Made by a program: the position numbers and the translations under genes. A DNA stretch of 64,000 nt from an uncultured Acidimicrobiia bacterium. GTDB lineage: Bacteria > Actinomycetota > Acidimicrobiia > IMCC26256 > JAENVU01. Of this stretch, positions 1 through 64,000 are shown piece by piece (within the stretch, counting starts at the first letter, position 1; each line of letters begins with the position of its first letter). Below the pieces are notes generated by a model. It was not told where the DNA came from. It saw nothing but the letters and a program-made list of their open reading frames with translations, and made no database searches. The stretch spans positions 451,647 through 515,646 of the forward strand of contig CAWFYL010000003.1 in NCBI GenBank assembly GCA_963820025.1, in the 5' to 3' direction.

Positions 1-1
1 G

Positions 2-214
2 GTGCTGGCGGTCGGGAGCCCGGTCGAGGTCCGGAACCGGTTCTGCTCGGCGTGGAGCGGCGGGTTCGAGGTCGCCGAGGCGACCGGCACCGGGTACCGG
101 GTGCGCCGACAGTCGGACCGCTACGTGCTGCCGGCCGAGTTCGGCGCCTCGGAGGTCCGTCGACCCGCGGCGCGCACGTTCGCATCCCCCGGCGCGTCGG
201 TCAGCACCCCGTAG
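2..214 (+). CDS. Small beta-rich SH3/Tudor-like domain protein, possibly 5'-truncated by the window edge
   Basis: VEVRNRF..W..GFEV.E....YRVRRQSD..LP..F pattern recurs at the C-terminus of ORF 24682-25419. It overlaps the convergent 3' end of the nitrilase. Confidence 0.55.
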   Translation: MLAVGSPVEVRNRFCSAWSGGFEVAEATGTGYRVRRQSDRYVLPAEFGASEVRRPAARTFASPGASVSTP

Positions 215-1107
215 GTCTCCGGTCGGCGGGTGGCCAGGAACGGGAACAGCGCGAGCCAGTCCCGGCGCTGGTCGAGGTCGAGGTCGGCCACCAGCACCGC
301 GGGTTCGTCACGCGGGGCCTGGACCACGACCCGACCGTAGGGATCGCTCACGAACGACGAGCCGTAGAAGGTGATCGGGCCTTCGGTGCCGATGCGGTTG
401 GGCACGACCATGAACAGGCCGTTGGCGATGCCGTGGGCGCGGATCACCTGCTCCCAGAGCGGCTCGGTGTCGAACGCCGGATGGTCGGGCTCCGATCCGA
501 TCGCGGTCGGGTACACGAGCACCTCCGCGTCGTGGAGCGAGTAGGCGCGCGCCACCTCCGGGAACCACTCGTCCCAGCAGGTCGGGAACCCGAGCCGAGC
601 CCGGTCCACATCGACGACGGGGTAGCCGCTGTCGCCCGGCCGGAAGTAGCGGTCCTCGTAGTAGCCCGCGGTGACGGGCAGGTGCGCCTTGCGCGTGCGG
701 GCGAGCAGGGTCCCGTCCGGCGCCACACAGATCGCGGTGTTGTAACCGAGCCCGCCGTCGTCGGGTTCCTCGTAGAGCGACGCATGCACCGGGACGCCGA
801 CCTCCGCGGCCAGTCCGGCCGCGAAGTCGGAGGTCGGGCCACCGGGCAGCCGCTCGCAGACCACGCCCGCGGCGCTCGGCCCCTCGGGCGTCACCGCGAA
901 GTACGGCGACAGGGTCAGCTCCTGGAGGCAGACGAGGCGGGCTCCCTCCCCGGCCGCGGCGCGCACGCCCTCGGCGAGCGCGGCCCGGTGCTGCGCGGCG
1001 TCCGGGTGCCAGCGCTCCTGCACGAGCCCGACCCGCCACGGCGGCCGGCTCGGCGGATCGACCCGGGCCGGCGAGTCCGGCACCGATCCCGCCGCGATGA
1101 CTCTCAC
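121..1107 (-). CDS. aguB: Carbon-nitrogen hydrolase, probable N-carbamoylputrescine amidase
   Basis: Nitrilase triad in CLQEL, RKAHLP and PTCWDEWFPE; GTGA overlap with the upstream agmatine deiminase. Confidence 0.8.
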   Translation of the reverse strand: MRVIAAGSVPDSPARVDPPSRPPWRVGLVQERWHPDAAQHRAALAEGVRAAAGEGARLVCLQELTLSPYFAVTPEGPSAAGVVCERLPGGPTSDFAAGLAAEVGVPVHASLYEEPDDGGLGYNTAICVAPDGTLLARTRKAHLPVTAGYYEDRYFRPGDSGYPVVDVDRARLGFPTCWDEWFPEVARAYSLHDAEVLVYPTAIGSEPDHPAFDTEPLWEQVIRAHGIANGLFMVVPNRIGTEGPITFYGSSFVSDPYGRVVVQAPRDEPAVLVADLDLDQRRDWLALFPFLATRRPETYGVLTDAPGDANVRAAGRRTSEAPNSAGST

Positions 1108-2143
1108 GCCGGCACCGGCTGGGTGATGCAGTGCACGCCGCCGCCGCCGTACGCGAGGACCGCGCCGGGCAGGCCGATCACGTCACGGTCGGGGAAGCAC
1201 CCGGCGATCAGCTCGAGCACCGACGGGTCCGCCGGATCGCCCGTGATCGGGACGAGCACCGCGCCGTTGACCGGGGAGAGGTTCACGTACGGGACGGGCA
1301 CGCGCATCCCCCCGATGCTCGCGTACGGCAGGACCGGCACCTCCGTGACGTCGATCCCGGCCCGTTCGAGCGTCTCCCGGCTCGCGGCCGCGATGGCGTG
1401 GTTCGGGTTCGTGGGGTCGGCGCACCCCTGGAGGAGACACCGCCCGGGGGCATGGAACGCGACCACGTTGTCGACGTGGCCGTCGGTCCCCGCGTCCTCC
1501 GCGATCCCGTCCGCGAGCCAGACGACGGTGTCCGCACCGGTCGCGCGCAGCAGTGCCGTGTCGATCTCCGCGCGCGCGACCGGCCCGGGTTCCGGTTCGG
1601 GTTGAGCAGGCAGCGCTCGGTCGTCACGACGATGCCCTCGCCGTCCAGCGCGACCGCGCCACCCTCACCGGCGATCCCGACGTCGTAGGAGACGAAGCCC
1701 AGGTGCTCCGCGAGCCGAGCCGCGATCGTCGCGTCCCGCCCGAACGGCGTGAACGACCCGCCCCAGCCGGTGAACCGGAAGCAGAGCGCATGCCGGATGC
1801 CATCGCGTGCGACCGCGGTCACCGGACCCGAGTCACGCAGCCACGAGTCGTCGATCGGTTCGGTGACCAGCTCGATCGCGTCGCCGCCGACCTGCGCCGC
1901 CGCGGTCTCCTCGTCCGCGGGGTCGACGACGAGCAGCACGGGTTCGAAGCGGGCGATGGTGTGCGCGACGAGCGCGTGCACGTCACGCGCCGCGTCGAGC
2001 TGACCGCCCCAGAGCTGCTCCCGCCGCGATGACGTGGGCCAGGCGAGGAGCGTGCGCTCGTGTGGGCCGGTCTCCGGCGGCACCCGCGCGCCCTCCGGGA
2101 GCGACGCGAGCGGCTCGGCGGCGCCGGTGGGCCCTTCGGGCAT
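1104..2143 (-). CDS. aguA: Agmatine deiminase (frameshift near 1570-1580)
   Basis: WLRDSGP, GEGGAV, LLNPNRN in one frame; TDGHVDN and GGGGVHCITQ in another; the shift lies in a (CG)n run. Confidence 0.85.
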
Positions 2144-2191
2144 CGCGCGAGTCAACCACGGTCGGCGCGCTTGAAGGTGGTACAGAAGAGG

Positions 2192-3388
2192 ATGCCGACG
2201 AGCCGGGTACCCGCCTCGGCGCCCGGTCCGGTCCCGGGGTCGCCCGAATCCGAGCAGGCGTGGCTCGACCTCTTCTTCGACCTCGTCTTCGTCGCGGCCA
2301 TCCTCATCCTGAGCTCGGAGTTCTCGCACGCGGACGATGTCGGCGAGTCCTGCTGGTTCGCGGGGGCGTTCGTGTCGATCTGGTGGGTGTGGCTCGCGAC
2401 CACCATGTACGCCAACCGGTTCCCGACCGACGACGTCGTGCACCGGCTGCTCACGCTCGCGCAGATGTTCTTGGTCGCGCTGGTGGCGATCGGCGCGGGC
2501 GACGGGAGGTTCGCCCATCCGGAGTTCGACTCGCTCTGCTACGGCCTGCTGACCTTCACGGTCGCGCTGACCTACGCCGCGGTGCGCCCGCACGCCGAGA
2601 AGGCAGCCTTCGCACGCCGGCGCGCGGTCGAGTACACGGTCGCGGCCGTGATCTTCACCATCGCGGGCGTCTTCCCCGAGGGTGTGCGGCTCGGCCTCTG
2701 GTTCGCCGGCCTCGCGGTGACGATCGCGCCCGCGATCGCCCACTGCACGACCGCACCGCCGTTGGAGGAGCACCGCCTCCTCGAGCGGCTCGGCGCGCTG
2801 ACGATCATCATGTGCGGCGAGGCGTTCGTGAAGGTCGCGCTGGCCGCGAACGCCGACTCTCTCGACGGCATCGACGTCGTGACGGTCGCGCTCGAGTTCG
2901 TGCTCTTGTTCGCGGTGTGGGCCACCTACTTCGACGACGTGCCCCGGGCCGGCGCGTCGGAGTCCCCGCGCGGTCGTTCGACCTGGCTCGGCGGTCATCT
3001 GCTGCTGCACCTCGGCATCATCGGCGTGGCGATCGGCGTCTCGCGCTTCGTCGAGTTCCATCCGGGCCAGGACGTGCCGACGCCCGATGTCGCTGCGGTC
3101 GCGATCCCGCTCGCGGAGATCTACCTCGCCCTGATCCTCATCGGCTTCGTGTCGAGGCGCCGGCCGCTCGAACGGCTCGTCCTGATCCGGCTCGCCGCCG
3201 TGCTCGGCGTCGCGGTGGTCGTGGGGGTCGCGGAGTGGGCGACATGGTTCGACACGTACTGGTCGGTCGCCGCGTTCGCGCTCGTCGCCATCGCCGAGGC
3301 CGGCGCGGAGGCCGTGGCCCGGTCGCGCACCGTCGTCCTGCCCGCCGGGTCGCGGCCCGGGGCCGATCCCGGTCAGGTCCGCCGCTGA
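2192..3388 (+). CDS. ltrA: Low temperature requirement protein A family membrane protein
   Basis: WLDLFFDLVFV, ERLGALTII..GE and HLLLHLGI motifs; many hydrophobic helices. Confidence 0.8.
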   Translation: MPTSRVPASAPGPVPGSPESEQAWLDLFFDLVFVAAILILSSEFSHADDVGESCWFAGAFVSIWWVWLATTMYANRFPTDDVVHRLLTLAQMFLVALVAIGAGDGRFAHPEFDSLCYGLLTFTVALTYAAVRPHAEKAAFARRRAVEYTVAAVIFTIAGVFPEGVRLGLWFAGLAVTIAPAIAHCTTAPPLEEHRLLERLGALTIIMCGEAFVKVALAANADSLDGIDVVTVALEFVLLFAVWATYFDDVPRAGASESPRGRSTWLGGHLLLHLGIIGVAIGVSRFVEFHPGQDVPTPDVAAVAIPLAEIYLALILIGFVSRRRPLERLVLIRLAAVLGVAVVVGVAEWATWFDTYWSVAAFALVAIAEAGAEAVARSRTVVLPAGSRPGADPGQVRR

Positions 3389-4248
3389 GGCACGCTGTGC
3401 TCCCAGTCGGCGAGGAGCGTGCGCAACCCGGTGACCAGCGGGATCGGCTGGTCGAGCATCACGTGGTGGTGGGCGAGCGGCACCTCGACCACGGGCGCGA
3501 GCCGCCCGAGCTGCTCGTACATGTACTCGCCGATGTCCGGGGTGACGAGCCCGTGCTCGGAGCGGAACAGCGCGACGCGGCACCGGACCTGTTGGAGGAG
3601 CTCGCCGGTCGGGACCGGGCGATCGAAGATGCGCGGGTCGAACTTCCACGTCCAACCCCCTTCGGTGGTGCGCACCGACGTGCGCGCGACGTGGTCGAGC
3701 ACGTAGGGCAGCGACGTCGGCTGGTCGGGAACGGTGTGGAAGCGGGACAGCGCCGCCTCGAGCGTCGGGTAGGTGCGCAAGGGTCCGAACGCGGCGCCCT
3801 CGGCCGCGGCCTCCTCCTCGGGTGCCCGCCGGCTCACGGGTGAATCGAGGATCACGATGCCGTCGAGCCCGTCACCCTGCTCCGCGGCCGCGGTGATCGC
3901 GACCCAGCCACCCATGCTGTGACCGACCACGACCGGCGAGCCGGCGATGCCCGCGTGCTCGGCCACCGCGACGATCTCGCGCGCCCACGTGGAGGTCGGG
4001 TAGCGGTCGCGCCGGCCGCTGTCGCCGTGGCCCGAGAGGTCGAGCGCGACCACGCCGCAGTCGCGCATCAGGAGGGGCGCGACGTGGTCCCACCAGTGCG
4101 CGTGCGCGGCGCCGCCGTGCACCAGCACGACGCCCGGGCAGTCCCTCGCCCCCCACCGCACGTAGTGGATCCGGCAGCCGTCCACGATGACCTCGTCGTC
4201 CTCGCGGGGGGCGTCGAGCGCGGCTCGATACCAATCGGGTGCGTCCAC
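3373..4248 (-). CDS. Alpha/beta hydrolase
   Basis: LVHGG, DLSGHGDS, GHSMGG nucleophile elbow, HHVMLDQP histidine. Confidence 0.85.
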   Translation of the reverse strand: MDAPDWYRAALDAPREDDEVIVDGCRIHYVRWGARDCPGVVLVHGGAAHAHWWDHVAPLLMRDCGVVALDLSGHGDSGRRDRYPTSTWAREIVAVAEHAGIAGSPVVVGHSMGGWVAITAAAEQGDGLDGIVILDSPVSRRAPEEEAAAEGAAFGPLRTYPTLEAALSRFHTVPDQPTSLPYVLDHVARTSVRTTEGGWTWKFDPRIFDRPVPTGELLQQVRCRVALFRSEHGLVTPDIGEYMYEQLGRLAPVVEVPLAHHHVMLDQPIPLVTGLRTLLADWEHSVPQRRT

Positions 4249-4448
4249 CCGGGCATCGTACGGGCCCGGGTGGTGAACGTCGGGCGAAAGTCCGAACAGG
4301 CGTTCGTCGTGCCGGATAGGGTCGGGAGGGCGTCGCGGGACGCGATGGGGCGGGAGAGGAGCTCGTGGTCGAGATGGTCGAGATGCCGCACGTCGCCGAC
4401 GGGCGTACGGAGGAAGCCGGCAACCGGTCGGGGTCGGGGTTGACCGGC

Positions 4449-5034
4449 ATGGAGAGTCCGCAACAGCTCGCGGACGCCATGCCGATGGTCGAGCGCGCGT
4501 TCGTGTTCGTCGACCTCTGCGGCTTCACCGGGTTCATGGCCGCGAACGGTGAGCACGCCGCCATCGAGGCGCTGAACGCGTTCCGCAACCTGACGCGCGA
4601 CATCGCGAACGCGGCGCGGGGTGCGCATCGCGTCGTGGCTCGGCGACGGCGCGATGCTCATCGGCACCGAGGTCGGTCCGGCGGTGGCCGCCGCGGCCGA
4701 GCTCATCGCGCGCTACGACGCCAGCACGCTGGCGCTGCGTGGCGGCATCGCCGACGGCTGGGCCCTGCTCTTCGACGGCGACGACTACATCGGGCGCCCG
4801 GTCAACCTCGCGGCCCGCCTGAGCCAGGCCGCGCGGCCCGGCGAGCTGCTCGCGATCGGCTACCCACCCGAGACGTTCCCCGCGTGGATGGAGGTCCTGG
4901 GCACGCGCGACCTGACCTTGCGCGGCCTGGGTCGCTTCCGGCGGGTCCAGCGGCTCGGGCTGGTTCCCGGCACCGAGCTCCCGGCGCTGTCCCGCCGGGC
5001 CGGGCCCGAACCGATGCCGTCGCCGCTACGCTGA
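4449..5034 (+). CDS. Stand-alone class III nucleotide cyclase (frameshift at 4608-4609; start uncertain)
   Basis: FVDLCGFT, then WLGDG and DYIGRPVNLAARL in the next frame; removing one A restores TRDIATRRGVRIASWLGDG. Confidence 0.75.
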
Positions 5035-5039
5035 CCGGC

Positions 5040-5819
5040 GTGCTGCTCGCCGCGCTCGCCGGAGCCGTCGCGATCGCCGCGGCGATCCGCTCCACCTGGT
5101 CCCCGTGCGGGCAGTCGATGCTCTCGACGATCACCCCCCTCGGCGAGGCGGGACGCGGGAACCGCTTCCGCACGACCGCGACCTGGTTCGTCATCGGAGC
5201 GACGCTCGGCGGCGCCACGCTCGGGCTCGCCGCCTCGGTGCTCGCGGTCGTCGTCGGGATGTCGGGCGTGAGCACGGACGGAGCGCTCGCCGCCGCGGCG
5301 GTGCTCGCGGTCGCGGCGGCCGTCGCCGACGCCGGGCTGTTCGGCGTGCGGGTCCCGTACCACCGGCGCCAGGTCAACGAGCTCTGGCTCGACGACTACC
5401 GGTCCTGGGTCTACGGCGGCGGCTTCGGGTTCCAGATCGGGCTCGGCTTCGCCACCTACATCATGACGTCGGCGCTCGTCCTGCTGGTCGCGATCGCGGC
5501 GCTGACCGGCAACCCGTGGGTCGCGCTCGCGCTCGGCACGCTGTTCGGGTTCACGCGCGGGCTCGGGGTCCTGCCCGGCGCCCGGCTGACCACCCCCGAC
5601 CGCCTGATCACGTTCCACCGCCGCTTCGACGCGCGGTCCGCCGCGAGCCGGCAGCTGGTCATCGTGGTCCAGCTCGTCGTGGCGACGATCGCGGCCGCCG
5701 CGGTCGGCGGCCCGGAGGTCGCGGTCGCCGTCGGCGTGGTGCTCACCGCGGTCTTCGCCATGGGAGCGCGCCGCTGGGCGACGGTCCGGTCGAACGCCGG
5801 AGATCTCGTCTCGTCGTGA
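5040..5819 (+). CDS. Membrane protein with a conserved-looking Cys motif (MauF/DsbD-transmembrane-like)
   Basis: STWSPCGQSMLSTITP, RRQVNE.WL and GFQIGLGF.TY; about 6-7 hydrophobic segments; start uncertain. Confidence 0.55.
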   Translation: MLLAALAGAVAIAAAIRSTWSPCGQSMLSTITPLGEAGRGNRFRTTATWFVIGATLGGATLGLAASVLAVVVGMSGVSTDGALAAAAVLAVAAAVADAGLFGVRVPYHRRQVNELWLDDYRSWVYGGGFGFQIGLGFATYIMTSALVLLVAIAALTGNPWVALALGTLFGFTRGLGVLPGARLTTPDRLITFHRRFDARSAASRQLVIVVQLVVATIAAAAVGGPEVAVAVGVVLTAVFAMGARRWATVRSNAGDLVSS

Positions 5820-5888
5820 GCCCCGGCCCGGCGACGTCCACCCTTGCCGCGTGTCTCGGGGGCCGACGGACTGATTACCGGACCGCCG

Positions 5889-6335
5889 CTACAGGCGGAG
5901 TGGCTTGATCGGGGCGTTGAAGAGCGTGGGATCCGAACGCCAGTCGGCCGCCTCGACGTCCACGTAGAGCTCGATCTCGTTGCCGTCCGGATCGAGCAGG
6001 TAGAGGCTGTGGGTCACGGTGTGGTCGCTGGCCCCCACGATCTCGACGCCCGCGGCCTGCAGCTCGGCCAGCGCGGCGCGCAGCTCGTCGTCCGTGTCCC
6101 CGACCTTGAGGCCGAGGTGGTACATCCCGACCCGCCGGCCGGCCGGGATCGGCGTCGCGTCCGGGCCGACCTCGATGAGCAGCAGCTCGTGGTGAGTCCG
6201 GCCGGTCGAGAACGCGGCCGCGCCCGGCATCCCGCCCGGGAGCTCCGGGAACCCGAGGACGTCGCCGTAGAACCACCGGGACCGCTCGAGGTCACGCACG
6301 TACAGGACGACGTGACCGAGCTCCTTGACCTGCAT
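5889..6335 (-). CDS. VOC/glyoxalase family protein
   Basis: LGHVVLYVRDLERS..FY, YHLGLKV and SLYLLDPDGNEIELY. Confidence 0.85.
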   Translation of the reverse strand: MQVKELGHVVLYVRDLERSRWFYGDVLGFPELPGGMPGAAAFSTGRTHHELLLIEVGPDATPIPAGRRVGMYHLGLKVGDTDDELRAALAELQAAGVEIVGASDHTVTHSLYLLDPDGNEIELYVDVEAADWRSDPTLFNAPIKPLRL

Positions 6336-6429
6336 CCCAAGCTCCCTTCGCGGCGGGACGACTGCCCCGGCCAACCCTACGACGGCCTCATGTCTTCCCG
6401 GGCCGACCCGCCGCCACCTGACCGAGGCG

Positions 6430-7161
6430 TCAGTGGCCGGGCACCGGGGTGATCGCATCGGTGGCCAGGGTCCGCTCGACCACCCCGCGGGCGACGTCGC
6501 CGAGCCGCAGATTGTGATTGCGGGCGAAGCGACGCAGCGCGGCGAACGCGGACTCGGCGTCGAGCCCGGTGCGCTCCGAGAGCACGCCCTTGGCCTGCTC
6601 GATGGTGACCCGGCTGTCGAGCGCGTGCTGGAGCTGGGCGGCGAGCACCTGGGCCGCGGCCGTCGCTCGCTGCTGCAGGATGCTGATGGTCGCGACGTCG
6701 GCGACCGCCTGAGCCGTGGTCAGGTCGGGGGAGTCGAGCACGCGCTGGGGGCGGGCGAGCAGGCTGAGCGCGCCGATGACCTCGTCGTGCGTGCGCATCG
6801 GCAGCGCGTGGGCCGACGAGAACCCTGCGGCATGCGCTTCGGGCGCGAAGGCGGGCCAGCGCTCGGACGCGGTGCTGAGATCGCTGCAGCCGACCGGTGC
6901 ACCCGTGCGGTAGGAGTCGACCGCGGGACCGTGGTCGTGCTCCACCTCGAGGCGCGAGAGCCGCTCACCCTCGTGGCAGGACGACGCCACCACCTTGGAG
7001 CCCGACCCGCCGTCGACCAGTACCGCGGCTTCGACCGTCTCGAAGAGGTCGACGCAGCTCCGTGCGAGGCCCGAGAGGAACTCGAGCAGGTCGAAGGGCG
7101 CACCGAGCGTGTCGGCGGCATCCAGGAAGGTCCGCGCGAGGCGCTCGTCCCGGTCGGTCAC
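6430..7161 (-). CDS. GAF + ANTAR domain protein
   Basis: GAF region followed by SRVTIEQAKGVL..AFAALRRFARNHNLRL. Confidence 0.88.
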   Translation of the reverse strand: MTDRDERLARTFLDAADTLGAPFDLLEFLSGLARSCVDLFETVEAAVLVDGGSGSKVVASSCHEGERLSRLEVEHDHGPAVDSYRTGAPVGCSDLSTASERWPAFAPEAHAAGFSSAHALPMRTHDEVIGALSLLARPQRVLDSPDLTTAQAVADVATISILQQRATAAAQVLAAQLQHALDSRVTIEQAKGVLSERTGLDAESAFAALRRFARNHNLRLGDVARGVVERTLATDAITPVPGH

Positions 7162-7383
7162 GTCGCTCCTTCGCCTCGTCGGCTCTCACCGTCCCGGCGC
7201 GGGAAACGGGCGCGGTGCGCGCGGGGACTCGGCGGGACCGCGCCGAGGATGCCGCGCCCGGCCCCGGCTCAAACCCTGGAGAGATCTGGCACCCCCGGGC
7301 CTGGGCGGCTCGCCCACCGGCGGGCGCGCCACCGGTCGGCGCGGGTGTTCTTCGTCCGTTCACGCCCGGTTCTCGTACGGCTC

Positions 7384-7399
7384 CCTACGCGCGCGTAGG
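7384..7399. promoter_or_regulatory. Perfect 16-bp palindrome overlapping a -10-like hexamer upstream of the desaturase
   Basis: CCTACGCGCGCGTAGG; TAGGCT at 7396-7401. Confidence 0.4.
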
Positions 7400-7494
7400 C
7401 TGGAGGCATGCGGCTCAGGGGCGCCGCGCATCACCCGAACGACGCAGTCACGATCCGGGGCTGACGTGACCGCAACGATGTGGGAGTCCTCCCT

Positions 7495-8391
7495 GTGCAG
7501 ACTCAGACGCTGGAAGCGGACCTGGAGCCCGTCGTGGCCCGACTCCTCGACCGGCACATCTCGACCGCGATCGAGTGGTTCCCCCACGAGTACGTGCCGT
7601 GGGGCCGAGCCCGCGACTTCGTCTCCCGCGAGGAGTGGTGGGACCCGGCGGACTGCGCGGACTCGGCGGCGCGGAGCGCCCTCTTCGTGAACCTGCTCAC
7701 CGAGGACAACCTGCCGTACTACTTCCGCACGCTGAGCGGCTTCGGCCGGGACGGCGTGTGGGGGGAGTGGACCCGGCGCTGGACCGCCGAGGAGGGTCGC
7801 CACGCCATCGTGATCCGCGACTACCTCATGGTGTCGCGGGCCATCGACCCGGTCGCGCTCGAGCGGGGGCGCATGCAACAGGTCACCACGGGCGTGACCC
7901 CCGAGCTCGACTACCTCCCCGACGCGCTCTGCTACACAACGCTCCAAGAGCTCGCGACGCGCCTTGCACACCGCAACACGGGGAACTATCTCGAGGATCC
8001 GGCGGGCCAGGCGATCATGGCGCGGGTCTCGAACGACGAGAACCTCCACTACTTGTTCTACCGGGACCTCGCCAGCGCGGCGATCGAGCTCGAGCCGTCG
8101 ACGATGGTCGTCGCGATGGACCGCGTCGTGCGCGGGTTCACGATGCCCGGCACGGGCATCCCGGACTACGCGAAGCATGCGCGCCTCATCGCCGCGGCCG
8201 GCATCTACGACTACAACATCTTCCTCGAGAAGGTGCTGCAGCCCGTGATCTTCACCCACTGGCGCCTGCCCGAGATCGAAGGGCTGGACGCCGAAGCCGA
8301 GCAAGCGCGCGAACGTCTGGTGCGCTACATGGAGCGGCTGAAGAAGGTCGCGGCGCGAGTCACCCGGTCGCTGGTGGGTACTGCCTCGTAG
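7495..8391 (+). CDS. desA: Acyl-ACP desaturase (DesA1-like soluble diiron enzyme)
   Basis: LLTEDNLPYY, WTAEEGRH, QELAT and DENLH diiron ligands; GGAG before GTG 7495. Confidence 0.85.
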   Translation: MQTQTLEADLEPVVARLLDRHISTAIEWFPHEYVPWGRARDFVSREEWWDPADCADSAARSALFVNLLTEDNLPYYFRTLSGFGRDGVWGEWTRRWTAEEGRHAIVIRDYLMVSRAIDPVALERGRMQQVTTGVTPELDYLPDALCYTTLQELATRLAHRNTGNYLEDPAGQAIMARVSNDENLHYLFYRDLASAAIELEPSTMVVAMDRVVRGFTMPGTGIPDYAKHARLIAAAGIYDYNIFLEKVLQPVIFTHWRLPEIEGLDAEAEQARERLVRYMERLKKVAARVTRSLVGTAS

Positions 8392-8392
8392 C

Positions 8393-9993
8393 TCACTGCG
8401 GCCGGTTCAGCCGCCGGAACATCGACTTCTGGGCCTTGTAGAGCTTGGGGAACTCGGCGTAGAGGCGGTCGTAGGTCTTCCGGTTGGCGTGGTCCGGTCG
8501 GAAGGTCGCGTCCACCTCCACCAGGTCCCGCACCTCGTCCTGGTGCACCGCGCCGAGCGCGAGCCCGGCGAGGAGCGCCGCGCCGCGGCAGGTTCGCGTC
8601 GACCGGGTCGGCGACGCGCTCGATCGTGCGGTCCAGCACGTCGGCGTGGATCTGGCACCAGAGGTCCGACTGCGCGCCGCCGCCGATGAACCGCAGATGG
8701 TCCAGTCGCCGCTTCGTGAACTGCTCGACCGCGTCGTGCAGCCAGCGGCTGTTGTACGCGACCCCCTCGAGCACCGCGCGAACGAGATGGGAGCGCGTGG
8801 TCGCGAGCGACAGGTTGTGGAAGCCGCCGCGGGCGTACCGGTCGTCGACCGGCGATCGCTCGCCGGAGAGCCAGGGCGTGAACAGGACGTCGTCGGCACC
8901 GGGCGCGACGGACGCCGCCGCGTGGGTCAGCGCGGTGTAGGCCGGAGCGTCGACCGGCCCGAGGCCGTCGTCGGGCGCGATGACCTGCTCCCGCAGCCAC
9001 TGCAGGCATGCACCCCCGGTCTCGTGGTTGTTCGCAACCAGGTAGCGATCGGGCGTGAGGCCGGGAACGGTCGCGATCTGGTGGAGCACGTCGGTCTTCT
9101 TGAACGGGACGGAGCAGCCGATCCAGGACGTGGTGCTGATCGCGAGGTGGGTCTCGTAGTCGAGCACCGTGCCGGCACCGACCGCGCCCGAGTGCAGGTC
9201 GGGGGTCCCCGCGACGACGCGGACGCCGTCGGGCAGGCCGAGGGCGCGGGCCACCTCCGGCAGCACCGTGCCGACGACCGACGCGGTCGCGCGCAGCGGC
9301 GGGAGGCGGTGCGCGGCTGACGCCCGAGCGACGGACGAGATCGGGGTCGTACTCGAGCCGCTCGAGGTCGCGGTTGTCGGTGAGCCAGGCGCCGGTCATC
9401 GACGCGTGGGACGCGGTCGCGACGCCGGTGAACTGCATCGAGAGGTAGTCGACCGGCTCCAGGAACCACCGGGCCGCGCGCGTCACCTCGGGCTCGTCGT
9501 GGAGGAGGTGGAGCATGTGGCCGATCGGGTCCGCCCCCGTCGTCGAGGGCGCGCCCGCGGTGCGGCGCACCCACACGGCAAGGGGAACCGGCGCGTACCC
9601 GGCCAAGGGGCCGGCGATGACCCGCTTCGCGTACGGCGCGCCCCGGCTGTCCATCCAGAGGACGCACTCGCCGACCGGGCTCCCTTGCGCGTCGACGGGA
9701 ACCGTGCTCGACCACTGTCCGGTGCAGCTCACGGCCTCGACCTGCCCGGGGCGGACCGCGCCCGAGGCGATCGCCCGCTGCGCCGCGTCGCGCACCAGGT
9801 CCCACCACTCGGCCGCGTCCTGCACCGCGCCACCCCCCGGGAGGAGGTGGGTCTCGACGGGGCAGTGGTCGCTCCACGCGACCCTGCCGGTGAGCGACAC
9901 CAGGCCCACCTTGGGTCCCCCGGTACCGAGATCGATCGCGAGGACGAAGCGCTCCGCGCGATCCGCGGGCGTCGCCGGGAAGGGGTCGCTCAA
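8393..9993 (-). CDS. FGGY-family (xylulokinase-like) kinase, frameshifts near 9311 and 8588
   Basis: LAIDLGTGG, CTGQWSS, WMDSRG, DLHSGAVG, PWLSGERSP, VLEGVA and GGGAQS spread over three frames; TTG start overlaps the upstream stop. Confidence 0.85.
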
Positions 9994-11378
9994 CTCTTCG
10001 GGAGGACGGTGAGCTGGCTGTCCATCATGTCGGCCATCACCGCGCGGATGAACTCGTCGGCCTCCTCGGTGAGCCCGCCGACGACGCCCCCGTAGATCGC
10101 GCCCGACTTGGGCGCCTCGTTCGCGTGCTGCTTGGCGTACGCCACCGCGTCGGCGAGATCGGTGGCGAACGTCTCGGCCACGCCGGGCTGCGTCTGCGGT
10201 CGGGTCACGGCCATGTGGATCGCGTTCGGGTACTGCTGGCCGTTGAAGCGCCAACCGCGTGTCCGCATGAAGTCGTTGACGTGGTAGATGTCGAACTCGT
10301 CCGACGTGAAGCTGAACACGAACGTCGGGCTGCCCATGATGCGCAGCTCCGGGTGGGACAGCACCGCGGTCTTCATCACGTCCGCGGTCTCGAAGATCGC
10401 CTTGGCGTAGCCCCGGTAGCCGTCACGACCGAGCGTCACGAGCGCGGCCCACGTCGCGGCGAGCAGCCCGCCCGAGCGGGAGCCCTCGATGCCGGGCGAG
10501 CAGTACTTGCCGCCGCTCCAACCGGTCAGGAAGAAGTACTGGCCGTTGCGCAGCGCCTTGTCGCGGAACGCGAGCACCGAGGTGCCCTTGAAGGCGTAGC
10601 CGTACTTGTGCGTGTCGGCCGAGATGCTCGTGACGCCGGGAACGCGGAAGTCGAACGTCGGGATGTCGTAGCCGAGCTCCTGACCGAACGGGAGGATCCA
10701 GCCGCCGAGGCAGCCGTCGACGTGGAGGCCGATCCCGTGCTCGAGCGCCACGTCCGAGAGCGCGGCGATCGGGTCGATCGTGCCGTAGCCGTAGTTGCAC
10801 GCCGAACCGACGAGGGCGACCGTGTCGTCGTCGACGTGGTCGGCGACCCATCCCACGTCGACCTGCAACGTGTCCGGGTCCACCGGCGCGTTGCGGACCT
10901 CGATGCCGAAGAGATGGCAGCCCTTGTCGAACGCCGGATGCGCGGTCTCGGGCTTGATCACGTTGGGCCGGGTCACGCCCTTCGCCGCGCCCTGCTCGCG
11001 GTAGGCGATCATCGCGTGCAGGATGCTGCCCGTCCCGCCGGTGGTGACGAGACCGACGGGCTCCGAGCCGGTCACCGCCTCGGCGTGGAGCAGGTCGAGG
11101 GTCATCGCGATGATCTCGCCCTCGAACTTCGTCTGGCTCGGGCACATGTCACGCTGCAGCGCGTTCACGTGGGCGAAGAGCCCGAACGCCTCGGTCATGA
11201 ACGCGTAGTGCTCGTGGTCGCCGCAGTACATCGTCCCGGAGCACTTGCCGCTCTCCCAGGCCCTGTCCTCCTCGTGGGCCATGGTGGCGAGCTCGGCCAG
11301 GATCTCGGCCCGCGGGCGTCCCTGCTCGGGGAGGGTCCGGTTCACCGGGAAGCGGTCTTCGTACGGGTTCTCGGCCAC
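9990..11378 (-). CDS. PLP-dependent enzyme, sphingosine-1-phosphate lyase-like
   Basis: CSGTMY, TTGGTGSI, AHPAFDK, HVDGCLGG, SADTHKYGYAFKG (PLP lysine) and GSRSGG. Confidence 0.8.
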   Translation of the reverse strand: MAENPYEDRFPVNRTLPEQGRPRAEILAELATMAHEEDRAWESGKCSGTMYCGDHEHYAFMTEAFGLFAHVNALQRDMCPSQTKFEGEIIAMTLDLLHAEAVTGSEPVGLVTTGGTGSILHAMIAYREQGAAKGVTRPNVIKPETAHPAFDKGCHLFGIEVRNAPVDPDTLQVDVGWVADHVDDDTVALVGSACNYGYGTIDPIAALSDVALEHGIGLHVDGCLGGWILPFGQELGYDIPTFDFRVPGVTSISADTHKYGYAFKGTSVLAFRDKALRNGQYFFLTGWSGGKYCSPGIEGSRSGGLLAATWAALVTLGRDGYRGYAKAIFETADVMKTAVLSHPELRIMGSPTFVFSFTSDEFDIYHVNDFMRTRGWRFNGQQYPNAIHMAVTRPQTQPGVAETFATDLADAVAYAKQHANEAPKSGAIYGGVVGGLTEEADEFIRAVMADMMDSQLTVLPKS

Positions 11379-11468
11379 GGCGGGCCCCTTCTCGAAGCGT
11401 GCGGAGATGCCTCCGATCATGCCACCCACCACACCCGCCCGACCCGGCCGGCTGCCAGGGTCGACAAG

Positions 11469-11620
11469 CTGAGCGGCTGCAACCGTGCTCGTCGCACGGC
11501 AGGTTCGTGCCGATGCTTCCCGCCCGTCGCAGAACCCCGTCAGGGCCGCTCAGGAGGAAGACGGCAGGTTCGTGCCGATGCTTCCCGCCACCCCGCAGAA
11601 CCCCGTCAGGGCCGCTCAGG
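11469..11620. repeat. ~85-bp element with 9-bp terminal inverted repeats plus a tandem partial second copy (65-bp period)
   Basis: CTGAGCGGC at 11469 and GCCGCTCAG at 11545-11553; 11496-11554 is repeated at 11561-11620; related copy at 34710-34794. Confidence 0.75.
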
Positions 11621-12314
11621 AACAGGACAGGAGGGCGAAGTCCATCTCGCGGCGGACGGTGAACCCGAGCGCCTCGTAGAGCCGGATCGCGGGGGTGTTC
11701 GAGCTGACCGCGTGGAGGCACGCCACCTCGCCCCGGCCGAGGATCCCGTCGACCAGCTGCCCGACGAGGACCTTGGCGAGCCCGCGCCCCCGGTGGTCCG
11801 CATCGGTGCAGACCGCGCTGATCTCGGTGAAGCCCGGGAGCCGCATCCGGGTGCCCGCCAGCGCGACGAGCGCATCGCCGTCCCGGATCCCGAGGTACGG
11901 GCCGAGCTCGATCGTCCGCGCGAGCAGCGGGCCGGGCTGGGCGCGCTCGACCAGGCCCATCATCGCGGGGACGTCGGCCGGTCCGAGGCGTTCGACCTCG
12001 CACCCGTCGCGGGCGGGCACGTCGACGGCCGGGTGGTCGCACACCATCTGCGTGCCGGGGGCGCGGAACCGTTCGGTCCAGCCCGGTGGCACCCCGACGA
12101 CGTCGCGCACGACGACCGCGCTCCCGCCCGCACCCACGAGCGCGCCGAGCGCGTCCCAGCTCGCCCGCGCCGGCTCGTCGGCGACCGCCGCGAAGACCGA
12201 CACTTCGGGGTCGTAGCGGAGGGCGAGCGCGTCTCCTTCCGCGACCGTGGCCTGCGGGCCCGTGAGGGCGTGCCACACCGGGTTGTCGAGCACGTGCACG
12301 CCGCATCCTGGCAC
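11616..12314 (-). CDS. GNAT acetyltransferase (FR47-like C-terminal domain); true start may be 12299
   Basis: LDNPVWHAL, EISAVCTDADHRGRGLA and NTPAIRLYEALGF. Confidence 0.85.
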   Translation of the reverse strand: MPGCGVHVLDNPVWHALTGPQATVAEGDALALRYDPEVSVFAAVADEPARASWDALGALVGAGGSAVVVRDVVGVPPGWTERFRAPGTQMVCDHPAVDVPARDGCEVERLGPADVPAMMGLVERAQPGPLLARTIELGPYLGIRDGDALVALAGTRMRLPGFTEISAVCTDADHRGRGLAKVLVGQLVDGILGRGEVACLHAVSSNTPAIRLYEALGFTVRREMDFALLSCS

Positions 12315-12336
12315 CCGGGATCCGAACCGGACGAGC

Positions 12337-12575
12337 CACGTCCAGTACTGCCCGGGGTTCGTCCGCCAGCAGCAGAACCACTACCTCTCGATCCCGCCCG
12401 ACGTCGCGGCGACGTTCTCGGACCGGCTGCTGGAGCTGCTCGGCAACCTTCTCTACAAGGGCGTGATGGGCCACGTCGACGGTCGCAGCCGGGCGAGGTC
12501 GTGTTCGGCGACCGGTTCGCCGAGACCGCGTGCCGCGACGCCGAGGCCCGCAAGGCCGGCACCGCCGACGGCTGA
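12337..12575 (+). pseudogene. 3' remnant of a phytanoyl-CoA dioxygenase (PhyH)-family gene
   Basis: VQYCPGFVRQQQNHYLSIPPDVA..RLLELLG..YKGVMGHVD resembles the PhyH C-terminus; no room for a 5' part; 1-nt shift near 12490. Confidence 0.55.
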
Positions 12576-12621
12576 GTCGCGCCCCGGGCCCAACTCACCC
12601 TCCGTTTGTGCAGAAATGCGC

Positions 12622-13857
12622 GGCGGGTTCAACCGGTCGTCGCAACGAGTTGGGCGAGTCGTTCGGCTGGGGTTTGCCAGTCCAGAGTTTGGCGTGGCCG
12701 GCCGTTGAGTTGCACGGCGACGGCGTCGAGGTGGTCCTGGGTGACGTTCCGCAGGCTGGTGCCTTTCGGGAAGTATTGGCGGAGCAGACCGTTGGTGTTC
12801 TCGTTCGAGCCGCGTTGCCATGGGCTGTGGGGGTCGCAGAAGTAGACGTCGATGCCCGTCGCGATGGTGAAGAGCTGGTGCTGGGCCAGCTCGCGGCCCT
12901 GGTCCCAAGTCAGTGACCGCCATAGGTGCTCAGGCAGGGTCGCGACTCGTTCGAGCAGCGCCTGGCGAACGGTCTCGGCCCGCTGGTCGGCGATCCGGGC
13001 GAGCATCACGTACCGCGTCGCACGTTCGACCAGGGTGGCGATCGCGCTCTTGTTGTTCTTGCCGATGATGAGGTCGCCTTCCCAGTGGCCGGGAACGGCT
13101 CGGTCGTCGACCTCGGCGGGCCGCTCGGAGATCATCACCATGTTCGGAATGGATCCCCGCCGTTCCACTCGTCCCTGCGGGCGGCGTCGGGCTCGACCCG
13201 TGCGCAGACACCGCGCGAGTTCGCGGCGGAGCTCACCGCGCCCCTGGATGTAGATCGATTTGTAGATCGTCTCGTGCGACACCCACATCTCCGGCCGGTC
13301 CGCGAACTCGGCCCGCAGCCTCCTCTGGATCTGTTTCGGTGACCACCACCGTTCCAGATCGGCCACGACCCGCCCGCAGAGCTCACCGTTGACCGCCAGC
13401 TTCGTCGGCTTCGGCCGGCGAGCACAGCACGCCGCACGCCGATGGGCCGCGACCGGTCGATAGCCGTCTCGGCCACCATTGGCGCGCACTTCCCGACACA
13501 CCGTCGATGATGCCCGGCCCAGCCCCCGAGCGATCGCAGTCAGTGACCTGCCCACCTCGAGACCAACGCGAATCTCGAGCCGTTCCTCCAACGAGAGCCG
13601 CTTCGGTGACGGCTCCCACACCACGTCGCTGCGGGTGACACCACCCCAATCCCGCAGCGCGATCGTGATCGCACCCATCGACGTGTCGACCTGCTCCAAG
13701 ATCTCCCGATACGTCGCGCCCTTCGCCGCCAACCGGATGATCCGCCGCCTCAGATCACGGTCCAACCTGCGCCACGGTCCCTTCGCCACCACAACCTCCT
13801 CGTCGAGCCAAGCCTCACGACTCGACCCTCCCGTTGCAGTGATCCCTTGAACCCGCC
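12622..13857 (-). mobile_element. IS30-family insertion sequence, apparently complete
   Basis: Inverted ends GGCGGGTTCAA..GCAAC and GTTGC..TTGAACCCGCC; CGC flanks both sides (3-bp duplication). Confidence 0.9.
12629..13792 (-). CDS. tnp: IS30-family DDE transposase
   Basis: GHWEGDLIIG, LTWDQGRE and HSPWQRGSNENTNGLLRQYFPKG; N-terminal HTHs. Confidence 0.95.
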   Translation of the reverse strand: MVAKGPWRRLDRDLRRRIIRLAAKGATYREILEQVDTSMGAITIALRDWGGVTRSDVVWEPSPKRLSLEERLEIRVGLEVGRSLTAIARGLGRASSTVCREVRANGGRDGYRPVAAHRRAACCARRPKPTKLAVNGELCGRVVADLERWWSPKQIQRRLRAEFADRPEMWVSHETIYKSIYIQGRGELRRELARCLRTGRARRRPQGRVERRGSIPNMVMISERPAEVDDRAVPGHWEGDLIIGKNNKSAIATLVERATRYVMLARIADQRAETVRQALLERVATLPEHLWRSLTWDQGRELAQHQLFTIATGIDVYFCDPHSPWQRGSNENTNGLLRQYFPKGTSLRNVTQDHLDAVAVQLNGRPRQTLDWQTPAERLAQLVATTG

Positions 13858-13959
13858 CGCGTCAGCCGTCGGTTCCCGCACAAACGGGGGCGGTTATTCG
13901 GTGGCGCCGCGGACCCGAGTCCGGTGAGCATGGCGGGGTGACCATGGTGATGATGCTCC

Positions 13960-14511
13960 GTGGCCGCCTCCTCGGGGGCCGCCGGCAACCGGTACTGGGG
14001 ATGGCACCAGCTCGCTGAGCCCGCGGCCCGGCGCCTGGTCGAGTCGGCCGGCATCCGTACGCGGGACCTCGTCGTCGACATCGGTGCGGGCACGGGCGCG
14101 CTGACCGCGCCGCTCGTCGCCGCGGGCGCACGGGTCATCGCGGTCGAGTTGCACCCGGCCCGGGCCGCGGCGCTGCGGCGGCGGTTCACCGGCTTCCCGG
14201 TCACCGTGGTCCAGGTCGACGCGACGGACCTCCGCCTCCCGCGCCGGCCTTTCCGGGTCGTCGCCAACCCGCCGTTCGGGGCCACGACCGCGGTGATCCG
14301 CCGGCTCCTGAGCCCGGGGAGCCGCCTGGTCTCGGCCGACCTGGTCGTGCCCCGTCACGTGGCCCGGCGCTGGAACGACGGGCGGGCGCCCGGCTTCCAC
14401 CGGTGGGCGGCCACGTTCCGGGTGGCGACCGTCGCCCGGCTCCCGCGCGCCGCGTTCGGTCCGCGGCCCCCGGCCGACGCCGTGGTGCTGCGCATCGAGC
14501 GCCGGGCGTAG
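13960..14511 (+). CDS. erm: Short Erm/KsgA-family rRNA adenine methyltransferase, Erm(37)-like
   Basis: WGWHQL, DIGAGTGALT, AVELHP and VVANPPF; 183 aa with no C-terminal helical domain. Confidence 0.75.
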   Translation: MAASSGAAGNRYWGWHQLAEPAARRLVESAGIRTRDLVVDIGAGTGALTAPLVAAGARVIAVELHPARAAALRRRFTGFPVTVVQVDATDLRLPRRPFRVVANPPFGATTAVIRRLLSPGSRLVSADLVVPRHVARRWNDGRAPGFHRWAATFRVATVARLPRAAFGPRPPADAVVLRIERRA

Positions 14512-14538
14512 CGTCTCGGCAACCGAGGAGGTCGACGG

Positions 14539-15006
14539 ATGCGCAACGCCTTCGTGTTCGAGGGGATCGCGGTGCTGGTCGGGCCCTGGCACGAGCGGAT
14601 GACCCCACCGGAGCGGGGAGCCCGGGTCGAGGTCCGGCTGCTCGACCTGGAGCCGAAGCGTGGGTCGCGGTTCGCCGCCGAACGAGTCGTCCTCGACCAG
14701 CCGGTGTTCCGGGCCGACCTCTTCGACCGGACCGACTCCCCGGCCGGGAACCTGAAGAGCGCGCACTTCCACCCGCGCTTCGACGGCATCGAACCCTGCG
14801 ACCGGCACTGGGACGAGGAAATCCAGCGGGACCCGGCCGCATGGCTCGCCGGCGAGCTGCGGGACCTCGAGGCGCTGCTCGAACGTTCCGGGGCCGACGT
14901 GGGCGACGCGCAGTGGCTGGCGAGCGACGCCGACGCGCTGCGTGCCGCGGTGCCGGAGATCGTGGACGCGGTCGAGTCGACGTGGGCGGACGTGCGGGCC
15001 GACTGA
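14539..15006 (+). CDS. Hypothetical protein
   Basis: GGAGG before ATG; GC-typical codon usage; no recognised motif. Confidence 0.65.
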   Translation: MRNAFVFEGIAVLVGPWHERMTPPERGARVEVRLLDLEPKRGSRFAAERVVLDQPVFRADLFDRTDSPAGNLKSAHFHPRFDGIEPCDRHWDEEIQRDPAAWLAGELRDLEALLERSGADVGDAQWLASDADALRAAVPEIVDAVESTWADVRAD

Positions 15007-15044
15007 ACCAAGGTGCCGGGCCGACTGAACGAAGGAGCCGGGCC
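14996..15044. repeat. 22-bp tandem duplication containing the upstream stop codon
   Basis: GGGCCGACTGAACCAAGGTGCC / GGGCCGACTGAACGAAGGAGCC / GGGCC. Confidence 0.65.
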
Positions 15045-15065
15045 GGCGACGCAGAGACGAGCGAC

Positions 15066-15593
15066 TCAGAGACGATCGGCGCGGGTGCGCGCCTCCTCCA
15101 GGATCCGCGCGGTCGTGAGGCACCGCCGGCTCGCCTCCTCACCGTCGGTGCGCGCCTGACGGACCGCGCGCTCCGCATTGCGCCGGCTCTCGCGCAGCAG
15201 CTCGAAGGTGTGCAGCGCCGCGGCCTCGTCCTCGGTGATGCGGGCGGTCTGCTCCTGGCGCTCGTGCACCTGCTGCCAGCACTGTCGGGAGTGCTCCAGC
15301 GCCGCGGCATGCTCGGCCTCGGCCCGGGCGAGCGCGGCGAACGCCTCCTGGCGGATGCGCGTCGCCGAACCGCTCGGCTCCGGCGGCCGGGCGTGGACGT
15401 GGATCGCGGCGTCGGGATCCGGACCGTCGACCCGCGGCACCTCGATCGTGCCGGCCCGGTCGACGACGGCGGCGAGGCGGGCGAAGGCCTGCACCTGGCG
15501 GCCGCCCACCGGTGGGTTGATGCGGATGGTCGGGGCCGGGCCCGATTCGGGTCCCGGGTCCTCGAGCGAGCAGCGGGTGTCGATCTCGGTCAT
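15066..15593 (-). CDS. Hypothetical protein with a C-terminal coiled coil
   Basis: GGAGG before MTEIDT; E/Q/R/A-rich heptad-like C-terminal half. Confidence 0.5.
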   Translation of the reverse strand: MTEIDTRCSLEDPGPESGPAPTIRINPPVGGRQVQAFARLAAVVDRAGTIEVPRVDGPDPDAAIHVHARPPEPSGSATRIRQEAFAALARAEAEHAAALEHSRQCWQQVHERQEQTARITEDEAAALHTFELLRESRRNAERAVRQARTDGEEASRRCLTTARILEEARTRADRL

Positions 15594-15757
15594 GGAAACC
15601 TCCGTTCGGCGTGGCGGTGCGCCCCAGCCCGCCGGGGTGGCGCACGGCACACTGCGGCCGGCGCACCCGCACCCATTAGGCCGCGCGCGCACGCGCGATG
15701 CAAGGCACCCCGATTGCCTTCCGTTCGCGGGGCCTGCGTGATATCGCGGATGGACCC

Positions 15758-16457
15758 ATGTGGCTCCTCGTCGTCCTCCTCGTCGTCTCCGTGATCGCGA
15801 CCGTCCTGGCCCGTCGCCGGGGGCGTGAGGCGCGGCGACTCGGTGGACGCGCAGCAGCGCCAGCTCGAGGCGCTGCGGATCGCCGCGAACGCGGCGCAGG
15901 CACCGACGGGGGAGCGCGCGACTGCGCCGGTCTCGGTGCGCAGCCTCCCCGCGGCCCGGGGCAGCTCGGAGCGCGCCTCCCGGATGTGGATGTTCGTCGG
16001 GGGCGGGTTGCTCGCGCTCGCGGCCGTCGCCGCGGTGCTGCTCGCGCTGGGTCAGAGCGACTCGTCGGGGGGCTCGGGGGACAAGGGCCGGGCCGCGGAC
16101 CACCCGTCGACCTCCACGTCGACCTCGACGTCGACCACCACGACGACGGTGGCCCCGGCCCTGACCGTCGGGCCGCTGGAGCACGGGACGGTGACGGTGT
16201 CGATGCCAGCCGGCGCGTACACCGTGACGGTGGCGGCCCGGGGCGCGTGCTGGATGCAGGCCCAGGGCGCGGATCAGACCGTGATCGTGACCACGACCCT
16301 GCAGTCCGGCGACTCGAAGGAGATCCCCGGCTCGGGGCCGATGACCCTGCGCCTCGGCAACCCGGGCGTGGCCGACGTCCAGGTGAACGGCGCGGCGCTC
16401 ACCCTGCCGGCGAGCGGCGGCGCGGCGATGAACGTGCAGCTCAACCCGGCGGCGTAG
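15758..16457 (+). CDS. Membrane protein with a RodZ C-terminal-like (DUF4115) domain; frameshift in G-run 15819-15823
   Basis: Hydrophobic N-terminus, second TM, Thr/Ser linker, CWMQA..LRLGNPG..V.VNG. Confidence 0.7.
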
Positions 16458-16495
16458 TCCCGTGCGCCCCGCCCCGGGCTGCGGCCGCCGGGGCG

Positions 16496-17260
16496 TCAGA
16501 CCGCGGTCCAGCCCACGTCGACGACCAGCGTCTGGCCGGTCACGTAGCTCGACGCATCGGAGGCGAGGAAGAGCAGGGCACCGTCGAGCTCGTCGGGACG
16601 CGGGACGCGCCGCAGCAGCGTCCGTTCCTCGATGACCCGCACGAAATCCGGGTCGGCGAAGTCGTTCGTCATCTCGGTGGCGAAGTAGCCCGGGGCGAGC
16701 GCGTTGACCCGCACCCCGTGACGGCCCCACTGCGCAGCCAGGTGGCGGCTGAGGTTCACCAGCGCCCCCTTCGTGGCGTTGTAGGCGGTCATCGGACCTC
16801 GTGATCCCACGATCCCGTACATCGACGAGACGTTGACCACCGAGGCCGCGTCGCTGGCGAACAGCAGCGGGGCGGTGAGCCGGCACAGGTCCATGACCGC
16901 GACGAGGTTGAGCTCGACGACGGCCCGCAGCCGGTCCAGCGACTCCCGTTCCAGCGGCTCCTCGTCGTTGGTGGCGGCGTTGTTCACGAGCACGTCCAGC
17001 CGGCCGTGCTCCTGCCCGACGAAGGTCGCCAGCTGCGCCCGGTACGAGGCGTCGGCGAGATCCCCGGCGGACCAGGTCGCACCGATCTCGCCCGCGAGGT
17101 CGCGGAGCCGGTCGGCGCGGCGGGCGGTGAGGACGACCTCGGCGCCGGCCGCCGCGAGGACGCGTGCGAACCGCTCGCCCAGCCCCGAGGACGCGCCCGT
17201 CACCAGGGCGACGCGCCCGTCGAGGCGGAACTGGTGCTCGGGCGCCGGGGGCGTGGTCAT
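16496..17260 (-). CDS. Short-chain dehydrogenase/reductase
   Basis: TGASSGLG, NNAA and YNATK. Confidence 0.9.
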   Translation of the reverse strand: MTTPPAPEHQFRLDGRVALVTGASSGLGERFARVLAAAGAEVVLTARRADRLRDLAGEIGATWSAGDLADASYRAQLATFVGQEHGRLDVLVNNAATNDEEPLERESLDRLRAVVELNLVAVMDLCRLTAPLLFASDAASVVNVSSMYGIVGSRGPMTAYNATKGALVNLSRHLAAQWGRHGVRVNALAPGYFATEMTNDFADPDFVRVIEERTLLRRVPRPDELDGALLFLASDASSYVTGQTLVVDVGWTAV

Positions 17261-17329
17261 CGGCGGAGTTTCGCGTACCGGCGGGATGCGACCCCTAGAG
17301 TCGCGCGCCCACGGCAGAGGAGAGCAGCC

Positions 17330-18226
17330 ATGGCTTCGGAGGCAGTCGCCGAGTGGGCGGCCCGTGGGCACCGGATCGCGGTCGACGGGCGCGACGTGTT
17401 CGTGCTCGACGCGCCGCCCGCCGCAGCCGAGTCCGGTGACCCGTTGATGGTCCTCCACGGGTTCCCCACCTGCTCGTTCGACTGGCGCGCGGTGATCGAG
17501 CCGGTCCGCGCCGCGGGGCGCCGGGTCGTGCTCTTCGACTTCCTCGGCTTCGGGCTGTCCGACAAGCCCGACGTCCGCTTCAGCATCCGGGGTCATGCCG
17601 ACACCGCCGAGGCCGTCGCCCGCGCCGCCGGCCTCGAGCAGGTCGTGCTCGCGACCCACGACCTCGGCGACTCGGTCGGGGGCGAGCTGCTCGCCCGGTC
17701 GCAGGAGGGCTCGCTCGACTTCGCGGTGACGAAACGGATCATCTGCAACGGCAGCATCTACATGGATCTCGTCCGGCTGACCGCGGGACAGCAGATGCTC
17801 CTGGACGCCGAGGACGCGCGCCTCGACCTCGCGGCGCTCGGCATCGAACCCTCGGTCGGCTTCAAGAGCGGGGTGGCGGGAACGTTCGCACGCCCGGACG
17901 ACGCGGACCCGGGGGAGATGGACGCGCTCTGGGAGCTCGCGTCGTACCAGGACGGTCACCAGCTCCTCACCCGCACGATCCGCTACGTCGAGGACCGCCG
18001 GGTCGACGAGTCCCGCTTCACCGGCGGGATCGAGCGGCACCCGTCGCCGCTGCACATCATCTGGGGGAAGCTCGACCCGGTGGCGCGCTACGCGATGGCG
18101 ACCCGCCTGCACGAGCGCAGGGGCGAGGCCCCGCTCGTCACCCTCGACGACGTCGGCCACTACCCGATGGTCGAGGCCCCCGACCGGTTCGCCACCGCGA
18201 TGCTCGCCGCCCTCACCAGCACCTGA
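17330..18226 (+). CDS. Alpha/beta hydrolase (MEST/epoxide hydrolase-like)
   Basis: HGFPTCSFDW, HDLGDSVG and GHYPMVE. Confidence 0.85.
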   Translation: MASEAVAEWAARGHRIAVDGRDVFVLDAPPAAAESGDPLMVLHGFPTCSFDWRAVIEPVRAAGRRVVLFDFLGFGLSDKPDVRFSIRGHADTAEAVARAAGLEQVVLATHDLGDSVGGELLARSQEGSLDFAVTKRIICNGSIYMDLVRLTAGQQMLLDAEDARLDLAALGIEPSVGFKSGVAGTFARPDDADPGEMDALWELASYQDGHQLLTRTIRYVEDRRVDESRFTGGIERHPSPLHIIWGKLDPVARYAMATRLHERRGEAPLVTLDDVGHYPMVEAPDRFATAMLAALTST

Positions 18227-18231
18227 CCCGA

Positions 18232-18286
18232 CCCGAACTTGCGTCAGATGAGCCGCGTCGGGCGGCTGTTTCGACGCAAGTTCGGG
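18232..18286. repeat. REP-like hairpin between convergent genes (may act as a terminator)
   Basis: CCCGAACTTGCGTC ... AGCCGC..GCGGCT ... GACGCAAGTTCGGG. Confidence 0.7.
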
Positions 18287-18291
18287 GAGGG

Positions 18292-19440
18292 TCAGGCGCG
18301 CAGGAGGAAGGCAGCGTTGTCGTGGAACAGGCCGGGGGCGCGAGCCGCATCGGTGCCGTACCTCCCGGTGGCCGCGTAGTCGGGGATCGGCGTCGCGGTG
18401 CCCTCCGAGTGGGGGTAGTCGCTGCAGGCCATCAGCAGGTCCGCGCCGCCGAGCTGCTGGCGCAGGTGCTCGGGGAGCTCGTAGGAGAACGACGAGACGC
18501 GCACCTGGCGACGGAAGTACTCGCTCGGGCGTAGCGAGAGCCGCGCGGGGGCGAAGCCGTTGAGCCGGGTGGTGAAGTCCACGCCGCCGTCGAGCATGAG
18601 CAGGTACATCGGCACCCAGATCGCGGAGAGCTCGACGATGCCGAGCCGCAGATCCGGGTGCCGCTCCAGGACGCCGTTGACGATCAGGTCGGTGCACGCG
18701 AGCGCGGCCGCGGTGTAGAGGAAGACCGAGTCGAGCACGGGGACGAACGCGTCCGCCGAGTCGGTGTACCACGCGTCGTCGAACGGGCGGGTCTGGTCGG
18801 CGACATGGAACACCGGGCTGATCCCGTGGTCGACGAACGCGCCCCAGACCCGGTCCAGGTCCGGGTGCGAGAGCGGCTTCCCCTCGACGACCGCCGGAGC
18901 GATCATCGCCACCCGCACGCCCACCCCGGCCAGCGAGCTCAGCTCGGCCTCGACCCACTCGGGGTCGCGCAGCGACAGGTGCGCGACCGGGTGGAGCCGG
19001 CCGCCGCCCTCGCTCACGACGGTCCCGCACCAGCGGTTCCACGCCCGCATGTTCGCGAGCATCGCCGCGGGCGCGGTCGAGAGCGTGCGCTCCCAGAACA
19101 GCCCGTAGTTCGGGAACAGCACCGCCTCGTCGAGACCGAGCCCGGCGAGGCGGTCGCGCCGCGCCGCGGGATCCCAGTGGTCGCGCGGGAGCACGTCGTC
19201 ATAGTGGTGCTCGGCCGGCTCACCTCGACGCACGCGGTTGTGGCGCTCGCCGAGGGTGGCGGTGTCGCCCGGCGTCTGGACCTCGGCCAGCCCGAGCCGC
19301 GCGTCGTGCCACGTCAGCCAGGTGTTGCCCGCCGCGTCGTCGGTGAAGCGGATCGCGTCGTCGCGGTCGGCCGGATCGACGTGCTCCTCCCACAGGCCGC
19401 GGTGCTCCACCAGGTGCTGGTCCGAATCGATGATCGTCAC
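18292..19440 (-). CDS. Amidohydrolase family 2 protein
   Basis: IIDSDQHL, FHVAD, IVELSA and CSDYPHSEG. Confidence 0.85.
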   Translation of the reverse strand: MTIIDSDQHLVEHRGLWEEHVDPADRDDAIRFTDDAAGNTWLTWHDARLGLAEVQTPGDTATLGERHNRVRRGEPAEHHYDDVLPRDHWDPAARRDRLAGLGLDEAVLFPNYGLFWERTLSTAPAAMLANMRAWNRWCGTVVSEGGGRLHPVAHLSLRDPEWVEAELSSLAGVGVRVAMIAPAVVEGKPLSHPDLDRVWGAFVDHGISPVFHVADQTRPFDDAWYTDSADAFVPVLDSVFLYTAAALACTDLIVNGVLERHPDLRLGIVELSAIWVPMYLLMLDGGVDFTTRLNGFAPARLSLRPSEYFRRQVRVSSFSYELPEHLRQQLGGADLLMACSDYPHSEGTATPIPDYAATGRYGTDAARAPGLFHDNAAFLLRA

Positions 19441-19471
19441 GAGGTCCCCCCTCCGTGCCCGGTCGGTTCGC

Positions 19472-21760
19472 TCACTGCTCCGACATGATGGCCTCGAACT
19501 CGGCCTCAGGGTCGCGGTGGCCCTCGCCGTCGACCTCGACCACGACGCGGTGGAGCGTCCCGGTGAAGCGGAACGGCGCGGCATAGCCCTCGCCGACCGG
19601 CGGCCCCTGCTCCCAGCCACACGTGAGCCCCGCGCCGCTGATCGAGTACCGCACCGGCGTGGTGGTGGCGATCTCGCCCTCACCGACCACCGCCCCGTCG
19701 ACGAGCAGCCGGCCGACCCCGCTGAAGTCCCCCCGGCTCTCGAACGCGAGCTGCAGCTCGTGGCGGCCGGGCGGCACCACGGTGTCCGACGTGACCGTGT
19801 AGCGCTCCTTGCCCACGAAGTTGTGGACGTATCGGAGCATCCCGTCGACCACGTGCAGCGACCAGCCGCCGAGCACGGTTCCCATCGTGAGCAGGACCCC
19901 CTCGGGCACGACGCCCTCGGGCACGACGACCTCGGCGGTGATCGTGTGGTTGCGGTTGCGGACGTTCACCGTGACGTTCTCGGGGATCGGCGCCCCGTGC
20001 GGCCAGAAGACGTACCGAGCGCGGTCGTCGAACGGGCGGCGCGGCGCGAGCAGGGCTGCGATCGGGCGGTTGTCGAGCGGGAGCACCTGGTAGCGGCGCG
20101 CCTCGTCCCACCAGCGGTCGACCATCTCGGCGAGCCGCTCGGGCTCCTCGGCCGCGAGGTCGTGGCACTCCGAGAAGTCCTCGGCCACGTGGTAGAGCTC
20201 CCACACGTCGTCCTCGAACGGCGCGTCGGGGTCGATGCCGTCGCCGTACATCTGCCCGAGCGGCTTGAACGTCACGGCCTTCCACCCCTCGTGGTAGAGC
20301 CCGCGGCTGCCGAGCATCTCGAAGTACTGCGTGGTGTGGTGCTCGGGCGCGTCCGCCGCATGCAACATCGCGGCGAAGCTGCTGCCCTCGATCGGGCTCT
20401 GGCGGACGGCGCGCAGCTCCTCCGGTGGGTCCGCGCCGATCAGGTCGAGCACGGTGGGCAGCACGTCGATCGCGTGCGCGAACTGGTGACGGATCTCACC
20501 GCGAGCCTCGATGCCGCGCGGCCAGGCCACGATGCAGGGGTCCGCGACGCCGCCTTCGTGCACCTCGCGCTTCCAGCGCCGGAACGGCGTGTTCCCTGCC
20601 ATCGTCCAGCCCCACGGGTAGTTGTTGTGCGCGGTCGGCGTGCCCAGCTCCTCGATCCGCTCCCGCAGCTCCCGGCGGCCGGCCGGGTTCCCGTTCCAGA
20701 GCCGCGCGTCGTTGATCGAGCCGCGCTCGCCTCCCTCGGCGCTTGCACCGTTGTCCGACACCAGCACGACGATGGTGTCGTCGCGCTCACCCAGCTCGTC
20801 GAGGAACGCGAGCACCCGCCCGATCTGCGCATCGGCGTGCGAGAGGAACCCCGCGAAGCACTCCATGAAGCGGGCCGCGACGGCGCGGTCCTCGGGCTCG
20901 AGGTCTTGCCAGCTCGGGACCCACGGCGGCCGGGGCGACAGCTCGGTGCCCTCGGGCAGCAGCCCCATCGCCTGCTGGCGGGCGAAGGTGGCCTCCCGCC
21001 ACGCGTCCCATCCGCCGTCGAACTGGCCGCGGTAGCGCTCGATCCACTCGGGCGGTGCCTGGTGCGGTGAGTGGCAGGCGCCGGTGGCGAAGTACAGGAA
21101 GAACGGCTGGTCGGGCTCCACCGCCCGGATCTCGCCGAGGTACTGGATCGCCCGGTCCGCGAGGTCCTCGCTCAGGTGGTACCCCTGCTCGGGCGAGCGC
21201 GGCGGGAGCACCGCGGTGTTGTCCTGGAACAGGTTCGGCACGAACTGGTGCGTCTCGCCGCCGTGGAACCCGTACCAGCGCTGGAACCCGCGGCCGACCG
21301 GCCAGCTGTCACGCGGCGCCGCGGCGTGGGTCTCGTCCTCGGGCGTCAGGTGCCACTTCCCGACCGCGACCGGCGCGTACCCGTTCGCGGCGAGCGTCTC
21401 GGACAGGAAGCCGTTGCGGCGCGGGATGCGACCCCAGTAGCCGGGATAGCCGACCGCGAGGTCGGCGACGCGCGCCATCGCGTTGGAGTGGTGGTTGCGC
21501 CCGGTGAGCAGGCACGACCGGGTCGGAGAGCACAGCGCGGTGGTGTGGAAGTTGGCCAGGCGGACCCCGCCCGCCGCGAGCGCGTCGATGTTCGGCGTCG
21601 CGATGTCCGAGCCGTAGCACCCGAGCTGCGCGTACCCGACGTCGTCGAGCACAGCGAGCACGACGTTCGGGGCGCCGGACGGCGCTTGCGGGTCCGGCGG
21701 CCACCACGGCGTCGACTCGCGCCAGCTCGGCCCGATCACCCCACCGAATGCATCAGCCAT
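19472..21760 (-). CDS. Arylsulfatase (long AtsA-like, Cys-type)
   Basis: LDDVG, CSPTRSCLLTGRNHH (CxPxR), GKWHL and SDNGAS; C-terminal laminin-G-like extension. Confidence 0.9.
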   Translation of the reverse strand: MADAFGGVIGPSWRESTPWWPPDPQAPSGAPNVVLAVLDDVGYAQLGCYGSDIATPNIDALAAGGVRLANFHTTALCSPTRSCLLTGRNHHSNAMARVADLAVGYPGYWGRIPRRNGFLSETLAANGYAPVAVGKWHLTPEDETHAAAPRDSWPVGRGFQRWYGFHGGETHQFVPNLFQDNTAVLPPRSPEQGYHLSEDLADRAIQYLGEIRAVEPDQPFFLYFATGACHSPHQAPPEWIERYRGQFDGGWDAWREATFARQQAMGLLPEGTELSPRPPWVPSWQDLEPEDRAVAARFMECFAGFLSHADAQIGRVLAFLDELGERDDTIVVLVSDNGASAEGGERGSINDARLWNGNPAGRRELRERIEELGTPTAHNNYPWGWTMAGNTPFRRWKREVHEGGVADPCIVAWPRGIEARGEIRHQFAHAIDVLPTVLDLIGADPPEELRAVRQSPIEGSSFAAMLHAADAPEHHTTQYFEMLGSRGLYHEGWKAVTFKPLGQMYGDGIDPDAPFEDDVWELYHVAEDFSECHDLAAEEPERLAEMVDRWWDEARRYQVLPLDNRPIAALLAPRRPFDDRARYVFWPHGAPIPENVTVNVRNRNHTITAEVVVPEGVVPEGVLLTMGTVLGGWSLHVVDGMLRYVHNFVGKERYTVTSDTVVPPGRHELQLAFESRGDFSGVGRLLVDGAVVGEGEIATTTPVRYSISGAGLTCGWEQGPPVGEGYAAPFRFTGTLHRVVVEVDGEGHRDPEAEFEAIMSEQ

Positions 21761-21828
21761 GGCGGCAGTCTGCCGCGCCGGCGCGCCCCCCGTCCCTTCC
21801 GGTCCCGGTGCGCGAGGTCCGGCGAGGG

Positions 21829-23580
21829 TCAGGCGGGAGCAGGACGGGTGCCGCGCAAGAGGCCACCCGGGAGCGCGCCCGTCGGCTCGCCGTCCTCGAA
21901 CGTCACGACGCCACCCTTGACGGTCATGCGGTAGCCGACTGCCTCCTGCATCAGGCGCCGCCCGCCCGCGGGCAGGTCGTACACCAGATGCGGGGGCCGG
22001 CACCCGAGGGCGTCGAAGTCGATGACGTTCAGGTCGGCGAGGTAGCCGGGCGCGACGACCCCGCGGTCCAGCCAGCCGACGTGGCGCGCGGTGCGCTGCG
22101 TCTGCTGGTGGACGACCTGCTCGACCGGCAGCCGGGCGCCGCGCTTGCGGTCCCGCGCCCACACCACGAGCGACGACGTCGTCATGCTGGCGTCGCAGAT
22201 CGCTCCGCAGTGTGCGCCGGCGTCCGAGAGGCCGAACAGGGCGAACGGGGTCGAGATCATCTCGTAGATGTCGTCGAAGCTGCCGTGGGCGAAGTTGAAC
22301 AGCGGGAGGTAGAGCAGCTGGTGACCGTGGCGCTCGAGCAGCGCGTCGTAGACCATCGCCGCGGGATCCGCACCCGCGGCCCGGGCGCGGGCGCCGAACG
22401 ACCAGTCCGCGTCGAGCTCGTAATCGACCGGGTCGGTGAGCGGGAACATCACGTCGAAGCCACCGGAGATCTGCTTGAAGAGGCCGTCGGACAGCCCCCC
22501 GATCAGCGCCGCGTGCTCCTCGAGGATCCGGCGCCGGCGCTCCGGATCGCGCAACGCGACCACGCGCTCGGTCAGCGGGAGCCGGGCGACCTCGTCGAAG
22601 CTCGCGGTGAACAGGAAGGGGTTGGCGGTCGCTTCGAGGCCGAGCAGGACACCGATGGGCCGGGGCGCGACCTGCGGCTTGACGTCCAGCCCGTCGGCGC
22701 GCATGCCCTCGACCCGGTCGAAGATCTTCCGCCAGCGGTCGGGCGAGTGGTACGCCTGCTGGACGGTGAACGACAGCGGGCGCTTCGACGTGCGCGCGAA
22801 CGCCTCGATGAGCCCCAGCTCGGATTCGGCGAACTCGTCGTCGGCGGTCTGGTAGCAGTCCGAGATCAGTTGCGTCACCCCGTGATCGGACCGTGAGAGC
22901 ACGTCGGCGATCGCGAGGAGCTCGCGCTCGCTCGCCGAGAGCGTCCCGATGTTCGCTCCGTCCTTGGTGCGGTGCACCTCGGTGCGCGAGGTCGCGAAGC
23001 CGATCGCTCCGGCGTCGAGCGCCTCGCCGACGAGCGCGGCGAGTCGCGCCAGCTCGTCGTCGGTCGGGGCTTCGGTGTGGTCGGCGCCGCGATCGCCCAT
23101 CACGTAGGTGCGGAGCGCGGCGTGGGGGATGTGCGCGCCCAGGTCGAGGGTGTGCGGCCTGGCGTCGAGCGCGTCGAGGTACTCGGGGAACGTCTCCCAG
23201 TCCCACGTGAGGCCCTCGGCCAGCGCGGTGCCCGGGATGTCCTCCACTCCTTCGAGCAGGCCGATCAGCCAGGCGTGGCGGTCGGGCCGGGCCGGCGCGA
23301 AGCCCACGCCACAGTTGCCCATCGCGATCGTGGTGACGCCGTGGATGGACGACGGCGCGACGATCGGGTCCCAGGTGACCTGGCCGTCGAAGTGGGTGTG
23401 GATGTCGACGAACCCCGGCGTGACCATGAGGCCGTCTGCGTCGACCTCCCGGGTGCCGCGCTCATCGACCTCACCCACCGCGGTGATGATCGACCCGGTC
23501 ACCGCGACGTCGCCCCGCGTCGGCGGGGTGCCGGTCCCGTCGACGATCGTCGCGTTCCGGATCACGAGGTCCTGGCTCAT
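21829..23580 (-). CDS. N-acyl-D-amino-acid deacylase family amidohydrolase
   Basis: PGFVDIHTHFD, GNCGVGFAP, SDAGAH and GYLADLNV. Confidence 0.85.
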   Translation of the reverse strand: MSQDLVIRNATIVDGTGTPPTRGDVAVTGSIITAVGEVDERGTREVDADGLMVTPGFVDIHTHFDGQVTWDPIVAPSSIHGVTTIAMGNCGVGFAPARPDRHAWLIGLLEGVEDIPGTALAEGLTWDWETFPEYLDALDARPHTLDLGAHIPHAALRTYVMGDRGADHTEAPTDDELARLAALVGEALDAGAIGFATSRTEVHRTKDGANIGTLSASERELLAIADVLSRSDHGVTQLISDCYQTADDEFAESELGLIEAFARTSKRPLSFTVQQAYHSPDRWRKIFDRVEGMRADGLDVKPQVAPRPIGVLLGLEATANPFLFTASFDEVARLPLTERVVALRDPERRRRILEEHAALIGGLSDGLFKQISGGFDVMFPLTDPVDYELDADWSFGARARAAGADPAAMVYDALLERHGHQLLYLPLFNFAHGSFDDIYEMISTPFALFGLSDAGAHCGAICDASMTTSSLVVWARDRKRGARLPVEQVVHQQTQRTARHVGWLDRGVVAPGYLADLNVIDFDALGCRPPHLVYDLPAGGRRLMQEAVGYRMTVKGGVVTFEDGEPTGALPGGLLRGTRPAPA

Positions 23581-23649
23581 GCCCTCCACGCTGCCACACC
23601 ACCGTGACACCGTGAATAGGGTGCGGTCCACGACGACGGGGGGAACGGC

Positions 23650-24702
23650 ATGACCTATCGGGTGATCCAGTGGGCCACGGGCCTCGTGGGCCAGGAGGCG
23701 ATCAAGGGCGTGGTCGCCCACCCCGAGCTCGAGCTCGTGGGCGCCTGGGTGCACAGCCCGGAGAAGGTCGGACGGGACGTCGGCGAGCTCTGCGGCATCG
23801 AGCCGCTCGGGGTCACCGCGTCGGGCGACCTCGAGGAGATCTGCGCGATCGACGCGGACTGCGTCGTGTACGCGCCGGTCCTGGCGAGCACCCGCACCGT
23901 GGTCCGGCTGCTGGAGTCGGGCAAGAACGTCGTCACCCCGGTCGGCTGGATCTACCCGACGGAGTCACCGAAGCTCGCGCAGGTCGAGGACGCATGCCGC
24001 CGCGGCGGTACGACGATGCACGGGACGGGCATCAACCCGGGCGGCATCACCGAGCGGTTCCCGCTGATGCTCTCCGCGATGTGCCGGGACATCCGCCACG
24101 TCCGCATGGAGGAGTTCTCCGACATCCGCAACTACCCGACCGAGTCGGTGGTGCGCGAGGTGATGCTGTTCGGCACGCCGCCCGAGCAGGCGGCGACCAG
24201 CCCGATGCCCGCGGTCCTCGGCGACGGCTTCACCCAGTCGATCGACATGGTCGCGGCCGCGCTCGGGTGGACGCTCGACCCGGAGAAGCGCACGACCCAC
24301 GAGATGGCGGTCGCGACCCGCCCGCTCGACACACCCGTCGGGGTGCTCGGCGAGGGGACCGTCGCCGCGCAGCGGTTCACCTGGGAGGGGCTCGTCGACG
24401 GGGACCCGGTGATCACGGTCCGGGTCAACTGGCTGATGGGGGAGGAGCACCTCGAGCCGGCGTGGCGGCTCGACGGCCAGCGCTTCGAGGTCGAGTTCGA
24501 CGCGGAGCCGCCCGTCGCGGTGAGCTTCCACGGCCTCCACCCTCCGGTCGTGGGTGAGCACCCCGAGATCGGGCTGATCGCCCCGGCGATGCACTGTGTG
24601 AACGCGATCCCCTACGTCTGCGAGGCCGAGCCGGGGGTCAAGACCTACCTCGACCTGCCGTTGCTCGCCGGGCGTGGCGCGTCAGGTCGGGTCGACGAAT
24701 GA
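23650..24702 (+). CDS. Dihydrodipicolinate-reductase-like NAD(P)-dependent oxidoreductase (amine dehydrogenase-like family)
   Basis: IQWATGLVG Rossmann start, GTGINPG and NAIPYVCEAEPG..TYLDLP. Confidence 0.75.
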   Translation: MTYRVIQWATGLVGQEAIKGVVAHPELELVGAWVHSPEKVGRDVGELCGIEPLGVTASGDLEEICAIDADCVVYAPVLASTRTVVRLLESGKNVVTPVGWIYPTESPKLAQVEDACRRGGTTMHGTGINPGGITERFPLMLSAMCRDIRHVRMEEFSDIRNYPTESVVREVMLFGTPPEQAATSPMPAVLGDGFTQSIDMVAAALGWTLDPEKRTTHEMAVATRPLDTPVGVLGEGTVAAQRFTWEGLVDGDPVITVRVNWLMGEEHLEPAWRLDGQRFEVEFDAEPPVAVSFHGLHPPVVGEHPEIGLIAPAMHCVNAIPYVCEAEPGVKTYLDLPLLAGRGASGRVDE

Positions 24703-25419
24703 CGTGCTGAAGAACCGCAGGTCCTTCTCGTCGAACAGCGTCGGGATCACGGAGCCGTCGGAGCGTCGCCGGAGCCGGTAGCGGGACGTGTCATCGACCT
24801 GGATGACCTCGCACACCTCGAAGCCGGTGACCCAGCGATCGCCGAACCGGCAGCGCACCTCGACGCCGTCCGGCCGGACCCGGCGGCCGATGCGCGGGGG
24901 CGCCGGCTCGGGCGCCGCGTCGATGGCCTCGAGGTCGATCTCACGATCGGGTTCGGCGTCGACCAGGTCCGCCCGGGTGAAGATCGCGTCGGACGGCGTC
25001 GGCGTCGGCTCCACGGTCCCGCCGACGACGGTCGCGTGCCCGCCACCCGGGGGGAGCGCGAACGATCCGGCGCGGGCCACGGCGGTGGTCAGGCGGCTGA
25101 TCGCATCGGTGAGCGCGCGCTGGTCGACGCGATCGAGATGGACTCGCTCGGCCAGCGACTCGCAGGTCGTGCCGACCCGCTCGAGCGCGTGGACGAGCTC
25201 GGAGTCGCGGCCGGCGATCGTCTCACGCACGCCCTGGATGCCGGCGACGAGCGCCCTCGGCTCTCCCATCCGGTGCTCGATCTCGCTGCGGACCCGGCCC
25301 GAGAGCACCGCCGCAGTGTCGGTCATCGCCGACTGGACCTCTTCACGGAGCGACGCGAGCTCGCTCCGCACGAGCTCGATCAGCTCGGCTTCCGCCTTGC
25401 GCCTGCGTCGCAGCCCCAC
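24682..25419 (-). CDS. Hypothetical protein: N-terminal coiled coil, linker, C-terminal SH3/Tudor-like domain
   Basis: C-terminal VEVRCRFGDRWVTGFEV..YRLRRRSDGSVIP matches ORF 2-214. Confidence 0.65.
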   Translation of the reverse strand: MGLRRRRKAEAELIELVRSELASLREEVQSAMTDTAAVLSGRVRSEIEHRMGEPRALVAGIQGVRETIAGRDSELVHALERVGTTCESLAERVHLDRVDQRALTDAISRLTTAVARAGSFALPPGGGHATVVGGTVEPTPTPSDAIFTRADLVDAEPDREIDLEAIDAAPEPAPPRIGRRVRPDGVEVRCRFGDRWVTGFEVCEVIQVDDTSRYRLRRRSDGSVIPTLFDEKDLRFFSTSFVDPT

Positions 25420-25634
25420 GCTCGACTACCTCGCATCCACGCCCGGGAGGAATGCACTGTTGCCCACGGCGCAGGAGCGTAGGTCCGCGTCGCCGAAGTT
25501 CGGTGGATGCGCCGACTGACGTCGCGCGACCCGACGACGGAGCCGTCCGGGTCCGCGCGGCTGGTCCCGACCGGTCCGGCGGTGAGTCCGGCCGGCCGGC
25601 CGCGATGGTCGCGACGAGGTCGACGACCGAGCGC

Positions 25635-26258
25635 TCAGCGGGCGCGCTCGCCGCGGAGCAGGGCCAGGCTGCGCCACTTCCAGATGCAGTCGACGTTCGT
25701 GAGCCCCGCCTCCTCGATCCACGCGAGCTGGCTGGCCATGTCGCACAGGACGTCGGCAGGGTCGTCGCGGGCGCCCATCTCGTCCCGCCACCGGTCGTGC
25801 AGCGCGGGGGTGGGGCTGGCCACGATCTCGAGGTTCGCGAACACACCGCCGGGGGCGAGCATCGCCGCGACCTCGGCATAGAGCGCGCGCTTGCGCTCGT
25901 CGCTGACGTGATGCACGGCGAGCGACGTGACCACGGCGTCGAACGGTCCCTCGACGGGAAAGGGTGCGGCGAAGTCGTGCGCCGTGATCGTGACCCGGTC
26001 GTCGCCGGCGAAGCGATCCCGCGCGGCGGCCAGCATCGGCTCCGACATGTCGACGCACGTGGCCGTCGACCCCGGGTACGCCGCGAGCACGAGTGCGGTC
26101 AGCCGGCCGTCGCCGCAGCCGAGGTCGAGCACGCGTCCGGGAAGCGCCCCGTCGAGGTCGCGCACGAGCACCCCTTCACCCTCGCTGCGGTGGGGGAGCC
26201 GGTCGGCCCGGACCAGGTACTCGGTGGCCTTGTCGAGATCGGTCCACGAGTTCGGCAT
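25635..26258 (-). CDS. Class I SAM-dependent methyltransferase
   Basis: VLDLGCGDG and FDAVVTSLAVHH. Confidence 0.88.
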   Translation of the reverse strand: MPNSWTDLDKATEYLVRADRLPHRSEGEGVLVRDLDGALPGRVLDLGCGDGRLTALVLAAYPGSTATCVDMSEPMLAAARDRFAGDDRVTITAHDFAAPFPVEGPFDAVVTSLAVHHVSDERKRALYAEVAAMLAPGGVFANLEIVASPTPALHDRWRDEMGARDDPADVLCDMASQLAWIEEAGLTNVDCIWKWRSLALLRGERAR

Positions 26259-26312
26259 GCGCGCAGTATGCCGCCGCGCCGCGGACCCGGCCCGATCGAG
26301 GCACCCGCCTGC

Positions 26313-26360
26313 TTTCGTTGCGACTTCCTCCCCCTCTGGGGGGTGCAGCCCGCACCGAAA
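26313..26360. repeat. 48-bp REP-like palindrome (diverged TTTCGG family)
   Basis: TTTCGTTGCG...CGCACCGAAA followed by CGAGC, the reverse complement of the GCTCG flank of the other copies. Confidence 0.55.
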
Positions 26361-26378
26361 CGAGCCTGGTTCGTCGCG

Positions 26379-27837
26379 TCAGCCGGGGATCGAGGAGGTG
26401 CGGGCCGCGGCCGAGAGCTTGCGCGCGTCGGCTGGGAGGACGAAGCCCTTGGCGACCGCCTCGTTCGTCGCGTGGTGCCAGCGGCGCAGGAAGCGGTGGT
26501 GGTCCTGGTAGAGCGCGGCGAGCTTCGCGGCGCTGAACGGCGTCGTCGTCCCGACCAGCCGGCAGAGCAGCCCCGGACCGGACTGTCCCGCGTTGGTGAT
26601 CGTCGCCACCGGCGCATCGACCTCCGGGGTCCGGATCCCGCCGAGCACGTTGCCGTTCGCGTCGCTGCGCGTACGTCGTCGGCGAGAACGAGGTCACCTC
26701 GAGCCGCTTCGCCTTCGGCGGCTGGATCCCCCACCGGACCCATCGGGTCAGGCGCCGGAAGGCGCTCTGCACGATCAGGTAGCTCGGCCCGGTGTTGATC
26801 GGGACGGCACAGCCGATCGACGGAGGGTGCTGCATCGCGTCGAACAGCGCGCGGTCGGCCTGGCCGTCACCCACGTCGTTGAGCCCGACGCCGACGGTGT
26901 ACGCGTCGACGTGGGAGGTGCCCGCCATCTCCCAGAGTCGGAACGTCCGCGAGTCGTCCTGACGCGCGCCCTGGTTCACGTCGGTCTCGGACTGCAGGAC
27001 GATGACCGGCGCGGGGTTGTCGGTGCGGATCATGACCGCGGACGGCGTCGCGACGGAGGGGAGGGGGTCCTGCGACAGCGGCGCACCGCCCGACCCGCGG
27101 CTGTGGACGAGGAACCCGTCGAACGCGTGCGTGACGGGTTGGATCGCGTCGATGTAGGTGACCATGCGCGAGGCGGACTGCGACTCGCCATCCGCGAGGA
27201 GGCGCGTCGGACGGAGGCCACCGAGCACCGTGGCGGCGTCGTGGCGGATCGCCCCGCCGGCCTGGGTGAACATGTCGTAGGAGTAGCTGTCGCCCGGGTG
27301 CGAGAGCGACGCGTAGCGGACCGGGTCCGCGGCCTTCGCCGCGTTGAGCCCGATGGTCTGGGCGGACACCCCGACCCAGGCGTAGCCGCGACGGATCAGC
27401 TCGTTGTGCCCGAAGCCCCAGTCGACGCCGACATCGGACCCGATCGACACGTTGAGCCACTCGACGACGACGGTCCCGTTGAACTTCCTGGGATCGGTGG
27501 GCCGGTTCACGATCATGCGGGTCGTGAACGGCGCCTGCGAGCTCGGGGTGACCGACCATCGGCCGTCGCCGCCGAGCGCCGCGGTCGGGGTGTACGCGTT
27601 CGCGGTGCCGGAGAGGAAGAACTCCGACTGCTCGTACCCGACGCGCGAGAGATCGAACAGGGTCGTGAGCGCGACCGGCGTGCCATTGCCGCCCGTCACC
27701 GGACCGGACACGGCGGTCACCGGGACGGCCGACGCCGCCGGGACCGTCGTGAGCGCCAGCGCCGCCGCGAGCAGGCCCGTGATCGCCGCGCCCACCCGCG
27801 CCCGCGTCCCGACCGAATTGTGCCCAGTCCGCGCCAT
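26379..27837 (-). CDS. Secreted alpha/beta-hydrolase-domain protein (frameshift near 26666)
   Basis: Signal peptide, VVEWLNVS, GESQSA, GTSHVD, then DANGNVLGGIRTP in a second frame. Confidence 0.75.
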
Positions 27838-27920
27838 GTCGCTCCCCCCGGGTGGTCGTCCGGACTGCAACCTTGCCCGCCGGCTCCGCGACGTCAAACG
27901 CCCGATGCGTCCCCGGCTCG

Positions 27921-27968
27921 TTTCGGCGTGATTTCGCGTCGCCATAGCAACGCGAACTCACGCCGAAA
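27921..27968. repeat. 48-bp REP-like palindrome
   Basis: TTTCGGCGTGATTTCGCGT...ACGCGAACTCACGCCGAAA; near-identical copy at 59863-59910. Confidence 0.8.
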
Positions 27969-27982
27969 GGGCCGCGGCGGAT

Positions 27983-28771
27983 CTAGAGGGGGGTGAAGGG
28001 GATGGTGAACGACGGGGACTCGACGCCGCCGTCGATCTCGAACACCTTGCCGGTCACCCATGACGCGGCATCCGAGGCCAGGTAGAGGACACAGGCCGCG
28101 ATGTCCTCCGGCTGGCCGACCCGGTGCATCGGGGTGTTGTCCTCCAGCTGGCGCCGGACGCCGTCGTCGGTGAGGACGTGCGAGAGCGCCTGGGTCTCGA
28201 CCCCGCCCACCTCGATCGCGTTCACCCGCACCTTCGGCGCGAGCTCCGGTGCCATCGCTCGGGTCATCATCGAGAGCGCGGCCTTGGCCGTCGCGTACGC
28301 GACGAAGCACGGCTGCACCATGCTCGCCGCGCGTGACGAGATGTTGACGACGCTCCCGGCTCCGGCCGCCACCATGTGGGGCACGCAGAGCTGGGTGAGC
28401 GTGAACGCGGCGAGGACGTTGAACTTGAACGCGGCCTCGACCGACCGCGCGCTGGTCTGGGGGAGCGGTCGGGGGTCCCACCCCCCGGCGTTGTTGACCA
28501 GGACGTCCACCCGGTCGAGCGCGTTCACGGTCGAGTCGACGAGCGCGGCGAGCTGGTCGGTCTCGGTCACGTCGGTCGGGGCGACGACGGCCCGTCGCCC
28601 GAGGGCCCGGATCTTCTCGGCGACGACCTCCAGGTCGGCCTGCGTGCGCGACGCGAGCGCGACATCCGCTCCGGCCTCCGCGAGTGCGAGCGCGCAACCC
28701 GCGCCGATGCCCTGCCCGGCGCCGGTGACGATCGCGACGCGCCCGTCGAGGTCGAACCGGTCCAGGATCAC
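27983..28771 (-). CDS. Short-chain dehydrogenase/reductase (hydroxysteroid-dehydrogenase-like)
   Basis: TGAGQGIG, NNAGG and YATAK. Confidence 0.88.
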   Translation of the reverse strand: MILDRFDLDGRVAIVTGAGQGIGAGCALALAEAGADVALASRTQADLEVVAEKIRALGRRAVVAPTDVTETDQLAALVDSTVNALDRVDVLVNNAGGWDPRPLPQTSARSVEAAFKFNVLAAFTLTQLCVPHMVAAGAGSVVNISSRAASMVQPCFVAYATAKAALSMMTRAMAPELAPKVRVNAIEVGGVETQALSHVLTDDGVRRQLEDNTPMHRVGQPEDIAACVLYLASDAASWVTGKVFEIDGGVESPSFTIPFTPL

Positions 28772-28778
28772 CGCGGCC

Positions 28779-29963
28779 TCAGGCGGGCCGGAGCGTGTTC
28801 AGCTCCGTCGTGTTGTCGTGGAGGATCAGCTGGCGCGCCTCGGGCGAGAAGTCCTTGAGCTCCCGCGCGTAGTCGAGCGGCTCGGGCATGCCCTCGATGT
28901 GCGGCCAGTCGGAGCCGAAGATCACCCGGTCCTCGCCCATCAGCTCGGCGATCTCGTAGACGTCGTCCTCCCAGAACGGGTTGATCCACACGTTGCGCCG
29001 GAACGAGTCCACCGGGTCCTCCGGGAAGAAGCCGGGGATCTTCCGGTGCCAGGACCGGAGCTTGCGGAACATGTCGGGGAGGAACTCGGAGCCGTTCTCC
29101 ACCGACGCGATGCGCACGTTCGGGAAGCGTTGGAACAGCTGGTCGAACACGAGCGACGCGAGGAAGTCGTAGATCGCGCGCTCCATCGTCAGGATCTTGA
29201 TCGACGGGCGCTGCGCGCCCTCGCCGAACGCGGCCGAGAAGCCGTCCGGCGCGTACCCGTTCGACGTGTACCCGCTGTCACCGGCGTGGGCGACGACCGT
29301 GATGCCGGCTTCGTTGACCCGGGCCCAGAACGGGTCGAAGGCCCGGTCGGCCGGCGTGCGCGGCCCGGTCGCGGTGAACGCCGCGGCCGGGCGGAGGACG
29401 ATCACGCGGGCGCCGCGGTCGAGCGCCCACTCCAGCTCGTGCACCGCCCAGTCGACGTCGCAGAGGGAGAGGTAGGGCGCGGCGAAGATGCGGTCCTGGT
29501 ACGCGAAGCCCCAGTCCTCCTCCAGCCAGCGGTTGAACGCGGTGAACGTGATCGCGACGGCCTCGGGATCGTCCTTCAACAGCTCCTCGTAGAGCATGCC
29601 GAGCGTCGGGAAGAGCCACAGCTGCGCGAGGTGCTGCTCGTCCATCACGCCGAGCCGCGCGTCGCGGTCGCGGTACTCGGGCCGGATCGGCTCCCGCTCC
29701 CGCAGGAACTCGAGCGGGTTGCGGGCTTCCGGGTTGCCGCGGAAGTAGTCGTGCATCGCGCCGGCCTTGGCGATCGGGTTGAACGTCGGGTTCACGACCG
29801 CCCGGCTGACGCGCCCGCCGACGACGTGGTACTTCCGTCCCTCGATCTCCGCCCACTGCACCGTGCGCGGCCCGACCCGCGGGTCGAGGTGGCGGGTGAA
29901 GGCGTCGAGCGCCTCGTAGTAGTGGTTGTCCGCGTCGAAGACTGGGTGACCGATCTCGTCCAT
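28779..29963 (-). CDS. Amidohydrolase family 2 protein
   Basis: FDADNHYYE, SVENG and FGSDWPHIEG. Confidence 0.88.
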   Translation of the reverse strand: MDEIGHPVFDADNHYYEALDAFTRHLDPRVGPRTVQWAEIEGRKYHVVGGRVSRAVVNPTFNPIAKAGAMHDYFRGNPEARNPLEFLREREPIRPEYRDRDARLGVMDEQHLAQLWLFPTLGMLYEELLKDDPEAVAITFTAFNRWLEEDWGFAYQDRIFAAPYLSLCDVDWAVHELEWALDRGARVIVLRPAAAFTATGPRTPADRAFDPFWARVNEAGITVVAHAGDSGYTSNGYAPDGFSAAFGEGAQRPSIKILTMERAIYDFLASLVFDQLFQRFPNVRIASVENGSEFLPDMFRKLRSWHRKIPGFFPEDPVDSFRRNVWINPFWEDDVYEIAELMGEDRVIFGSDWPHIEGMPEPLDYARELKDFSPEARQLILHDNTTELNTLRPA

Positions 29964-29985
29964 GCCCGAATCGTACCGGGCCGCC

Positions 29986-31486
29986 TCAGCCCGGCCCCAG
30001 GGCGTCGCGCAATTGCGCCTTGAGCACCTTGCCCGCGGCGTTGCGGGGCAGCTCCTCGACGAACTCGACCGCTCGCGGCGCCTTGAACCCGGCCAGGTGC
30101 GACCGCGCGAGCGCGACCAGCTCGTCGGCCGTGACCGGGTCGCCGGGCCGGCGCACGACGACCGCGGCGACCCGCTCGCCCCAGCGCGGGTCGGGCAGCC
30201 CGATCACCGCCACGTCCGCGACGCCGGGGTGCGAGTGCAGGACCGCCTCGACCTCGCGCGATGCGACGTTCTCGCCGCCGCTCACGATGACGTCCTTCAG
30301 GCGGTCGACGACGGTGAGCAGCCCGTCCGCGTCGAGCCGGCCGACGTCGCCGGTGTGCAGCCAGCCGCCGGCGAGCGCGCGCCCGACGCGTCCGGGTCCT
30401 CCCAGTACCCCGCCATGACCTGCGGGGCCCGCACCAGGATCTCGGCGCTCGACCGGTCCAGGCGAACCTCGACGCCGGGCGCCGGGAAGCCCGCCGCGGC
30501 GAGCAGCCGTGCGTCGCCGGCCGCGGCCCGCCGGTGCTCGTCGGGCCCGAGGAACACGGCGTTGCCGGACAGCTCGGTCATGCCGTAGCCCTGGGAGAGG
30601 TCGCAGTCCCAGCGCTCGACGGCGGCGCGCAGGACGGGGGCCGGCATCGCGGACGCGCCGTAGCCGATCGATCGGACCGACCGCATGACCGCGTCGTCCG
30701 TAGCGGGGTCGTCGAGCAGCATCGCGATCATCGTCGGTGCGAGCGAGAGCATCGTCACCCCGTGCTCGATGACCAGCGCGACGAGACGAGCGGGATCGAA
30801 GCGGCGCATCAGCACGACCGGACGTCGGCGACGGTGCAGACCTACGACGTTGTACCCGGCCACATGGCAGAGCGGGAACGGTGTGCAGAAGACCTCGTCG
30901 TCGCGCACCGGTCGTGCGTCGAGCGTCGCGTCGACCGCGGCGAGCAGGCTCGCGTGCGTGACGGTCGCGAGCTTCGGTACGCCGGTCGTGCCGCTGGTGC
31001 CGATGAGCCACGCACCGTCCGTCTCGCGGCCCGTGGCGGCCGGCGCCGGGTCCGGATCGGCGGCGAGCTCGTTGTAGACGTGGTCGATCTTCGAGTCGAG
31101 CCCGACGATCGTCGCCACGCCCACGGCCTGCGCGCGGTCGACCTCGAGTCGGTCGAGCAGGTCGGTTTCGGCGATCAGGACCCGAGCGCCCGAGCGGGTC
31201 AGGGTCCCGACCCACTCGTCGGGGTGGAGGCGCTGGTTCAGCGGGACCAGCAGCCGGCCCGCCGCGGCACCGCGTAGTAGCACTCGACGTACTCGGCCCG
31301 GTTCTCGGCGAGGATCGCAACCCGGTCACCGGGCTCCGTCAGCGCGCCGATCCCCGACGCGATCCGCGTGACCCGCGCCGCGAGGTCGGCGAACGTCTCC
31401 ATCCCGGCGCCGGTGATCAGCGCGATCTCGTGTGGCGCGCGCCGCGCCGCGTCGTCGAGCACCTCGTGGAGCAGCACGGGCGCCAT
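29986..31486 (-). CDS. Long-chain acyl-CoA synthetase, frameshifts near 31262 and 30385
   Basis: TSGTTGVPK, GYGMTE, GWLHTGD, DRLKDVIVSGGENV and LPRNAAGKVLK over three frames. Confidence 0.85.
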
Positions 31487-31503
31487 CGTGCTCGCTCCGC
31501 CCC

Positions 31504-31550
31504 TTCTCGGCACGTTCGGGCACCTCAGGGGTGCTCCAGCGGGCCGAGAA
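31504..31550. repeat. 47-bp REP-like palindrome between divergent genes
   Basis: TTCTCGGC...GCACC-TCAGG-GGTGC...GCCGAGAA, extended by flanking CCC/GGG. Confidence 0.6.
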
Positions 31551-31584
31551 GGGCGGTTGACGCCCGGAGGAGGTGGCGGCGACG

Positions 31585-33114
31585 ATGCCCGCCATGGCCC
31601 ACGATCCGATCGTCACCGACACCGTGCGCGCGGCCGAGCACCTCGAACCGCGCTTCGTCCACGCCGGTCAGGAGGCGAGCGCGGCGGCACGGCTCGCCGC
31701 GTTCCGGCAGGCCGGCAAGCGGCCGAACGTGCTCATGATCGTGTTCGACGACGTCGGCTGGGGAGACTTCGGGTGCTACGGGGGCGGTGTCGCGGTCGGC
31801 GCCGCGACCCCGAACATCGACCGGCTCGCCCGCAACGGCCTGCTGCTCACGTCGTGCTACTCCGAGCCGTCCTGCACGCCGTCGCGCGCCTCGTTGATGA
31901 CCGGACGCCTGCCGATGCGTCACGGGCTCCTGCGGCCGCCGATGTACGGCGAACCCGGTGGCCTCCAGGGCGAGGTCACGATCGCGCAGCTCCTCGCCGA
32001 CGCCGGGTACGTGACCCAGGCGGTGGGGAAGTGGCACATGGGCGAGAACGAGGACTCGCAGCCCCAGAACGTCGGGTTCGACGACTTCTACGGCTTCCTC
32101 AGCGTCTCGGACATGTACACCGAGTGGCGCGACCCGTACTTCTTCCCCGAGGTCGCGTACAGCGAGGAGCGGACGCGCTGGATCGAGAACCAGCCGTTCA
32201 ACCGCTGCTTCGTCCACGCCACGAAGGGCGCACCGCTCGAGAACGTCGAAGAGGTCACGATCCCGGTGCTCTCGCTCCTCGACGACAAGTGGGCCGACTA
32301 CTCCCTCGACTTCCTCCGGCGGATGGGCGCACAGGAGCAGCCCTGGTTCCTGTACCACTGCACCCGTGGTGCGCACTTCGACAACTACCCCCACGAGCGC
32401 TTCCTCGGCGCCTCGCCGGCCAAGCACCCGTACAAGGACACGATCATCGAGCTCGACGACATCGTGGGCCGGCTCGTCGCCGAGCTCGAGGCGACCGGCC
32501 AGCTCGAGGACACGCTCGTGTTCGTCACCTCGGACAACGGCCCCGAGATGGAGACGTGGCCCGACGCCGCGTACTCGCCGTTCCGGAGCTCGAAGGGCTC
32601 CACTTGGGAAGGCGGCCAACGGGTGCCGGGCATCGTGTCGTGGCCCGGCATGGTCGGCGCGGACCGCGTGTCCGACGGACTCTTCTCGCTCCTGGACTGG
32701 TTCCCGACGCTGCTGCACCTCGCCGACGCCGACGCGTCGATCCCGAGCGACCGGTACATCGACGGCATCGACCAGACCTCGTTCCTGCTCGGCGAGGACG
32801 CGGACTCCAACCGCAAGTACCTGTACTACTGGCTCGGCTCGACCTTCTCCGCGCTCCGGGTCGCGGAGTGGAAGTTCATGCTCGCGTCGACCTCCGACGA
32901 CGACCACGACGTGATGAACATCGGCGGGTTCAGCGGGGTCACCCAGAAGTACACCTACGGGCGCCTCTACAACCTGTACCTGGACCCGAAGGAGACGCGC
33001 AGCTACATGATCCGCAAGCTCGCCTACCTCGAGGCGTTCCAGAGCGGGATCGCGAACCACGTCCGGACGTTCGCCACGTACCCCCCGAAGAGCGTCGTCG
33101 GCGGCGTCGGGTAG
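31585..33114 (+). CDS. Arylsulfatase (AslA-like, Cys-type)
   Basis: FDDVGWGD, SCTPSRASLMTGR, GKWHMG and SDNGPE; GGAGG before ATG. Confidence 0.9.
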   Translation: MPAMAHDPIVTDTVRAAEHLEPRFVHAGQEASAAARLAAFRQAGKRPNVLMIVFDDVGWGDFGCYGGGVAVGAATPNIDRLARNGLLLTSCYSEPSCTPSRASLMTGRLPMRHGLLRPPMYGEPGGLQGEVTIAQLLADAGYVTQAVGKWHMGENEDSQPQNVGFDDFYGFLSVSDMYTEWRDPYFFPEVAYSEERTRWIENQPFNRCFVHATKGAPLENVEEVTIPVLSLLDDKWADYSLDFLRRMGAQEQPWFLYHCTRGAHFDNYPHERFLGASPAKHPYKDTIIELDDIVGRLVAELEATGQLEDTLVFVTSDNGPEMETWPDAAYSPFRSSKGSTWEGGQRVPGIVSWPGMVGADRVSDGLFSLLDWFPTLLHLADADASIPSDRYIDGIDQTSFLLGEDADSNRKYLYYWLGSTFSALRVAEWKFMLASTSDDDHDVMNIGGFSGVTQKYTYGRLYNLYLDPKETRSYMIRKLAYLEAFQSGIANHVRTFATYPPKSVVGGVG

Positions 33115-33136
33115 CCGCCATGGGAGACTCTCGGAC

Positions 33137-33526
33137 GTGACCCCGCTGCCGTTCCGCCGTGTCGCGCCCGTGCTGGACGCCGTGTGCCTCGTCGTCTTCG
33201 TTGCGATCGGCCGGGAGCAGCACGACCTCGACAGCACCGGCGTCGGCTGGTTCCTGACGGTGCTGTGGCCGCTCGCGGTGGGGTGGATCGTGGGCGCACT
33301 CGTCACCCGCGTCTACCTCCGCGCCGACTGGTGGTGGCTCCGGCTGGTCGGCACCGTCGCCGTCGCGGCGCTCCTCGACGCCCTGCTGCGCGGGACCTTC
33401 ACCGACCGCGGCTACCTCTCGGTGTTCACGATCGTGCTGTTCCTGTTCAACTGCCTCACGACGTTCGCGTGGCGAGCGGTGTGGCTGGGTGCGGCCCGGG
33501 TGCGGCGCACCGCGCCGGTCCGGTGA
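33137..33526 (+). CDS. DUF3054-like small membrane protein
   Basis: D..CLVVFVAIGR..H; four hydrophobic segments. Confidence 0.7.
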   Translation: MTPLPFRRVAPVLDAVCLVVFVAIGREQHDLDSTGVGWFLTVLWPLAVGWIVGALVTRVYLRADWWWLRLVGTVAVAALLDALLRGTFTDRGYLSVFTIVLFLFNCLTTFAWRAVWLGAARVRRTAPVR

Positions 33527-33530
33527 GTCG

Positions 33531-34700
33531 TTGACGGACCGTGCCCCCTACCTGACGTCCCGGCTGCAGGGCTTCGGTACGACGATCTTCGCGGAGATGT
33601 CGGCGCTCGCCCTCCGGACCGGCGCGATCAACCTGGGCCAGGGGTTCCCGGACACGGACGGGCCGGTCGAGGTCGCGGACGCGGCGATCGCGGCGATCCG
33701 CGCCGGGCACAACCAGTACCCGCCGGGGATCGGCATCCCGGAGCTCCGGGAGGCGATCGTCGAGCACCAGCGCCACTGGTACGGGATCGAGCTCGACGCC
33801 GACACCGAGGTGCTCGTGACCGCGGGTGCGACCGAGGCGATCGCCGCGTCGCTGCTCGCGCTGTGCGAGCCCGGCGACGAGGTCGTGACGTTCGAGCCGT
33901 ACTACGACTCCTACGCCGCGTGCACCGCGATGGCGGGGGCGCAGCGCAAGGTCGTCACGCTGGAAACGCCCGACTACCACTTCGACCCCGACGCCCTGCG
34001 CGCCGCCATCACACCGCGGACCCGGCTGCTGCTGCTCAACTCGCCGCACAACCCGACGGGCAAGGTCTTCTCGCCCGCGGAGCTGGAGACCGTCGCCGCG
34101 CTGTGCATCGAGCACGACCTCCTCGCCGTCACCGACGAGGTCTACGAGCACCTGGTCTTCGACGGTGAGCACGTCCCGTTGGCGACGTTCCCCGGCATGC
34201 GCGACCGCACGGTCACGATCTCGTCGGCGGGCAAGACCTTCTCGTTCACCGGATGGAAGATCGGGTGGGTGTGCGCGTCGGCGCCGCTCGTGAGCGCGGT
34301 GAAGACGGCCAAGCAGTTCCTCACCTACGTGAACGGCGCCCCGTTCCAGCATGCGATCGCGACCGCGCTCGCGCTGCCGGACGATCGGATCCGCGCGCTC
34401 GGGACGGATCTCGGCCGGCGCCGGGACCAGCTCTGCGCCGGGCTCGCGGCCGCGGGCTTCACCGTCTTCCGCCCCTCCGGGACCTACTTCGTGACGACCG
34501 ACATCCGAGCGCTCGGCGAGGAGGACGGCCTGGCGTTCTGCCGGGCGCTGCCCGAGCGCTGCGGTGTCGTCGCGGTGCCGAACGTCGTGTTCTACGACGA
34601 CGAGGAGGCCGGGCGGTCGCTCGTCCGGTTCACGTTCTGCAAGCGCCCCGAGGTCCTCGCTCAGGCTGTCGAACGACTGGCAACGCTCTCGGCGCGCTAG
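33531..34700 (+). CDS. Class I/II PLP aminotransferase (DapC/YbdL-like)
   Basis: NLGQGFPD, NSPHNPTG, DEVY and SAGKTFSFTGWKIGW. Confidence 0.88.
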   Translation: MTDRAPYLTSRLQGFGTTIFAEMSALALRTGAINLGQGFPDTDGPVEVADAAIAAIRAGHNQYPPGIGIPELREAIVEHQRHWYGIELDADTEVLVTAGATEAIAASLLALCEPGDEVVTFEPYYDSYAACTAMAGAQRKVVTLETPDYHFDPDALRAAITPRTRLLLLNSPHNPTGKVFSPAELETVAALCIEHDLLAVTDEVYEHLVFDGEHVPLATFPGMRDRTVTISSAGKTFSFTGWKIGWVCASAPLVSAVKTAKQFLTYVNGAPFQHAIATALALPDDRIRALGTDLGRRRDQLCAGLAAAGFTVFRPSGTYFVTTDIRALGEEDGLAFCRALPERCGVVAVPNVVFYDDEEAGRSLVRFTFCKRPEVLAQAVERLATLSAR

Positions 34701-34709
34701 CCCTCAAAT

Positions 34710-34794
34710 CCTGAGCGGCCGGGGTCGCGTTGCGTCCGGTGGGAAGCAACCGCACGAACCTGCGGATGCGGTGAGCCGCGTTGCTGCCGCTCAG
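34710..34794. repeat. Second copy of the ~85-bp terminal-inverted-repeat element
   Basis: CTGAGCGGC...GGGAAGCA.C.GCACGAACCTGC...GTTGC.GCCGCTCAG; opposite orientation to 11469-11554. Confidence 0.75.
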
Positions 34795-35159
34795 CCCAGC
34801 TTGTCGACGACGCGGTCGGTCTGGGCCTGCTGCTCGTAGATGAACCGGGCGAGCCAGAACCGCATGAACGCGGCGAGCGAGTAGCGCAGGAACAGCGCCC
34901 CACCGACGATGGCGAGCGTGACCCCGATCAGCGAGACGGTCACCGCGTCGTTCTGGGTGAGCGGGTTCGAGGTCCCGTGCGACATGAAGTACGCGTAGAT
35001 CACGAACCCGAGGCCGACCACCATCAGCGCGATGCCGAGCCGGAGCCACACGCGGTCGCGGCCCACAGACGGGTCGCGCACCTTCATCGCGTCGATCTCG
35101 CTCTTGAACTCCTGGACCCGCTCGCTCGACTCGATCATCCCGTCCGTTCTCCCGTTCAT
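34791..35159 (-). CDS. Small two-TM membrane protein, last gene of the ABC operon
   Basis: Two hydrophobic segments; start overlaps the stop of the livF-like gene. Confidence 0.7.
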   Translation of the reverse strand: MNGRTDGMIESSERVQEFKSEIDAMKVRDPSVGRDRVWLRLGIALMVVGLGFVIYAYFMSHGTSNPLTQNDAVTVSLIGVTLAIVGGALFLRYSLAAFMRFWLARFIYEQQAQTDRVVDKLG

Positions 35160-35851
35160 GCCCCTAGGTAAGCCTTCGACAGCTCGTCCTGCAACGTCTC
35201 CGGCGCACCGGCGCGTGCGACGCGCCCATGGACCAGGATGGCGGCGTAGTCGGCGACACCGAGCACGGTGCTCGCGAACTGCTCCACGACCAGGATCGAG
35301 ACCCCTTCGCGCGCGATCTGCGCCACGATGCCATACAGCTCCTCGACGATGATCGGAGCGAGCCCCATCGACAGCTCGTCGAGCAGCAGGATCGCGGGGT
35401 TGGTCGCCAGCCCGCGCGCCATCGCGAGCATCTGCTGCTCGCCGCCCGACATCGTGCCCGCGGTCTGTTTCCGGCGCTCCTGGAGCCTCGGGAAGCGGCC
35501 GTAGGCCTCCTCCTCGATCTTCCCGAGCGCCGCGCCCGTGTAGGTCATCATGCGCAAGTTCTCGCGCACCGTGAGGTTCGGGAAGATGCCCTTCCCCTCC
35601 GGGATCAGGCAGAGCCCGGCGCCCGCCAGATCCTCCGGGCGGGCACCGTTGACCCGGCGGCCGGCGACCAGAACCTCGCCCGCGCTCGGCGGGTGGAGAC
35701 CCGCGCAGACCCGGAGCGTCGTGGACTTCCCGGCCCCGTTGGGGCCCAGGAGCGCGACGACCTGGCCCTCGGGAACCGCGAGGTCGACGCCGAACAGCAC
35801 CTCGATGCGGTCGTAGGCAGCGCGCACGTCGCGCAGCTCGAGGAGGTTCAC
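35156..35851 (-). CDS. livF: Branched-chain-type ABC transporter ATPase
   Basis: GPNGAGKST, MSGGEQQML and LLLDELSMGLAP. Confidence 0.88.
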   Translation of the reverse strand: MNLLELRDVRAAYDRIEVLFGVDLAVPEGQVVALLGPNGAGKSTTLRVCAGLHPPSAGEVLVAGRRVNGARPEDLAGAGLCLIPEGKGIFPNLTVRENLRMMTYTGAALGKIEEEAYGRFPRLQERRKQTAGTMSGGEQQMLAMARGLATNPAILLLDELSMGLAPIIVEELYGIVAQIAREGVSILVVEQFASTVLGVADYAAILVHGRVARAGAPETLQDELSKAYLGA

Positions 35852-36582
35852 TGCGTCGTCGTCCCCGACCCGAGGTACGCCGCGAGCACGGCTTCGTCGC
35901 GTTGGATCTCCGAGGCGGTGCCGCTCGCGATGATGCTGCCGAAGTCGAGCACGTGGACCGTCGAGCAGACGGACATGACGAGGTGGACGTCGTGCTCGAC
36001 CAGCAGCACCGCCACGCCTTCCGCGGCGAGTTGGAGGAGCAGCTCTGCGAACTGCTCGGTCTCGTCCGCGTCCTGGCCCGATGCCGGCTCGTCGAGGAGG
36101 AGCACCTTCGGCCGGGTCGCGAGCGACCGCCCGAGCTCGACGAGTCGGCACTGGCCGGTCGGCAGGGAATCCACGCGCGCGTCGGCGACCGAGCTCAGGC
36201 GAACCCGTTCGATGATCTCCTCGACCACTGCGGCCGGGTTGCTGCGGTCACGTGCGTAGCCCTTGCGGATGTCCGCCGCGACCCGGATGTTCTCTCGGAC
36301 GCTCAGCAGGGTGAACAGCTCGAGACGCTGGAAGGTGCGCGCCAGTCCGAGACGGGCGCGCTTGGTCGGGTTGGTCTTCGTGATGTCACGCCCGTCGAGC
36401 ACGACTTGGCCGGAGTTCGGCGGCAGCAGCCCGGTCACGACGTTGAACAGGGTGGTCTTGCCCGCGCCGTTCGGCCCGATGAGCCCCGTCACCACCCCCG
36501 GCTCCGCCTCGATGCTCACGTCGTCGAGGGCGATGTTCCCGCCGAACCGGACGGTGACGCCGTGGACCTCAAGCAGAGCCAT
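35848..36582 (-). CDS. livG: Branched-chain-type ABC transporter ATPase
   Basis: GPNGAGKTT, RTFQ, LLLDEPASG and VEHD. Confidence 0.88.
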   Translation of the reverse strand: MALLEVHGVTVRFGGNIALDDVSIEAEPGVVTGLIGPNGAGKTTLFNVVTGLLPPNSGQVVLDGRDITKTNPTKRARLGLARTFQRLELFTLLSVRENIRVAADIRKGYARDRSNPAAVVEEIIERVRLSSVADARVDSLPTGQCRLVELGRSLATRPKVLLLDEPASGQDADETEQFAELLLQLAAEGVAVLLVEHDVHLVMSVCSTVHVLDFGSIIASGTASEIQRDEAVLAAYLGSGTTTQ

Positions 36583-38740
36583 GGACCGTCACCTCCTCCA
36601 GACCGATCGCGCGGTCGAGCTCTTCGACGTCGGCGTCGGTCCACGGGCGGTCGATGCCACGCCACTCGAGCGGGACATCCACGATGTCCTCGATGTCGCC
36701 GGCGGCCTCCTCGACCGCCTTGGGGCGGAGCAGGCTCGCGACCAGGGTGGCGCCGACCACGGCCATCCCCATGAGCACGACGAACGGCCAGTTCGTGATG
36801 ACGTCCGTGATGCGCAAGACGTAGATCACCACCAGCGCGACGACCATGCCGTAGAGCGCGGGCGGGTACTGGAGGAGCGGGAGGAAGCCCTCGCGCATGT
36901 CCTGGACCGCGCCGTTCGGGTTCCGGCCCAGCCCGATGCCGGTCAGGCCGGGCAGCAGCCCGACCCACCGGAGCAGGTCGGGCTGCAGGGCCACGAGGAG
37001 CGGGAGGAACACGAACAGCGAGAACGCGCCGAACAGCGCGCCGCCGACGGCCCCGATCCCGCCGACGACCGAGAGCGCGAACACCTCCAGGCTGGTCACC
37101 AGGTCGAAGTTGCCGGGCTGGATCGACGTCAGCTGCATCGCGTACAGCGCACCGCCGAGGCCCGCGATGCCCGCGGACACCGAGAACACCAGGAGCTTGG
37201 TCCCGAGCAGGTTGAGCCCGAGCGTCGCGCAGGCCGCCTCGCTGTCCTTCATGGCGAGCAGTCGGCGACCGAGCTTGCCGCGGCGGATGAAGATGACGAG
37301 CACGGCGATGAGCGCGAAGACCACGGACGCGAGGACGATCTGCGAGTCGGGTTGGTCGAGCGTGGTGCCGAACGCCCTCAGTGGCCTCACGTCGACCGAC
37401 CCCTGGGCGAACAGGTTCACCTGGAACCAGCCGAACACCTCGAACTTCGGGAGGTTCCACACCCAGCGGTCGAGCACGACCGCGAACGCGGCGGTGCCGA
37501 GCGCGAGGTAGATGCCGGACAGGCGCAGAGCCGGCAGCGCAACCACGGCCCCGACCGCGGCGGCGATCAGCACCGCCCAGAGCAGCGCGAGCGGGTCCCC
37601 GCTGGCACCGAGGTGGGCCATGACCACGGCGCCGATGCCCGCGAACGAGAGTTGGCACAGCGAGATCTGGCCGGCGAATCCGACCAGCGGGACGAGCGAC
37701 AGCGCCACGATCCCGATGGAGAAGACCTTGCCGTACGTGAACTGGTCCGGCGTCGAGAGCGTGGTGGCCATGACCACGCCGAGTGCGACCATGGCGACCG
37801 CGAACGCGATTCCGCCCCGAATCGTCGGCATCGGGAAGAACTCGCGGCTGCGGGTCACACGGCCGCGCAGGCGCGGGTTCGGAAGCGCGAGCAGGACGAT
37901 GAACAGGATGATCGCCGGGCTCGCGATCCGGAGGCCGGGCAGGAACTGGTTCTGCGGCAGGTACCCGGAGAGGTAGCCCTCGGTGAGCCCGACGACGACG
38001 GCGCCGAGGAACGTGAGCGGCAGGCTGCGCAGCCTCCCGAAGATCGCGGCCGCGTATGCGCTCACGATCAGCAGCGAGAGCGACGGCGCGTCCAGCGCGA
38101 GCCCGGGAGCGATGAGGATCCCCGCCAGCGCGGCGGTGGACGTGCCGATGGCCCACGCGAGCATCGAGGTCCGGTCCGGGCGGGCGCCGTTCAACGTGGA
38201 GAGCGGGCGGTCATCGACCGCGGCGCGCATCGCGATCCCGATGCGGGTGCGGGTGAGCAGGAGCCGGAGCCCGAGCGCGACGAGGATCGCCACGCCGATC
38301 GTGATCGCCTGGTGGATGGTGATCGTCGTCGAGCCGAGGTCGATCGGCGCGCTCGACGAGAAGAACGTCTGCATCGGCCTGCTCACGCCCGGCTCCCAGA
38401 TGAGCTGGGCGAAGCCGATCAGGAAGAGCAGCAGCGAGATCGACACGACGAGCTTCACGGCTTCGGTCGTGTTCTGGAGCCCACGCATGATCACGAGCTC
38501 GAGCAGGACGCCGAACAGCGGAGCCAACACGAGCAGCACGACGACGAGCGCGAGCGGGGCGGACCAGCCCCAGTCGAAGCGCAGCTGCCAGTAGACGAAC
38601 GCGAAGAGCATCCCGGCCGCGCCGTGGGCGAAGTTGAAGATCCCGGTCGTCGTGTAGGTGAGGACGAGGCCGCTGGCGAAGATCGCGTAGATCGACGCGA
38701 CCGTGAGGCCGACGATCGTGAAGGTCAGGAACTTGTCCAC
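36569..38740 (-). CDS. Fused LivH-LivM type ABC permease
   Basis: GLVLTY..TGIFNFAHG, then GFAGQISLCQ; about 20 hydrophobic segments. Confidence 0.85.
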   Translation of the reverse strand: MDKFLTFTIVGLTVASIYAIFASGLVLTYTTTGIFNFAHGAAGMLFAFVYWQLRFDWGWSAPLALVVVLLVLAPLFGVLLELVIMRGLQNTTEAVKLVVSISLLLFLIGFAQLIWEPGVSRPMQTFFSSSAPIDLGSTTITIHQAITIGVAILVALGLRLLLTRTRIGIAMRAAVDDRPLSTLNGARPDRTSMLAWAIGTSTAALAGILIAPGLALDAPSLSLLIVSAYAAAIFGRLRSLPLTFLGAVVVGLTEGYLSGYLPQNQFLPGLRIASPAIILFIVLLALPNPRLRGRVTRSREFFPMPTIRGGIAFAVAMVALGVVMATTLSTPDQFTYGKVFSIGIVALSLVPLVGFAGQISLCQLSFAGIGAVVMAHLGASGDPLALLWAVLIAAAVGAVVALPALRLSGIYLALGTAAFAVVLDRWVWNLPKFEVFGWFQVNLFAQGSVDVRPLRAFGTTLDQPDSQIVLASVVFALIAVLVIFIRRGKLGRRLLAMKDSEAACATLGLNLLGTKLLVFSVSAGIAGLGGALYAMQLTSIQPGNFDLVTSLEVFALSVVGGIGAVGGALFGAFSLFVFLPLLVALQPDLLRWVGLLPGLTGIGLGRNPNGAVQDMREGFLPLLQYPPALYGMVVALVVIYVLRITDVITNWPFVVLMGMAVVGATLVASLLRPKAVEEAAGDIEDIVDVPLEWRGIDRPWTDADVEELDRAIGLEEVTVHGSA

Positions 38741-38759
38741 GGTCCTCGGCTCCTGCCGG

Positions 38760-40157
38760 CTACTTCATGTTCGAGATGCTCTGGCCCACGTCCTGGAGGG
38801 TCACGCCCTTCCCGTAGTCGCCCTTGAGCGTGTACACGTTCTTCGGGCTGCAGTTGAAGATCCCGTCGTTCGGCTTCGTGTCGGTGACCAGCTTGAAGCC
38901 GCTCGGAGTCGCCTGCTCGAGCGCGTAGCAGTCGCTCGACGTGCCGGCGCCGGGATCGGTCATGGCGTGGAGGCCGCCGCCGGTCCAGGACGTGACCTTC
39001 TTGGCGTTGTCGTACATGCAGGTCCGCGTGAGGTCGTTGCCACACGCCTTCGCGGTCTTGGCGAAGAGCAGCCAGGCCGACCAGGCCTGCAGGCCGAGGT
39101 AGGTGTTGCTCTTCCCACCCGGCTTGTACTGCTTGAACGCCTCGAGGTACTGCCCGGTGGCGTTGGACTTGTTGGCCTTCTCGAACGGGTAGAAGGAGCT
39201 CTGCACGAAGACGTTGTCGTCCGACAATGCGTCCTGCGCGATCGAGATCAGCTTCTGGTCGTAGTGGTTCGCGTCCGTCCGGATGAAGTCGAGCTTGTAC
39301 CCGATGTTCCTCAGCGACTTCATCAGCGCGGCCAGGTTCTCCGGCTCCCCGACCCAGATCAGGCCCTTCACCCCTGCGCTCTTGAGTCCCTGGGTGTACG
39401 GAGTCCAGTCGGCCGCGCCCGTGGCCGGGTACTGGTCGTTGTAGACGATCTTCCAACCGGCTGCCTTCGCCGCTTCCGCGTCCTGGTCGGCGACGATCTT
39501 CGTGGTCGAGAGGTCGCCGGTGAGCACCCCGAGGTGGTCCTTGGCGCCCGGGAACTTCTTCGCCATGTAGTTCATCGCGCCGGTTCCGAGGCTCTTGATC
39601 GAGTTCGGCAGGGGTTGGACCACGAGGTCCGCGCCGCGCGCCTGCGGGCTGACGACGTAGCCGGCGATGTCCGGGAGCAGGCACTTGAGTCGGGTCTCGA
39701 CGCCGTCCTGGTCGAAGACCGACCCGCCGCCGACCATGGCGAAGTCCTCCGCGCAGGCCTCGGTCATGCGGGCCTTGGTCTCGGTGAGGGCGGAGTCCCG
39801 CTTGTCGACGACGATCTTGCGCCCGTTGATGCCGCCGCGGTCGTTGCACCACGAGGAGAAGACGTCAGCGGTGTCGAAGAACTCCTGGTCGAGGCCCGGC
39901 CGACCGGAGAAGCCCGGGTCGGCGAAGGTCGCGATCTTGATCTCGGTCGGGGTGACGCCCTGGGTCGGCGAGCCCGACGGCTTCCCGGGCTGGCAGACGT
40001 CGGTAAGGTCCCCGAAGTTGGCGCTCTTGGCGGCGGTGTCCGCGCCGCTGGTGCTGGTGGTGCTGTTGGTGCCGGAGCTCGAGCTGTCGCTGCGGCTGCA
40101 GGCTGCCGCGACCAGCGCCAGGACGAGCACCAACGCGAACCAGCGGAATCGCCTCAC
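38760..40157 (-). CDS. ABC substrate-binding lipoprotein (Leu/Ile/Val-binding fold)
   Basis: Lipobox LVAAAC, QGVTPTEIKI and GGINGRKI. Confidence 0.85.
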   Translation of the reverse strand: MRRFRWFALVLVLALVAAACSRSDSSSSGTNSTTSTSGADTAAKSANFGDLTDVCQPGKPSGSPTQGVTPTEIKIATFADPGFSGRPGLDQEFFDTADVFSSWCNDRGGINGRKIVVDKRDSALTETKARMTEACAEDFAMVGGGSVFDQDGVETRLKCLLPDIAGYVVSPQARGADLVVQPLPNSIKSLGTGAMNYMAKKFPGAKDHLGVLTGDLSTTKIVADQDAEAAKAAGWKIVYNDQYPATGAADWTPYTQGLKSAGVKGLIWVGEPENLAALMKSLRNIGYKLDFIRTDANHYDQKLISIAQDALSDDNVFVQSSFYPFEKANKSNATGQYLEAFKQYKPGGKSNTYLGLQAWSAWLLFAKTAKACGNDLTRTCMYDNAKKVTSWTGGGLHAMTDPGAGTSSDCYALEQATPSGFKLVTDTKPNDGIFNCSPKNVYTLKGDYGKGVTLQDVGQSISNMK

Positions 40158-40188
40158 AGTCCCCCCTCGGGCCAAGGCCGTTCGTGCG

Positions 40189-40209
40189 CATCTGACGCCC
40201 CGTCAGATG
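40189..40209. promoter_or_regulatory. Palindromic operator candidate upstream of the ABC importer operon
   Basis: CATCTGACG-CCC-CGTCAGATG, perfect 9-bp arms, about 30 bp upstream of the start. Confidence 0.6.
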
Positions 40210-40234
40210 TCGAGACAATGCCCCGTCGCGCGAC

Positions 40235-43200
40235 CTAGTGCAAGCCACCTCCCGTCGCGACGCTCGCGCCGGGCGCGGTATCGGACGACGCCGCCCAGAG
40301 GTGCGCGTAGTGGCCACCGAGCGCCAGGAGGGACTCATGGGATCCGTCCTCGACGACCCGACCGTCGTCGACGACGAGGATGCGGTCGGCGAGGCGCGCG
40401 AGTCTGCAGGCGATGGGCGATGAGGATCGTCGTACGGCCGCGGGAGGCGATCTGCATGGCCTCGGTGACGCGCGCCTCGGTCGCGAGGTCGAGGTTCGAC
40501 GTCGCCTCGTCGAGCAGGAGGATCGCCGGGTCGACGAGGTGGGCACGCGCCAGCGCGATCAGCTGGCGCTGACCAGACGAGAGCGAGCGCCCTCGCTCGC
40601 TGACGAACGTGAGGTACCCGGCGGGCAGCGCCGCGACGAAGTCGTGGGCGCTGACCGCTCGCGCGGCCGCCTCGACCTCGGCGTCGGTCGCGTCCGCCCG
40701 CCCGAACGCGATGTTGTCCCGGATGCTGCCCGAGAACAGGTACGCCTCTTGCGGGACGATCCCCAGGTGGCGGTGGTAGGCCACCGCGTCGAACCGGTCG
40801 ACCGGCACCCCGTCCACCAGCACCGCGCCGGACCCGACGTCGTAGAAGCGGGCGACGAGCTTGAGCACCGTGGACTTCCCGGCGCCGGTCTCACCCACGA
40901 GCGCGACCGACTGGCCCGCAGGGATCTCGAACGACACGCCCCGCAACGCGTCCGACACCGTCTGGGGGTAGCGGAAGACGACGTCGTCGAAGCGCACGTC
41001 GCCGCGGAGCTGCGCCGGCTGCACCGAGGCCGCGGGCGGCGGCACCGACGATTCGAGCGAGAGCAGCTCGTCGATGCGGTCGAGCGAGACCCGCGCCTGC
41101 TGGTACGAGTCGAAGGTCTGGCTCAGCTGCTGGATCGGGTCGAAGAAGAGGTCGACGTAGAGCAGGAACGCGATCAGCGTGCCGGTCTGCAACGCGTTGT
41201 CGCGCAGCAGCACGCTTCCGACGCCGAGCACGAGCGCCGCCGCGAGCTCCGAGAGCATCTCGACGAACGGGAAGTACATCGCGACGAGTCGTTGGGCACC
41301 GAGCCGAGCGTCCAGGTAGCCGCGGGCAACGGTCTCGAACTCGGCCTGGTTCGTGCCCTCCCGGACGTACGCCTGCGAGACGCGGACCCCGGACAGACCC
41401 TCCTGGAGGTTCGCGTTGACCGCGGCGATGTTGTCCCGGGCCCGGTCGTAGGCCCGGCTCGAGTTCCGCTGGAACCACACGGTCGCCGCGATCAGTGGCG
41501 GCATCACGACCGCGGTGGCCAGGGCGAGCTGCCAGTTCATGAACACGAGCGCGATAGCGATGCCCACGAGCGTGACGAGGTTCACCAGCGCCGTGACGAG
41601 ACCGGTCTGCAGGAATTGGCTCAACGAGTCGATGTCGGTCGTCATCCGGGTCATGACTCGGCCCGCCATCTCGCGTTCGAAGTAGTCGATGCCGAGGCGC
41701 TGGAGGTGGGCGAAGAGCTTGACCCGGAGCGCGAACAGCATCCGCTCGGACGTGCGGCCCATCACGCGGGTCTGGGTCCACATCACCCACCAGTCGCCTA
41801 GCGTGATGACGAGGAACGCGACGGACGCGGCCCAGAGTGCCGCGTGCGCGTCCTTCGCCACGCCCTCGTTGATGCCGAAGCGGATCAGCCACGGCCCGGC
41901 GAGCGTGGCCAGGCCGTCGAGCGTGACGAGGACGAGACCCGCGGCGAGCGGGAGCCGGAACGGGCGGAGGAACCGGCGGAACGAGAACGGCCGCTCGACG
42001 CGAGTCTGCTCGTCGAGGTCGACATCCGGCTCGTCCAGCGCCGGCGGCAGTTGCGCCACCTTCTCGAGCAGCTCGGGCGTGGCGGTCAGTGCCGGGCCCA
42101 TCCCGCCGAAGCCGCGCCCCATCCCGCCGCCCATGCCGCCCCGGCCGGGTCCGGCCGGCGCGCCGGCGGTCGGGGTCGCGATGCCGGCCGGCGCCGCTTG
42201 CGCCTGGGCGGGCCACGCGGCCGGTGTGATGCCGTCGGCGTTGGGCCGGGCCGCGGTCACCAGCTCGTCGGGCACGTCCACCGCGTCGAGGTCGATCCCT
42301 TCGGCGTCGTCGCCCGGCCCGGCGAGCAGGTCGCGGTACACGCGGCACCGCGCGAGCAGGTCCAGGTGGGAGCCCTCGTCGACCACGTGACCCTGGTCCA
42401 CCACGACGATGCGGTCGGCGAGCTCCAGCGTCGAGCGGCGGTGGGCGATGAGGATCGTGGTGCGTCCGACGAGGAGGCGCCGCAGGGTGCGGTGGATCTC
42501 GGCCTCGACCCGAGCGTCGACCGCGGAGGTCGCGTCGTCGAGCAGCAGGATGCGCGGGTCGCTCAGCAGGGCCCGGGCCAGCGCGATCCGCTGGCGCTGA
42601 CCCCCTGAGAGCGTCAGCCCCTGCTCGCCGACCACGGTGTCGTACCCGTCGGGGAGACCGGTGACGAAGTCGTGGGCCTCGACGGCGCGCGCCGCGGCCT
42701 CGACGTCGGCGTCGCTCGCGTCGGGCCGGGCGAAGGCGATGTTGTTGTGAATCGTGTCGGAGAACAGGAAGGAGTCCTCGAAGACGACGCCGATCTGTTC
42801 GCGCAACGACGCGAGGGTCACGTCGCGGACGTCGACGTCGTCGATCCGCACCGAACCGTCGTGCACGTCGTAGAAGCGGGGGAGCAGCAGGCCGACGGTG
42901 GACTTCCCCGAGCCGGACGTGCCGACGAGGGCCACGGTCTCGCCGGGCGCGACCGTGAGCGAGAAGTCGCGCAGGACGGGCTCGGCCCTGAGGTAGCCGA
43001 AGCTCACCCCGTCGAAGGTGACCTCGCCGCGGGTGGGCGTGAGCACCGAGGCGTCGGGCTTCTCCTGCACGAGCGGCGTGCTGTCCAGCAGCTCGAAGAT
43101 GCGTTCGGCGCCGGCGCGCGCGAGCTGGGCGATCGTGAGCATGCTGGCGAACATCCGCACCGGCGCGACGAGCGAGAGCATGTAGGTGGAGAAGGCGAGG

Positions 43201-44132
43201 AAGACGCCGAGGCTGATGTCGCCCTGGATCGCGAGCCACCCGCCGAGCGCGAGCACCGCGACCATGCCGAAGGCCGGGATCGTCTGGAGCAGCGACTGCA
43301 GCCGGGCGGTGATCCGGACGAGCCGGAGCCGCGAGCCGAAGAGCGCGTCCGAGCGATCGGTCAGCTGCTCGAGCTGGCGTTGCTCCTGCCCGAAGCCCTT
43401 GACGATCCGCACGCCGGTCACGGACTCCTCGACGACGGTCGCGACCTCGCCGGCCAGCTGCTGCGCGTCCCAGCTCGCCGCGAAGATGCCCCGGCGCAGC
43501 CGCAGCGTCGTCCAGAGGAGCGCGGGCGTGACGAGGAGCATCACCAGGGTGAGCGGTGGGGAGAGGATCAGCATGATCCCGAGCGAGATGACGAACATCA
43601 GGATGTTGCCGATCACGATCGGCAGGAACTGCAGCAGACCCTGGATCAGCATGATGTCCGAGCCGGCGCGGCTCACCAGCTGGCCCGTCTGCATCTCGTC
43701 GTGGCTCGCGAAGTCGAGGCGTTGGAGCTGGCGGAAGATCGCGGTGCGCAGGTCGTGCTGGACCGCGAGCGCGATCCGGCCGCCTCGGAACCGGCGGACA
43801 TAGGCGAGCGCAAACCGCGAGATCCCGAAGATCACGAGCAGGAGCAGCCAGGGCCAGAGCGGGCGGCTCGGGTCGCTGATCACGTCGTCGACGATGATCT
43901 TCTGGATGAGCGGAGCGAATGCGGCGATGGCGGTGCCGAGGATGGCAACGCTGAACGCCGCGATCGCGTCCCGCTTGTGCGGCTTGACCCACTGGATCAG
44001 GCGCCGTATCCAACCCGCCTGTCCCGCTCTCGGCCCTTCGGGCCGGGCCGCTTGGGCCACGCTTCGCTCGTCGTTGGGCCGCGAGCGTGGGGTGTCCCCG
44101 CTGCGGTCTTGCTTGCCGGCCTGTTCGGTCAT
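40235..44132 (-). CDS. Fused four-domain ABC exporter (TMD-NBD-TMD-NBD, Rv0194-like); frameshift near 40400
   Basis: Two TM blocks, GTSGSGKST / GETGAGKST and LSGGQRQ / LSSGQRQ. Confidence 0.88.
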
Positions 44133-44548
44133 GAGGTGCGGGTCCGGAAGCGCTCGCGCAGGACGGCGTGCATCTCGTCGAGGCCCTGCACGAACGCGGC
44201 CCGATCCTCGATCGCGACGACGAGCGGCTCGAGGCGCTCGGCCATCGCGGCCTCCGCGGCCGCGAGCGCCTTCGTCCCCTGCTTGGTCATGGTGAGCCGG
44301 ACGGCCCGGCGGTCACCGTCGACCGGTTCCCGGGCGAGGTAGTCCCGCTCGACCAGGCCGTCGACCACCGCGCTCACGCTCGGCTTCGTGACCGCGAGCC
44401 GCCCCGCGAGGAGCGAGGCCCGCTCGTCGCCGGCCGAGACCATGGCCAGGATCCGGTACTGGGCGAGCGTCAGGTCGCCGGCCGCCCGCTCGAGCACGCG
44501 GCCCAGCAGGGCCAGCGTCCGGGCCACGCGCTGCAGGTCGTCGTCCAT
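44129..44548 (-). CDS. MarR family regulator
   Basis: LTLAQYRIL, wHTH and DGDRR..L..T..G; overlaps the exporter start. Confidence 0.88.
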   Translation of the reverse strand: MDDDLQRVARTLALLGRVLERAAGDLTLAQYRILAMVSAGDERASLLAGRLAVTKPSVSAVVDGLVERDYLAREPVDGDRRAVRLTMTKQGTKALAAAEAAMAERLEPLVVAIEDRAAFVQGLDEMHAVLRERFRTRTS

Positions 44549-44671
44549 TTGGTGAGCCTCTCGAATGGTAAGGGTCCCAAACTACCCGCGATCGGGCCCG
44601 CCGCGTCGGTGACTCAGGTCACCCACGGTTCGAGTCGATGGTCTGGCATCGAGACGGGACCCACGTTGACC

Positions 44672-46168
44672 ATGCCCGCAGCCGAGGATCGATCCCAATC
44701 GAGGCTGACCGAGAGCGCGACGGCGCTGAGCGCGCGTCGCGCGCGTCGGCGCGCGTTCCTCGCCGTCTTCGCGACGGTGCCGCTCGCCGGGGTCGGGATC
44801 TGGTGGTTCCGCGCCGAGGGATGGGTCGCCGACACGCCGTTCTGGGTGCTCGCGCTCCTGCTCCTCGCCACCGCGGCGTGCAACCTGGCGTCGATCGTGT
44901 GGCTGCGGGGTGCGCCGAACGAGGCGATGCGGATCGAGGTGCGGCTCGGCGTGTCGACGCTGGCGACCACCGCGGTGATCTATGCGATCGGCTGGGGACC
45001 GATGCTCATCGTCGCCTACGGCGTCGGGTTCGCCGTGGTGCTGCAGGAAGCCGGCTCCACGAGCTGGCGCTCGGGCTTCGCGTGGAGCGTCATCGGGGTG
45101 TTCCTGGGGCAGGCCGCGATCCAGCTCGGCTGGGCGCCGACGCTCATCGACACCGGCTTGTCGAACGCGGTCGCGATCGGTGGTCTGGTCTGCTTCGGTG
45201 TGGTCGCACGCGTCCTCGGGGTCAAGGCCGCGGCGGCCGAGGATGCGGAGGATGCGCTGCGAGACCGCGGCGAGCAGTTCTTGTCCTTGTTGGAGCACGC
45301 GGTCGATGTCATCGCGGTCGTCGCGCGCGACGGGCACATGGTGTTCGCGAGCCCGGCGGTGCAGACCCTGCTCGGGTACGCGCCGGAGGAGGTCGTCGCG
45401 AGCTCGATCGGCACGATCGTGGGCCCCGGTGAGATCGAGCGGCTGCTGCACCTCGTCGACAGCCTGGCCGATCACCCCGGCCGCTCGCAGACGATCGACC
45501 TCCTCGCGCTCCGGCACCGCGACGGCTCGACCCGCTGGGTTGCGGCGACGCTCACCAACCCACCGGGCCAGTGGGGCGACGCCGTCGTGATCAACATGCA
45601 CGACGTCACCAAGCAGCGCGAGCTCGAGGAGCAGCTCCGCCACGATGCGCTGCACGACCCGCTCACCGGTCTGTGGAACCGACCCGCGTTCGCGCAGTAC
45701 GCGGAGAAGGCCTGTGCTCGCGCGTCGCGCGACGGGTCGACGCTCGCCCTCCTGTTCCTGGACCTCGACGGGTTCAAGCAGGTCAACGACACCCTCGGGC
45801 ACGGACTGGGCGACGAGGTGCTGATCGAGGTCGCGAAACGCCTTCGTGGGTGCATCCGCGGCAGTGAGGTGCTCGCCCGGCTCGGCGGCGACGAGTTCAC
45901 CGTGCTCATCGACCGCGTCTCCGGCGCTCGCGACGCGATCGAGATCGCGGACCGCATCCACGCGTCCCTGACCCGGGCGATCGATGGCCCCGAGGGCCCC
46001 GTGTGGCTCGGTGCGAGCGTGGGGATCGCGCTGAGCGAGCAGGGACGGCTCACCTCGGCGGAGCTGCTGCGCGAGGCGGACCACGCGATGTACACGGCGA
46101 AGCGGTCGGGCCGCTCGGGCTGGAAGCTCGCCGACCCGGGCGGCACCACCACCCCCGTCCCGCGGTAG
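44672..46168 (+). CDS. Membrane-bound PAS + GGDEF diguanylate cyclase
   Basis: TM region, PAS, HDPLTGLWNR, DLDGFK.VND and GGDEF. Confidence 0.9.
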   Translation: MPAAEDRSQSRLTESATALSARRARRRAFLAVFATVPLAGVGIWWFRAEGWVADTPFWVLALLLLATAACNLASIVWLRGAPNEAMRIEVRLGVSTLATTAVIYAIGWGPMLIVAYGVGFAVVLQEAGSTSWRSGFAWSVIGVFLGQAAIQLGWAPTLIDTGLSNAVAIGGLVCFGVVARVLGVKAAAAEDAEDALRDRGEQFLSLLEHAVDVIAVVARDGHMVFASPAVQTLLGYAPEEVVASSIGTIVGPGEIERLLHLVDSLADHPGRSQTIDLLALRHRDGSTRWVAATLTNPPGQWGDAVVINMHDVTKQRELEEQLRHDALHDPLTGLWNRPAFAQYAEKACARASRDGSTLALLFLDLDGFKQVNDTLGHGLGDEVLIEVAKRLRGCIRGSEVLARLGGDEFTVLIDRVSGARDAIEIADRIHASLTRAIDGPEGPVWLGASVGIALSEQGRLTSAELLREADHAMYTAKRSGRSGWKLADPGGTTTPVPR

Positions 46169-46234
46169 GGATCCGGCCGGGCACCGGCCCGGTCCACGCC
46201 GCGGTCACCGCACGGAGCACTAGCGTCGGGCCGA

Positions 46235-47491
46235 GTGGACGACATCGAGATCCCCGGGGGCTCGGGCGCGCAGCTGGCCGCGCGGGGCCGCGACGCCACG
46301 GCGATCCTGGACGACCTCGCGCAGCGCCAGGCGCGGGAACCGGACGTGCACGGGAACCGACTGTTCGGGCTCGTGTACCCGACCGCACGCGACGACCTCG
46401 AAGCGCTGCTCGAGGAGGTCAACCGGCGCTACCTCTTCGGCAACGCGCTGAACCCGTTCAAGTTCCAGGAGCTCGCGGCGCTCCAGGACGACGTGGTCTC
46501 GATCACCCGTGGGTTGCTGCACCACGGCGAGCGCGGCGGCGGGACCATGACGTCCGGCGGCACCGAGTCGATCCTGATGTCGATGCTCGTGAATCGGGAG
46601 CGCGCCCGCCTCCGCGGCGTGGAACGGCCCGAGATCCTCGCGCCGGTGTCGGCTCACCCGGCCTACTCGAAGGCCGCGCACTACTTCGGCATGGACGTCG
46701 TGCGTGTCCCGCTCGACGGCGACTCCCGAGCGGACCTGGCCGCCGCGTCGTCGCTGATCGGTCCCTCGACCGCCGTCGTCGTCGCGTCCGCGTTCTCCTA
46801 CCCCTACGGGATCATGGATCCGGTCGAGGGGCTCGCCGCGCTCGCGGCCGAGCACGGCGTCGGGTGCCACGTCGACGCGTGCATCGGCGGGTTCGTGCTG
46901 CCGTTCCTGGAGCGGCTCGGCCATGACGTGCCGCCGTGGGACTTCCGGGTCGAGGGCGTCACCGAGATCTCGGCCGACGTGCACAAGTACGGCTACTGCC
47001 CGAAGGGCGCCTCCGTGATCCTCCACCGGGACGACGACTGGTTCGGCCACCAGGTGTTCCTTTACGACGACTGGGGCTCGGGCCTCTACGGGTCACCGGG
47101 AATCGCGGGTGCGCGCCCGGCGGCGCCGATCGCGACCGCGTGGGCCGCGCTCACGTACCTCGGTGAGCAGGGCTACGTCGACATCATGCGCGACCTCATG
47201 GCGACGACCACGCGGGTACGGGACGGTGTGGAAGCCATCGGCGGGATCGAGATCGTGGGTGACCCGATCGGTCCGGTGCTCGCGCTGCGGTCGGACGTCG
47301 TGGACCTGTACGCCGTCGGTGACGTGATGGACGACAAGGGTTGGAACCTGAATCGCAACACCGAGCCCCCCGGGCTCCACCTCATGCTCTCGCCGGCCCA
47401 CGGAGCGGTCGCCGACCAGCTCGTCGCCGATCTCGGAGACGCCGTCGCCCACCACGGCGACTCCCGCGGGGTGGAGGCCCGCTACGCATGA
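46235..47491 (+). CDS. Second sphingosine-1-phosphate-lyase-like PLP enzyme
   Basis: TSGGTESI, AHPAYSK, HVDACIGG and SADVHKYGYCPKG. Confidence 0.8.
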   Translation: MDDIEIPGGSGAQLAARGRDATAILDDLAQRQAREPDVHGNRLFGLVYPTARDDLEALLEEVNRRYLFGNALNPFKFQELAALQDDVVSITRGLLHHGERGGGTMTSGGTESILMSMLVNRERARLRGVERPEILAPVSAHPAYSKAAHYFGMDVVRVPLDGDSRADLAAASSLIGPSTAVVVASAFSYPYGIMDPVEGLAALAAEHGVGCHVDACIGGFVLPFLERLGHDVPPWDFRVEGVTEISADVHKYGYCPKGASVILHRDDDWFGHQVFLYDDWGSGLYGSPGIAGARPAAPIATAWAALTYLGEQGYVDIMRDLMATTTRVRDGVEAIGGIEIVGDPIGPVLALRSDVVDLYAVGDVMDDKGWNLNRNTEPPGLHLMLSPAHGAVADQLVADLGDAVAHHGDSRGVEARYA

Positions 47492-47994
47492 GTTTGACGC
47501 CCGACGACCTGATGGAGATCGAGCTGATCAAGCGGGTGAAGTACGCGTACTTCCGGAACCTGGACCTGAAGCAGTGGGACGACATCCGCGAGCTGTTCAC
47601 CGACGACGCCTCCGCGTCGTACGGCGGCGGCGCGTACGCGTTCGAGGGCCGCGACGCGATCGTGGAGTTCTTCCGCAAGGCGATGGGCCGTGAGAACTTC
47701 CTCTCGAGTCACAAGGCCCACCACCCCGAGATCGACCTCACCGGCCCGGACACCGCCAGTGGGGTCTGGGCGCTCGAGGACATCGTCATCGACCTCCAAT
47801 GGGAGCTCGACATCCACGGTGCCGCGTTCTACGAGGACGACTACCGCAAGGTCGACGGCGCATGGAAGATCGCCCGGACGACGTACAAGCGCGTGTTCGA
47901 GGAGATCTCGTCGCGTGCCGGACGACCCGGGCTCCAGGTGACGGCGTCGTACTGGGAGACGGGTGGCCGCAGCTCGCTCCCCGGACCGGAGTAG
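47488..47994 (+). CDS. SnoaL/NTF2-like protein (BaiE-like)
   Basis: IKRVKYAYFR.LD, HHPEID and Y.D.Y.K.DG.WKI; ATGA overlap. Confidence 0.85.
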   Translation: MSLTPDDLMEIELIKRVKYAYFRNLDLKQWDDIRELFTDDASASYGGGAYAFEGRDAIVEFFRKAMGRENFLSSHKAHHPEIDLTGPDTASGVWALEDIVIDLQWELDIHGAAFYEDDYRKVDGAWKIARTTYKRVFEEISSRAGRPGLQVTASYWETGGRSSLPGPE

Positions 47995-48026
47995 GAGCAC
48001 CCGTGGGGGAGTGGCCCGAGCTCACA

Positions 48027-48935
48027 ATGGCCGACGAGGGTCGGCACGCGGTCGGCCGCGAGGATCTGTGGGGCGAGTCCTGGTACCTGGACTGGGCTGC
48101 GCCCGACGCGTCCTACGGCGGGTACGTCCGTCTCGGCCTGTACCCGAACCTCGGGCGCTCGTGGTGGTGGATCGCGCTCGTCGGACGTGATCGCCCGCTC
48201 GTGCTCGTCGTGGACCACGAGCTGCCGTGCCCGGCGGGCGACGCGGCGCTGGCCCCGGCCGCCGGCACCACCCGCGTCGAGCTCTCGGTTCCCGTCCCGT
48301 GGAAGCGGTTCCGGGTCGTGAGCGACGCGGTGGGCGTCGAGCTGGCCGACCCGGCGCATGCGTTCCACGCACTCGACGGCCCCGAGGTGCCCGTAAGGCT
48401 CGACCTCGAGTGGGCGAGCCGTTCAGAGGTGTTCCCGTACGCGATGACGACGCGCTACGAGATCTCGTCGTGGGTCACCGGCACGGTGACGGTCGGCGAC
48501 GACACGATGGTCGTCGACTGCGCGGGCCAGCGCGACCACTCGTGGGGCGTGCGGGACTGGTGGCAGTTCCCCTGGAACTGGACATCCGGTTCCTTCGACG
48601 ACGGTTCCTTCGTCCACGCAGCCCGGTCGATCATCCCCGGCCTCGACCTGTTCGCGACCGGGTACACGGTCGACCCGGACGGTGTGCTCACCGCGGCCGA
48701 GGTCGTCGAGAACGAGGTGGACATCGACGCGGAGAAGCTGCCCACCGCGGCCCGCCAGCAGATCGGGCCGGTGACGTTCACGACCGAGCCGGTCGGGCAC
48801 GCGCCGATCCTGCTCGTCGCACCGGACGGGCGCGAGTCGCGCTTTCCGCGCGCGATGTGCCGCTACGCGACGAGCGACGGGCGCGCCGGCACCGGGTGGA
48901 CCGAGTACAACTGGCCGCCCGGCTTCCCCACCTGA
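48027..48935 (+). CDS. Hypothetical beta-barrel protein (tocopherol-cyclase/AttH-like appearance)
   Basis: ESWYLDW and GQRDHSWGVRDW; aromatic-rich beta strands. Confidence 0.65.
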   Translation: MADEGRHAVGREDLWGESWYLDWAAPDASYGGYVRLGLYPNLGRSWWWIALVGRDRPLVLVVDHELPCPAGDAALAPAAGTTRVELSVPVPWKRFRVVSDAVGVELADPAHAFHALDGPEVPVRLDLEWASRSEVFPYAMTTRYEISSWVTGTVTVGDDTMVVDCAGQRDHSWGVRDWWQFPWNWTSGSFDDGSFVHAARSIIPGLDLFATGYTVDPDGVLTAAEVVENEVDIDAEKLPTAARQQIGPVTFTTEPVGHAPILLVAPDGRESRFPRAMCRYATSDGRAGTGWTEYNWPPGFPT

Positions 48936-48948
48936 GCGCGGGTGACGA

Positions 48949-50013
48949 CTATGCGGAGGCGCGGTCCTGGGCGACGGCGTCGAGATCTGCGTACTCCTCG
49001 CCGGTGTCGACCCAGTCCTCGAACTGGATGACGCCGGTCTCGGTGAACCGCTCGCGCAGCCACCCGTCGGCCGCGTCGAGCAGCCCGAGCTTCTTGCAGT
49101 TCGGCACGATCTTCGAGAACAGCATCTGCTGGAAGATCTGTTGCTCGGGTGGGTTGTTGGCGTCGAGCGCCCGGCGCACGGCCTTGGGGTCGACGCCCAT
49201 CCGCTCCCAGACCTCGGCCTGCATGAACCGCTGCTGGAGCCGGCTCGCGGCGTCGAACGCGAACTCCTGGCGCTCGCGCATCTCCGAGTCGCTGAGCTCC
49301 CGGTAGTACTCCTGGAGCGACAGCACCCCGAACGCGACGTGGCGCGCCTCGTCCGCCATCACGTACCGCAGGAGCTGCTTGAGCAACGGCTCGTTCGTGA
49401 TGTGCTGCATCATCCCGAAGGCCGCGAGCGCGAGTCCCTCGACCATGATCTGCATGCCCAGGTAGGTGATGTCCCAGCGGCTGTCCGCCAGGATGTCGTT
49501 GAGGAGCAGGCGCAGGTTGTCGTTGATCCGGTACTGGCTCGTCAGCTTCTCGTCGAGGTACTTGGCGAAGACCTCGACGTGGCGGGCCTCGTCCATGACC
49601 TGGGTCGACGCGTAGTACTTGGCGTCGATCCAGGGCACGGTCTCGACGATGCGCGCGGTGCAGAGCAGCGCGCCCTGCTCACCATGGAGGAATTGCGAGA
49701 GCAGCGAGTTCTGCATCTCCACGCCGACCTCGCTCCACTCCTTCTCGCCGAAGTGCTTGACCGGCGAGTCGTCGACCGTCTGGAGGGTGCGGAAGCGCGC
49801 GGTCGTGCCGCCGGTGAGCTCGGCTGCGACCTTCTCCGCGTCGACGTCGATGGACCAGTCGAGGTCGGTGGTGACGTTCCACTGCGACGTCTTGGCCTTC
49901 TCGTAGAGCTTGCCGAGGGCGGGGCGCGAACGCTCGTAGTCCCAGGTGAAGGTGGTCTCGATGTCCGCCTGCACCTGCTCGAGCGTCGCGGGGTCGATCT
50001 TGGTGATGGTCAT
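48949..50013 (-). CDS. Ferritin-like diiron protein (AurF/RNR-R2-like superfamily)
   Basis: HGEQGAL, DEARHVE, VEGLA and DEARHVAF (two ExxH). Confidence 0.82.
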   Translation of the reverse strand: MTITKIDPATLEQVQADIETTFTWDYERSRPALGKLYEKAKTSQWNVTTDLDWSIDVDAEKVAAELTGGTTARFRTLQTVDDSPVKHFGEKEWSEVGVEMQNSLLSQFLHGEQGALLCTARIVETVPWIDAKYYASTQVMDEARHVEVFAKYLDEKLTSQYRINDNLRLLLNDILADSRWDITYLGMQIMVEGLALAAFGMMQHITNEPLLKQLLRYVMADEARHVAFGVLSLQEYYRELSDSEMRERQEFAFDAASRLQQRFMQAEVWERMGVDPKAVRRALDANNPPEQQIFQQMLFSKIVPNCKKLGLLDAADGWLRERFTETGVIQFEDWVDTGEEYADLDAVAQDRASA

Positions 50014-50618
50014 GATGGAACCTCCGTCGGGGCCGCCGCGTCGAGCAGCCGCTCGATCAGCGAACCCCACTGGTCATGATCGGGCGGGGAGAGCGCCAGC
50101 GCCCGGACCACCAGCGATCCGAGCGCGAGCGTCAGGCAGAAGCGCGTGAGCACGTCCGTGTCGATCGCGGGGTCGATCGCGCGATCGGACTTACTGTGCT
50201 CGACGAGGTCGGCGATCCGGTCGTGGCGTTGCGCGATCGCGTCGCGCAGCAGGACCGCGAGCTCCTCGTCGCGCTCGGACGCGACGACCGCGTCGAGCAG
50301 CAGCGGACGGTCGTGCTCGCGGAACGCGATGTGCGATCCGAGTGCCGCGAGCAGATCGCGCGGCGGGGTGTTCGCCGCCGCCTGCAGCAACGTCTCGACC
50401 TCGGCTGCGCTGCGGTCGGCGATCGCGGCGAGGAGCAGCTCGCGCTTGTCGCGGAAGTTCGCGTAGATCGCGCCGGTCGTGAGGCCCGCGGCCCGGGCGA
50501 TGTCCTGCACCCGGGCCCGCTCGTAGCCCTGCTCGACGAACACCTCGATCGCGGCTTCGACCAACCGGTCGCGGGTGCTCGGTTCGGTCCTGGTCGTCGG
50601 GGTCGTGGTGACGCTCAC
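50010..50618 (-). CDS. TetR family regulator
   Basis: RDRLVEAA..F...GY...IARAAGLTTGAIYANF. Confidence 0.88.
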   Translation of the reverse strand: MSVTTTPTTRTEPSTRDRLVEAAIEVFVEQGYERARVQDIARAAGLTTGAIYANFRDKRELLLAAIADRSAAEVETLLQAAANTPPRDLLAALGSHIAFREHDRPLLLDAVVASERDEELAVLLRDAIAQRHDRIADLVEHSKSDRAIDPAIDTDVLTRFCLTLALGSLVVRALALSPPDHDQWGSLIERLLDAAAPTEVPS

Positions 50619-50621
50619 GCG

Positions 50622-50649
50622 CTCCAAGATAACCGTTATTATCCTGGAG
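50622..50649. promoter_or_regulatory. Probable TetR operator in the divergent promoter
   Basis: CTCCAAGATAA-CCGTTA-TTATCCTGGAG, 10/11 arm match, AT-rich for this genome. Confidence 0.6.
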
Positions 50650-50684
50650 AACAAGGCGCCCTGGCGTGCGTAGGATGCGCCGCG

Positions 50685-51857
50685 ATGGCCGTCCCGCTCC
50701 CCGACGATCACTCGGTCAACCTGGTCCCGCCCGATCTCGACGAGATCCACGTCGTGATCCGCGGGGTGGCGACCGCGGGCGCGGCACCCGATGGGCTGAC
50801 CGAGGTGCAGCGCGCCGTCATCAACGCGACCGTCGAGTCGATGAGCGGGTTCGTGGTCGACGTCGGCGGGATGGACCCGCTCGGTCCGGACGAGTTCGCG
50901 GCGGCGATGCGGCGCCGGAACCTGGCGTTCCGCGAGCGCATGGTCCAGCTGATGCTCCTGCTCGAGATGCTGCTGACGCCCTTGCCGCCCGAGGTGACTG
51001 CGCGCGTCGAGCAGTACGCGGACGCACTCGGGGTCCACGAGGACATGTTGCGGGTCACCCATCAGATCGCGCGCGGCTCGCTCGGCCTCGCGCTCATCGA
51101 CTTCGAGCGCAGCGGCTACTTCCGCGAGATGCTCGAGCGTCCCCCCGACCACCTCCACACCGAGCGCGCACTCGCGGACGCGTGGGAGGGCTGTGCGAAC
51201 GACCCGGCGCTCGCGGCGCGGTGGGCGGTGCTCGGCGACTGCCCCGAGGGATCGCTCGGGAACGGCGTCTGGCGCTTCTACCGCGCTCGCGGGTTCGAAT
51301 TCCCGGGCATGCCGGGGAGCGCGCCGGTGACCCTCGCGCAGCACGACTGGATGCACGTGCTCGCCGACTTCGGGTCGACGGTCGAGTGCGAGATCGAGGT
51401 GTTCGGGTTCATCTCCCGCGCCAACGACAACCCCGCGGGCTTCTCGCTGCTCGCGATGGTCCTCGGGCTCTTCGAGACCGGCTACCTGTTCAACGCGGCG
51501 AAGGGCTTCTTCGAATACGACCGCGGCCACTTCTCCCGCGATGCGGAGCGGATGGCGGTCCGGCTCGCCGACGCGATGGCCCGAGGTGCGAGGGCGGCGT
51601 GGTGGCTCAACGACCACGGACGTCACTCCGACGTCGACTTCCTCGGCGTCGACTGGTTCGAATACGCGGATTGGCCGGTCAACCAGGTTCGGCGCTACTT
51701 CGGGGTACCGCCGAAGTCGGCCAAGGCGATCGAGTGCGGCTCGGTCACCGCCTGGGAGCCGGGCGGGATCTCGCCGTTCCAGTACGCCCACGGTCGCGAG
51801 GTCGTCGAGGCCGAGGGCGACGTGTACGAGTCCTTCGGCGCCGTGCCCACCTCATGA
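50685..51857 (+). CDS. Coq4-like metal-binding protein with a helical N-terminal domain
   Basis: P.GSLG..VWRFY, then HDWMHVLADFGSTVECE (HDxxH-x11-E); TAGGAT 8 nt before ATG. Confidence 0.65.
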   Translation: MAVPLPDDHSVNLVPPDLDEIHVVIRGVATAGAAPDGLTEVQRAVINATVESMSGFVVDVGGMDPLGPDEFAAAMRRRNLAFRERMVQLMLLLEMLLTPLPPEVTARVEQYADALGVHEDMLRVTHQIARGSLGLALIDFERSGYFREMLERPPDHLHTERALADAWEGCANDPALAARWAVLGDCPEGSLGNGVWRFYRARGFEFPGMPGSAPVTLAQHDWMHVLADFGSTVECEIEVFGFISRANDNPAGFSLLAMVLGLFETGYLFNAAKGFFEYDRGHFSRDAERMAVRLADAMARGARAAWWLNDHGRHSDVDFLGVDWFEYADWPVNQVRRYFGVPPKSAKAIECGSVTAWEPGGISPFQYAHGREVVEAEGDVYESFGAVPTS

Positions 51858-51911
51858 GGTCTCCCTCGGCCGGTTGCCGGGCTGCTGCCACTTCGTGGCC
51901 GAGGGCGCCAG

Positions 51912-52688
51912 ATGCCTGACGCGGCCATCTATGAACGCGACGGACACGTCGCGACCATCACCTACAACCGTCCGCACGTCCTCAACGCGATCAACGGCGA
52001 GATGCGCCAGGCCCTCAACGCGGCCTGGAACCGGTTCCGCGAGGACGAGGACGCGTGGGTCGCGATCGTCACCGGGACGGGCAAGGCGTTCTGCGTCGGC
52101 GCGGACCTGCGCGACGGCAAGGGCGCGGTCGGGGAGTGGCCCGGCAGCTTCTGGGACATCCCGACGATCAACTCGTTCGAGAGCGGGCTCGAGGTCTGGA
52201 AGCCGACGATCGCCGCAGTGAACGGCTACTGCCTCGGCTACGGGTTGACGACCGTCGCCCGCTGCGACTTCGTCATCGCGAGCGACACCGCCGAGTTCGG
52301 CTTTCCCGAGGTCCGGCTCGGTGTGCCGACGATCGTCGGGGCGATGCGCCTCCCGGGACGCATCGGTTGGTCGGACGCGATGGAGATGCTGCTCACCGGC
52401 GAGCGCTTCGACGCAGTGCGGGCGCGGGAGATGGGTCTCGTGTGGCGGATCGTGCCGCCCGACGATCTGCTCGCCGAGGCCCGGAGCCTCGCAGCCCGCC
52501 TCGTGCGCGCCGCACCGCTCGCGCAACGTGCGACCAAGGAGATGGCGGCCCGCGGTGCCCATCTGCCGTGGGAGGACGCGCTCCGGCTCGGCGAGTCGAT
52601 GCGGCGCGTCGTCGGCGGGACCGAGGACGCCGCCGAGGGGATGCGCGCTGCGCACGAGCGGCGCGACCCCGAGTGGCGCGGGCGCTAG
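51912..52688 (+). CDS. Enoyl-CoA hydratase/isomerase family protein
   Basis: NRPHVLNA, FCVGADL, IAAVNGYCLG and PEVRLG. Confidence 0.9.
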   Translation: MPDAAIYERDGHVATITYNRPHVLNAINGEMRQALNAAWNRFREDEDAWVAIVTGTGKAFCVGADLRDGKGAVGEWPGSFWDIPTINSFESGLEVWKPTIAAVNGYCLGYGLTTVARCDFVIASDTAEFGFPEVRLGVPTIVGAMRLPGRIGWSDAMEMLLTGERFDAVRAREMGLVWRIVPPDDLLAEARSLAARLVRAAPLAQRATKEMAARGAHLPWEDALRLGESMRRVVGGTEDAAEGMRAAHERRDPEWRGR

Positions 52689-53129
52689 GTGTCCGAAGCG
52701 CGCGAGGTCACCGCGTACGCGCGGTCCCTGGCCCCGCCCGAGGACGTCTGGCGCGATCTCGTCGACGCGACGGCATGGAGCCGGTGGTCGCGCATCCCGC
52801 ACGCGGTCCGCGAGCGCGAGGGGGTTCCTGCACCCGACGGCGTGGGCTCGATCCGGGCGCTCGGTATCGCCGGCCGGGGCAGCCGGGAGGAGGTCGTCGT
52901 GTTCGAGCCGCCCCGGCACTTCGCCTACGTGCTGCTGTCGGGGCTCCCGCTGGCGGAGTACCGCGCCGACGTCCGCCTCACGGCCGACGACGGTGGGACG
53001 TTGATCACCTGGCAGGGCCGGTTCGTGCCGAAGTGGGCGTGGTCCGGACCGTGGTTCGCGTGGTTCCTGCGCACCACGCTCACCGGCTTCGCCCGCGGCC
53101 TGGCCCGCGACGCCGCCCGCCCCCACTGA
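52689..53129 (+). CDS. SRPBCC/polyketide cyclase-like protein
   Basis: VW..L.D...WSRW, GVGSIR and EEVVVFEPP..FAY. Confidence 0.8.
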   Translation: MSEAREVTAYARSLAPPEDVWRDLVDATAWSRWSRIPHAVREREGVPAPDGVGSIRALGIAGRGSREEVVVFEPPRHFAYVLLSGLPLAEYRADVRLTADDGGTLITWQGRFVPKWAWSGPWFAWFLRTTLTGFARGLARDAARPH

Positions 53130-53150
53130 AGCCTGCCCCGCCCCGTCCCT

Positions 53151-53197
53151 CCGTCTGTGCGGAAGTGCGCGCATGACGTCGGGATGTGCACAAGCGG
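53151..53197. repeat. 47-bp REP-like palindrome homologous to the IS30 target site
   Basis: CCGTCTGTGC...GCACAAGCGG; 34/47 ungapped identity to the reconstructed empty site (manual count). Confidence 0.7.
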
Positions 53198-53211
53198 CGG
53201 ACGGGCGGTGG

Positions 53212-55240
53212 CTAGCCGGTGGTGGGGGCGAAGGGTGGGCGTCCGTAGTCGATCCAGGTCTTCGCGAGCGGGACCTGGCCGACGCCGGGCTTGCGCCAGT
53301 CGCACACCCCGCTTGGGAAGATCCGGCGCAGCCGCGCCGCCTGCGCGGCGGTGAGCTTCACCTTGTACTGCGCCGGGTCGGCGGCCGTCCGTCGGCACTT
53401 GAGCCGGTCGTTGATCAGCGGTGCGCCGGCCGCGGTGCGCGGATCGCCGAAGACGGGGTAGAGGTCGCGACAGGGACCGGGCTGCGTGTAGATGTTCGGG
53501 CCGCTCACGAGACGGCCGTTGGCATCCGTGCAGTTGTCCACTGCCTCCTTGGGCCGGACCCTGCCGCTCAGCCACCGGTCGAGCAGGACGATCGCATCGG
53601 CGGGGTTGAAGGCGTTGCCGGTGAGCTCGGCGGCGATGTTCCCGCTCGACGGACGGGTCCAGATCACCTCGTTCCGGTCGATCCTCCCGTCCTTCCCGCG
53701 CAGCCGCTCGCGGATGGTGAAGAGGCGGAAGCGGTCGTGGATGTCGCCGTACGGATCGCTGTACAGGTTGACGGTGATGATCGGCATGGTGCGCAGGGTG
53801 CCGCCGCCGGCCAGGACGCGCCCGGTCGCGTCAGGCGCGCCGGTTCTGTGCAGGGGTCGACTGCTCGCGCGCCGCGACCGGCTGACCGTTGATGTCGTAG
53901 CCGCCGATGTCCGCGTTGAGGTCGAGGAACTGGTCGACCGAGATCGTGCCCGCGTTCAGCGCCTCGAGCCCGTACTGCACGCCGACGTTGTCGAGCGGCC
54001 GGTTCGCGAACCCCGTCTCGGCATCGATGCCGAACTCGTTGCGGTTGAGGTCCTGCAGCGTGCAGCGGATCCCCTTGGGGTTCGTCGCCGAGAAGATCTC
54101 CGCGGCCGGGATGCGCGGGTCGCATCCCGTATACGGGTTGATCGTGCCGAGGAACGAGGAGATCCAGAGCGCACACGTCCCGACGGTGCGGTGGCCGTTG
54201 ACCGCGGCTTGCTGCGCAGTCGTGAAGCTCTTGCCCGGCCCCGCATAGAAGTGCGCCAGCAGGCCGCAGTCCGACACCCCCGGCGCGACCGAGATCGCGT
54301 CGGGGAACGGGATGACCGGTGACAGCGCGTCGAGGATGCCCGGGTAGTTCTGGGCGATCATCAGCTGCTGGATGGCGCCGCCCGAGGCGCCGGCACCGAT
54401 CGTGAACCGGGGCTGGCCGATCGTCTCCGCCACGTGCTCCTTGACCATCATCGCGGTCTCGGCCGACAGCACGTCGTTGCAGGAGGTCTGGAACGTGTTG
54501 AAGTTCGCCGTCGCGACCGCGTAGCCCTTGCTGAGCAGCGAGTCGTCGACGACGTTGGTCCCGAGCGGATCGCCCTGGGAGTAGGTGGTCCCGCAGCCGC
54601 CGCCGAACTCGTAGACGAGCCGGTGGTTCCAGCCGCTCGCGTCCGACAGCACCGCGAACGAGTACGGCGTGCGGTTGATGACACCGTGCTCGACGCGCAC
54701 GACGTAGGGCACCGCGACACCGTTGACGGTCACGGACGCCGCATCCCCGGGTGCGGCCCTGGCGAGCAGGGGCTTGAACGCGCCGCCGGTCGTCCGGTAC
54801 TGCAGTTCGACGGTCGGAGGTGCGGCGCAGGTCGCGTCCTCGCTCGCGGTGTCCGCGACCGTCGGGGTGGTGCACAGCAGGGGAAGGTGCGGGCCGGAGA
54901 AGAGCGGACCGCTCGTGGGGTGGCTGACCACCGCGAGGCTCGCCTTCGAGGCCCCGGCCGCCACGCCGATCCGGCTCGGCCCGTCAGGGAGTCCGGACAC
55001 CAGCCAGTCGCCCTTGCCGAACGACCGCGCGGTCAGCGGCTTGCCGGCGACGGTGAACTTCGGGGTCCTCGACGCCGGCTGCACGCGCACGAGCACGTCG
55101 CCGCCGGTGACGTACTGCGCCTTGGTGGAGATCGCTCGCACCTGGAAAGACTTCGTGGCCGCACCGGCAACTGGCGCGATCGTGACGAGGGCGGTGGCGG
55201 CCACCGCCGCGAGGACGAGGGGAACCAAGGGTCTGCGCAC
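53212..55240 (-). CDS. Secreted tannase-like / DUF6351-like hydrolase (frameshift at about 53832)
   Basis: Signal peptide, FGGGCG, GASGGAIQQ and DIHDRF; deleting one G turns TGAC into TAC and joins the two ORFs. Confidence 0.72.
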
Positions 55241-55377
55241 GAGGCGGGAGGCTACCGGGGCGCGGCGCCCGGGCGGCTTCGTCGGGATCGCGTGGTTCTG
55301 GCATCTCGATGACGCGCGCCGTTAGTGTCACGCGACCGCCCACGGCGTTCGGTGGGGCGGTCACGGGGGGAGTTGCG

Positions 55378-57729
55378 ATGCGCACGTTCGGAAGCCGCTT
55401 GGTGTTCGCGGGCGCGGTCGTCGCGGCCATGGCCGTCGGGCTGGCGGGCTGCCACCTGCACCACGGTGGTGGCCGTCCGAGCGGGGTCCACGTGGTCGCA
55501 CCGGCCGACCGCAGCCAGGCCCCGGCGTCGGGGGACGTCGCGGTGAACGTGCGGCTGGACGCGGGCCTGCGCGTCGGGTCGCTGCGGGTGTGGCTGCTGA
55601 CCGGGCCGTCGTGGCACCAGGCGCGCCGCGAGATCACCGGCCGGCTCGTCCGCGACGACCACGGGGCGACCGCCACGTTGCACGCGGCCGACCTGCAACC
55701 CGGTCTGACGACGGTCCGGGCGATCGCGACGCGCAACCGCGGCTCGAGCCACGGCCGTGACGCCGACGAAGGGATGAGCACGTTCTCATGGGAACCGGGC
55801 CTCGAACTCTCCACCGCGAGCCGGTGTGACGTGACGGTGGCGATCGAGTGCCTGATGCCGTTTCCGAACGACCTCTACACGGTCGCGGACGGCGCGACTC
55901 CGACCGGTCGGCGGGTGCACATCGATCCCGCGTCGATGAACGCCAACGCGTCCGGCGTGCGCGTCAACCCCGCCGAGTGGAACCGCAACGACGGATTCAG
56001 CCCGGGCTCGATGATCCTGAGCTACGTCCCGGGCCTCGACCTGGCCCGCACCGGCGCGGCGCCGATCACGGACATCGGCGCGTCGTTGGGCGCGGACCAG
56101 CCGATCGTGCTGCTCGACGCGACGACCGGGCAGCGCTGGCCGTTCTTCGCCGAGCTCGACTCCCAGGGCGGGCCCACGGACCCGCATTCCCTCATCATCC
56201 GTCCGGCCAGGAACCTGACCGAGGGTCACCGCTACGTGGTCGCGCTGCGCGAGCTGCGCGACGGGTCCGGCGCCTTGATCCCTGCGTCACGGGGCTTCCA
56301 GCTGTACCGCGACCGGATTCCGACGTTCTCCAGCGCCATCGAGGGTCGGCGTCCGCACTTCGAGCGCGTGTTCGCCGACCTGCACCACGCGGGGATCCGC
56401 CGGGGCGACCTCGACCTCGCGTGGGACTTCACGGTGGCCAGCGCCAAGAGCCTGGCCTCACGGGTCCTGCACATCCGCGACGACGCGTTCGCGTCGCTCC
56501 ACGGTGGCGTGCCGCAGTTCACGGTCACCCAGGTGGAGGACAACGTCAACGACCAGATCTTCCGTCGCGTGACCGGGACCTTCACGATCCCGAACTACCT
56601 CACCGGCAACGGAGGTTCGGGCAACGGCTTCAACTATGCCGCCGGTGCCGGTCCGGACGCGCTCCCCGCGCGCAACGGGGACCAGACCGCGGGGTTCATC
56701 TGCAACATCCCGCGCTCGGCGACCGCGGACGGGAGCGACCCCGTGCATCCCGCGCGCGGCGGCGTGTACGGGCACGGGCTGCTCGGGAGCAACGACGAGG
56801 TCAACGCGGGCAACGTCGAGACGATGAGCAACGCGCACAACTTCGTCTTCTGCGCGACGAAGTGGGCGGGCTTCTCCGAGGACGATCTCGGCGCTGCGGT
56901 CGCGTCGCTCCAGGACTTCAGCAACTTCCCGAAGGTCGCCGACCGCACCCAGCAGGGGTTCTTGAACTTCCTCTTCCTCGCCCGACTCGAGAAGGACCCC
57001 CGGGGCTTCGCGTCGAACCCGGCGTTCCAGGCCGGCGTGGCGCACACGCCGGTCTTCGACGGATCGGTCTTCTACGACGGGAACAGCCAGGGCGGGATCC
57101 TGGGCGGCGCCGTCACCGCGATCTCGACCGAGTGGACGCGCGCCGTCCTCGGCGTGCCGGGGATGAACTACAGCACGCTGCTCCAGCGCAGCTCGGACTT
57201 CGCGACGTACGAGGTCATCCTCGATCCTGCGTACCCGAACGAGATGGACCGCATGGTGATCCTGTCGGTGGTCCAGATGCTCTGGGACCGGGCCGAGGCC
57301 GACGGGTACGCGGAGCACATGACCGACCACCCGTATCCCGGGACGCCGGCCCACACCGTCCTGATGCACGTCGCCTTCGGCGACCACCAGGTCGCGAACG
57401 TGACCGCGGACGTCGAGGCGCGGACGATCGGCGCCCGGATCCTGCAACCCGCGCTCGCCCCGGGCCGCAGCCCGGATGTCGTCCCCTTCTGGGGGATTCC
57501 CGCGGTGCCGTCGCTGCCGTGGGCCGGTTCGGCCATGGTGATCTGGGACAGCGGCAACCCGCCGGCGCCGCTCGGCAACGCCGCACCGACGGGGCCGGCC
57601 TACGGCGAGGACCCGCACGAGAACCCGCGGCGCACGCCCGCGGCCCAGCTCCAGAAGTCCGACTTCCTGCAGCCGAACGGGGCGCTGGTCGACACGTGCG
57701 GGGGCGCACCCTGTCTCGCGCCCGGGTAG
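55378..57729 (+). CDS. Large lipoprotein with a beta-sandwich N-terminus and a lipase-like hydrolase domain
   Basis: Lipobox VGLAGC, GHGLLG, GNSQGG, GDHQV and DPHE. Confidence 0.72.
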   Translation: MRTFGSRLVFAGAVVAAMAVGLAGCHLHHGGGRPSGVHVVAPADRSQAPASGDVAVNVRLDAGLRVGSLRVWLLTGPSWHQARREITGRLVRDDHGATATLHAADLQPGLTTVRAIATRNRGSSHGRDADEGMSTFSWEPGLELSTASRCDVTVAIECLMPFPNDLYTVADGATPTGRRVHIDPASMNANASGVRVNPAEWNRNDGFSPGSMILSYVPGLDLARTGAAPITDIGASLGADQPIVLLDATTGQRWPFFAELDSQGGPTDPHSLIIRPARNLTEGHRYVVALRELRDGSGALIPASRGFQLYRDRIPTFSSAIEGRRPHFERVFADLHHAGIRRGDLDLAWDFTVASAKSLASRVLHIRDDAFASLHGGVPQFTVTQVEDNVNDQIFRRVTGTFTIPNYLTGNGGSGNGFNYAAGAGPDALPARNGDQTAGFICNIPRSATADGSDPVHPARGGVYGHGLLGSNDEVNAGNVETMSNAHNFVFCATKWAGFSEDDLGAAVASLQDFSNFPKVADRTQQGFLNFLFLARLEKDPRGFASNPAFQAGVAHTPVFDGSVFYDGNSQGGILGGAVTAISTEWTRAVLGVPGMNYSTLLQRSSDFATYEVILDPAYPNEMDRMVILSVVQMLWDRAEADGYAEHMTDHPYPGTPAHTVLMHVAFGDHQVANVTADVEARTIGARILQPALAPGRSPDVVPFWGIPAVPSLPWAGSAMVIWDSGNPPAPLGNAAPTGPAYGEDPHENPRRTPAAQLQKSDFLQPNGALVDTCGGAPCLAPG

Positions 57730-57759
57730 TAGGGCGGCGATCCGCATAACGTCCCCGGC

Positions 57760-58581
57760 ATGCGCGTCGCTGCGGTCCAGCTCACCTCGACGCCCGACAA
57801 GGACCGCAACGTCGCGGTCGCGGGGACCCTCGTCGCGGCCGCGGCCGACGCGGGCGCGGAGCTCGTCGCGTTGCCCGAGCTCTTCAACTGCTGGGGGAGC
57901 GCGCGCGAGCTGCGCGCCGCGGCCGAACCGCTCGACGGTCCGACGCTGACCACCGCGCGGGCCTGGGCGCGCGACCGGGCCGTCTGGCTGGTCGCGGGGA
58001 GCATCACCGAGCGGATCGAAGGCTCCGAGCTGCACGCCAACACGTCGTGCCTGATCGGACCCGACGGCGATATCGCCGCCACGTACCGCAAGATCCACCT
58101 GTTCGACGTCGACGTCGAGGGCTTCGCGTACCGGGAGTCGGCGACCGTGGTGCCGGGCGAGGAGATCGTCGTGGCGGACGCGGGCCCGCTCCGGATCGGG
58201 ATGTCGATCTGCTACGACCTGCGCTTCCCCGAGGAGTTCCGCATCCAGGCGCTGCGCGGCGCGAACGTCTTCACCCTGCCGTCGGCGTTCACCGCCCCGA
58301 CCGGCAAGGACCATTGGGAGCCGTTGCTCCGGGCCCGCGCGATCGAGAACCAGGTGTTCGTGATCGCGCCCGACCAGCGGGGCGCGAGCACACCGAAGCT
58401 GCAGTGGCACGGACGATCGATGATCGTCGACTCGTGGGGTGTCGTGCTCTCGCAGGCGCCCGACACCGAGTGCTTCATCACCGCGGACCTCGATCTCGCC
58501 GCGCAGCAGGACGTCCGCACCCGCATCCCGAGCCTCACCAACCGGCGGCCGGGAACCTACGACTGGCCGGAGGAACGGTGA
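57760..58581 (+). CDS. Nit1-like carbon-nitrogen hydrolase (deaminated glutathione amidase-like)
   Basis: LPELF, YRKIHLFD, SICYDLRFPE and HW..LLRARAIENQ. Confidence 0.88.
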   Translation: MRVAAVQLTSTPDKDRNVAVAGTLVAAAADAGAELVALPELFNCWGSARELRAAAEPLDGPTLTTARAWARDRAVWLVAGSITERIEGSELHANTSCLIGPDGDIAATYRKIHLFDVDVEGFAYRESATVVPGEEIVVADAGPLRIGMSICYDLRFPEEFRIQALRGANVFTLPSAFTAPTGKDHWEPLLRARAIENQVFVIAPDQRGASTPKLQWHGRSMIVDSWGVVLSQAPDTECFITADLDLAAQQDVRTRIPSLTNRRPGTYDWPEER

Positions 58582-59555
58582 CCGATCTCCAGATCTCGTG
58601 CGGCTTCGCGCCGGGACCCGACGTCGTGGCGCACGCGCAGCTGGCCGAGGAGCTCGGCTACGAGCGGGTGTGGCTGTTCGACTCCCCGGCGCTGTACCAG
58701 GACGTCTGGGTCGCGCTCGCCCGGGTGGCCGAGCACACCGAGCGCGTCGGGCTCGGGCCCGCGGTCCTCGTGCCCGGGCTCCGGCATCCGCTGGTGCAGG
58801 CGGCCGCGATCGCCACACTCGAATCGCTCGCGCCGGGTCGGGTGGTGGTGGCGATAGGTACAGGTTTCACGGGCCGGATGGCGCTCGGTCAGCGGGCCAT
58901 GCCCTGGGCCGACACCCGCACGTACATCGCCAACGTCCGCGGTCTCCTCGAGGGGGAGTCGATGGTCATCGACGGGGCGGTCGTGAAGATGATCCCGCCG
59001 CGGGGCTTCCTCCCCGAGCGTCCGATCTCGGTGCCGATCATCGTCGCGGCCAACGGGCCCAAGGGCTTCGAGGTTGCCCGCGAGCTCGGCGACGGGATCA
59101 TGACGATTGGCGGGACGGGCCCCGAGTTCCCGTGGTGCACGGTGCTCGCGTTCGGGACGGTGCTCGACCCGGACGAGGTGCCCGACTCGCCGCGCGTCTA
59201 TGACGCCGCCGGTCCCGCGCTCACGGTCGTGTACCACGGGATGTACGAGGCGGATCCGGAGCTCGTCGAGTCGCTCCCGGGAGGGGTCGAGTGGCGCGCC
59301 GCGATCGAGCAGGTCCCGTCGCACTCGCGGCACCTCGCGCTGCACGAGGACCACGTCGTGTACGTCACCGAGCGGGACCGCCCGCTGCTCTCGGGTGAGG
59401 GGATCACGAGCTTCACCTGGACCGGTCACGGCGCCGCGCTGCGCGAGCGCCTCGACGCGACCGCGGCGGCCGGGATGTCGGAGATCCTCTACGCGCCGAT
59501 CGGCTCCGACATCCCTCGTGAGCTCGAGGCGTTCATGGCCATGGCCCGCGAATGA
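58578..59555 (+). CDS. LLM-class (luciferase-like, F420/flavin-dependent) oxidoreductase
   Basis: AEELGYERVWLFDSP, GRVVVAIGTG and IIVAANGPK; GTGA overlap. Confidence 0.85.
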   Translation: MTDLQISCGFAPGPDVVAHAQLAEELGYERVWLFDSPALYQDVWVALARVAEHTERVGLGPAVLVPGLRHPLVQAAAIATLESLAPGRVVVAIGTGFTGRMALGQRAMPWADTRTYIANVRGLLEGESMVIDGAVVKMIPPRGFLPERPISVPIIVAANGPKGFEVARELGDGIMTIGGTGPEFPWCTVLAFGTVLDPDEVPDSPRVYDAAGPALTVVYHGMYEADPELVESLPGGVEWRAAIEQVPSHSRHLALHEDHVVYVTERDRPLLSGEGITSFTWTGHGAALRERLDATAAAGMSEILYAPIGSDIPRELEAFMAMARE

Positions 59556-59857
59556 GCACGGGTCGCGTCTGGCTCATCGCGTTCCTGCTGCTGCTCCTCG
59601 GTGGAGGCATCGGCCTGGGAGTCGGTGCGGCGACCGCGGACGACACGTCGACGACGACGAGCACGACGTCGACCACCGCGGCACCGACCACGTCCAGCAC
59701 GACGACGACCACGACGACCCGTCCGCGCATCTCGACGACGGTGACCCTCCCGACCACCACGACGACCGCGGCGCCGCCCGGCTCCACGAGCACGACCAGC
59801 TCGACCACGACCACGTCGTCCACGACGTCGACCACGACGACAACCACCCGCCCCTGA
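59552..59857 (+). CDS. Small membrane-anchored Thr/Ser-rich protein
   Basis: N-terminal TM then a poly-Thr tract; ATGA overlap. Confidence 0.6.
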   Translation: MSTGRVWLIAFLLLLLGGGIGLGVGAATADDTSTTTSTTSTTAAPTTSSTTTTTTTRPRISTTVTLPTTTTTAAPPGSTSTTSSTTTTSSTTSTTTTTTRP

Positions 59858-59862
59858 GCTCG

Positions 59863-59910
59863 TTTCGGCGTGACTTCGCGTCGTCAGGGCAACGCGAACT
59901 CACGCCGAAA
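59863..59910. repeat. 48-bp REP-like palindrome
   Basis: TTTCGGCGTGACTTCGCGT...ACGCGAACTCACGCCGAAA, same family as 27921-27968. Confidence 0.8.
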
Positions 59911-60016
59911 CGGGTACTTGCCGCAGCGAAGGACCGCCTGCGGCCGTCGGTCGACCGCAGTCCGGCAGTCGGCCGCAGGAGATCTTCGAAAAGGCAGCCG
60001 CAGGAGGTCTTGAGAA

Positions 60017-61606
60017 TCAGGAGAGCGCGACGAGGTCCAGGAGGTCGTCGGACCAGTAGTCGAGATCACCCTCGGGCATGAGCAGCACCCGTTGGGGCTC
60101 GAGCGACTCGACGAACTCGGCGTCGTGGCTCACGAGGACGATCGCGCCGGGCCAGGTCCGCAGTGCCCGGCCGATCGCGTCGCGTGACGGCGGGTCGAGG
60201 TTGTTCGTCGGCTCGTCGAGGAGCAACAGGTTGTGCTTGCCCGCGACGAGCTGGGCCAGCGCGAGCTTGGTCTTCTCGCCTCCCGATAGCGTGCCCGCGT
60301 CCTGGAACGCGATATCGCCGGACAAGCCGAACGTGCCGAGCAGCGTACGCAGCTGCTGGGGCGGGAGGCCTGCGGCGTCGCTCAGCAGGCCGAGGACCTC
60401 GCTGCCCGCGGTGATGCCCTCGTGCTCCTGCGCGTAGTAGCCCGCGGAGACGTTGTGCCCGAGGTCGACCGTTCCCGCGTCCGCGGTGGTGTGCCCGGCG
60501 AGGATGCGCATCAGGGTGGTCTTGCCCGCGCCGTTGAGGCCCATGACGAGCAGCCGCTCGCCCCGGCCGACCGTGAACTCGACGTCGGTGAAGACAGGAG
60601 GCCCGCCGTAGCCCTTCGTGAGCCCGTCCACGGTCAGCACCACGTTGCCGGCGCGCGGTGGGTCCGGGAACCTCACTGCGATCTGCTTCTCGCGCTTCGG
60701 CCCGGTGACGCGCTCCTTCTGGAGCTTGCTCACCCGCGTGTCGAAGGCCTTCGCCGTCTTCGCCCGCTTCGCGCTCTGGCCGCGCATCGAGTCGGCGAGG
60801 GTGCGGAGCCGGTCGATCTCGGCGCCCTGGCGCGTCGCGAGCCGGGCGAGACGCTCCTCGTCGGCCGCGCGCGCGGTGACGTACTGGGAGTAGGTGCCGC
60901 GGTACTCGGTGAGGACGCCGTCGTGCAGGTGCAGGACCCGGGTGATCGACGAGTCGAGCAGCTCGAGGTCGTGGCTCACGACGAGCAGCGCGCCGCGGTA
61001 CTGACGCAGGAACCCGACGAGCCACTCCTTCGCGTCGTTGTCCAGGTGGTTCGTGGGCTCGTCGAGCAGGAGCAGCTCGCTGCCCGCGAACAGGATGCGC
61101 GCGAGCTCGACGCGCCGGCGCTCACCGCCCGAGAGCGCGTCGATCGGGAGATCGAGCCGGCCCTCGGTGAGTCCGAGCCCGGCCGCGATCCGCCGGACCT
61201 CCGAGTCGGCCGCATACCCACCGGCATCGCGGAACTCCTCCTCGGCGCGCGCGAACTTCGCGACGTCCTTGTCGGTCGGGTGCTCCTCGATGCGCAGGCG
61301 CAGCTTCTCCACCCGCTGCGCCGCGGCGTCCAGCCCCCGGCCCGAGAGCACGTGCGAGAGCGCGGTGTTGTCGATGCCCGAGCCCCGCGGCTGCGGGTTC
61401 TGCGGCAGGTAGCCGAGCTCGTCCGAGCGCAGGACCACGCCGCCGGCGGCCGGCCCTTCACCGGCGATGACCTTGAGCATCGTGGTCTTGCCGGTGCCGT
61501 TCCGGCCGACCAGCCCGACCTTGTCCCCGGCGCGCAGCTTGAAGGACGCGCCCTCGAGCGTGACCCGGTTCCCGATCTCGATGCGGAGGTCGCGGACCTG
61601 CAACAT
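60017..61606 (-). CDS. ABC-F family ATPase
   Basis: Two NBDs (GRNGTGKTT, GLNGAGKTT), LLDEPTN twice, no TM segments. Confidence 0.9.
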   Translation of the reverse strand: MLQVRDLRIEIGNRVTLEGASFKLRAGDKVGLVGRNGTGKTTMLKVIAGEGPAAGGVVLRSDELGYLPQNPQPRGSGIDNTALSHVLSGRGLDAAAQRVEKLRLRIEEHPTDKDVAKFARAEEEFRDAGGYAADSEVRRIAAGLGLTEGRLDLPIDALSGGERRRVELARILFAGSELLLLDEPTNHLDNDAKEWLVGFLRQYRGALLVVSHDLELLDSSITRVLHLHDGVLTEYRGTYSQYVTARAADEERLARLATRQGAEIDRLRTLADSMRGQSAKRAKTAKAFDTRVSKLQKERVTGPKREKQIAVRFPDPPRAGNVVLTVDGLTKGYGGPPVFTDVEFTVGRGERLLVMGLNGAGKTTLMRILAGHTTADAGTVDLGHNVSAGYYAQEHEGITAGSEVLGLLSDAAGLPPQQLRTLLGTFGLSGDIAFQDAGTLSGGEKTKLALAQLVAGKHNLLLLDEPTNNLDPPSRDAIGRALRTWPGAIVLVSHDAEFVESLEPQRVLLMPEGDLDYWSDDLLDLVALS

Positions 61607-61647
61607 GTGCCCATGGTCGCACGGGCCCCCTGATCCTCCCGCGCGGT

Positions 61648-61692
61648 TTGCGACCCGGGGCGTCGGGGCTATCATGGTTACTCGGTAGTAAC
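61648..61692 (+). promoter_or_regulatory. Sigma70-type promoter and palindromic operator of the acyl-CoA dehydrogenase
   Basis: TTGCGA-16-TATCAT followed by GTTACT-CGGT-AGTAAC (61677-61692). Confidence 0.6.
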
Positions 61693-61734
61693 TTGAGTGT
61701 CCACCACCGGCAGGGTCAGTCCAAGGAGACCGGA

Positions 61735-62959
61735 ATGAGCGATTTCTCGCTGGATCTCAACGAGGACCAGCTGCAGATGCAGAAGTGGGTCCACGACTTC
61801 GCGGAGAACGTCATCCGCCCCGTCGCCGCCGAGTACGACGAGAAGGAGGAGACGCCCTGGCCCGTCATCCAGGAGGCGGCCAACATCGGCCTGTACTCCC
61901 AGGAGGCGATGACCAGCTTCTTCAGCGACCCGACCGGCCTGACGTTCCCGATCATCAGCGAGGAGCTCACCTGGGGCTGCGCCGGCATCGCGCTCGCGAT
62001 CTTCGGCACCACCCTCGGGGTCTCCGGCATCCTCGGCAGCGGCACGCCCGAGCAGATCGGCGAGTGGATCCCGCAGTGCTTCGGCACCCCGGACGACATC
62101 CACCTCGCGGCGTTCGCGGTCACCGAGCCCGACGCCGGGTCGGACGTGAGCAGCCTGCGCACCCGTGCCGTCTACGACGAGGCCAAGGACGAGTGGGTGA
62201 TCAACGGGGTGAAGACCTGGATCACGAACGGGGGGATCGACAAGGTCCCGACGGTGCACGTCGTCGTCGCGTCGGTCGAGCCGGAGCTGAAGGCGCGTGG
62301 CCACGCGAGCTTCGTGATCCCGCCGGGCACGCCCGGTCTCAAGATGGGCCAGAAGTTCCAGAAGATGGGGATCCGCGCGAGCCACACCGCGGAGGTCGTC
62401 CTCGACGACGTGCGCGTCCCCGGCTCGTGCCTGCTCGGCGGCAAGGAGAAGCTCGACGAGCGCTTCGCCCGGGCCCGTGAGGGCAAGCACAACCGGGTCC
62501 AGGCCGCGATGAGCACGTTCGAGGCGAGCCGGCCGCTCGTCGGCGCGCAGGCGCTCGGCATCGCGCGGGCCGCGTACGAGTACGCGCTCGACTACGCGAA
62601 GGAGCGGAAGGCCTTCGGCCGGGCGATCATCGAGAACCAGGCGATCGCGTTCAAGCTCGCCGACATGAAGATGGAGATCGACGCGTCCCGCCTGCTCGTC
62701 TATCGGGCGTGCTGGATGGCTCGCAACGGCAAGCAGTTCGTCGCTGGCGAGGGCTCGATGAGCAAGCTCAAGGCCGGCGAGGTGGCGGTCTGGGCGACCG
62801 AGCAGGCGATCCAGATCCTCGGCGGCTACGGCTACGTGCGCGACTACCCGGTCGAGAAGTGGCACCGCGAACGCGAAGATCTACACGATCTTCGAAGGCA
62901 CCTCTGAGATCCAGCGCCTGGTCATCGCTAGGGCCATCTCTGGCGTGCATATCAAGTAG
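61735..62959 (+). CDS. Acyl-CoA dehydrogenase (frameshift near 62875)
   Basis: AVTEPDAGSD, NG.KTWIT and QILGGYGY; removing one A restores RDAKIYTIFEGTSEIQR. Confidence 0.9.
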
Positions 62960-62969
62960 TCGCCAGTCC

Positions 62970-63013
62970 GTAGGGTTCGCCTGATTCGGGCGTCTATCCC
63001 TACTCATCCCTAC
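62970..63013. promoter_or_regulatory. Candidate integrase arm-type binding sites
   Basis: ATCCCTAC at 62996-63003 and 63006-63013, inverted GTAGGG at 62970-62975. Confidence 0.5.
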
Positions 63014-63033
63014 AACTGCTACGGTCGCCTGCG

Positions 63034-64000
63034 ATGGCGACAGTGCGCGAGCGCAAACCAGGGGTCTGGGAAGTCCGGGTCTTCACCGGACGGAACGCGC
63101 ACGGCCGACCGACCCAGGTGAGCCGCACCGTGCGCGGTGGCAAGCGGGATGCTCAGCGGGTCGCGGCGCAGCTCGAAGCGCGTCCACCCTCCAACGCCGC
63201 GGGTCGCACGGTCGCCGACGTCCTGGCCGCGTGGCGCGAGGTCAACCAGGACGTCTGGTCCGAGGCAACGCGGCGCGACTGCGAGCCGCGCCGACCGGGT
63301 GGCCGAGGACGCTATCGGCCGGATTGCAGTTGCCCGACTCGGTGTAGGCGATGTCGAGCGGTGGCACGCCCGCATGCGCCGAGCGCACGTCGGAGAAGCC
63401 GCGATCCGCAGCCGCCATTCCGTCCTCCGCGCTTCCCTGGCGCAGGCCGTGCGCTGGGGTTGGGTTGCGGTGAACGTCGGGAGCGCTGCTCGCCTGCGTC
63501 GCTCGAAGAAAGCGCCCCGTGCCGCGATGACTGCAGACGAGGTCCGTGCGGTCATCGCGGCGGCGCGCGAGATCGACCCGGCCGCCGCGTTGGCGTTGCG
63601 ACTCGCCGCGGTTGCAGGGGCTCGCCGTGGGGAGCTCGCCGCGTTGCGATGGGACGACCTGGAGATCGCCACCGGCCGTCTGACGATTGACAGCAGCGTC
63701 GAGGTGATCCGCGCCGGCGATGGGGGCGCCCCGACGCTGCAGGACGCGCCCACCAAGACCGGCGACCGGCGGCTTGTGCGGCTCGACCCGATGACGCTCG
63801 CAGAGGTGGTCGCGCTTCGAGCTGCGCATCAGGACATCAGCCCGTACATGTTCTCGCTGACGCTCGGACCCCCGAACCCCGATCGCATCGGCTGGTGGTG
63901 GCAGCGCGCGCGGAAGCTGTCTGGCATCGACCCGCGCTGGCGTCTGCACGATCTCCGCCACTGGACTGCGACGACTGCGATCACGAGTGGTCACGATGTT
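63034..64000 (+). CDS. int: Tyrosine integrase, runs off the window; frameshift near 63283
   Basis: Arm-binding-like N-terminus (VWEVRV), then GARRGEL, TKT and LHDLRH in the second frame. Confidence 0.9.

Follow-up and report, generated by a model that had tools for sequence, protein, structure and literature searches.

A conserved sphingosine-1-phosphate lyase–FGGY kinase gene pair in Acidimicrobiia, probably an undescribed bacterial route for phosphorylating and splitting sphingosine-like amino-alcohols

The lyase-kinase locus

The window (the whole stretch of DNA that was analysed, 64,000 nt) comes from a soil-type Acidimicrobiia bacterium. On its minus strand it encodes a group II pyridoxal phosphate (PLP) enzyme of the sphingosine-1-phosphate (S1P) lyase family and an FGGY-family kinase, with the following features:

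9990..11378, minus strand: S1P-lyase-family PLP enzyme (462 aa, GTG start, intact; PF00282)
9990..9993, minus strand: TTGA overlap of the lyase stop and the kinase start (read from the sequence; also present in L001-L005)
8393..9993, minus strand: FGGY-family kinase of an uncharacterised clade (three frames in the assembly, 532 aa if intact; PF00370 and PF02782)
~9316 (approximate), minus strand: first single-base insertion in the kinase gene (blastn against L001)
~8588 (approximate), minus strand: second single-base insertion in the kinase gene (blastn against L001)

The overlap reported by the initial annotation at 9990-9993 is borne out by the sequence, with the lyase TGA at 9992-9990 and the kinase TTG at 9993-9991. 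This TTG is the single standard start ahead of the D-x-G-T motif of the kinase. Among relatives, the TTGA overlap occurs in the five closest and GTGA in five more, and the genes are separated by gaps of 9-54 nt in others. The kinase gene, which ends at 8393, and an acyl-ACP desaturase gene are arranged tail to tail. The flanking desaturase, GNAT and ANTAR genes were considered as parts of the pathway and rejected, as they are common to the closest relatives only. No sigma-70 promoter was found in a search of the locus. An element of ~65 bp is present in two tandem copies upstream of the lyase (11496-11634), overlapping the stop of the GNAT gene, and a gene recognised by eye as an IS30-like transposase occupies 12629-13792 (minus strand). 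Also in the window (121-2032) are genes for N-carbamoylputrescine amidase and an apparently frameshifted agmatine deiminase. Members of these two families are encoded directly after a divergent kinase of the same clade at another locus (L225:4050-7410).

The initial annotation described the kinase as translationally coupled to the lyase. It missed that the kinase frame is broken twice in the assembly: FGGY_N begins in one frame, its remainder and FGGY_C are read in a second, and a third encodes the last 50 residues. In a blastn comparison with L001 (92% DNA identity, same TTGA, intact 532-aa kinase), the gene carries two surplus bases and no more. The three pieces match the intact L001 protein at 84-93% identity and contain no stop codons. 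Two other genes of this genome are similarly affected relative to L001: glmS (G000 C1 512194-515639) is spread across three frames by two single-base insertions, and truA (G000 C1 521967-522741) across two frames by one. As glmS and truA are broken by like insertions, errors of this type seem to be scattered through the assembly; thus, the two +1 insertions in the kinase are probably assembly errors and the gene is probably intact in the cell.

The genome also encodes an intact kinase paralogue (G000 C1:515656-517230; L093:7654-9231) that is 47% identical, has a Q-W-L signature and is located between glmM and glmS. No lyase is encoded nearby, and the same is true of L111. The occurrence of two frameshifts within 1.6 kb, together with this paralogue, would suit a true pseudogene, with the module either dead in this organism or served by the C1 copy. 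Given the same kind of damage in glmS (two shifts) and truA (one), and three stop-free pieces that closely match the L001 protein, we consider decay of the gene improbable; it is in any case compatible with any functional reading of the family. Without reads, a frameshift in this assembly is no sound basis for calling a pseudogene.

Relationships of the lyase and the kinase

The best solved relative of the lyase is Burkholderia pseudomallei BPSS2021 (5K1R; E 4e-186, 622 bits), to which it is ~62% identical (hand count, 279/449). The match to StSPL scores 425 bits and those to eukaryotic S1P lyases 300-310 bits (human 4Q6R, E 6e-90). Structures of GAD and MfnA decarboxylases score at most 86 bits, and the protein falls below the cut-offs of both the MfnA and the GAD models. 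The PLP ligands (G115, T116, H147, D221, C223, H257, K258 and S300, mapped to the list in PMC5234717) are kept. Also kept is the site for the substrate phosphate, where Y51, N72, K264 and S300 correspond to StSPL Y105, N126, K317 and S353 (residue list in PMC10243590). The position of StSPL H129 is occupied by Q75, and Gln is also found there in the active BPSS2021. By these criteria the PLP enzyme is a member of the S1P lyase family (EC 4.1.2.27), not a decarboxylase, and its predicted activity is the conversion of S1P to phosphoethanolamine and hexadecenal.

BPSS2021 (S1PL2021; PMC5234717) resembles the lyase in its PLP ligands, the Gln at the H129 position and the lack of an N-terminal extension; its GGTES motif is GGTGS across this Acidimicrobiia subgroup. 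BPSS2021 splits free sphingosine at ~8% of the rate for S1P (PMC5234717). Thus, phosphate is preferred and not strictly required, and the initial statement that S1P lyases are restricted to phosphorylated amino-alcohols was too strong. The genes between the two Burkholderia lyases (BPSS2022-2024) are annotated as a membrane protein, a hypothetical protein and an acetyltransferase (PMC5388805); these annotations do not support a kinase gene in that interval. The window encodes a second, more distant S1P-lyase-like PLP enzyme (46235-47491, plus strand; 37% identical to the lyase) in which Leu replaces the Asn/His phosphate-site region. The group to which it belongs is common in the phylum and was not found adjoining the kinase.

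The kinase has FGGY_N and FGGY_C domains and keeps the catalytic D21, T24 and D265. The intact L001 orthologue (P0001) is predicted with high confidence (pLDDT 96.5) to have the FGGY fold, and its model superposes on gluconate, xylulose and glycerol kinases with TM ~0.8, at identities of 20-26%. Both domains, the fold and the catalytic Asp/Thr/Asp are shared with XylB, GlpK, FucK, RhaB, AraB, LyxK, LsrK and GntK (PMC3245297). However, the kinase and its relatives form one clade apart from these eight Escherichia coli kinases (99 in a quick tree with long reference branches), at 22-28% identity for the kinase itself (28% to XylB). It scores below the cut-off of every NCBIfam FGGY model, including the best-scoring named one, XylB (TIGR01312; 226 versus 380 bits). 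Relatives are nevertheless named "xylulokinase" in databases. Sequence comparison places the kinase in an uncharacterised FGGY clade and not with the xylulokinases.

The specificity positions, which in GlpK are R83, E84, Y135, D245 and F270 (PMC3245297), are W94, S95, a third that is poorly aligned, D265 and W290 in the kinase. Thus, W/S/W stands at positions 94, 95 and 290 where XylB has M/H/V and GlpK R/E/F (positions from PMC3245297). The clade as a whole has an insertion of ~10 residues with a conserved G-Y..W..GGxP and D155/H159. This insertion and the Trp-Ser signature distinguish the kinase from characterised FGGY kinases, and the nine FGGY functions covered in the same study all act on small polyols, sugars or sugar acids (PMC3245297). 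The hydroxyl-binding side chains appear to have been replaced, which would fit a less polar substrate. The signature varies with the partner enzyme, being T-[FYM]-[SA] with the dehydrogenase described below and Q-[GT]-E or Q-M-Q with some aminotransferases; thus, the clade may cover several related substrates. The kinase has FGGY domains only and lacks a DAGK_cat domain, so it is not a member of the DAGK-fold family of sphingosine kinases, although it may work like one.

Conservation of the pair and other partners of the kinase

The pairing on which the initial annotation built its proposal is conserved. Across 150 evenly sampled Acidimicrobiia genomes (kinase E<=1e-70, lyase E<=1e-100; the unpublished genome G088 is left out of the lyase and kinase counts given here, and nothing here depends on G001, also unpublished), the kinase occurs in 26, the lyase in 26, both in 24 and neither in 122. 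In all 24 genomes with both, the genes are within ~200 bp of each other, in one of three arrangements (lyase-kinase, kinase-lyase or divergent). Pairs come from many families in this sample, although kin are not independent, and the pairing is far beyond chance. The exceptions are a genome with a divergent kinase below the threshold (G449), one with a choline/ethanolamine-kinase-family gene beside the lyase (G525), one with an aminotransferase and an aldolase instead (G502), and one with the kinase at a contig end (G534). The sole lyase of the class without an FGGY neighbour (L233:5301-7609) is divergent from a choline/ethanolamine-kinase-family gene and an amino-acid permease gene; non-orthologous replacement of the kinase is possible in this single case.

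At L010 and L032, the lyase is 76-79% identical to this one, whereas its partner kinase is only 35% identical to the kinase here. This mismatch and the varying gene order suggest that the pair formed more than once. In a sample of the phylum, all ten published genomes with a lyase scoring at least 385 bits have a kinase of the wider clade, adjacent in seven. The pair also occurs on unclassified contigs and in the phylum to which a Binatia genome belongs. The kinase is within 6 kb in only 24 of the 80 closest lyase loci, and a clade kinase is encoded elsewhere in 12 of 12 tested genomes in which the lyase is alone at its locus. A 990-aa protein with both families (P0316) was considered as a lyase-kinase fusion and rejected as a frameshift read-through: lyase homology ends near residue 364, and the DNA has a normal GTGA overlap in another frame.

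Kinases of the clade are found beside the lyase or, alternatively, beside a GSAM-like class III aminotransferase or a saccharopine-dehydrogenase-like enzyme. All three partner enzymes could use an amine. The aminotransferase comes with a class II aldolase and/or a RuBisCO-like protein, and the saccharopine-dehydrogenase-like enzyme is also often accompanied by the latter. Among 80 metagenome loci around one clade kinase, the aminotransferase is just downstream in 50 and the lyase in 14, and none has both. Trp-Ser kinases paired with the aminotransferase nest among those paired with the lyase (the kinases of L119 and L125 are 68% identical).

Several of these loci have conserved content. A cluster encoding an MFS protein, a TetR regulator, the kinase, the GSAM-like aminotransferase, the RuBisCO-like protein, a 374-aa protein and a class II aldolase recurs at L119 (G387 C8), L137-L188 and L214; it is a candidate for a sphingoid-base route independent of the lyase. 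On a Burkholderia ambifaria plasmid (NZ_CP152372.1, 61682-68426; L106), the kinase is encoded with a class II aldolase, a class III aminotransferase, an SDR and an aldehyde dehydrogenase (ALDH), flanked by IS5 and Tn3 and with an amidase nearby. Genes for the saccharopine-dehydrogenase-like enzyme lie directly upstream of clade kinases at L091, L092, L113-L123, L218, L222-L224, L227 and L228, often with a RuBisCO-like gene, and a glycyl-radical enzyme is encoded at L092.

A neutral ceramidase (PF04734, E 3e-152) is encoded within ~3 kb of the kinase in six loci (L119, L150-152, L158 and L163), which are close kin and have a partner enzyme other than the lyase; their kinases nest among those paired with the lyase. 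An ALDH is directly beside the lyase-kinase pair in three loci, and the one tested (L212) is class 3. These ceramidase and ALDH neighbours are the best evidence for sphingoid bases as substrates. No ceramidase was found beside the lyase-kinase pairs examined, and PF04734 was not found in this genome; it occurs in only two of the 150 Acidimicrobiia genomes, both of which carry the kinase. Weak partial ceramidase matches (24-40% identity) lie downstream of three lyases without an adjacent kinase (L014, L031, L054). With the one model used for serine palmitoyltransferase, the best match in this genome scored 374 bits against a cut-off of 500, giving no sign that the organism makes sphingolipids.

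Proposed function and significance

In eukaryotes, long-chain bases are broken down by a sphingosine kinase, then S1P lyase, then a fatty aldehyde dehydrogenase. The pair described here probably encodes a bacterial pathway, so far undescribed, in which sphingosine-like amino-alcohols are first phosphorylated and then split. We consider it likely that the kinase supplies the lyase with a phosphorylated amino-alcohol of some kind and, with less assurance, favour a sphingoid-base 1-phosphate as that compound. Together, the two genes would serve to degrade or detoxify sphingoid bases (long-chain 2-amino-1,3-diols) that the bacterium scavenges from other organisms. The kinase would transfer phosphate from ATP to C1 of the free base and would thereby stand in for a sphingosine kinase despite its unrelated fold. 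As suggested by close homology to an assayed enzyme, the lyase would then cut the C2-C3 bond to give phosphoethanolamine and a fatty aldehyde, which unlinked general aldehyde dehydrogenases might oxidise and pass into fatty-acid oxidation. Neither of the two checks that the initial annotation proposed as refutations went against it, and the kinase-then-cleave order that it put forward stands as the best reading, because the pair is conserved, the lyase is of the S1P lyase family and the kinase is not XylB; the substrate itself is inferred.

The chemistry and order of steps resemble the eukaryotic sequence of SPHK1/2 or Lcb4/5, SGPL1/Dpl1 and fatty aldehyde dehydrogenase, and the lyases are homologous. 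In contrast, the kinase here has the actin-like FGGY fold (TM ~0.8 to glycerol and xylulose kinases), whereas eukaryotic sphingosine kinases have the DAGK fold. A bacterial dihydrosphingosine kinase likewise makes a sphingoid-base 1-phosphate, but it is reported to resemble mammalian SphK1 structurally and to act in sphingolipid synthesis, and the paper makes no mention of a lyase (PMC9045371). The further claim of the initial annotation, that the route runs without a canonical sphingosine kinase, goes too far, as the genome encodes two DAGK_cat proteins that might provide the phosphate; neither gene is near the pair.

The main rival keeps the order of steps and changes the substrate to a short hydrophilic amino-polyol (a 2-amino-2-deoxy-alditol, a serinol-like compound or an amino-sugar derivative). 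FGGY kinases do act on polyols (PMC3245297), the class II aldolase and RuBisCO-like partners of the clade are typical of sugar-phosphate catabolism, most genomes with the pair are without neutral ceramidase, and some pairs (L099, L103, L105) are bordered by genes for amino-acid permeases or MFS proteins. The replacement of hydroxyl-binding residues by Trp and Ser argues for a different substrate, as do the ceramidases and class-3 ALDH in clade loci and the fact that the closest assayed relatives of the lyase are sphingolipid enzymes; moreover, the neighbourhood of the pair has no conserved gene for a sugar isomerase or a sugar ABC transporter. We regard a short substrate as unlikely.

Less probable still is a kinase that acts after or beside the lyase, on ethanolamine or a hydroxy-aldehyde, with a DAGK-family kinase making the lyase substrate or with no need for phosphate. 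The weak cleavage of unphosphorylated sphingosine by BPSS2021 and the two DAGK_cat genes could be read in this way, but the phosphate site of the lyase is intact and both DAGK genes are remote. In addition, the clade also occurs with aminotransferase, aldolase and RuBisCO-like sets whose known relatives use 1-phospho-ketoses, which fits phosphorylation before cleavage. Finally, the combination named by the initial annotation as the counter-case, a xylulose kinase beside a plain amino-acid decarboxylase, here brought together by chance, is largely refuted and very improbable: it has in its favour the database names and the rank of XylB among named models, and against it the failed XylB cut-off, the low identity to E. 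coli XylB, the lack of the Met-His signature, a separate xylA-xylB-like pair on C1 (a xylose-isomerase-like gene recognised by eye, beside another FGGY gene), the absence of xylose isomerase or pentose genes near the pair, the sub-threshold decarboxylase scores of the lyase and adjacency in 24/24 genomes.

Beyond the favoured pathway of kinase and lyase, it is possible, though we hold it only tentatively, that the clade consists of widespread sphingoid-base kinases that feed both S1P lyase and a lyase-free route. In the latter, the GSAM-like aminotransferase (or the saccharopine-dehydrogenase-like enzyme) would remove the amine from a phytosphingosine-type 1-phosphate to give an alkyl-ketose 1-phosphate, on which the class II aldolase or the RuBisCO-like protein would act to form, for example, DHAP and a fatty aldehyde.

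Searches of an incomplete literature library yielded no paper linking an FGGY or xylulose kinase to S1P lyase, nor one linking sphingosine to a class II aldolase and an aminotransferase. The lyase adds a member to an established family, and eukaryotes provide the precedent for the pathway logic. The novelty would lie in an FGGY kinase performing the first step and in the alternative route without the lyase.

Bacterial S1P lyases have been studied mainly for their action on host S1P, and the pair addresses the question of how substrate is supplied in free-living bacteria. It offers a candidate that can be tested, namely a kinase mis-annotated as "xylulokinase" in many records, whose fold is not known among lipid-acting enzymes. 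If the proposal is correct, a non-homologous sphingosine kinase would be added to those known, a second, lyase-free route would be pointed to in anaerobic-looking lineages, and soil and sediment bacteria would have a means of recycling sphingoid bases or rendering them harmless.

Follow-up and report, generated by a model that had tools for sequence, protein, structure and literature searches.

The acyl-CoA dehydrogenase (ACAD) gene near the end of the window (the whole 64,000-nucleotide stretch that was analysed, from the genome G000 of an uncultured Acidimicrobiia bacterium) very probably carries in its 3' end a 14,901-bp integrative mobilizable element (IME), which was recombined by a tyrosine integrase into this core, MCAD/SCAD-like gene in a way that would restore the tail of the gene. 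Restoration of the 3' end of a target gene is a well-known strategy of integrative elements; the ACAD target and the integrase clade described here are new. Features beyond the window are given by their positions on contig C3 or in the 19-kb locus L001.

Host gene and its two tails

The body of the ACAD gene is host DNA and occupies positions 61735 to 62869 of the forward strand as an open reading frame in frame 1 with its ATG at 61735. Orthologues with 66-98% identity are found in 41 of 41 relatives, and the nearest solved structures are 1ukw and MCAD. A displaced copy of the 3' end of the gene was found by blastn on the same strand, 14,901 bp downstream (C3:529425-529506), with 83% identity over 82 nt. 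The two copies share, by blastn and direct reading, an identical 24-nt core (C TAC ACG ATC TTC GAA GGC ACC TC), which is located at 62881 to 62904 on the forward strand (attL) and at C3:529428-529451, that is L001 16428-16451 (attR). This core spans the YTIFEGTS codons, the presumed catalytic Glu among them. Beyond attL, the end of the gene is supplied by the element: the replacement tail, recoded with rare codons, begins on the forward strand with the third base of the Ser codon TCT at 62905 and ends with the TAG stop at 62958-62960. The displaced native tail closes with a TAG at L001 16504-16506.

In the conserved tail frame (62870-62960), the final 18 sense codons read SEIQRLVIARAISGVHIK and include TCT (1.1% of Ser codons), GCT (2.6%), AGG (2.6%), a further TCT and CAT (9.4%). 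Their CAI is 0.39, lower than in every one of 359 windows of the ACAD body and, against 20,000 windows of 18 codons drawn at random from the same genome, at the 2nd percentile. The element-borne and displaced tails differ at 13 of 75 nt and agree in 24 of 25 residues, with ten of the codon differences synonymous and one a V-to-I change. Compared with 0.39 for the integrase-proximal tail, the CAI of the displaced tail is 0.55 (7th percentile), which is low enough that this tail must either be drifting or descend from an earlier element itself.

The first-pass annotation of this DNA had proposed, from the junction in the window, an element in the 3' end of the ACAD gene that brings its own recoded tail, and most of its observations hold. 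The displaced copy with its identical core lies where such an element would leave it, with repeats of ATCCCTAC just inside; the tail codons are rare relative to the gene body, as had been noticed; and the integrase gene begins just past the ACAD stop, its ATG at 63034 being separated from the TAG by a gap of 73 nt. The tandem arm repeats and the inverted GTAGGG described in this gap are likewise present, and homologous integrases do follow the same gene in other genomes, as detailed below. The tail of the element-free relative G004 resembles the displaced copy and not the integrase-proximal one, and in G008 the ACAD gene is directly followed by the epimerase gene that comes after the displaced tail in G000, in agreement with an insertion between the two. 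The earlier statement that the junction has no tRNA gene was also borne out: ARAGORN predicts none in positions 50000-64000 of the window or in the 19-kb locus, which rules out a tRNA as the integration target. All three marks of a site-specific integrative element were thus found: a direct repeat, an integrase beside one of its copies, and relatives in which the site is empty.

Reading-frame breaks near the junction

One part of the earlier description, that the tail continues the reading of the gene, does not hold for the G000 assembly, in which the conserved tail is out of frame with the body. The body frame terminates early at a TGA at 62905-62907 (...WHREREDLHDLRRHL*) because of one surplus base in GAAC at 62869-62872: an extra A on the forward strand at 62870 to 62871, which is 10 nt to the left of the core and where all relatives have GAC, puts the tail in the +1 frame and is probably an assembly indel. 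The sequence at each of the 24 other loci that bear an element is CACCGCG-AC[GT]C[GC]AAGATC, with the tail in frame, and genus relatives are in frame as well; programmed frameshifting at this junction is ruled out by these homologous junctions, which have no extra base. None of the public sequencing runs searched contains the window, the best word share being 0.16. Metagenome contigs from four soil and rhizosphere runs are without the extra A at 62870, and they derive from relatives and are uninformative on G000; these runs otherwise yielded just fragments of many other ACAD genes.

Near 63280 the integrase, too, changes frame and falls into two parts. Its N-terminal part (MATVRERKPGVWEVRVF...RRD) at 63034 to 63279 of the forward strand aligns with the intact integrases of loci L034 and L035 (365-373 aa), and its catalytic part, identified with Pfam, extends from 63281 to the end of the window at 64000 and on to window-equivalent position 64132 (L001 2778). 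Comparison by eye with the same two integrases places a stray T at 63280, where the homologues have TAC for Tyr (GAC T GCG AGC vs. RRDYASR and KRDYAGR). Farther on, a relaxase gene on the reverse strand (L001 2796-6004) is split over three frames, which brings the tally to four frameshifts within 4.5 kb, one in the ACAD, one in the integrase and two in the relaxase gene.

If these frameshifts were real, the island would be a dead and fixed remnant, in which the ACAD is without its catalytic C-terminus and the element is immobile, with the cargo retained. We consider this unlikely, although several observations speak for it. The four shifts are concentrated in mobility genes and lie closer together than is average for the genome, all three of the large cargo ORFs, of 725, 1120 and 215 aa, are uninterrupted, and the integrase shift resembles a loss of 2 nt and not the typical artefact of one extra base. 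Drift of the displaced tail from that of G004 by C-to-T changes suggests an old insertion, and integrase remnants adjoin the ACAD gene in G001 and G033. Across the assembly, however, frameshift-like splits are estimated at about 50-89 per 1.1 Mb of sampled coding DNA, or ~1 per 12-22 kb (tblastn of paralogues with every sixth of 1317 ORF queries, over ~1.1 Mb of paralogue-covered DNA), and 38 of 50 such sites (76%) are of the one-extra-base type, the same as the ACAD shift. Because the assembly has splits at this rate, mostly of this type, the frameshifts in the ACAD, integrase and relaxase genes are probably artefacts of long-read assembly. Against a remnant also stand the conservation of the ACAD gene in every relative and its intact frame at the other element-bearing loci, the lack of premature stops and deletions beyond the single-base shifts, and the finding that long-read MAGs of the same genus have the ACAD gene split too, at other positions. 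An element that would have restored its target gene and may be mobile today is the reading that we prefer. More generally, indels in long-read MAGs can disguise an intact att junction as a pseudogene.

Attachment sites, integrase clade and gene content

Putative P' arm-type sites are found in the gap between the ACAD stop and the integrase start, where ATCCCTAC occurs twice on the forward strand (62996-63003 and 63006-63013, 10 nt from start to start) and the core of the repeat is inverted as GTAGGG at 62971 to 62976, by direct reading. A second pair of ATCCCTAC lies inside attR (L001 16313-16333) and would form the P arm. The heptamer TCCCTAC occurs five times in 19 kb, where 0.65 copies are expected and none of 200 shuffles reaches five, and four of the five copies fall within the two att arms; of 24 homologous loci, about 20 have the ATCCCTAC pair in the corresponding position. 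On the host side, a repeat search revealed a perfect 8-bp inverted repeat, CGAAGATC / GATCTTCG, around TACAC at 62874 to 62894 of the forward strand, within the attB sequence, and its two halves are candidate core-type binding sites of the integrase. In 8 of 8 attR-type copies, from five genomes, homology begins exactly at CTACACG, and four genomes besides G000 have attL/attR pairs 6.9-16.2 kb apart with homology from the same base. The GAA/GAG and ACG/ACC differences among attL/attR pairs fit a crossover either at this left edge or at AGGCACC. Our guess between the two favors strand exchange at the CTACACG edge, between CGAAGATC and GATCTTCG.

Based on these features, we propose that the attP of the element contains a mimic of the ACAD 3' end, which starts with the Tyr of YTIFEGT and covers the final 25 codons down to the stop, and that a pair of ATCCCTAC arm-type sites lies on either side of it. 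A crossover in the shared 24-nt core would then join the gene body to the recoded tail of the element, giving attL in the window, and would displace the native tail 14.9 kb downstream as part of attR. As the body would be joined to the recoded tail, the protein sequence of the ACAD would be preserved.

The integrase matches Phage_integrase (PF00589) with 68.7 bits against a cut-off of 27.1, and the motifs ARRGEL, HDLRHW and RVYAH in its C-terminal frame place it in the tyrosine recombinase family. The ACAD motif FEGTSEIQ precedes the integrase gene on the same strand, at a distance of a few hundred nt, in 28 of 30 further Acidimicrobiia loci whose integrases share at least 45% identity with that of G000 (45-71% at these loci); only cousins of ~31% identity sit at a tRNA gene, about 450 nt after tRNA-Thr(TGT). 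The integrase of G000 is part of a clade that is specialized on the ACAD site, carries varied cargo and is widespread in Acidimicrobiia. With an integrase only 73 nt from the junction, a homology boundary at the identical base across genomes, paired arm repeats conserved inside both ends and this link of the clade to the ACAD site, it is highly improbable that the tail was duplicated as a scar when homology-facilitated or illegitimate recombination imported a cassette, the integrase being unrelated to the insertion.

Gene content of the element is that of a mobilizable island. The relaxase-helicase matches the NCBIfam model for MobF (TrwC/MobF) with 246 bits against a cut-off of 100 and contains TrwC, AAA_30 and UvrD_C_2 domains, and it is accompanied by an HTH_17 Xis-like gene on the same, reverse strand (L001 6119-6334). 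No VirB4, T4CP, FtsK or TraB domain was detected among the ORFs scanned. The element thus combines an integration/excision module and a relaxase without a T4SS or translocase of its own, which is the content of an IME, and it might be mobilized by a helper conjugative system. AICE or ICE identity is ruled out by gene content, as Pfam searches that covered every large ORF in the 14.9-kb element found neither a translocation apparatus of AICE/ICE type nor a replication gene. Of the suggestion that a prophage or ICE targets the ACAD gene, the target therefore stands and the class of element does not. A prophage or phage satellite would agree with the integrase family, which is common to phages, and with an ACAD-tail mimic next to the integrase of Rhodococcus phage Sleepyhead (see below), but the small size, the MobF relaxase-helicase, the lack of capsid, terminase, portal and repressor domains among the ORFs scanned with Pfam and an identity of at most 32% to the nearest phage integrases make this identity very hard to credit.

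The cargo comprises intact cyclic-nucleotide signaling genes. They encode an M50-like protease with two cNMP-binding domains (L001 7922-10099), a cyclase-STAND-TPR protein (Guanylate_cyc, AAA_16 and TPR; L001 12083-15445) and a Crp-like regulator (L001 15462-16109); a Zn-ribbon ORF lies at L001 10130-10339. Pycsar systems consist of a PycC-family cyclase gene that adjoins an effector gene with a cNMP-binding domain. A Pycsar-type defense function was rejected for this cargo, since the PADLOC matches trace only to cNMP-binding domains, which are generic, in the protease and the Crp-like protein, and the cyclase-STAND protein matched no PADLOC model.

Comparison with known elements and the ACAD gene as a target

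The e14 element and phage 21 use tyrosine integrases and an attB in the 3' end of icd, the isocitrate dehydrogenase gene of E. coli; they bring diverged, mostly synonymous last icd codons that keep the enzyme intact and leave the native tail at the far junction. The Acidimicrobiia island shares with them the tyrosine integrase, the 3' end of a conserved metabolic gene as target, the replacement tail and the displaced native tail, and the restoration would be of the same type: 24 of 25 residues are kept, and the tail is in frame at 24 of 24 other loci and out of frame, probably through an artefact, in the G000 assembly with its extra A. It differs in its ACAD target, in a tail of 25 codons with those of the presumed catalytic-Glu motif among them, in its Acidimicrobiia host, in carrying a relaxase and being no prophage, and in an integrase without close relatives among known phage integrases. 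ICESt1 and ICESt3 of Streptococcus thermophilus and the IMEs and CIMEs derived from them insert in the 3' end of fda. Like these, the island enters site-specifically at the 3' end of a protein-coding housekeeping gene, and accretion or decay leaves tandem att copies, as in the four tandem ACAD tails of G052; phylum, target gene and integrase clade are different. With IMEs in general it shares Int, Xis and a relaxase without its own mating apparatus. AICEs of the pSAM2 type are elements of 9-24 kb that integrate in tRNA genes and encode an FtsK/TraB-type translocase and a replication gene. The island is likewise small, integrative and actinobacterial and has a tyrosine integrase and Xis beside an att site, but it contains a MobF relaxase-helicase in place of such a translocase and replication gene, neither of which was found in it.

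No tyrosine-integrase attB in the 3' end of an ACAD gene was found in literature searches, the scope of which lay outside the TIGER/Islander target lists. The only insertion in an ACAD gene that these searches turned up is the Mycobacterium abscessus prophage prophiT49-3, whose attB-21 is inside fadE (MAB_1851) (PMC9934374). It is likewise an integrating element aimed at an actinobacterial ACAD gene; unlike the Acidimicrobiia island, it uses a serine integrase, has its insertion point at about nt 280 of a gene of 1140 nt, which it is described as probably inactivating, and brings no replacement tail (PMC9934374).

The 44-kb temperate phage Sleepyhead (MK967380) provides another parallel. Its gene 37 ends in ...AKILDIFEGTQQIQQLIVARRLLG..*, mimicking the C-terminus of an ACAD, and directly adjoins the tyrosine integrase gene 38; the mimic is thus probably part of an attP for the same ACAD motif, and the paper on these phages gives no description of the att site. 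In the catalytic domain, the integrases of Sleepyhead and of the island share only ~31% identity, which makes this look like an independent specialization.

A new protein-coding attB, in the 3' end of a core beta-oxidation-type gene where the active site is encoded, would join the short list of targets that tyrosine-integrase elements restore, and an integrase clade is defined by conserved core and arm sites across uncultured soil Acidimicrobiia. The region downstream of the ACAD gene can serve as a simple marker for islands and their cargo in a phylum-level group without genetic tools, and for high-GC Actinomycetota of this kind the integrase with its att sites is a candidate system for site-specific integration. 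It is conceivable, if somewhat doubtful, that the codons of the ACAD catalytic motif (I-[YF]-T-I-F-E-G-T-S-E-I-Q) are a recurrent, tRNA-like landing pad across Actinomycetota, used independently by at least two unrelated lineages of tyrosine integrases, those of the Acidimicrobiia clade and of Sleepyhead. If so, serial integrations would keep overwriting the last 25 codons of the ACAD gene, and "empty" gene tails, such as those of G008 and G006 with their AGA or TCT codons, would be scars that earlier elements left behind.

Two dehydrogenase 3' ends and the native tail

The target gene (ATG at 61735 of the window) encodes an MCAD/SCAD-like acyl-CoA dehydrogenase (ACAD) whose nearest matches among solved structures are 1ukw and MCAD, and orthologues are present in all 41 related genomes with 66-98% identity. 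A genome-wide search with window positions 62700-63040 located the second 3' end that the first-pass annotation had proposed to look for downstream, at C3:529425-529506, with 83% identity over 82 nt and on the same strand; C3 is the contig holding the window, which spans C3:451647-515646. The two copies share a 24-nt core, C TAC ACG ATC TTC GAA GGC ACC TC, at 62881-62904 of the window and at C3:529428-529451, on the same strand and 14,901 bp apart. The downstream copy encodes YTIFEGTSEIQRLVIARAISGIHIK*, and the two tails differ at 13 of 75 bases, the differences being synonymous in 10 codons and changing V to I in one; such a pattern would be expected if the element-borne copy were selected to encode a working ACAD C-terminus.

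The integrase-proximal tail is indeed written in rare codons, as had been claimed. TCT, GCT, AGG, TCT and CAT account genome-wide for 1.1, 2.6, 2.6, 1.1 and 9.4%, respectively, of the codons in their synonymous families. The 18-codon tail, with a CAI of 0.39, ranks at the 2nd percentile among 20,000 random windows, and all 359 windows of the ACAD body score higher. In G004, an element-free genome of the same genus, the ACAD tail (...GCG CGT GCG ATC TCC GGC ATC CAC ATC AAG TAG CCGA) is almost identical to the displaced copy, and at the uninterrupted site of another relative, G008, the NAD-epimerase gene that comes after the displaced tail in the source genome directly follows ACAD. The tail match and this gene order argue that the displaced copy is the host's original end and that the integrase-proximal tail arrived with the element. 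Relative to G004, the displaced copy shows mainly C-to-T third-position changes (TTG, GGT, ATT) and has a CAI of only 0.55, which suggests that it has drifted after displacement, i.e., that the insertion is fairly old. Element-like tail codons also occur in ACAD of G008 and G006 (loci L005 and L007), relatives with no integrase at the site: the G008 tail has AGA, and that of G006 has GCT CGA ... TCT GGC GTG ... TAGTCGCC. Tails from earlier elements may outlast the loss of the element.

Attachment-site architecture

The conserved tail stops at TAG 62958-62960, and the tyrosine integrase begins at ATG 63034 after a gap of 73 nt, which holds the reported tandem repeat ATCCCTAC (62996-63003 and 63006-63013) and inverted GTAGGG (62971-62976). 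The reported lack of a tRNA was borne out by ARAGORN, which found none at window positions 50000-64000 and none in the 19 kb surrounding the junction. Five copies of TCCCTAC lie in 19 kb (0.65 expected), all but one of them within the two att arms. A second pair, CATCCCTAC-N3-CATCCCTAC, is found inside the element, ~95-115 nt upstream of the second core. With a pair at each end, the reconstructed attP, the element's own site, would have paired arm-type sites flanking the core on both sides, and these repeats are candidate arm-binding sites of the integrase.

At the empty host site, attB, the perfect inverted repeat CGAAGATC-TACAC-GATCTTCG lies at the left edge of the homology block, and the homology starts at the same base, CTACACG, in all eight attR-type copies, i.e., displaced-tail junctions. 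Because gene-restoring elements, as a general rule, carry everything downstream of the crossover, we infer that strand exchange would take place at this left edge, at the inverted repeat. The crossover could instead fall in AGGCACC, which is flanked by the imperfect repeats cGATCTtcGA and TCcgAGATCc; the differences between attL (integrase-side) and attR junctions in the available pairs fit either position. The core codes for YTIFEGTS, the Glu of which would correspond, by alignment with MCAD, to the catalytic base Glu376. This suggests that the element makes use of the part of the gene under the strongest constraint, much as others use tRNA genes.

Frameshifts and island content

The first-pass annotation described a normal tail followed by an integrase; its tail, codons, repeats and integrase were all confirmed, but it overlooked frameshifts. 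The conserved tail NAKIYTIFEGTSEIQRLVIARAISGVHIK* is read in the frame of 62870, +1 relative to the ACAD body, because GAAC at 62869-62872 holds an additional A, and the body frame hits TGA at 62905-62907 instead. All genus relatives and 24 of 24 homologous element junctions have GAC, in frame. The integrase gene (1680-2778 of L001, the ~19-kb locus spanning the island, in which window position = L001 position + 61354; plus strand) is split near window position 63280 by a stray T at the point where its homologues carry a TAC codon. The MobF/TrwC relaxase-helicase gene (L001 2796-6004, minus strand; NCBIfam MobF 246 bits, cut-off 100) lies in three frames, which carry TrwC, AAA_30 1-141, and AAA_30 142-end with SH3_13 and UvrD_C_2.

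The assembly (4.42 Mb, seven contigs, 98.5% complete) was screened by tblastn, 220 long ORFs being run against the genome, for paralogue matches that switch frame while query and subject coordinates remain contiguous. This yielded 50 strict and 89 loose sites in ~1.1 Mb of non-self covered coding DNA, the ACAD shift among them, and 38 of the 50 strict sites (76%) were of the one-extra-base type. So many splits would be implausible in a free-living genome that is 98.5% complete, and they fit long-read consensus errors; the assembly has the look of a long-read MAG in which some indels remain. The local density, four shifts within 4.5 kb, exceeds the genome average and the cargo is spared, so that real decay of the mobility genes might underlie at least part of them. 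We consider this unlikely, given that such splits are frequent genome-wide (~1 per 12-22 kb), mostly of the one-extra-base type, and that sister long-read MAGs of the genus are split in the same ACAD at different positions. The screen also places two candidate frameshift sites within the window, close to 26680 and 30382 (C3:478326 and C3:482028).

Next to the relaxase gene are an HTH_17 excisionase-like ORF (L001 6119-6334, minus strand) and lower-GC DNA (about 6400-7900). This stretch and another at 10300-11400, both with a GC of 0.62-0.65 vs ~0.70, gave no confident ORF or Pfam match. The plus strand encodes an HExxH/M50-like membrane protease fused to two cNMP-binding domains (7922-10099), a small Cys-rich ORF (10130-10339), a class III nucleotide cyclase fused to an AAA_16 STAND ATPase and TPR repeats (12083-15445), and a Crp-like regulator (15462-16109). 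Neither a conjugative translocase nor T4SS, replication or virion genes were found among the large ORFs of the element scanned with Pfam, and the element is best called an integrative mobilizable element rather than the prophage or ICE first suggested. The cargo (L001 7922-16109, equivalent to window positions 69276-77463, beyond its end) is intact and forms a cyclic-nucleotide module. Its pairing of a sensor-cyclase with a cNMP-gated effector has a logic similar to that of Pycsar and CBASS, but PADLOC matches in the cargo are to generic cNMP-binding domains only.

Integrase clade and related elements

Scanning one genome per species with the catalytic part of the integrase returned 47 loci. 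Thirty of them reach at least 45% identity, and in 28 of these the FEGTSEIQ motif of ACAD precedes the match on the same strand by a few hundred nt, in most cases by ~400 nt and so just ahead of the integrase start. The ATCCCTAC pair is retained in most of the 28, as is a CTGCTACGGT stretch conserved ahead of the start codon. Homologues of ~31% identity, from Microthrixaceae and others, are without the motif, and five sit ~450 nt after tRNA-Thr(TGT). Within the set of 41 closest genomes, ACAD is followed by an integrase or integrase remnant in the source genome (G000), G021, G015, G001 and G033. The integrase clade, the second junction and the relatives support the original interpretation of an att junction of an element targeting ACAD.

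The island follows the classical strategy of integration into gene 3' ends, as used by e14 and phage 21 at icd and by ICESt-type elements at fda; its target gene and integrase clade are new, the type of system being already known. The searchable literature yielded no ACAD 3' end that serves as attB of a tyrosine integrase, and the only ACAD case found is a prophage that also targets such a gene but uses a serine integrase, disrupting M. abscessus fadE near nt 280 (PMC9934374). A tblastn search of deposited phages with the tail peptide identified Rhodococcus phage Sleepyhead (L085 2372-3842 = MK967380 27953-29423), in which gene 37, annotated as 'hypothetical protein', ends in ...AKILDIFEGTQQIQQLIVARRLLGKSSAELK*, a mimic of the ACAD C-terminus, and directly adjoins the tyrosine integrase gene 38. 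The integrases of Sleepyhead and the island are only ~31% identical. The end of gene 37 is probably an attP aimed at an ACAD 3' end; the paper on Sleepyhead and its fellow phages does not mention an att site. In Actinomycetota, the catalytic motif of ACAD may thus have been adopted as a target repeatedly and independently.

Complete attL/attR pairs bound elements of 16.2 kb in G050 (metal-uptake cargo), 16.1 kb in G048 (sulfotransferases, an aldo-keto reductase and a luciferase-like oxidoreductase) and 10.5 kb in G051, and a 6.9-kb remnant in G053 (the same genome as G001). In G052, four displaced ACAD tails lie in tandem within 6 kb (L084 430-6470 = G052:C10:529929-535969), each preceded by element-type sequence, which looks like accretion at one site by serial integrations followed by decay. 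In G030, a second YTIFEGT-coding motif, without SEIQ codons after it, lies 1.28 kb downstream of ACAD (L018 2647-2666 and 3929-3948) and may be the short scar of an old element.
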